23,293 nt of DNA from Gemmatimonadales bacterium (GTDB taxonomy: Bacteria; Gemmatimonadota; Gemmatimonadetes; Gemmatimonadales; GWC2-71-9), in the NCBI GenBank assembly GCA_041615815.1, contig JBFJCP010000046.1:1-23293 (forward strand), in the 5' to 3' direction. The notes under the pieces are model-generated. The model had not been told where the DNA came from, did not search any database, and saw nothing but the letters and a program-made list of their open reading frames with translations. The position numbers were made by a program, and so were the translations under genes. This document shows, one piece after another, positions 1 to 23,293 of this stretch (position 1 is the stretch's first letter; each line of letters begins with the position of its first letter).

Positions 1-302
1 CCCTCGGCCCGGAGCGCGCGTCCTCGGGCCATGAAAGGCTCCAGTGACGCGTGATAACAGGCCACGTGGAACTCCTCCTCGCGGGGATCGTCGGCCAGGC
101 AAACCATGTCGTTGGTCCCCTCTCGCAACGAGACCACTCGGTTGCCGCGATACCCCAGGACGGTGGCGCCGTCGCGAAGCTCGGCGGGAAGGGGGGTGAT
201 CGCCTCCGCAATCTGGCGGTCCGCGGGCTTGCCCTGGGCGCACGCCACGTGCATGGCGAGGCTGAGGCCCACGAGCGGAACGAAGAACATGGTCGCGCGC
301 AT
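1..302 (-). CDS. Secreted conserved hypothetical protein, 3' end truncated by the window edge (absent from the ORF track)
   Basis: Manual translation from ATG at 302-300: MRATMFFVPLVGLSLAMHVACAQGKPADRQIAEAITPLPAELRDGATVLGYRGNRVVSLREGTNDMVCLADDPREEEFHVACYHASLEPFMARGRALRAEG..., with no stop before base 1. GGAG ribosome-binding site upstream and a signal-peptide-like N-terminus ending A-C-A|Q. Confidence 0.8.
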   Translation of the reverse strand, partial: MRATMFFVPLVGLSLAMHVACAQGKPADRQIAEAITPLPAELRDGATVLGYRGNRVVSLREGTNDMVCLADDPREEEFHVACYHASLEPFMARGRALRAE

Positions 303-371
303 GATCCACTCCGGCATGAGACGGTTGGGTCAGGGTCTCTGGTTGCTACAGTCTCGCGGCTGTCGAGGTCC

Positions 372-401
372 TTGGCAAGCGCCTTGGGATCTACGTATGC
401 T
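372..401 (+). promoter_or_regulatory. Possible sigma70-type promoter of the S9 peptidase gene
   Basis: TTGGCA (372-377), 18-nt spacer, TATGCT (396-401), in the divergent intergenic gap. Motif match only. Confidence 0.3.
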
Positions 402-459
402 TAGCGTGCTGGTGCCCTCGCTGACCCGTCACATCCTGAAGCCGCCGGAGGTCCATTCC

Positions 460-2547
460 ATGCCACGCCGGTTACGTACCGCGTCGTCGCTCCTCGCCGC
501 CGCGTTCGTCATGTTCGCTGCGGTGCCCGTCCAGGGACAGGAGACTCAGTCCGACACCCTCCTCACGGTAGACCATTATCTGGACTGGGAACGGGTGGGT
601 GATCCCCGGATTTCACCTGATGGATCCCAGGTCATCTATACCCGGTCGGCCGTGGACAAGATGAAGGACACGTGGGAGTCCTCGCTCTGGATCATGAACG
701 TGGACGGTTCCCGGCACCGCTTTCTGATCAAGGGCTCGAGTGCACGGTGGGCACCGGACGGGACCCGAATCGCCTATCTCGCGCCGGACGAAGACGACAA
801 GACGCAGATCTTCGTTCGGTGGATGGATGCTGAAGGGGCCGTGACACAGGTCACCCGCGTCACCGAGACGCCCCGCGGGATTCGCTGGTCTCCCGATGGT
901 CAATCCATTGCGTTCATGATGTTGGTGCCGGACAAGGAATCTTGGGCCGTATCCCTCCCCGCGGCGCCGGAGGGCGCGGAGTGGACGAAGCCGCCCAGAG
1001 TGGTGCGCAAGATGCATTACCGGCAGGACCGCCGCGGTTTTCTCGAAGCCGGGTATACGCACCTCTTTCTCATTCCCGGCGACGGCGGGACTCCCAGGCA
1101 ATTGACGAGGGGCTCGTGGAACGTGGGCGAGCGGACGTACGGCATTCCATTCGGCGGCGCGTTCGACTTCACGCCGGACGGCCGCGCCATCGTGTTCGAC
1201 GGGCTGCGAGCCGACGACGCCGATCTCAAATACCGCGAATCGCATATCTATCGGCTGGATCTCGCCAGCGGGCAGATCAGCCAGCTCACCCAACGGCGGG
1301 GACCGTGGATCAACCCCGTGGTCTCCCCCGATGGCCGTCGGGTGGCGTTCACCGGATACGACTGGACGCCCCAAACGTACCGGGCGCAGCAGCTCTACGT
1401 CATCGACGTGAACGGCTCGAACATGCGGACGATCACCGGTCAGTTCGACCGCGATCCGCAGAATCTCACGTGGGCCTTCGATAGCCGCGGCCTCTTCTTC
1501 CACGCCGACAACCAAGGCTCGCGCAACGTGCACTACGTCACGCTGGGCGGAAACGTCCGGCCTGTGACGCAGGGCGAGCACGTGCTCACCCTGGGAACCG
1601 CGGCTTCCACCGGCGTGGCCGTGGGTGTCCGGACCGCTCCCCACGCGCCGCCGGATATCGTGCGGTTCGCTTTCGGGCTGCCATCTGAAGACGCACCGCC
1701 CGACATCTCACAACTCACTCGCGTCAACGACGACGTGCTGACCAACAAGCGGCTCGGTGACGTGGAGGAGATCTGGTACACCTCCACGGATGACACCCGC
1801 GTGCAAGGGTGGATCGTGAAGCCTCCGGCGTTCGATTCCACGGCACGCTACCCGCTGATCCTGCACATCCACGGCGGACCTCACGCCATGTATAACGTGG
1901 GGTTCAGTTACTCCTATCAGAATTACGCCGCCAACGGCTACGTCGTGCTCTACACCAATCCGCGCGGGAGCACCGGGTACGGCACCGCTTTTGGAAACGC
2001 GATCGACAACGGCTACCCGAGCGTGGACCACAACGACCTGATGGCCGGCGTGGACTCGCTCCTGGCGCGAGGTTACGTCGATCCCAATCGGCTCTACATC
2101 ACCGGATGCAGTGGTGGTGGCGTGCTCTCCAGCTGGGCCATCGGTCAAACGGATCGGTTTGCTGCTGCCGCCGTGCGCTGCCCCGTCATCGATTGGATCA
2201 GTTTTGCCGGCACCACCGACGTGACCATCTGGGGGTACTACCGCTTTAGTGGATACCCGTGGGACAATCCCGAAAAGTGGCTTCGGCATTCGCCACTGAT
2301 GCATGTGGGCAAGGTGAAGACACCCACACTGCTCATGACCGGTGAGCTCGATCTCCGCACGCCCATGGCCCAAACCGAGGAGTACTACCAGGCGCTCAAG
2401 CTGCTTGGCGTGCCGACGACCATGCTGCGGTTCCACGGAGAGTACCACGGCACGGGATCCAAACCGTCCAACTTCATGCGAACCCAGCTCTACATCATGG
2501 ACTGGTTCAACCAGTACAGCGGGCAAACGCGAGCGGAGCGGCCGTGA
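460..2547 (+). CDS. Secreted S9 (prolyl oligopeptidase family) dipeptidyl aminopeptidase/acylaminoacyl peptidase, ~695 aa
   Basis: Start reassigned to ATG 460 (GGAGG upstream; signal peptide MPRRLRTASSLLAAAFVMFAAVPVQG). N-terminal PD40/TolB-like propeller repeats (SPDG/WAPDG/WSPDG). Catalytic domain motifs IHGGPH, NPRGSTGYG, nucleophile GCSGGG, DLRTP (Asp) and EYHG (His). Confidence 0.93.
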   Translation: MPRRLRTASSLLAAAFVMFAAVPVQGQETQSDTLLTVDHYLDWERVGDPRISPDGSQVIYTRSAVDKMKDTWESSLWIMNVDGSRHRFLIKGSSARWAPDGTRIAYLAPDEDDKTQIFVRWMDAEGAVTQVTRVTETPRGIRWSPDGQSIAFMMLVPDKESWAVSLPAAPEGAEWTKPPRVVRKMHYRQDRRGFLEAGYTHLFLIPGDGGTPRQLTRGSWNVGERTYGIPFGGAFDFTPDGRAIVFDGLRADDADLKYRESHIYRLDLASGQISQLTQRRGPWINPVVSPDGRRVAFTGYDWTPQTYRAQQLYVIDVNGSNMRTITGQFDRDPQNLTWAFDSRGLFFHADNQGSRNVHYVTLGGNVRPVTQGEHVLTLGTAASTGVAVGVRTAPHAPPDIVRFAFGLPSEDAPPDISQLTRVNDDVLTNKRLGDVEEIWYTSTDDTRVQGWIVKPPAFDSTARYPLILHIHGGPHAMYNVGFSYSYQNYAANGYVVLYTNPRGSTGYGTAFGNAIDNGYPSVDHNDLMAGVDSLLARGYVDPNRLYITGCSGGGVLSSWAIGQTDRFAAAAVRCPVIDWISFAGTTDVTIWGYYRFSGYPWDNPEKWLRHSPLMHVGKVKTPTLLMTGELDLRTPMAQTEEYYQALKLLGVPTTMLRFHGEYHGTGSKPSNFMRTQLYIMDWFNQYSGQTRAERP

Positions 2548-2970
2548 GGGGTCGGACAGTCTGAAGGTCGGGACACGGTGGGAAGTCGACCGGCGGTAGT
2601 GACGGGGGCTCGCACCCCGCTGTCCGCCGCGTGTGGCTGCCCCGGGCTCCCACCTCCGACGGACCCTCTGACACTCGATCCTTCCCAGCCCTCCAATCGT
2701 CTGACCTTCCCACTTTTCCACCTCACCCACATTGTGTGGAAAGCCTCCGAATTCGCGTTTTGACAGATACTTATCTTCCACACCTCATCCAGAATATTAT
2801 CAGACACCCGAAGAAACACTCACCCCGGGCCTGAGTATGAGGTGATGGGGTCACGAGGGATCGGGGCTGCGGTGCTGGGTTGCTCCCGGCGTTCGGCGTG
2901 GTGAGCTTTCCAGTCGATCCGTCCGTGTTTCGGACGGGTCGATCTATCTGGGTCAATCGACGGAGGATCC

Positions 2971-4353
2971 ATGCAACGCCACATCCTGTGCGCCGGGCTC
3001 CTGGCCGCCGTGGGCCTCGCGGGGACGAGCGCCGCCGAGGCACAACGCGCCGACGGCGCAGGCTTCACCGTCCCGGTCGAGTATCACAAGCTCGACAACG
3101 GACTGAAGGTCGTGCTATCGCGCGATCCCACGGCACCCATCGTCACGGTGGCCGTGTACTACAACATCGGCTTCCGCATCGAGCCGCGCGGGCGCACCGG
3201 GTTCGCCCATCTCTTCGAACACATGATGTTCCAGGGATCCCGGAATCTCGGGAAGATGGAGTTCATTCGCCTCGTGCAGCAAAACGGCGGTGTGCTCAAC
3301 GGCTCCACTCGCTTCGACTTCACGAACTACTTCGAGATTCTTCCGGCACACAAGCTCGAGATGGCCCTGTGGGCCGAGGCGGACCGCATGCGCGGGTTGG
3401 CCATCGATCAGACCAACCTGACCAACCAGCAAGAGGTGGTGAAGAACGAGGTGAAGGTGAACGTGGTGAACCGGCCGTACGGCGGGTTCCCGTGGCTGGA
3501 TATGCCGCAATACGCCAACACCAACTGGAACAACGCGCACAACTTCTACGGTGACTTTCAGGATTTAGACGCGGCGACGCTCGAGGACGTGCGGTCGTTT
3601 TTCGATACCTACTACTCACCAAACAACGCGGCACTCGTGATCGTGGGCGACTTCGATCCGGCCAGCGCGCTTGCCATGGTGCAGAAGTACTTCGGTGATC
3701 TTCCCCCGGCGGAGCTGCCGGAGCGGCCCGACATCAGCGAGCCGCGGCAAGAGGAAGAAAAACGCTTCAACAAGCCGGATCCGTTGGCCAACAGGCCAGC
3801 GCTGGCCTTCGCCTACCACATGCCGGAACGGAATAGTCCCGAGTACTACGCGCTGGGCGTGCTGGACCAGATCCTCCTTCAGGGGAACGACAGCCGGCTC
3901 TACCAAGCGCTTGTGCAGCGCGCCGGGCTTACGGGCTCGGTGAACGGCGGCATCAACATGCTCGGGAACATGTTCAACTACGACGGCCCCATGCTCTGGA
4001 TGGCGTTCCTGTTCCACGACGCCGAGCACACGCCAGACGAGATCTTGGCGGTGGTGGATAGCGTGGTCGACGACGCCCGCACCAATCCGATGGACCGGGA
4101 GACGATCGACCGGGCGCTCGTCAAGATGCGATCGTCGCTCTACGAGTCCCTCGGTGGATTCTTTGGATTCGGGCGAGCGGACCTGCTGGCTTCGTTCGCC
4201 TTGTTTGACGACGATCCCGCTCGTATCAACCGTCTCGAGGCTGAATTCCGAAAGATCACCCCCGAGCTATTGCTCCGAACGGCTCAGGAATACTTGCGAC
4301 CAACCGCGCGGACCGTGCTCACCGTCGAGCCCGGTGCCACGGCCGGATCGTGA
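2971..4353 (+). CDS. M16 (insulinase/pitrilysin) zinc peptidase, catalytic subunit, 460 aa
   Basis: GGAGG ribosome-binding site, signal peptide, LDNGLKV, inverted zinc motif GFAHLFEHMMFQGS, NGST..D.TNY, and distal EVVKNE zinc ligand region. Confidence 0.93.
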   Translation: MQRHILCAGLLAAVGLAGTSAAEAQRADGAGFTVPVEYHKLDNGLKVVLSRDPTAPIVTVAVYYNIGFRIEPRGRTGFAHLFEHMMFQGSRNLGKMEFIRLVQQNGGVLNGSTRFDFTNYFEILPAHKLEMALWAEADRMRGLAIDQTNLTNQQEVVKNEVKVNVVNRPYGGFPWLDMPQYANTNWNNAHNFYGDFQDLDAATLEDVRSFFDTYYSPNNAALVIVGDFDPASALAMVQKYFGDLPPAELPERPDISEPRQEEEKRFNKPDPLANRPALAFAYHMPERNSPEYYALGVLDQILLQGNDSRLYQALVQRAGLTGSVNGGINMLGNMFNYDGPMLWMAFLFHDAEHTPDEILAVVDSVVDDARTNPMDRETIDRALVKMRSSLYESLGGFFGFGRADLLASFALFDDDPARINRLEAEFRKITPELLLRTAQEYLRPTARTVLTVEPGATAGS

Positions 4354-4367
4354 CGGAGGATAAGTCG

Positions 4368-5753
4368 ATGACGTGGAAAGCATTACTCGCGCTCGGCGCA
4401 TGCATGACCATGGTGCCCACCGTGGGCGTTGCGCAGCGGGAACAGCCGCCGGAGGGTGGGGAACCACGGGATTTTCGTCTTCCCGAGAAGGACACGTTCC
4501 AGTTGCCCAACGGCATGGGTGTGACGCTCGTGCCGTACGGCGCACTGCCCAAAGTGACGTCCACCCTCGTGGTCCGAGTAGGCAACGTGAACGAGACGGC
4601 GAATCAGGTGTGGTTGGCCGACGTCACCGGCGACCTCATGAAGGAGGGGACCACGAGCCGCAGCGCCGAAGACGTGGCCCGAGCCGCTGCCCGGATGGGT
4701 GGAGAACTAGGTATCGGCGTTGGTATGGATCAAACCACACTCAGTTTGGACGTGCTCTCCGAGTTCGGGCCAGACGCCGTGCGATTGCTGGCGGACGTGG
4801 TCAGGAACCCCCGCCTCCCGGGATCCGAGCTCGCCAGGATTCAGGCGGATCAGGTGCGGCGCGTCTCCATTGCCAAGACCCAGCCGCAACAGATTGCCCT
4901 CGAGCGGTTCCGGAAGGTGCTCTATCCCGATCACCCGTACGGTAGGGTCTTTCCCACCGAGGAGATGCTCCGGGGATACACCGTGGAGGATGTGCAGCGG
5001 TTTCACGCTGCCAACTTCGGTGCCCAACGCGCGCACCTCTATGTCGTGGGACGCTTCGATGCTGGCACGATGAAAGCGGCTATCCGACAGGCCTTTGGAG
5101 AATGGAAGAAGGGGAACCCGCCGAGCATCAATGTTCCGCACCCCTCATCGCGGCGGGCGGTCCATCTCATCGATCGCCCGGGGGCCGCGCAGTCCACCAT
5201 CTATCTTGGCCTGCCCGTCGTCGATCCCTCCAATGAGGACTTCGTCACCCTCTTCGTGATGAATTCACTCCTTGGCGGATCGTTCGCGTCTCGAATCACC
5301 AGCAATATTCGAGAGGACAAGGGCTATACCTACTCTCCCTTCAGCAGCATCTCGAACCGATTCCGGGACGCCTATTGGGTGCAGGTGGCGGATGTGACTA
5401 CGGATGTGACGGGGCCGGCGCTGCAGGAGATCTTCATGGAGATCGATCGCTTGCAGGCCGAACCGCCACCGGCCGCCGAACTGGAGGGAATCCAGAACTA
5501 CGTGGCCGGCACGTTCGTGTTGCAGAATTCCAGCCGGAACGGGATCATCGGTCAATTGTCGTTCTTGAATCTCCACGGGCTTCCCGACAGCTATCTCACC
5601 GGATTCGTCCAGAAGGTGCACGCTATTGCCCCCGTGGATGTCCAGCGGGTGGCGGCGCAATATCTCAGGGACGAAGACATGACGATCGTGGTGGCGGGCG
5701 ATCGAGAGAAGATCTCCGAACAAATCGCCGAGTTTGGCGAGATCATGAACTAG
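4368..5753 (+). CDS. M16 peptidase non-catalytic partner subunit, ~461 aa
   Basis: ATG 4368 follows GGAGGA. Signal peptide, LPNGM and M16-fold motifs but no HxxEH. It carries the C-terminal LLGGSFASRI...IREDKGYTY (R/Y substrate-binding pair) typical of M16B heterodimer partners. Confidence 0.9.
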   Translation: MTWKALLALGACMTMVPTVGVAQREQPPEGGEPRDFRLPEKDTFQLPNGMGVTLVPYGALPKVTSTLVVRVGNVNETANQVWLADVTGDLMKEGTTSRSAEDVARAAARMGGELGIGVGMDQTTLSLDVLSEFGPDAVRLLADVVRNPRLPGSELARIQADQVRRVSIAKTQPQQIALERFRKVLYPDHPYGRVFPTEEMLRGYTVEDVQRFHAANFGAQRAHLYVVGRFDAGTMKAAIRQAFGEWKKGNPPSINVPHPSSRRAVHLIDRPGAAQSTIYLGLPVVDPSNEDFVTLFVMNSLLGGSFASRITSNIREDKGYTYSPFSSISNRFRDAYWVQVADVTTDVTGPALQEIFMEIDRLQAEPPPAAELEGIQNYVAGTFVLQNSSRNGIIGQLSFLNLHGLPDSYLTGFVQKVHAIAPVDVQRVAAQYLRDEDMTIVVAGDREKISEQIAEFGEIMN

Positions 5754-5807
5754 ACCTGGGAAGTAGGCCCTGGGGACGGAACGCGGGAAAAACGGAACTC
5801 TCGAATG

Positions 5808-5846
5808 GCAAAGGGCGGCTCGACGATGGCGAACCGCCCTTTGTTC
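5808..5846. terminator. Stem-loop between convergent genes, probable (bidirectional) terminator
   Basis: GCAAAGGGCGG (5808-5818) pairs with CCGCCCTTTGT (5834-5844), located between the M16 stop (5753) and the korB stop (5926). Confidence 0.6.
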
Positions 5847-5925
5847 GTGCCGTGGAGCCAACAGCTTTCAGCCTGGCGCGTTCGGCTCCCTGGCCTCTAC
5901 CGCACCCAAGCTCGCCGTCCCGCTG

Positions 5926-6954
5926 TTACCCGGCCACGGTCCAGGTCCGGCCCCGCCGCAATACGCTATCCAGCGAGGCGTCTTTCACGCCTTCGGACGC
6001 CTGGCGGATCTGACCGAACACGACGTCTTCATAGGTGGGTGCGGGATCGTCCAACAGGACGCCCAGCACCATGGGGAATTCGGGGGGTTGGAGCGCGGCC
6101 AGCATGCTCGCCAGCGTGTGGTTCGTCTGGTCGTGCACGAGCAGATCTTGCTCGGCGGCGCCGCGCTCTCCGAGCGTCACGACCTCCATCTCCAACCGAC
6201 CGGGCTTGAGACGTAGTCCCTTGTCCCGCTCCTTGCCGAACACGAGCGGCTTGCCGTGTTCCACATACAGCTGTGTCTCGGGCGACGTCTTCTTCTCTGT
6301 GAAATCGCCAAAGACGTTGTCGTTGTACACAATGCAGTTCTGGAAGATCTCCACGAACGATGTGCCGCGGTGGGCGTGCGCCCGTCGCAAGATCTCGACC
6401 TCTTCCTTTTGATACGTGTCGATGGCCCGTGCGACGAAGCGAGCGCCGGCTCCGAGCGCGAAGGTGCAGGGAAGCACCGGGCGGTCCACCGATCCCAAGG
6501 GGGTGGACGGAGACCGCGTGCCGATGCGCGACGTGGGAGAGTACTGTCCCTTGGTCAGTCCGTAGATCTCGTTGTTGAACAAGATGATTTGGAGGTCCAC
6601 GTTGCGTCGCAGGACGTGCAGGAGGTGATTGCCGCCAATGCTGAGCCCGTCTCCGTCTCCGGTGATCACCCACACGTCGAGCGCGGGATTGGCCAGCTTG
6701 AGACCCGTGGCGATCGCCGGGGCCCGGCCATGAATCGTGTGGAAGCCGTAGGTGGACATGTAGTACGGAAACCGCGAAGAGCAACCGATCCCGGAGACGA
6801 AGACGGTGTTGTGTCGCGTGGCGCCCACATCCGCCAGCGTTTTCTGAACCGCTTTGAGAATCGCGTAATCTCCACATCCGGGACACCACCGCACTTCCTG
6901 GTCGGACGCGAAATCCTTGGCGCTCAGCTTGTCGGGGGGTGTGGCGATCGTCAT
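5926..6954 (-). CDS. korB: 2-oxoacid:ferredoxin oxidoreductase beta subunit (TPP-binding), 342 aa
   Basis: WCPGCGD, SGIGCSSR, HTIHGR, TPP motif GDGD...NN, YGLTKGQYSPT and Q.C motifs. ATGA overlap with the alpha subunit. Confidence 0.93.
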   Translation of the reverse strand: MTIATPPDKLSAKDFASDQEVRWCPGCGDYAILKAVQKTLADVGATRHNTVFVSGIGCSSRFPYYMSTYGFHTIHGRAPAIATGLKLANPALDVWVITGDGDGLSIGGNHLLHVLRRNVDLQIILFNNEIYGLTKGQYSPTSRIGTRSPSTPLGSVDRPVLPCTFALGAGARFVARAIDTYQKEEVEILRRAHAHRGTSFVEIFQNCIVYNDNVFGDFTEKKTSPETQLYVEHGKPLVFGKERDKGLRLKPGRLEMEVVTLGERGAAEQDLLVHDQTNHTLASMLAALQPPEFPMVLGVLLDDPAPTYEDVVFGQIRQASEGVKDASLDSVLRRGRTWTVAG

Positions 6955-8825
6955 GACGTACGCTCCAGCCGTGCGCGGATCGCCTCCAGGATCTCGACGA
7001 TCTTGAACGGCTTTCCCTGCACTTTGTTGAGTCCTTCCGCCGGTAGTAGAAACGTGCTTCGCAGAATGGTGACCAGCTGTCCGGCGTTCATCTCCGGCAC
7101 GAGCACTCGGTCGAAGTTGCCCAGCAGCTCACCGAGATTGCGGGGAAACGGATGGAGATATCGCAAATGAATGTGAGACACGTCGTACCCTTCGTCTCGT
7201 GCCCGCTTCACCGCGCGATTGACGGGCCCGTACGTGGATCCCCAACCCACGACCGCCATCGCGCCGCGCTCCTTGCCCACCGCCACCGATTGGAGCGGGA
7301 TGTCGTTGGCGATACCGTCCACCTTGGCGGCACGGACGTCCGTCATGCGCTGGTGGTTGGCCGGGTCGTAGGAGATGTGCCCGCTGTCGTAATCCTTCTC
7401 GATGCCGCCAATCCGATGCTCGAGGCCCGGAGTGCCCGGCGGTGTCCACGGGCGAGCGAGTGTCTCGTCGTTTCGAAGGAATGGATGGAACCCCTCGGGG
7501 TCGCCGCGGAACGCAACCGGAAACGTCGGCAGTTCCCGCTCTTCCGGAATCAACCACGGCTCCGCGGCGTTGGCGAGAAACCCGTCGGTGAGCAGATAAA
7601 CCGGTGTCATGTACTTCGTGGCGAGTCGTACCGCCTCCATGGCAGTCTCGAAGCAGTCCGCCGAGGTGGCGGCTGCGATCACTGGCACGGGCGTGTCCGC
7701 GTTGCGGCCGTAGACCGCCTGGTAGAGATCGGACTGTTCTGTCTTGGTGGGCAACCCCGTGGATGGACCGGCCCGCTGACTGTTCACGACGATCAGTGGA
7801 AGCTCCGTGCCCACTGCCAGACCGATGGCCTCGGTCTTGAGGGCGATGCCGGGGCCTGAGCTCGAGGTCACCCCCAATGCCCCACCATACGACGCCCCGA
7901 TCGCCGAACAGACTGCCGCGATCTCGTCTTCCGCTTGGAACGTGACGACGCCAAACGGCTTCAGGGCTGCCAGCACGTGGAGCAGTGGCGACGCCGGTGT
8001 GATGGGATACGAGCCGAAGACGAGACGCTCGAGACCGGCGGCTCGGACCCCGGCGAGCAGACCCCACGCCAGCGCTTCCGTCCCCGTCACCGTCCGGTAG
8101 ATCCCCGGTGGCACCTCCGCTGGGGCCACCGTGTAGCCGAGCACGCCGCTGGGCATCTCGGCGGTCTCGCCAAAGGCATGCCCGGCGTTGATGGCCGCGA
8201 TGTTCGCTTCCGCGATCTCGGGTTTCTTGGCAAACTTTCGCTTGAGCCATTCGATCGTGGCAGTCCGATCCCGATCGAACATCCAGAGCATGAGACCGAG
8301 CGTCCACATGTTCCTGGACCGGAGGGCCTCCTTCTGGCTCAACTCGAACTGCTTCACGGCCTCTAGCGTGTGCCTGGAGATGTCCAGCTTCAACACCTGA
8401 TACGGGGCCAACGAATCGTCCTCGATCGGGTTCGACTCGAATCCCGCCTTGCTCAGATTCCGATCGCTGAAGGAGCCGGTATCCAATACCACCAGTCCAC
8501 CGATGCGCAGATCCTCGAGGTTGACCTTGAGCGCCGCCGGGTTGAGCGCCACCAACACATCCAGATCATCCCCGGCCGTCATGATGTCCTGCGATCCGAA
8601 ATGAATCTGGAACGCCGAGACGCCGTAGGTCGTCCCGGCGGGTGCCCGAATCTCGGCGGGATAGTCCGGAAACGTCGCGAGGTCATTCCCGATGAGTGCA
8701 GTCTCGAGCGTGAATTGGGAGCCGGTGAGCTGCATGCCGTCCCCCGAATCGCCCGCGAACCGGATGACGACGGAATCGCGAAGCTCTCGATCCCCATGTG
8801 TGGATGGTGGCGAGGTGACTGTCAT
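6951..8825 (-). CDS. korA: 2-oxoacid:acceptor oxidoreductase alpha subunit (gamma-alpha fusion), ~624 aa
   Basis: IRFAGDSGDGMQLTG, PAEIRAPAGT, YPITP, QAEDEIAA, QRAGPSTGLPTK and PEMN motifs. Start reassigned to ATG 8825 (MTVTSP). Substrate specificity cannot be read with certainty. Confidence 0.92.
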   Translation of the reverse strand: MTVTSPPSTHGDRELRDSVVIRFAGDSGDGMQLTGSQFTLETALIGNDLATFPDYPAEIRAPAGTTYGVSAFQIHFGSQDIMTAGDDLDVLVALNPAALKVNLEDLRIGGLVVLDTGSFSDRNLSKAGFESNPIEDDSLAPYQVLKLDISRHTLEAVKQFELSQKEALRSRNMWTLGLMLWMFDRDRTATIEWLKRKFAKKPEIAEANIAAINAGHAFGETAEMPSGVLGYTVAPAEVPPGIYRTVTGTEALAWGLLAGVRAAGLERLVFGSYPITPASPLLHVLAALKPFGVVTFQAEDEIAAVCSAIGASYGGALGVTSSSGPGIALKTEAIGLAVGTELPLIVVNSQRAGPSTGLPTKTEQSDLYQAVYGRNADTPVPVIAAATSADCFETAMEAVRLATKYMTPVYLLTDGFLANAAEPWLIPEERELPTFPVAFRGDPEGFHPFLRNDETLARPWTPPGTPGLEHRIGGIEKDYDSGHISYDPANHQRMTDVRAAKVDGIANDIPLQSVAVGKERGAMAVVGWGSTYGPVNRAVKRARDEGYDVSHIHLRYLHPFPRNLGELLGNFDRVLVPEMNAGQLVTILRSTFLLPAEGLNKVQGKPFKIVEILEAIRARLERTS

Positions 8826-8973
8826 GGCGTGCCCTGGTGTCTCATGCCGGCTGGTGGCGGTCTCCGCTGGCTCCTCACATGCGAAAAGTAGCGAAAACCC
8901 TGCGCGCACCGCTACCGGAGCACGTTGATGGGTGAGCGGAGGGCCCCAACGTCACACACGTCCATGCGGGACA

Positions 8974-9208
8974 TGTGGAAAAGACCCCACACCTATTGCC
9001 ATGCATTCTGCGAATGACAACGGCGCGCCACGACAAGTCGTGCACACGCCGCCGCCTATGATGCCACCGTTCCTCACAGCAAAGAATTCCAACAAACCAC
9101 ATTCGTGTGGAGCACGGTGCGGGGAACTTCTCCACAAATCCACACGTCGTGGAAAGACGGCGGAAAGCCACTTCCCGCGGGTGGTTACCGTCCACACGCT
9201 CACCCACA
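8974..9208. promoter_or_regulatory. Cluster of DnaA-box-like 9-mers
   Basis: Eight CCACA/TGTGG cores in 235 bp, including TTTTCCACA on the - strand (8974-8982, full match to TTWTNCACA), TTCTCCACA (9128-9136), AAATCCACA (9136-9144) and TGCTCCACA on the - strand (9106-9114). Confidence 0.5.
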
Positions 9209-9240
9209 CAGGATCCGCTAACCCAAAGAAAATTCGGCGC

Positions 9241-9268
9241 TTGTGCCCTCATTGGTCAGGTCTATATT
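9241..9268 (+). promoter_or_regulatory. sigma70-like promoter for the candidate ncRNA
   Basis: TTGTGC (9241-9246), 16-nt spacer, TATATT (9263-9268). The predicted start at ~9274-9276 coincides with the first helix of the structured region. Confidence 0.55.
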
Positions 9269-9273
9269 GCCCG

Positions 9274-9700
9274 CGCGTTACGCAGGGGAAGGGGAGAGAC
9301 GAGCTGTCTCGACCACGCCTTGTGTGGCGGACTCGGGCGAGAACTTCCGGGGAGGCCGCCGACGAACCGAGGGCTCAGGCGTCCGGCGATCCGGGTGACC
9401 ACATCGACTCGAGTCGACGAGGCCAGTCGCGTGCCTCGTCCACGCCGGTCTAGCGCCCCGGCGTGCAGTGCGGAAGGTCGGTCCGCGACTCGATCTGATC
9501 CGTAGCGCGGTGGGCTGGTGAACCGATCGGCTGGCCAGCTGATTCGGGGATGGAGGACGGAGCTCCTGGGAGCCACACGGCGAGCGCCACAGTTTGCCGA
9601 GGCCTTGGGAAGAAGAACAGGCGGAGCAATCCCCTGACTCCGGCTAACCAGTCTGCGGGGCGGTCTGCCACCTTCGGGTGTGCAGGCCGCCTCTTTTTTT
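9274..9700 (+). ncRNA. Candidate large structured ncRNA of unknown family (~380 nt plus terminator)
   Basis: Bounded by a promoter and an intrinsic terminator, both flanking genes are on the - strand, there is no credible ORF, and more than ten mutually compatible helices were found by eye (see findings). Confidence 0.65.
9657..9700 (+). terminator. Rho-independent terminator
   Basis: GGGGCGGTCTGC-CACC-TTCG-GGTG-T-GCAGGCCGCCTC followed by T7 (9694-9700): 16-bp stem with a C(UUCG)G tetraloop and a U-tract on the + strand only. Confidence 0.88.
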
Positions 9701-9763
9701 GGGGAGGTCAGAAGCGCCTCCCGCCCTTTCTTCTCCCTCTCAGCTCTGCCTCTGCCCTCTCAG

Positions 9764-11713
9764 TTAGTTCACCTCCACATACGTCATCGGATTCGCCGGA
9801 TAGTTCCGCTGGGGTAGGGACCGATACCGAAATCGGCCGCCTTCCAGGTTCGCGACCATCACGGTCATGCGAAGTCCCGTGGGACGGTCGACGGCCAGGG
9901 AGAGTTCCAACTGGTACCCCTCCGAGGTCGAACGACTCCGGTACTCGAGCCCGTTCGCCAGCGCTTGGAGCGGCTGGGAGAGTGGGCGGTCCAAACTCGT
10001 CAGCACGAACTCGGTGAAGCGGAGGTTCCGGCGTGCGGCCACGTTCTTGGCCATGAATCCGTGGTAATCGAGACTCCATACGGTTGCCTGGGCACCGGGT
10101 GGTGGCGTGAGCACGATGACCGGATCCTCGTAACCGATGTGTGTCCGACCCGTGGGGTCGTAATCGAGGATGACAGCCACATGATCACCCTCGCCCGCTT
10201 CGGCACCAGGACGAGCCCGCACGTCGGCATCCCGGACCCGAAGCCCGAGAACCAGACGATTCCCCTGGCGTGCGATGGCGCCCAGCGCTACGGCGTCGGG
10301 ACCTGCGGTTCCATGAAACCGCCGCCACGCTGGTCCATCCCACTCATCGAGGACGCCGTCCACGGTGATGGGCCTCGCCGGAGTGATAGCCTCTACCCGG
10401 TCCAGGTCGGCGCGATAGACGAGTTGCGCTCCCTGCGACTCGTACCTCTCGTCATTCCTGAGACGCGTGAGCTGTTGGCGAGTCCCCGCGACGATGGCAC
10501 TGAGCTCCGCGACCAAGGATCGAACGGTGTCCCGAGTGTCGAACGGCGGACCACTGAGCATTTCGAGTGCGCGCTCCAGTGCCTCGATTGCAGCTTCGAC
10601 CGCCCGTTCATCGATGGGAGTCCCGGGTGCGAACAACGGCTCGAAGAGATGTGCATCCCATCCGTAGCTTCTATAGACATCGAAGAACGGAGCGAGATGC
10701 TCGGTCACGTCCCGACCGAACAGATCGAGCGCAGCGTCACGAATGGCAGCACGGGGCTCGTAGGTGTCGGGGTTACGCCCGTACGCCGCCACGGTGGCCA
10801 CCGGGAGCATGGACGCCCAGGGTTGGTTCATGGGGTTGGAGACGATCCCGACGGCCGCACTCGCGAGGTCGGCGCTCCGTCCGCGCACGGGGCCGAGAAA
10901 CACGCGCCATCGGGCGTAGTCGTTGACCGGGAAATTGTCCCAGATGAGCGGTGGGCGGCCCATGATCTCACCCCAGGTCCGCGCGGCCTCGGCGGTAATC
11001 TCGCTGGACGCCACATCGGGGCCGGTCCAGAAGAAAGGAATACTGGATGGGACGAGCTGCCCGAGCCGCCGAAGATATTCCCGGTCCCCCCAGGCGTTAG
11101 TGTAGGTGGTGGGGGTCACGACCAGCTCGGTGTCCTGGTCCTCGAGAAACGTGTGCAGGGCGTTGATCAGGTCCGCGTGGGCATCTGCCAGCGTGGAGAA
11201 TCTCGCCGCGTCCGCCGCATGGACCAGCGTTTGCGGGACGTCGTCCAGCATTAGCGCCACGTGCCGAATACCGAGGCCAAGGACCGTGGAGATCTTGTCT
11301 TCCAGGGCCGCCCGGTCCGCCGCGTCCGAGTACACCATGCTCAGTCCTGGGCTGATCGAAAAGTAGAAATCGATGTTTTCCGCCCGGGCGACCGCCGACA
11401 GCTCCTCCAAGCGCTCGAGGTCGGCAGCGGGATAGGCCTCACGCCACCGGTCGCGGTGGTAGGGATCGTTCTTGGGCGCGTAGTAGTAGACGTTCATCCC
11501 GACGCGCCCCATGAACCGGAGCATGGCAATCCGCTCCGCATGGGACCACGGCTGGCCGTAGAAGCCCTCGATCACGCCGACTTGGTGAAACGGCACGGCG
11601 GGGCCAACCGGACGTGCGCCCACGTCGGCCGGTGGCCCGTGCGGACTCAGGATCCAAATCACGGCAGCGACCATGACCGCCGCGACGCTCATCACGATCG
11701 GGACCGGACGCAT
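9764..11713 (-). CDS. GH84 beta-N-acetylglucosaminidase (O-GlcNAcase/hyaluronidase family) with N-terminal membrane anchor/signal and C-terminal CBM9/DOMON-like domain, ~649 aa
   Basis: GVIEGFYGQPW, YYYAPKNDPYHR..WRE.YP, SISPG, catalytic Asp-Asp in ALMLDDV, FFWTGP, IWDNFPVNDY and NPMNQ. The C-terminal domain begins PITVDGVLDEW. The start ATG (11713) overlaps the ligD stop (TGATG). Confidence 0.9.
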   Translation of the reverse strand: MRPVPIVMSVAAVMVAAVIWILSPHGPPADVGARPVGPAVPFHQVGVIEGFYGQPWSHAERIAMLRFMGRVGMNVYYYAPKNDPYHRDRWREAYPAADLERLEELSAVARAENIDFYFSISPGLSMVYSDAADRAALEDKISTVLGLGIRHVALMLDDVPQTLVHAADAARFSTLADAHADLINALHTFLEDQDTELVVTPTTYTNAWGDREYLRRLGQLVPSSIPFFWTGPDVASSEITAEAARTWGEIMGRPPLIWDNFPVNDYARWRVFLGPVRGRSADLASAAVGIVSNPMNQPWASMLPVATVAAYGRNPDTYEPRAAIRDAALDLFGRDVTEHLAPFFDVYRSYGWDAHLFEPLFAPGTPIDERAVEAAIEALERALEMLSGPPFDTRDTVRSLVAELSAIVAGTRQQLTRLRNDERYESQGAQLVYRADLDRVEAITPARPITVDGVLDEWDGPAWRRFHGTAGPDAVALGAIARQGNRLVLGLRVRDADVRARPGAEAGEGDHVAVILDYDPTGRTHIGYEDPVIVLTPPPGAQATVWSLDYHGFMAKNVAARRNLRFTEFVLTSLDRPLSQPLQALANGLEYRSRSTSEGYQLELSLAVDRPTGLRMTVMVANLEGGRFRYRSLPQRNYPANPMTYVEVN

Positions 11714-14259
11714 CAGTCCTTCCCTTTGGTTTGCCCGGCATCGAGGCGCTCGTGGAGCCGCTGGAGGGCTCCGACGAGATCGGGACTGAGGTCGATGACC
11801 TGCGCCATGGGATCCTCGCCCAGTCGGCGCATGCGCTCGGGGACGCTCCGAATCGTATGATGACCGATACGCAGCGTCTCGCTTACCTCGCTCCACTCGA
11901 GCGGCGCGGACACTGGTGCGCCGGGAAGCGGACGTACGCAGAAGGGTGACACGAGTAACCGACCGTGTCCGTTTTGGACATAGTCCACGTACACCTTGCC
12001 CTCTCGCCTGGACGGTTGTCTCGTGATGGTGGCGATGGTGGGCAGCTCATCCGAGATCACCCGTGCCAATAGACCGCCCAGAGAACGCGACTGCTCGTAC
12101 GTGCACTGTTTGCCAAGGGGTACAAGGACGTGCAATCCGGTGGATCCGCTCGTCTTGATGAAAGCGGGAAGCTCGATGTCGTCGCAGAGCCTGCGGATCG
12201 CGTTGGCCACCTGGATTACATGCTCGAACGGTGCGTCCTTGGGATCCAGATCGAGGATGCACCAGTCCGGATGTTCGAGGTCCGTCACACGGCTGGACCA
12301 GACGTGCAGCGGGATGGCTGCGAGATTGATGATGTAGAGCAGGGATTCGACGTCGTCGCACACGAAATATCGGAGTTCACGCTCCGATCCCTCACTCCAG
12401 AGTGTCTCGGTCCGGATCCAGTCTGGCGCAAAGACCGGGGCGTCCTTTTGAAAGAACGATTTCCCGTCGATCCCATCGGGGAATCGCGTGAGGACAAGCG
12501 GTCGATCCCGCAGGTAGTGCAGCATCCAGTTCCCGATATCGCGGTAGTACGCAATCAGATCGCCTTTGGTGTAGCCCTGCTCCGGCCAGAAGACTTTGTC
12601 CAGATTCGAGAAGACGACCTTGCGTTCGGGTTCGGTGTTCTCGAGTTCCGGTTGCACCGGCTCGGGTAGCTCCTCGTCCGTCGTCTCCCGCGTGCACTCA
12701 TGCGGCCGCTTGTCGTCGCGCATCCGCATGAAAACCGGGTGCCGGAGCAGCCCAATCTCCGTCAGCTCCTTGAATCGCACCTCGCACACGAGCTCGGGCT
12801 CCACCCATCGGTGTCCGGCGCCGGTGGGCACCGTGCCGGTGCACGGCGGCGTCTCCCGCGCCAGTGCGTCCAGCTCGACCGCAATCTCATCGATTTGCTC
12901 TCCGCTGAACCCGGTGCCAACGCGGCCGGTGTACACGAGCTCGCCATCCACATACTGCCCAACGTGGAGCGCGCCGAACCCGGAACGGGCGCCTTTGGGC
13001 TCGGTGTACCCCACCACCACGAAGTCGTCCGTACGATCCACGCGGATCTTGAGCCACAGGGCTGACCGCCCGCCCCGGTATGGCGCGTCGGCCTTCTTCG
13101 CCACCAGCCCCTCGAGCCCGAGTTTTTCGACCTCGGCGTACATCGCTTCCCCCTGCTCGGGGATGTGCTCCGAATACCGAAGGGGGCCCGCCGTGGGCAG
13201 GATGTCGCGCAGCAGGCTCTTGCGAGTCTCCAAGGGAAGAGGCCGGAGATCGTACTCCTCGAATGCGAGGAGGTCGAAGACGTACAGCGTGGCCGGAAGC
13301 TCCACGGCAGCCCGGGCAATGTCCGGACGGCGTTGCAGCTTGGCGCGCTTCTGAAGCCGATGAAAGCTGGGCAGCCCGCGGTCGTCATGTACCACGACCT
13401 CGCCGTCCAGGACCACATGGGAGAACGGCAGGCGGCCGACCACCTTGGCCACCTCGGGGAAGACTTCGGTGAGATCGTGTCCGGCGCGGGAGCGGAGCAA
13501 GGCTCCGTCATCCTCCCGTGCGGCGAGCAGGCGATAGCCGTCGTACTTGAGCTCGAACACCCAGTCCGGCTTCGAGAACACCTCGTCGCGAGGTTCGGCG
13601 AGCATGATCTCGATGGCCCGGGCATCCACGGGCTCGTTTGACGGCGCGTTCAGTTCGCGCAGGCGCTTGCGAACGGCCACGGCCGGGTCGGCGCCCTCCT
13701 TGAGCTCCTCCACGGTGCGGCCCGAAAAGATCGAGTCTTCCGGATAGGCATATGCCGCGTCGCGCGCGTAGGCGTCCCGCTCCTTGATCAGGAGCCATTC
13801 CTTGGGATCCCGCTTCGTTCGAACGAGCGTCCATCGACCGCGGAGCTTGTAGCCCTTGAGATCGAACAGGAGCTTGCCGTTCTCGAAGGACTCCGCCGGA
13901 TCTTCGTACGGTACCCAAACTCCCTGATCCCAAACGATCACTGCGCCCGCGCCATAGTTTCCCTCCGGGATCATTCCCTCGAAGTCCGCATATTCGAGGG
14001 GATGCGGCTCGACCGAGACAGCGAGTCGCTTCTCGTTGGGATCGGCGGCGGGGCCCCGCGGCACCGCCCAAGAGTGGAGCACGCCGCCCCACTCCAATCG
14101 GAGGTCGAAATGTGTCCGACGAGCGGCGTGTTTCTGCACCACAAAAATGTCACCGCCCGGTGTCGCTCCGGTTCCAAACGGCTCGGGAGTTCGGTCCGGC
14201 GATCGCTTGGCCCGATAGGCGCTCAGGCGGTCGGTGTCGGTGGGTTTTCTTGCGGGCAT
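11713..14259 (-). CDS. ligD: NHEJ DNA ligase D (3'-phosphoesterase - ATP-dependent ligase - polymerase), 848 aa
   Basis: Phosphoesterase: FVVQKHAARRTHFDLRLE, SWAVPRGP. Ligase: ELKYDGYR, LDGEVV, FDLL, EGLVAKK, WLKIR. Polymerase: RFPDG...FFQKD, DLDP, KTSGSTGLHV, DYVQN. Confidence 0.97.
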   Translation of the reverse strand: MPARKPTDTDRLSAYRAKRSPDRTPEPFGTGATPGGDIFVVQKHAARRTHFDLRLEWGGVLHSWAVPRGPAADPNEKRLAVSVEPHPLEYADFEGMIPEGNYGAGAVIVWDQGVWVPYEDPAESFENGKLLFDLKGYKLRGRWTLVRTKRDPKEWLLIKERDAYARDAAYAYPEDSIFSGRTVEELKEGADPAVAVRKRLRELNAPSNEPVDARAIEIMLAEPRDEVFSKPDWVFELKYDGYRLLAAREDDGALLRSRAGHDLTEVFPEVAKVVGRLPFSHVVLDGEVVVHDDRGLPSFHRLQKRAKLQRRPDIARAAVELPATLYVFDLLAFEEYDLRPLPLETRKSLLRDILPTAGPLRYSEHIPEQGEAMYAEVEKLGLEGLVAKKADAPYRGGRSALWLKIRVDRTDDFVVVGYTEPKGARSGFGALHVGQYVDGELVYTGRVGTGFSGEQIDEIAVELDALARETPPCTGTVPTGAGHRWVEPELVCEVRFKELTEIGLLRHPVFMRMRDDKRPHECTRETTDEELPEPVQPELENTEPERKVVFSNLDKVFWPEQGYTKGDLIAYYRDIGNWMLHYLRDRPLVLTRFPDGIDGKSFFQKDAPVFAPDWIRTETLWSEGSERELRYFVCDDVESLLYIINLAAIPLHVWSSRVTDLEHPDWCILDLDPKDAPFEHVIQVANAIRRLCDDIELPAFIKTSGSTGLHVLVPLGKQCTYEQSRSLGGLLARVISDELPTIATITRQPSRREGKVYVDYVQNGHGRLLVSPFCVRPLPGAPVSAPLEWSEVSETLRIGHHTIRSVPERMRRLGEDPMAQVIDLSPDLVGALQRLHERLDAGQTKGKD

Positions 14260-14285
14260 GTTCTCGTCGATATTAAGATAGCGCT

Positions 14286-15146
14286 ATGCCAGCGCGTCCC
14301 ATTGGATCGGCCACTCTCTCGTTTGGCCTCGTCTCCATCCCCATCAAGCTGTATGCGGCCGGGGAACCGTCCAGGCGGATTTCGTTCAATCTACTCCACA
14401 ACAAGTGTGGGTCCCGCCTCAAGCAGCAATACATCTGTCCCGAGGACAACGAAAAGGTCGAACGCAGCGATATGGTGAAGGGGTACGAATTCGCCAAGAA
14501 CCAGTACGTGACCTTCACCCCCGAGGAGCTCAAGGCGCTGGAGGAGAAAGCGACGGAGCGGATCGACATCGACGAGTTCGTCCCCGCGGAGACGGTACCG
14601 CGGAACTACGTGGACCGAACCTATTACCTCGGACCGGACAAGGGTGGCGACCGGGCCTATCGGCTGTTGTCCAAGGCGTTGCGGGACGCCGGGCGCGCTG
14701 CCATCGCCCGGTATGCGGCTCGCGGCAAACAATACCTCGTGATGGTCCGACCCATGGACGACGGTTTGGTCATGGAGCAGCTCCTCTACGCGGATGAGGT
14801 GAAGCCGTTCGCCGAAGTGCCGCTGGGGGAGGGCGACATCAAAGAGGAAGAGCTCAAACTGGCCCAGCAACTCATCGACCAGGCCGCCTCCGACGAGTTC
14901 CATCCAGAGAATTACAAAGACGACGTGCGGGAGCGCATTCTGGATCAGATCCAGCGGAAGGTCGAGGGCGAAGAGATCACCACGGCGCCCACCGAAGCAC
15001 CGCAGACGCAGGTGATCGATCTGATGGAAGCGCTCAAGGCGAGTCTCGCCGGCGGAGGGCCCGAGGGCGAGGAACGAAAACCCGCCAAACGTGCGGAAAC
15101 GAAGTCCGCCTCCAAGCGAAAGGCACGAAAAGCGTCGAGCGGCTAG
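14286..15146 (+). CDS. ku: NHEJ DNA end-binding protein Ku, 286 aa
   Basis: LSFGLVSIPIKLY, VKGYE, IDIDEFV, YYLGPD, AYRLL, F.PE.YKD, VIDLMEALKASL and a Lys/Arg-rich C-terminal tail. Divergent from ligD. Confidence 0.97.
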   Translation: MPARPIGSATLSFGLVSIPIKLYAAGEPSRRISFNLLHNKCGSRLKQQYICPEDNEKVERSDMVKGYEFAKNQYVTFTPEELKALEEKATERIDIDEFVPAETVPRNYVDRTYYLGPDKGGDRAYRLLSKALRDAGRAAIARYAARGKQYLVMVRPMDDGLVMEQLLYADEVKPFAEVPLGEGDIKEEELKLAQQLIDQAASDEFHPENYKDDVRERILDQIQRKVEGEEITTAPTEAPQTQVIDLMEALKASLAGGGPEGEERKPAKRAETKSASKRKARKASSG

Positions 15147-15174
15147 GCAGTACCCGCGCGCGGCGCCCCTCCCC

Positions 15175-16005
15175 ATGACCGACTACAGTACCCGCGACGT
15201 GGCAGACCTGATGGATCTGTCGGTACATCAGGTTCGCTCCTACGTGCGCGCGGGACTGCTCGCGCCGGAGCGTGACGGCTCGGGTGCGCTGCGCTTTTCC
15301 TTCCAGGACATCGCGTTCCTTCGCACCGCCAAAGCGCTGATGGCGGCGAGCATCCCACCCCGTCGAGTGCGCAAAGCGCTTCGCCAGTTGCGGGCGCAGC
15401 TTCCCGATGGGGTGCCCCTGTCCGCCGTGTCGATCGACATCGATGGTGGCCGGATCGTCGCGCGCGACGAGGCCACGGTCTGGCATCCCGAATCGGGCCA
15501 GATGCTGTTCAACTTCTCGGGCCTGCCACCAGACGTGGAACCCATGGAAGAGCGGCGGGCGGAGCGTCTGCGCAAGGCGTGGGCAAAGATGGACGCCGAG
15601 CACTGGTTCGAAGTCGCCGCCGAGCTGGAGGGGGTGAACCAGACGGAAGCCCTCGAGGCCTACGGGCGCACGATCGAGCTCGATCCCACGCACGCCGATG
15701 CCCACGTCAATCTCGGTCGGCTGCTGCACGACCAGGGGCGAGTCCGCGAGGCGGCGCAGCATTATCGTGACGCGCTGGAAGCGCGGCCGGAGCATCCCAT
15801 CGCGGCATTCAATTTTGGCCTTGCCCTGGAAGACCTGGGCCGACCAGCGGAGGCCGTGGTCGCCTACCGACAGGCGCTCGCGAGCCAGCCGGAATACGCA
15901 GATGCGCATTTCAACCTGGCACGGGTGTACGAGCGTCTCGGGCAACCCGCCGCGGCGCTTCGTCACATGAGCACGTACAAACGCCTCGTGGACGACAACG
16001 TTTAG
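15175..16005 (+). CDS. MerR-type helix-turn-helix protein with C-terminal TPR repeats, ~276 aa
   Basis: Start reassigned to ATG 15175. N-terminus YSTRDVADLMDLSVHQVRSYVRAGLLAP...LRFSFQDIAFLR is a MerR HTH pattern. The C-terminus has ~4 TPRs (AHVNLGRLL, AAFNFGLALEDLG, AHFNLARVYERLG). Confidence 0.87.
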   Translation: MTDYSTRDVADLMDLSVHQVRSYVRAGLLAPERDGSGALRFSFQDIAFLRTAKALMAASIPPRRVRKALRQLRAQLPDGVPLSAVSIDIDGGRIVARDEATVWHPESGQMLFNFSGLPPDVEPMEERRAERLRKAWAKMDAEHWFEVAAELEGVNQTEALEAYGRTIELDPTHADAHVNLGRLLHDQGRVREAAQHYRDALEARPEHPIAAFNFGLALEDLGRPAEAVVAYRQALASQPEYADAHFNLARVYERLGQPAAALRHMSTYKRLVDDNV

Positions 16006-16020
16006 CCGCGGCGTCTCCCC

Positions 16021-17133
16021 ATGACGGCGCCACCCACGGATGGACGATTCCGCGTCACCTACCGCCTGACCTGCCCCCCCGACGAGAACCCGACGGACAA
16101 AGCGCTCGCTCTGGTGCACGAGCAGACCGTCGAGCTTCCCTCCTCATGCCTCCCCGCTCACGTTGCCAAGGAGATTGTGGGCCGCGTCGAGCGCGTGGAG
16201 CCGGTGGACGAGCTAAGATGGCTCGCGACCGTGTCGTACACCAATGCCACGGTAGGGACGGGACTCCTTCAGTTCGTGAACCTCCTGTTCGGCAACATCT
16301 CGATGCAACGCGGGATCCTGCTCGTAGATCTCGAGATTCCTCCCGAAATCCTTCGGCAAGTGGGAGGACCACGCTTCGGGATCCACGGGTTGCGCACGCT
16401 CTGCGGCGTCGATCAGCGGCCGCTCGTGTGCACCGCTGCCAAGCCGTTGGGACTCACGGCGGTGGAGCTCGCACGAGTCTGTGGTGCCTTCGCGTTGGGG
16501 GGGATCGACGTCGTGAAAGACGATCACGGGCTCGCCAACCAACCGGCTGCGCCGTTTCTGGAGCGTGTGCAGCGATGTCAGGACGCCGTGGAGGAGGCCA
16601 ACGCCAAGACCGGTGGCCGGACACTCTATTTTCCCAACCTGTCGCGCGGCGGAAGCGCATTGGCGGAGGATCTCGAGGGGGCACGATCCGCAGGGTGCCG
16701 CGGGGTGCTCCTCAGTCCGCTGGTCATGGGGTTCGAAACGGTGACTGACGTGGCCGCTCGAGCCGACATGGCTGTCCTTGGTCATCCGGCGTTGGCTGGC
16801 GCGTTCTTCCACGCAGATCACGGGATCACCCCGGACGTCCTGCTAGGACTGCTTTTTCGTCTGTTGGGGTGTGACGGAGTGATCTACCCCAACGTCGGTG
16901 GACGGTTCGCCCTCACGCAGACCGATTGTGACGCGATCAATCACCGCCTACGCACCCCGGGTCTCGGGATGCGGCCGGCCTTTCCCGTTCCAGCGGGTGG
17001 CATTGACGTGGCCCGTATGCCGCACTGGGTCGAGCGATACGGAAGGGACACCATGTTTCTGATTGGTGGAAGTCTGTATCGGCAGAATGACCTCACGGCC
17101 GCCGCGCAGCGGCTCGTGGCGGCGTTGAGCTAG
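16021..17133 (+). CDS. RuBisCO-like protein (form IV), 370 aa
   Basis: EQTVE, LFGNISM, GPRFGI.GLR, KPLG, KDDHGL (His in place of the RuBisCO KDDE Glu), YFPN, HPA, PAGG and LIGG. The short length is typical of RLPs. Confidence 0.92.
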   Translation: MTAPPTDGRFRVTYRLTCPPDENPTDKALALVHEQTVELPSSCLPAHVAKEIVGRVERVEPVDELRWLATVSYTNATVGTGLLQFVNLLFGNISMQRGILLVDLEIPPEILRQVGGPRFGIHGLRTLCGVDQRPLVCTAAKPLGLTAVELARVCGAFALGGIDVVKDDHGLANQPAAPFLERVQRCQDAVEEANAKTGGRTLYFPNLSRGGSALAEDLEGARSAGCRGVLLSPLVMGFETVTDVAARADMAVLGHPALAGAFFHADHGITPDVLLGLLFRLLGCDGVIYPNVGGRFALTQTDCDAINHRLRTPGLGMRPAFPVPAGGIDVARMPHWVERYGRDTMFLIGGSLYRQNDLTAAAQRLVAALS

Positions 17134-17334
17134 CCTCCGAATACCGCGACCGAACTTCCAGAGACCCCTTGCGTTCCGGTGTACCTGTTGCGCCAGCGCT
17201 ACTGTGGCGTTAGAACCACATTCCGGTTGTCTCCCCCGGGTTAGGTCGGCCACGCTCGACCGGTCGCCGGTCTGCAAGTTGGCCTCAGGCATCGACTCCT
17301 GGGGCGGACACCGGTGCGTGAATGCCGCAGCCCC

Positions 17335-17349
17335 TGGCACAGGGATTGC
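17335..17349 (+). promoter_or_regulatory. sigma54 (RpoN) -24/-12 promoter
   Basis: cTGGCAC-AGGGA-TTGC matches TGGCAC-N5-TTGC with exact GG-N10-GC spacing. Intergenic, ~90-140 bp upstream of the candidate starts of the large surface-protein gene. Confidence 0.72.
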
Positions 17350-17492
17350 CCCTCCGGCTAGCATTGCCGCGCGCGCGCGCCGGTAGCGTTGACCGGTCGC
17401 GACCTCAACCACGAACTGGATCGAACCTAGCGATTTCTTTTTTGGCTCGAACGCGCCCCCTTCTCGAGCGATTCCGCTCCCCCTCGCCTTCC

Positions 17493-20400
17493 GTGCGTCG
17501 CCGTCTGTCGGCGCTCGCCGTCATCCTCGCCGGTGTGGTGGTCGCGGACTGCGGACTCGATGACCTGGTTTCTCCCGGTGAGGGTGGCCGGGTCTCGCTC
17601 TCGCTCACGGTCATTTCGAGCGCCGCGGCCGTGGGTAGTGAGGCCACGCTGACGGCCACCGTCAACGTGACCAGCGTGGGTGGACGCCGCGTGACGTGGA
17701 CGGCGGGAGTGGCGCGACGCAGCTCGTGGCTCTCTCTCAGTAGCTCCAGTGGTACGGTGCCCAGTTCGGTGACCCTGACCCTCGATCCCACCGGGCTCGG
17801 GGTGGGGCAGTTTCGGGACACCGTGATGTTCAATACCGGTGGCAACACGGGCGCCCCCGTGGCGTTGCCGGTCGAGTTCACCATCACCGAATGTGATCTC
17901 GTAGAGTTCACGCTAGGGGAAACCCTGAGCGGCTCGCTCTCCAACGCGGACTGCGGTGCTCCCAACCGCGGCGGTTCGTTCGCCCACGTGTACAGCTTCG
18001 ACGCCACCGCGGGCGACTCGGTTTCCGTCGTGCTGCGGTCGGACGCCTTCGACGGATTCCTGGTGCTCTCCAGCGCCACCGAGACGCCGGTGGCCACCGC
18101 GGGTGGAGATGGTAACAGCCAGGCCGGCACGGAGGCGGCCATCGATCTGGGGCAGCGAACGGACCTTCGCTCCGTCACGGAGCCCGAGCCGTCCCCCCCA
18201 CGTGGACCCGGCGGGTTGGCCCGCGCCCTCCGCATGTTGCCCCTGGCAGAGGACGACGACTGCCAGGGTGTGCCCGGCGATCCCTGCCTGGTGAACGTGC
18301 TGCTCCCGGACGATGGGACGTACCTGGTTGAGGTGACGACGGCCGAGAGCGGTCAGACCGGAGCCTATTCAGTCGAGATCAGTGGTCCCCGAGCGCCTGG
18401 GAGCACGAGCCTGCTGCGTCAATTTCAGCGGGATGGGGTGATCCCGGTGCAGCAGGGTCAGGCGGTGTCCGGAACGGAGGCCGTGCTCACCGCGGTGGTG
18501 TCCGATCCCGACGCCCTCGATTCGCTGCGCATCGAGGTCGAGGTGAAGCCGGTGGGGACCCCGTTCGACGACGTGCCATCGGCGAGCGGGGCTTTGGTGA
18601 CGAACGGAGACACGGCACAGGCCACCGTCAGCGGCCTCGTGGACGACACCGAATACCACTGGCAGGCCCGCGCCGTCGACTTTACGGGCCGGGCCGGTCC
18701 CTGGGTCCCCTTCGGAGCCAACACGGACCCCGACGGCGTGGACTTCCGCACGGTGGTGTCAGACCTTCCCGATGCCCCTAGCGGGCTGGACCAGTCACGC
18801 ACTGACGCCACGCAACTGCCCTTGGGCGCATCGACGGCGGAATCTTCGGTCCGCTTTACGGGCACGGTCTCGGATCCGGACGGCGACAACGTCCGGCTCG
18901 AGGTCGAGGTGGTGCCGGTCGGCACCGACTTCACGAACACCCCCACCGGCACGAGCGTGCCGTTCACTAGTGGCACGGTGGCGGTGCTGGTCGTCTCCAA
19001 CCTCAGCGACGATACCGACTATCACTGGCAGGCCCGCGCGATCGACGCCAACGGGCTGACGGGACCGTGGGTCTCGTTTGGGGGAAACCCGGAGGACGAA
19101 GCCGACTTCACCGTGCTCGTTCCGGGCGCGCCGGACCTGCCCACGGGGCTGCAACAGTTGCGTAGCGACGGCAGCACCGTCATCGGCGTGGGCGCAACCA
19201 CCGACGAGAACACCGTCGTCTTCCGCGGGGCGGTCACCGATCCCGATCCGGGTGATCTCGTGGCCTTCGGCGTCGAGGTCCAGCCCGTGGGGACGGCGTT
19301 CACGGGGATTCCCACGGCGGTGAGTCCCGCCGTCTCGAGCGGCACGACCGCGACGATCGCGATTGGTGGGCTCGCCGACGACACCGAGTACCACTGGCGC
19401 GCGCAGGCCCGGGATCCGAGCGGGACGGCGGCAAGTGGGTGGTTGGCCTTTGGTGGGAACTCGGATTCTCCGCTCCCGGCGGATACCGACTTCGAGATCT
19501 TCATCCCGGCCACGCAGCTGGCCTTCTCGAGTCAGCCGCCCGCCTCGGTGGCCGCCGGCGCCAACTTCAGCGTCACCGTCGAGGCTCGTGAGGCGTCGGG
19601 GATCGTGGATGATGCGTTCAATGGCGACATCACGATTGCCATTGGCACCGACCCCAGCGCTGGTGCGGCCACACTCTCGGGCACTCTCACGCGCACTGCA
19701 GTGAACGGCGTCGTCACGTTCGACGGCCTCAATATCGATATTACGGGCAACGGCTACACTTTGCGGGTCACGTCGGCATCGGTCTCGGCTGGCACCAGCA
19801 ACGCGTTCAACGTGACGGCCTCGAGTGTGGATCCGGGTCTCTCCACGGTCGCCGCGACCCCGACCTCCATCAATACGGATGGTCAGACGTCGACGATCAC
19901 GGTGACGGCGTTCGACGGGCTCGGCAACCCCGTGGTGGGGGCCACGGTGACCCTCGCCGCGACGGGGACGGGCAACACCCTGACGCAGCCCTCGGCGACG
20001 ACGGACGCGAACGGCCAGGCAACGGGCACGCTCGCCTCGACGGTGGTGGGCGACAAGGTCGTGACCGCCACCGCGGACGGCGTCACCATCACCCAGACCG
20101 TCACGATTCCCGTGGTACCGGGAGCGGTGGACCCGGCCTCCTCGATCGCCAACGTGCCTGACGGAACGGCGGGTGCCACCACGACGATCACGGTGACGGC
20201 GCGCGACGCCAACGACAACCCGCTCACCGGCGGTGGTGAGACGGTCGTGGTCAACGTCACCGGTGCGAACTCGGCGGTGCCCGGCGTCACCGACAACGGC
20301 AACGGGACGTACACCGCCTCCTATACGCCCACCAGCACGGGCACCGACAACGTCGTCATTACCATCAACGGCGACGCTATTGGCGGGAGCCCGTTCACGA

Positions 20401-23293
20401 GTAACGTCACCGCGGGAGGAGCCGACCCGAGCCAGACGACGGCGACCGTGCCGGACGGCACGGCGGGAAGCCCGACCATCATCACGGTCCAAGCTCGCGA
20501 CGCCAACGGGAACGAACTGGCCACGGGTGGCGACAACGTCGCGGTCACGGTGACCGGAGCCAATAGCGCGACACCCGCTGTCACGGACAACGGCGACGGG
20601 ACGTACAGCACGCAGTACACGCCCACCACGGCCGGCGACGACAACGTGGCGATCACGCTGAACGGCACCGCCATCAGCGGGAGTCCCTACACCAGCACGG
20701 TGAGCCCGGGGACGGGCAACGCGCTCCAGATCGATGTCCAGCCCTCAACGAGCGCGCAGAGCGGCGTGGCCTTCGCTCAACAGCCAGTAGTCCAGATCGT
20801 GGACGGACAGGGGAACGATGTGGCGCAGAGCGGTGTGAGCGTGGTGGCCGCAATCGCGAGCGGCGGCGGCAACTTGGGTGGTACCACCAACGCGACCACC
20901 AATGCCAGCGGTACCGCCACGTTCACCAACCTGTCCATCAGCGGGCTCGTAGGCAATCGCACCCTGCAATTCTCGGCGACCGGGTTTGTGTCGGCGACGT
21001 CCAATACGATCTCGCTCACCGCCGGACCGGTGAGCGGCAGCAACTCGACCGTCGCCGCGAATCCCACGTCGATCGACACCGATAGCCAGACTAGCACGAT
21101 CACCGTGACCGCGCTCGACGGAGCGGGGAACCCGATCGAGGGCGCAACGGTCACGCTCGGCGCCACCGGCGGTGGCAACACGATCACACAACCGGGCACG
21201 ACCAACGCCAGTGGTGTGACAACGGGGACCATCAGCTCGACGCTGGTTGGCGACAAGACCGTCTCTGCGACCATCAATGGGACCGCGGTGACGCAGACGG
21301 CCGTCGTGACGGTGACACCGGGTGCCCCCAACGCCGGTCAGTCCACGGCCAGCGTACCCAATGGGACCGCGGGCACGGCGACAACGATCACCGTGACGAC
21401 TCGGGACGCGAATAACAATGCGCTGACCAGCGGCGGGGCAACCGTGGTCGTGAACGTGACCGGTGACAATACCGTGACGCCCGCCGTGACGGACAACGGA
21501 AACGGCACCTACACCTCGACGTACACGCCGACCAACGCGGGCACGGACAACGTGGCGATCACGCTGAACGGCACGGCTATCAGCGGGAGCCCGTACACCA
21601 GCACGGTCTCACCGGGCAGTGCCTCCGGTGCCCAATCCGCGATTACGGCCAACCCCACGTCCATCGTCGCGAACGGCTCGAGCTCGACCATCACCGTCCA
21701 GGTACGGGACACGAACGGCAACGACCGCACCACGGGTGGAGACGTCGTGACTCTGTCCACGAACCTTGGCTCGGTGGCGCCATCGCCTGCCACAGATAAC
21801 GGCAACGGCACCTATACGGCCACGCTCACATCCGGCACGACACCGGGAACGGCCACCGTGAGCGGCACGGTCAACGGCCAAGCCATTGGGACCAACGCGA
21901 CGGTCGAGTTTACGGTGGGGGCCGCCAGTCCGGCCACCTCGCAGATTACCGCCAATCCCACGTCGATCACGGCGGACGGGGTCACCACCTCCACGATTAC
22001 CGTGGCGCTCCGCGACGCCAACGATAATCCGCTCACCGCGGGTGGCGACAACGTCACGGTGGCCACGAGCCTCGGGTCGGTCTCTCCAACGACCGCCACG
22101 GACAACGGCAACGGTACGTACACCACGACGTTGACGTCGGCGACCTCTGTCGGAACCGCCACGATCACCGGAACCGTCAACAGCTCGGCGATCACGGATA
22201 ACGCCACCGTGGACTTCACGGCGGGCACCGCCACGCAGCTCGTGTTCACGGTGCAGCCAAACAACGTCACCGCTGGCCAGCCCATCTCGCCCGCGGTCCA
22301 GCTGACCGCGCAGGATGCTCAGGGGAACACCGTCACGAGCTTCAGCGAGCAGGTCACCATGGCCATCGTGACCAATCCCAGCAGTGGAACACTGAGTGGT
22401 ACGTTGTCGGCAACACCGACTAACGGCGTGGCCAGCTTCAGCAATCTGCGGATTGACGCGGCGGGAGACGGTTACACGATCCAGGGAAGCTCGACGTCCT
22501 TGACGTCGGCCGAAAGCAACGCGTTCAACGTCGTGGCCGGGACCGGTCAGCAGCTGGGCATCACGACGCAGCCGTCATCGTCGGTGCAGAACGGCGTAGC
22601 GTTCTCCACGCAGCCGGTCATCCAATTGCAGGACGATCAAGGGAATCCGGTCAGCACGAGCGGGGTCAACGTGATCGCCGCGATCGCAACTGGCGGGCCG
22701 GCGCTCGGTGGGACGATGAACGCGCAGACTGACGCGAGCGGCGTTGCGACGTTCACCAACCTCGAAATCACGGGAGCCACCGGCGACCGTACGCTCATCT
22801 TCTCGGCGTCAGGCTTCACGTCGATCGAGTCGGGTACCGTCACGGTCACCGCCGGACCGATCGATGCTGGAGTGTCGACCGTGGTGGCCAACCCGACGCA
22901 GATCACCACCGACAGTGAGACCAGTACGATCACGGTCACCGCGCGGGACGAGAGCGGGAACCCCATCGAGGGGGCCACGGTGACTCTCTCGGCCACAGGC
23001 ACCGGGAACACCATTACACAGCCGAGCGCGACGACGAATGCGAGCGGTGTCGCGACGGGGACTATCAGCTCCACCGATGCGGGTGACAAGACCGTCTCCG
23101 CAGACATCGATGGCACCGGGGTGACGCAAACGGCGGTGGTGACGGTGGTGGCGGGGGCGGTGAGTGCGGGCAATTCGACGGTGAGCGCCAATCCCACGAC
23201 GATCACGACGGACGAGTCGAGCACGGTGACGGTGACGGTCCTGGACGCTGGGGGCAACCCGATTCAGGGGTCGTCGGTGACGTTCAGCTCGAC
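17493..23293 (+). CDS. Very large Ig-repeat surface protein/adhesin, probable lipoprotein, >1900 aa, 3' end truncated (absent from the ORF track)
   Basis: Reading frame checked by hand at several points. Start is GTG 17493 (alternative TTG 17442): MRRRLSALAVILAGVVVADCGLDD... It contains a BACON-like Ig domain, a PPC-like domain, three ~120-aa FN3-like repeats, then many Big_1/invasin-like (STITVT..D..GNP..GATVT), filamin-like (VTDNGNGTY...YTP) and QLxFxxQP domains. Thr/Val/Gly/Ala/Ser-rich. Confidence 0.9.
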   Translation, partial: MRRRLSALAVILAGVVVADCGLDDLVSPGEGGRVSLSLTVISSAAAVGSEATLTATVNVTSVGGRRVTWTAGVARRSSWLSLSSSSGTVPSSVTLTLDPTGLGVGQFRDTVMFNTGGNTGAPVALPVEFTITECDLVEFTLGETLSGSLSNADCGAPNRGGSFAHVYSFDATAGDSVSVVLRSDAFDGFLVLSSATETPVATAGGDGNSQAGTEAAIDLGQRTDLRSVTEPEPSPPRGPGGLARALRMLPLAEDDDCQGVPGDPCLVNVLLPDDGTYLVEVTTAESGQTGAYSVEISGPRAPGSTSLLRQFQRDGVIPVQQGQAVSGTEAVLTAVVSDPDALDSLRIEVEVKPVGTPFDDVPSASGALVTNGDTAQATVSGLVDDTEYHWQARAVDFTGRAGPWVPFGANTDPDGVDFRTVVSDLPDAPSGLDQSRTDATQLPLGASTAESSVRFTGTVSDPDGDNVRLEVEVVPVGTDFTNTPTGTSVPFTSGTVAVLVVSNLSDDTDYHWQARAIDANGLTGPWVSFGGNPEDEADFTVLVPGAPDLPTGLQQLRSDGSTVIGVGATTDENTVVFRGAVTDPDPGDLVAFGVEVQPVGTAFTGIPTAVSPAVSSGTTATIAIGGLADDTEYHWRAQARDPSGTAASGWLAFGGNSDSPLPADTDFEIFIPATQLAFSSQPPASVAAGANFSVTVEAREASGIVDDAFNGDITIAIGTDPSAGAATLSGTLTRTAVNGVVTFDGLNIDITGNGYTLRVTSASVSAGTSNAFNVTASSVDPGLSTVAATPTSINTDGQTSTITVTAFDGLGNPVVGATVTLAATGTGNTLTQPSATTDANGQATGTLASTVVGDKVVTATADGVTITQTVTIPVVPGAVDPASSIANVPDGTAGATTTITVTARDANDNPLTGGGETVVVNVTGANSAVPGVTDNGNGTYTASYTPTSTGTDNVVITINGDAIGGSPFTSNVTAGGADPSQTTATVPDGTAGSPTIITVQARDANGNELATGGDNVAVTVTGANSATPAVTDNGDGTYSTQYTPTTAGDDNVAITLNGTAISGSPYTSTVSPGTGNALQIDVQPSTSAQSGVAFAQQPVVQIVDGQGNDVAQSGVSVVAAIASGGGNLGGTTNATTNASGTATFTNLSISGLVGNRTLQFSATGFVSATSNTISLTAGPVSGSNSTVAANPTSIDTDSQTSTITVTALDGAGNPIEGATVTLGATGGGNTITQPGTTNASGVTTGTISSTLVGDKTVSATINGTAVTQTAVVTVTPGAPNAGQSTASVPNGTAGTATTITVTTRDANNNALTSGGATVVVNVTGDNTVTPAVTDNGNGTYTSTYTPTNAGTDNVAITLNGTAISGSPYTSTVSPGSASGAQSAITANPTSIVANGSSSTITVQVRDTNGNDRTTGGDVVTLSTNLGSVAPSPATDNGNGTYTATLTSGTTPGTATVSGTVNGQAIGTNATVEFTVGAASPATSQITANPTSITADGVTTSTITVALRDANDNPLTAGGDNVTVATSLGSVSPTTATDNGNGTYTTTLTSATSVGTATITGTVNSSAITDNATVDFTAGTATQLVFTVQPNNVTAGQPISPAVQLTAQDAQGNTVTSFSEQVTMAIVTNPSSGTLSGTLSATPTNGVASFSNLRIDAAGDGYTIQGSSTSLTSAESNAFNVVAGTGQQLGITTQPSSSVQNGVAFSTQPVIQLQDDQGNPVSTSGVNVIAAIATGGPALGGTMNAQTDASGVATFTNLEITGATGDRTLIFSASGFTSIESGTVTVTAGPIDAGVSTVVANPTQITTDSETSTITVTARDESGNPIEGATVTLSATGTGNTITQPSATTNASGVATGTISSTDAGDKTVSADIDGTGVTQTAVVTVVAGAVSAGNSTVSANPTTITTDESSTVTVTVLDAGGNPIQGSSVTFSS
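20640..21607 (+). repeat. Near-identical 62-bp intragenic direct repeat (20640-20701 and 21546-21607)
   Basis: 58/62 identical, all four differences synonymous. Encodes DNVAITLNGTAISGSPYTSTV in two filamin-like domains. Confidence 0.85.

Follow-up and report, generated by a model that had tools for sequence, protein, structure and literature searches.

The window, by which we mean the whole 23,293-nucleotide stretch of Gemmatimonadales DNA analyzed here, carries at positions 9274–9700 (+ strand) a free-standing non-coding RNA gene of ~427 nt, which is almost certainly functional and very probably represents a new, undescribed class of large structured RNA. Comparison across homologues shows a predicted architecture in which a kissing loop and a pseudoknot lock three hairpins into a compact core; the 5′, P4 and domain-2 modules are optional, and the gene has a promoter and terminator of its own. 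Our preferred reading, which we hold tentatively and at somewhat less than an even chance, is that this large structured RNA belongs to the core genes of two Gemmatimonadales families and is abundant, and that it would act in trans as a homo-oligomeric scaffold, perhaps together with a protein encoded beside it. The categorical novelty is that of the RNA class and the neighbor protein; the proposed assembly principle is already known from OLE and GOLLD.

The gene runs from the predicted start to a T-run, its ends being deduced from promoter and terminator, and its length in the family has a median of 427 nt (range 413–437, n = 81), or ~385 nt without the terminator. All 20 of the sequence strings quoted in the original prediction that were checked lie where it had placed them. 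The promoter (9241–9268) is in place as claimed, with a −35 box TTGTGC at 9241–9246, a 16-nt spacer and a −10 box TATATT at 9263–9268; a TTGY...TAnnnT pair, which is a loose pattern, occurs within the last 50 nt upstream of the start in 83 of 86 full-length copies, while a sigma-70 scan found no promoter and left this one unscored. The intrinsic terminator (9657–9700) consists, again as claimed, of a UUCG-capped hairpin (9657–9693) followed by seven T residues (9694–9700), and its stem covaries at pairs 9666–9684 and 9667–9683. Both neighboring genes are indeed on the − strand: korA, encoding a 2-oxoacid:acceptor oxidoreductase alpha subunit (6951–8909; TIGR03710, 617 bits; start codon not fixed), is divergent and adjoins the window copy only, the same context recurring just at loci L002 and L003, and a beta-N-acetylglucosaminidase-domain gene (9764–11896, PF07555) is convergent. 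The purine-rich junctions of the RNA would suit a riboswitch or other cis-regulatory leader, or an antisense RNA acting on a neighboring gene, but such a role is very improbable in view of the constitutive terminator at the end of the transcript, the variable and often oppositely oriented downstream genes, the inverted orientation relative to the neighbor in family f3 and the lack of any riboswitch model match. Further along the window, positions 11713–17133 group LigD and Ku (an NHEJ pair), a MerR-TPR protein and a RuBisCO-like protein, and at positions 17322–23291 a surface protein with Ig-like, filamin and invasin-domain-3 repeats is encoded by a very long ORF that extends past the contig end.

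Folding of the + strand of the window copy gives a z-score of −3.11, equaled by none of 100 shuffles, compared to −1.00 for the − strand, and the + strand is the more stable in 26 of 28 homologues; 62 of the 427 positions are at least 97% conserved. A small protein-coding gene is ruled out, since indels among homologues do not keep frame (775, 110 and 51 have lengths of 1, 2 and 0 modulo 3, and are thus mostly not multiples of three), variability shows no codon periodicity (0.27/0.24/0.24 by position modulo 3), and the + strand of the window copy contains no ATG ORF. Rfam 15 yields no match to the window at gathering score and only chance-level matches over 8900–9800 at E ≤ 10, and across 14 homologue loci the best Rfam match is a sub-threshold one between the terminator region and an unrelated sRNA. 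Taken with the strong covariation among homologues and the cover by RNA-library contigs described below, these results bear out the original prediction that the + strand encodes a large structured ncRNA, free-standing and not described before: neither a significant Rfam hit, nor a lack of covariation, nor folding at the level of shuffled sequence, nor a coding ORF, each of which it had listed as counting against the RNA or its novelty, was found. RNase P RNA, tmRNA and SRP RNA, which share the size range and the near-universal presence in the clade, had been set aside on recognition, and the true genes do lie elsewhere in the source genome (G000:C8:105464–105828; C1, by ARAGORN; and C3:132708–132805, respectively). 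Full-text literature searches, with passages of PMC13514080 among the material, turned up no account of the RNA, and we consider it very likely to be absent from print, with the proviso that a non-Rfam motif table may contain an entry.

Homologue collection and covariation analysis, proposed with the original prediction, give 11 column pairs (93 sequences) that exceed every value of a null of 12 tree-based alignments, all 11 within model helices, as are 22 of the 24 column pairs at E ≤ 1. Over the 84 model pairs, 91.0% of cells are paired (43 sequences) vs 37–41% in slid controls, a count in which model helices 10 and 11 reach just 23% and 47% through misregistration caused by indels in P9 of the window copy; over the 37 pairs of the core, the value is 98.1% (65 sequences) vs 29–48%. 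The covariation sets leave out locus L011 and one near-duplicate, alignment A1 leaves out four incomplete copies (L019, L030, L045 and L047), and alignments A3 and A4 comprise 65 of 101 cores and 45 of 59 domain-2 segments.

P5, P6 and P7 make up the universal core of ~93 nt. The loop of the P5 hairpin (9416–9440) presents bases 9426–9431 (GUCGCG), which form kissing loop PK1 with 9484–9489 (CGCGAC) in the loop of P7; PK1 is 98.2% paired in 65 sequences and changes from G-C to A-U in 14, and is otherwise mostly invariant, with one to two independent changes on the tree of full copies and a covariation E-value of 0.67. The P6 hairpin (9441–9465) contributes loop bases 9453–9456 as the 5′ strand of pseudoknot PK2, whose 3′ strand is 9505–9508. 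This predicted pseudoknot is well supported: it is 100% paired, its pair 9454–9507 is C-G in 66 sequences and U-A in 27 and lies above all null values, and the double changes on the tree are compensatory in four of four cases. P7 (9469–9508), which carries the PK1 loop and the PK2 3′ strand, comprises P7a (9469–9473/9500–9504) and P7b (9476–9481/9490–9495) and is 95–100% paired. Upstream of the core, the 5′ hairpin P1/P2 (9277–9328) is variable in sequence and was taken from the MFE fold, with a median z of −2.5 over 88 copies; its inner P2 columns are 86–96% paired and its outer P1 columns align poorly. P3 (9331–9337/9408–9414) encloses the optional P4 arm (module 9331–9414), composed of P4a (9347–9351/9390–9394) and P4b (9354–9360/9378–9384), where pairs 9348–9393 and 9356–9382 covary above all null values and the P3/P4 columns are 73–100% paired. 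Domain 2 (9512–9654), also optional, spans P8–P13 and contains invariant unpaired purines, with GAAC, GGAUGGAAG and AGAAGAAC conserved and unpaired; its P13 hairpin (9618–9636) covaries at 9619–9635 and has a GNRA-type loop, GN(N)RA as a loose pattern in 88 of 94 copies, and P11 may resemble an IC3 GNRA receptor. We also observed that two base pairs of different helices, 9348/9393 and 9444/9462, covary mutually (E 0.4–0.9), through either common ancestry or a tertiary contact.

The fold first drawn from the window copy agrees with this model in part. Helices 9296–9310, 9417–9439, 9441–9465, 9512–9519/9647–9654, 9558–9562/9638–9642 and 9618–9636 are supported across homologues, whereas for helix 9523–9547 the support covers the outer and inner parts, and helix 9578–9585/9592–9599 is complementary in the window copy with a middle unsupported across homologues. 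Five helices of the proposed domain 1 are not conserved, and forcing the domain-1 helices costs 17 kcal mol–1 (−167.0 vs −184.1 when free). Among the five, the closing helix 9274–9282/9501–9509 is complementary in the window copy and 15–84% paired per column across homologues, the four-way-junction helix 9409–9416/9486–9493 is complementary there and 22–87% paired in seven of its eight columns, and hairpins 9313–9327, 9382–9395 and 9470–9486, though complementary in the window copy, find no support across homologues. Both pseudoknots were missing from that fold.

The RNA is modular, in that some lineages lack its 5′ part, some its P4 arm and some its domain 2, while the core is kept in every shortened variant seen, in degenerate form in L032 and L200. 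The P4 arm is missing in L045, L113, L229 and L270; 56 of the 73 family genomes have domain 2, and genera g53, g17 and g8 lack it throughout. Short paralogues (L019, L098, L099 and L125) are without P1–P4, show PK1 in its A-U form and an L9 that is not palindromic, and carry a box-rich promoter of their own, TTGCGC...TATGTT. Separately, L448:580–780 (G268:C9) is a free-standing element resembling the 3′ half of domain 2, with a terminator and without the core, which suggests that modules of the RNA are able to stand alone.

With the core covariance model under stricter filters, all but one of the 73 f1 genomes (72/73) and both f3 genomes, the two families being Gemmatimonadales, have the RNA, compared to none of 73 genomes of nine other families of the phylum (74 genomes when f4–f12 and f2 are counted as listed). 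BLASTN finds it in 38 of 61 related genomes, the source genome included. A profile search locates three copies in the source genome, namely the window copy, the main copy at C8:53693–54190 and a divergent copy on C2, and over 75 genomes the copy number is one in 56, each at a single conserved locus, two in 16 and three in 3. Among the 119 loci listed from a pattern scan of GTDB, at least 51 are true members, all with Gemmatimonad- titles, and none of the other 68 exceeds 5.3 bits. Model R1, run without a positive control, has no match in five f2 genomes at E ≤ 1, in five genomes reached via pattern loci or in 41 genomes of the phylum of G286, and the surroundings of the YhaM-like gene in two f2 genomes contain no related RNA. 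None of 13 pattern matches in viral contigs scores as true; a metagenome scan gave one true match in 120 and is uninformative on range because the allowed gap was too narrow. A domain-2 match in family f7 (G216, E = 2e-4) is due to chance, as it runs antisense within a long conserved ORF. We note that unpublished genomes enter some tallies, G016 those of BLASTN and 6S, G200 those of family distribution, copy number and domain 2, and G153 that of raiA in actinobacteria, and that locus L011 of G016 entered the copy-finding profile and the raiA-comparison profile; no claim depends solely on them.

The window copy itself is a genus-level duplicate, 71% identical to the main copy on C8 and 82% identical to the korA-adjacent copies in the remaining two genomes of that genus. 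It retains promoter, boxes, core, domain 2 and terminator, but has no 206-aa candidate partner gene (see below) alongside, and two of its self-complementary sites are imperfect palindromes, so that it may assemble less well or differently.

What leads us to a homo-oligomer is a set of three self-complementary sites. S1 (9342–9346) is a tetramer, AAUU in 42 copies, AUAU in 13, AGCU in 10, UCGG in 4 and ACGU in 2, plus others, with AACUU as the imperfect form in the window copy; its central adjacent bases are Watson–Crick complementary in 78 of 88 copies vs 30 by shuffling. S2 (9395–9402) is an octamer occurring as alternative palindromes (GUGAUCAC, GUAGCUAC, GUGGCCAC and AUGAUCAU), with centers GAUC, AGCU, GGCC and GGUC scattered across the tree; it is fully self-complementary over eight bases in 46 of 94 copies and a short ordinary hairpin in most others, and in the window copy it reads GUGACCAC, with a broken center (GACC). 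S3 is the L9 loop UGGCCA (9532–9537), whose palindromic GGCC is found in 70 of 82 full copies (GACG in 9, GGGC in 2, GAUC in 1) and 2 of 13 short copies, and which cannot covary because it is nearly invariant. Intramolecular pairing of L9 with the P4b loop was considered and rejected, the GACG clade showing no compensation. When compensatory branch changes were scored for 1146 column pairs 1–3 nt apart, the S2 center ranked first with 5.2, a signal (9398/9399) of which about half comes from copies with a spacer between these columns, and the S1 center second with 5.0, S1 having been chosen by eye and hand-anchored ahead of its test. Neighboring bases cannot pair within one chain, and the compensation at S1 and S2 is thus read as intermolecular contact. 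Covariation of this kind marks intermolecular pairs according to passages of PMC12286853, where the cryo-EM dimer bridge of OLE switches from GGCC to GAUC or AGCU in symmetric kissing loops, much as S1 and S2 do here. The sequence signature of a homo-oligomer, covarying adjacent loop bases with self-complementarity kept, is therefore present at both sites, and palindrome switching like that at OLE and GOLLD contacts leads us to predict one: copies of the RNA would meet at S1, S2 and S3, and it is reasonably likely that they self-assemble, as OLE and GOLLD do, into symmetric dimers or larger oligomers held by as many as three palindromic contacts.

The likeness to OLE, itself a large ornate bacterial RNA, and to ROOL, GOLLD and ARRPOF is limited to this proposed assembly principle, to judge from the portions consulted of PMC12286853, PMC12990946 and bioRxiv 10.64898/2026.07.01.735769. 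Those RNAs span 255–800 nt, vs ~385 nt here without the terminator, and come from a different phylum; their four Rfam models have no match in the window or the 14 homologue loci. OLE has dedicated protein partners (PMC12286853, in part), and the neighbor protein here differs in having neither a family nor a clear fold match.

The RNA could alternatively be a compact monomer like raiA, possibly catalytic or ligand-binding, in which case the palindromes would be tight hairpin loops or contacts of a symmetric protein and the neighbor gene merely syntenic. We regard this as fairly unlikely. It draws on the two pseudoknots around a small core and the optional arms, which parallel raiA (PMC10861870 and PMC12968392, in part), on raiA being a monomer (PMC12286853, in part), on the unpaired purines of domain 2 and on the joint disappearance of S1 and S2 with the P4 arm in variants; yet a single chain cannot explain the adjacent-base compensation at S1, a catalytic site in domain 2 is hard to reconcile with whole genera that are without that domain, and no substrate-like variable segment was seen. 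The correspondence with raiA (RF03072) goes further, as both RNAs are free-standing and abundant and have a GCCAGUCGC hairpin loop engaged in a long-range pairing of 6–7 bp with CCAC soon after, but similarity of plan is not proof of descent. In raiA, whose junction and pseudoknots are covered in sections of PMC10861870, PMC11751092 and PMC12968392, the PK1 partner is a junction strand and P1 joins the 5′ and 3′ ends, whereas here PK1 is a loop–loop interaction with the P7 loop and the 5′ end is a local hairpin; comFC and raiA genes are not among the annotated neighbors. Homology to raiA, suspected from shared motifs, fails the covariance-model, profile and topology tests: RF03072, which detects the motif in 39 of 101 actinobacterial genomes, has no match in the source genome at E ≤ 10, 95 family members reach at best 1.6 bits against a profile built on 30 raiA loci (shuffles 2.6), the reverse profile at best 1.0 bits (shuffles 4.0), and model R1 finds no match on the motif in the 30 raiA loci.

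Of the functions suggested at the outset, a protein scaffold fits best and a ribozyme stays among the candidates, while the branched, pseudoknotted fold suits a 6S/Ms1-like polymerase binder poorly. The idea that the RNA binds RNA polymerase in place of an undetected 6S RNA is improbable. It shares with 6S and Ms1 a free-standing, apparently abundant character in a lineage where 6S (RF00013) is detected in none of 61 relatives or the source genome; 6S RNA, however, is a long rod with a central bubble, and the 6S and Ms1 models have no match over this RNA at E ≤ 10. Moreover, 6S is equally undetected in f2 (0/12), which lacks this RNA, so presence and absence show no complementary pattern, and replacement of 6S was rejected on that ground.

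A candidate partner is encoded beside the main copy by a gene for a 206-aa protein (G000:C8:54297–54914; single-copy there). Of 79 loci with sufficient flank, 64 have the gene next to the RNA, and the gene has nearly the same range, 73 of 74 f1 genomes, 2 of 2 f3 genomes and no other family; in the phylum sample, the 75 genomes with the RNA coincide with the 75 with the gene, and an RNA copy lies <2.5 kb from the gene in 74 of 75. It led to a neighboring RNA in all eight genomes missed by BLASTN, with the gene lacking an adjacent RNA at a ninth locus (G003), and adjacency persists through an inversion in f3 and through an inserted gene. One genome (G020) has kept the RNA and lost the gene. Two others (G024 and G058) have neither, and are not independent co-losses because the adjoining YhaM-like gene is also missing by the query used. 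Loss of the P4 arm together with the gene was considered as well, and holds for G020 only, L045, L113 and L229 keeping the gene without the arm. As RNA and gene mark one clade, their co-occurrence amounts to a single gain, and adjacency may simply be inherited, given that synteny in this block (YhaM-like, LemA, M48) is old. A further point against a partnership is the overall acidity of the protein (median charge −6), which has one basic stretch at residues 121–170. It has no Pfam family, its first member no NCBIfam match, and the family search gave no usable Atlas match; no PDB sequence match is convincing (best E 0.0036, a designed protein), and 137 representative matches look like fragments or the same family, except two long repetitive proteins. 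A structure model (pLDDT 84.8) gave no clear fold match: the best Foldseek E is 0.018, and the best VIA alignment has Z 5.6 and rmsd 2.9 over 77 aligned positions, most of them within residues 46–141. We propose, with less assurance than for the oligomer itself, that the oligomer would scaffold a ribonucleoprotein with this protein, which is quite possible though short of probable.

Other genes recur around the locus. RtcB and archease lie directly downstream of the main copy, convergent, in six and four loci, respectively; loci with RtcB, archease or the YhaM-like gene include L311 (G000:C8:46000–62000), L008, L013, L031, L033, L034 and L036. The YhaM-like OB-HD gene is near the RNA in both families, although RNA-processing neighbors are not universal. 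In ~30 loci (L009, L081, L317:7129–7794 and others), the space separating the RNA from the 206-aa gene, or the stretch immediately upstream, holds a second gene without a Pfam family, whose product is predicted, on visual judgment, to be secreted and helical.

PMC10861870 argues that bacteria have only a few RNA classes that are both large and highly conserved, and that those with a known function are mostly catalysts or cores of essential particles. PMC12286853 leaves open whether multimers are common among large natural RNAs. The present RNA, near-universal in its clade, modular, apparently abundant and without an Rfam family, offers a direct and cheap test of that question through base-level predictions at S1–S3, natural variants that lack each of the modules and a named candidate protein. 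If only the assembly principle holds true, it would be a variant of OLE/GOLLD-type assembly.

The RNA also seems to be abundant in RNA from soil and sediment. Contigs of family members from four RNA runs (three studies) reach summed depths of ~2.4e5, 8.5e3, 30 and 790 over the core (9353–9514), compared to at most 11, 56, 3 and 160 for korA in the same runs; these depths are unstranded and summed across many organisms, with a conserved RNA recruiting more relatives than a gene, and are therefore evidence of the family in RNA libraries rather than of level or strand. Contigs with one difference from the window copy (9463–9656 and 9421–9598, two runs) are confined to the RNA, and no contig covers 8867–9190 or 9677–10000 in these runs. 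One X2 contig joins 9598 to 9352 across six shared letters, which is most likely a chimera.

Upstream of the promoter, a conserved element, TAAcCCRAAgaAA....GGCrCTTG in the consensus of 78 upstream regions, runs into the −35 box (9219–9243, + strand), and CCACA/TGTGG sites, which we read as DnaA-box-like, cluster at 8974–9208 between the divergent korA and RNA promoters. There are eight such sites per 250 bp at the window copy and six at the C8 copy vs a genome mean of 0.46, and these two promoters are the densest clusters of the genome; strict DnaA boxes are few, with 23 of 78 promoters containing none within one mismatch. The sites would couple RNA synthesis to replication or growth state, a connection that we consider conceivable but doubtful. 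Equally doubtful is the complete picture of a multivalent oligomer or cage with three palindromic contacts, a double-pseudoknot core, a particle with a protein of undescribed fold, DnaA-box control and a housekeeping role in two families.

The dense box cluster, the one to three copies at unrelated loci and a main copy lying 40–376 kb from dnaA in six of six genomes examined could also point to a non-autonomous mobile element or a DNA-level site, such as a DnaA titration locus, with the transcript as a by-product. This is the least probable of the readings we considered, and is highly improbable: most genomes (56/75) carry the gene once, at the same conserved locus, the G-U pairs and the covariation of the pseudoknots belong to the RNA level, viral contigs gave no true match, and an origin-like region lies away from the RNA, between dnaA and dnaN. 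The RNA locus was likewise rejected as oriC, the GC-skew minimum of C8 falling at 108.7 kb; the same check in G273 is only partly informative because the skew turns near dnaA (~880 kb) and reverses past 940 kb. The origin-like dnaA–dnaN gap (G000:C8:102165–102400) has four CCACA/TGTGG sites, TGTGGA/TCCACA sites among its features, and an AT-rich tract, with the skew minimum close by, and the region upstream of dnaA contains CCCAAAGAAA, part of the RNA promoter element.

The upstream module is found at two further places. A third full copy (G000:C16:46067–46236, E = 3.6e-10) is followed by a short ORF and not by the RNA, with a divergent membrane-protein gene opposite, and a weaker match in the window (2727–2818, + strand; CCACA/TGTGG sites and CCGAAGAAA, E = 2.6e-4) stands before an M16 peptidase pair (2971–5753). 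Finally, a long ORF with two tandem DnaA-ATPase-like domains occurs at G000:C14:76065–80657 and in four relatives, besides the true dnaA.
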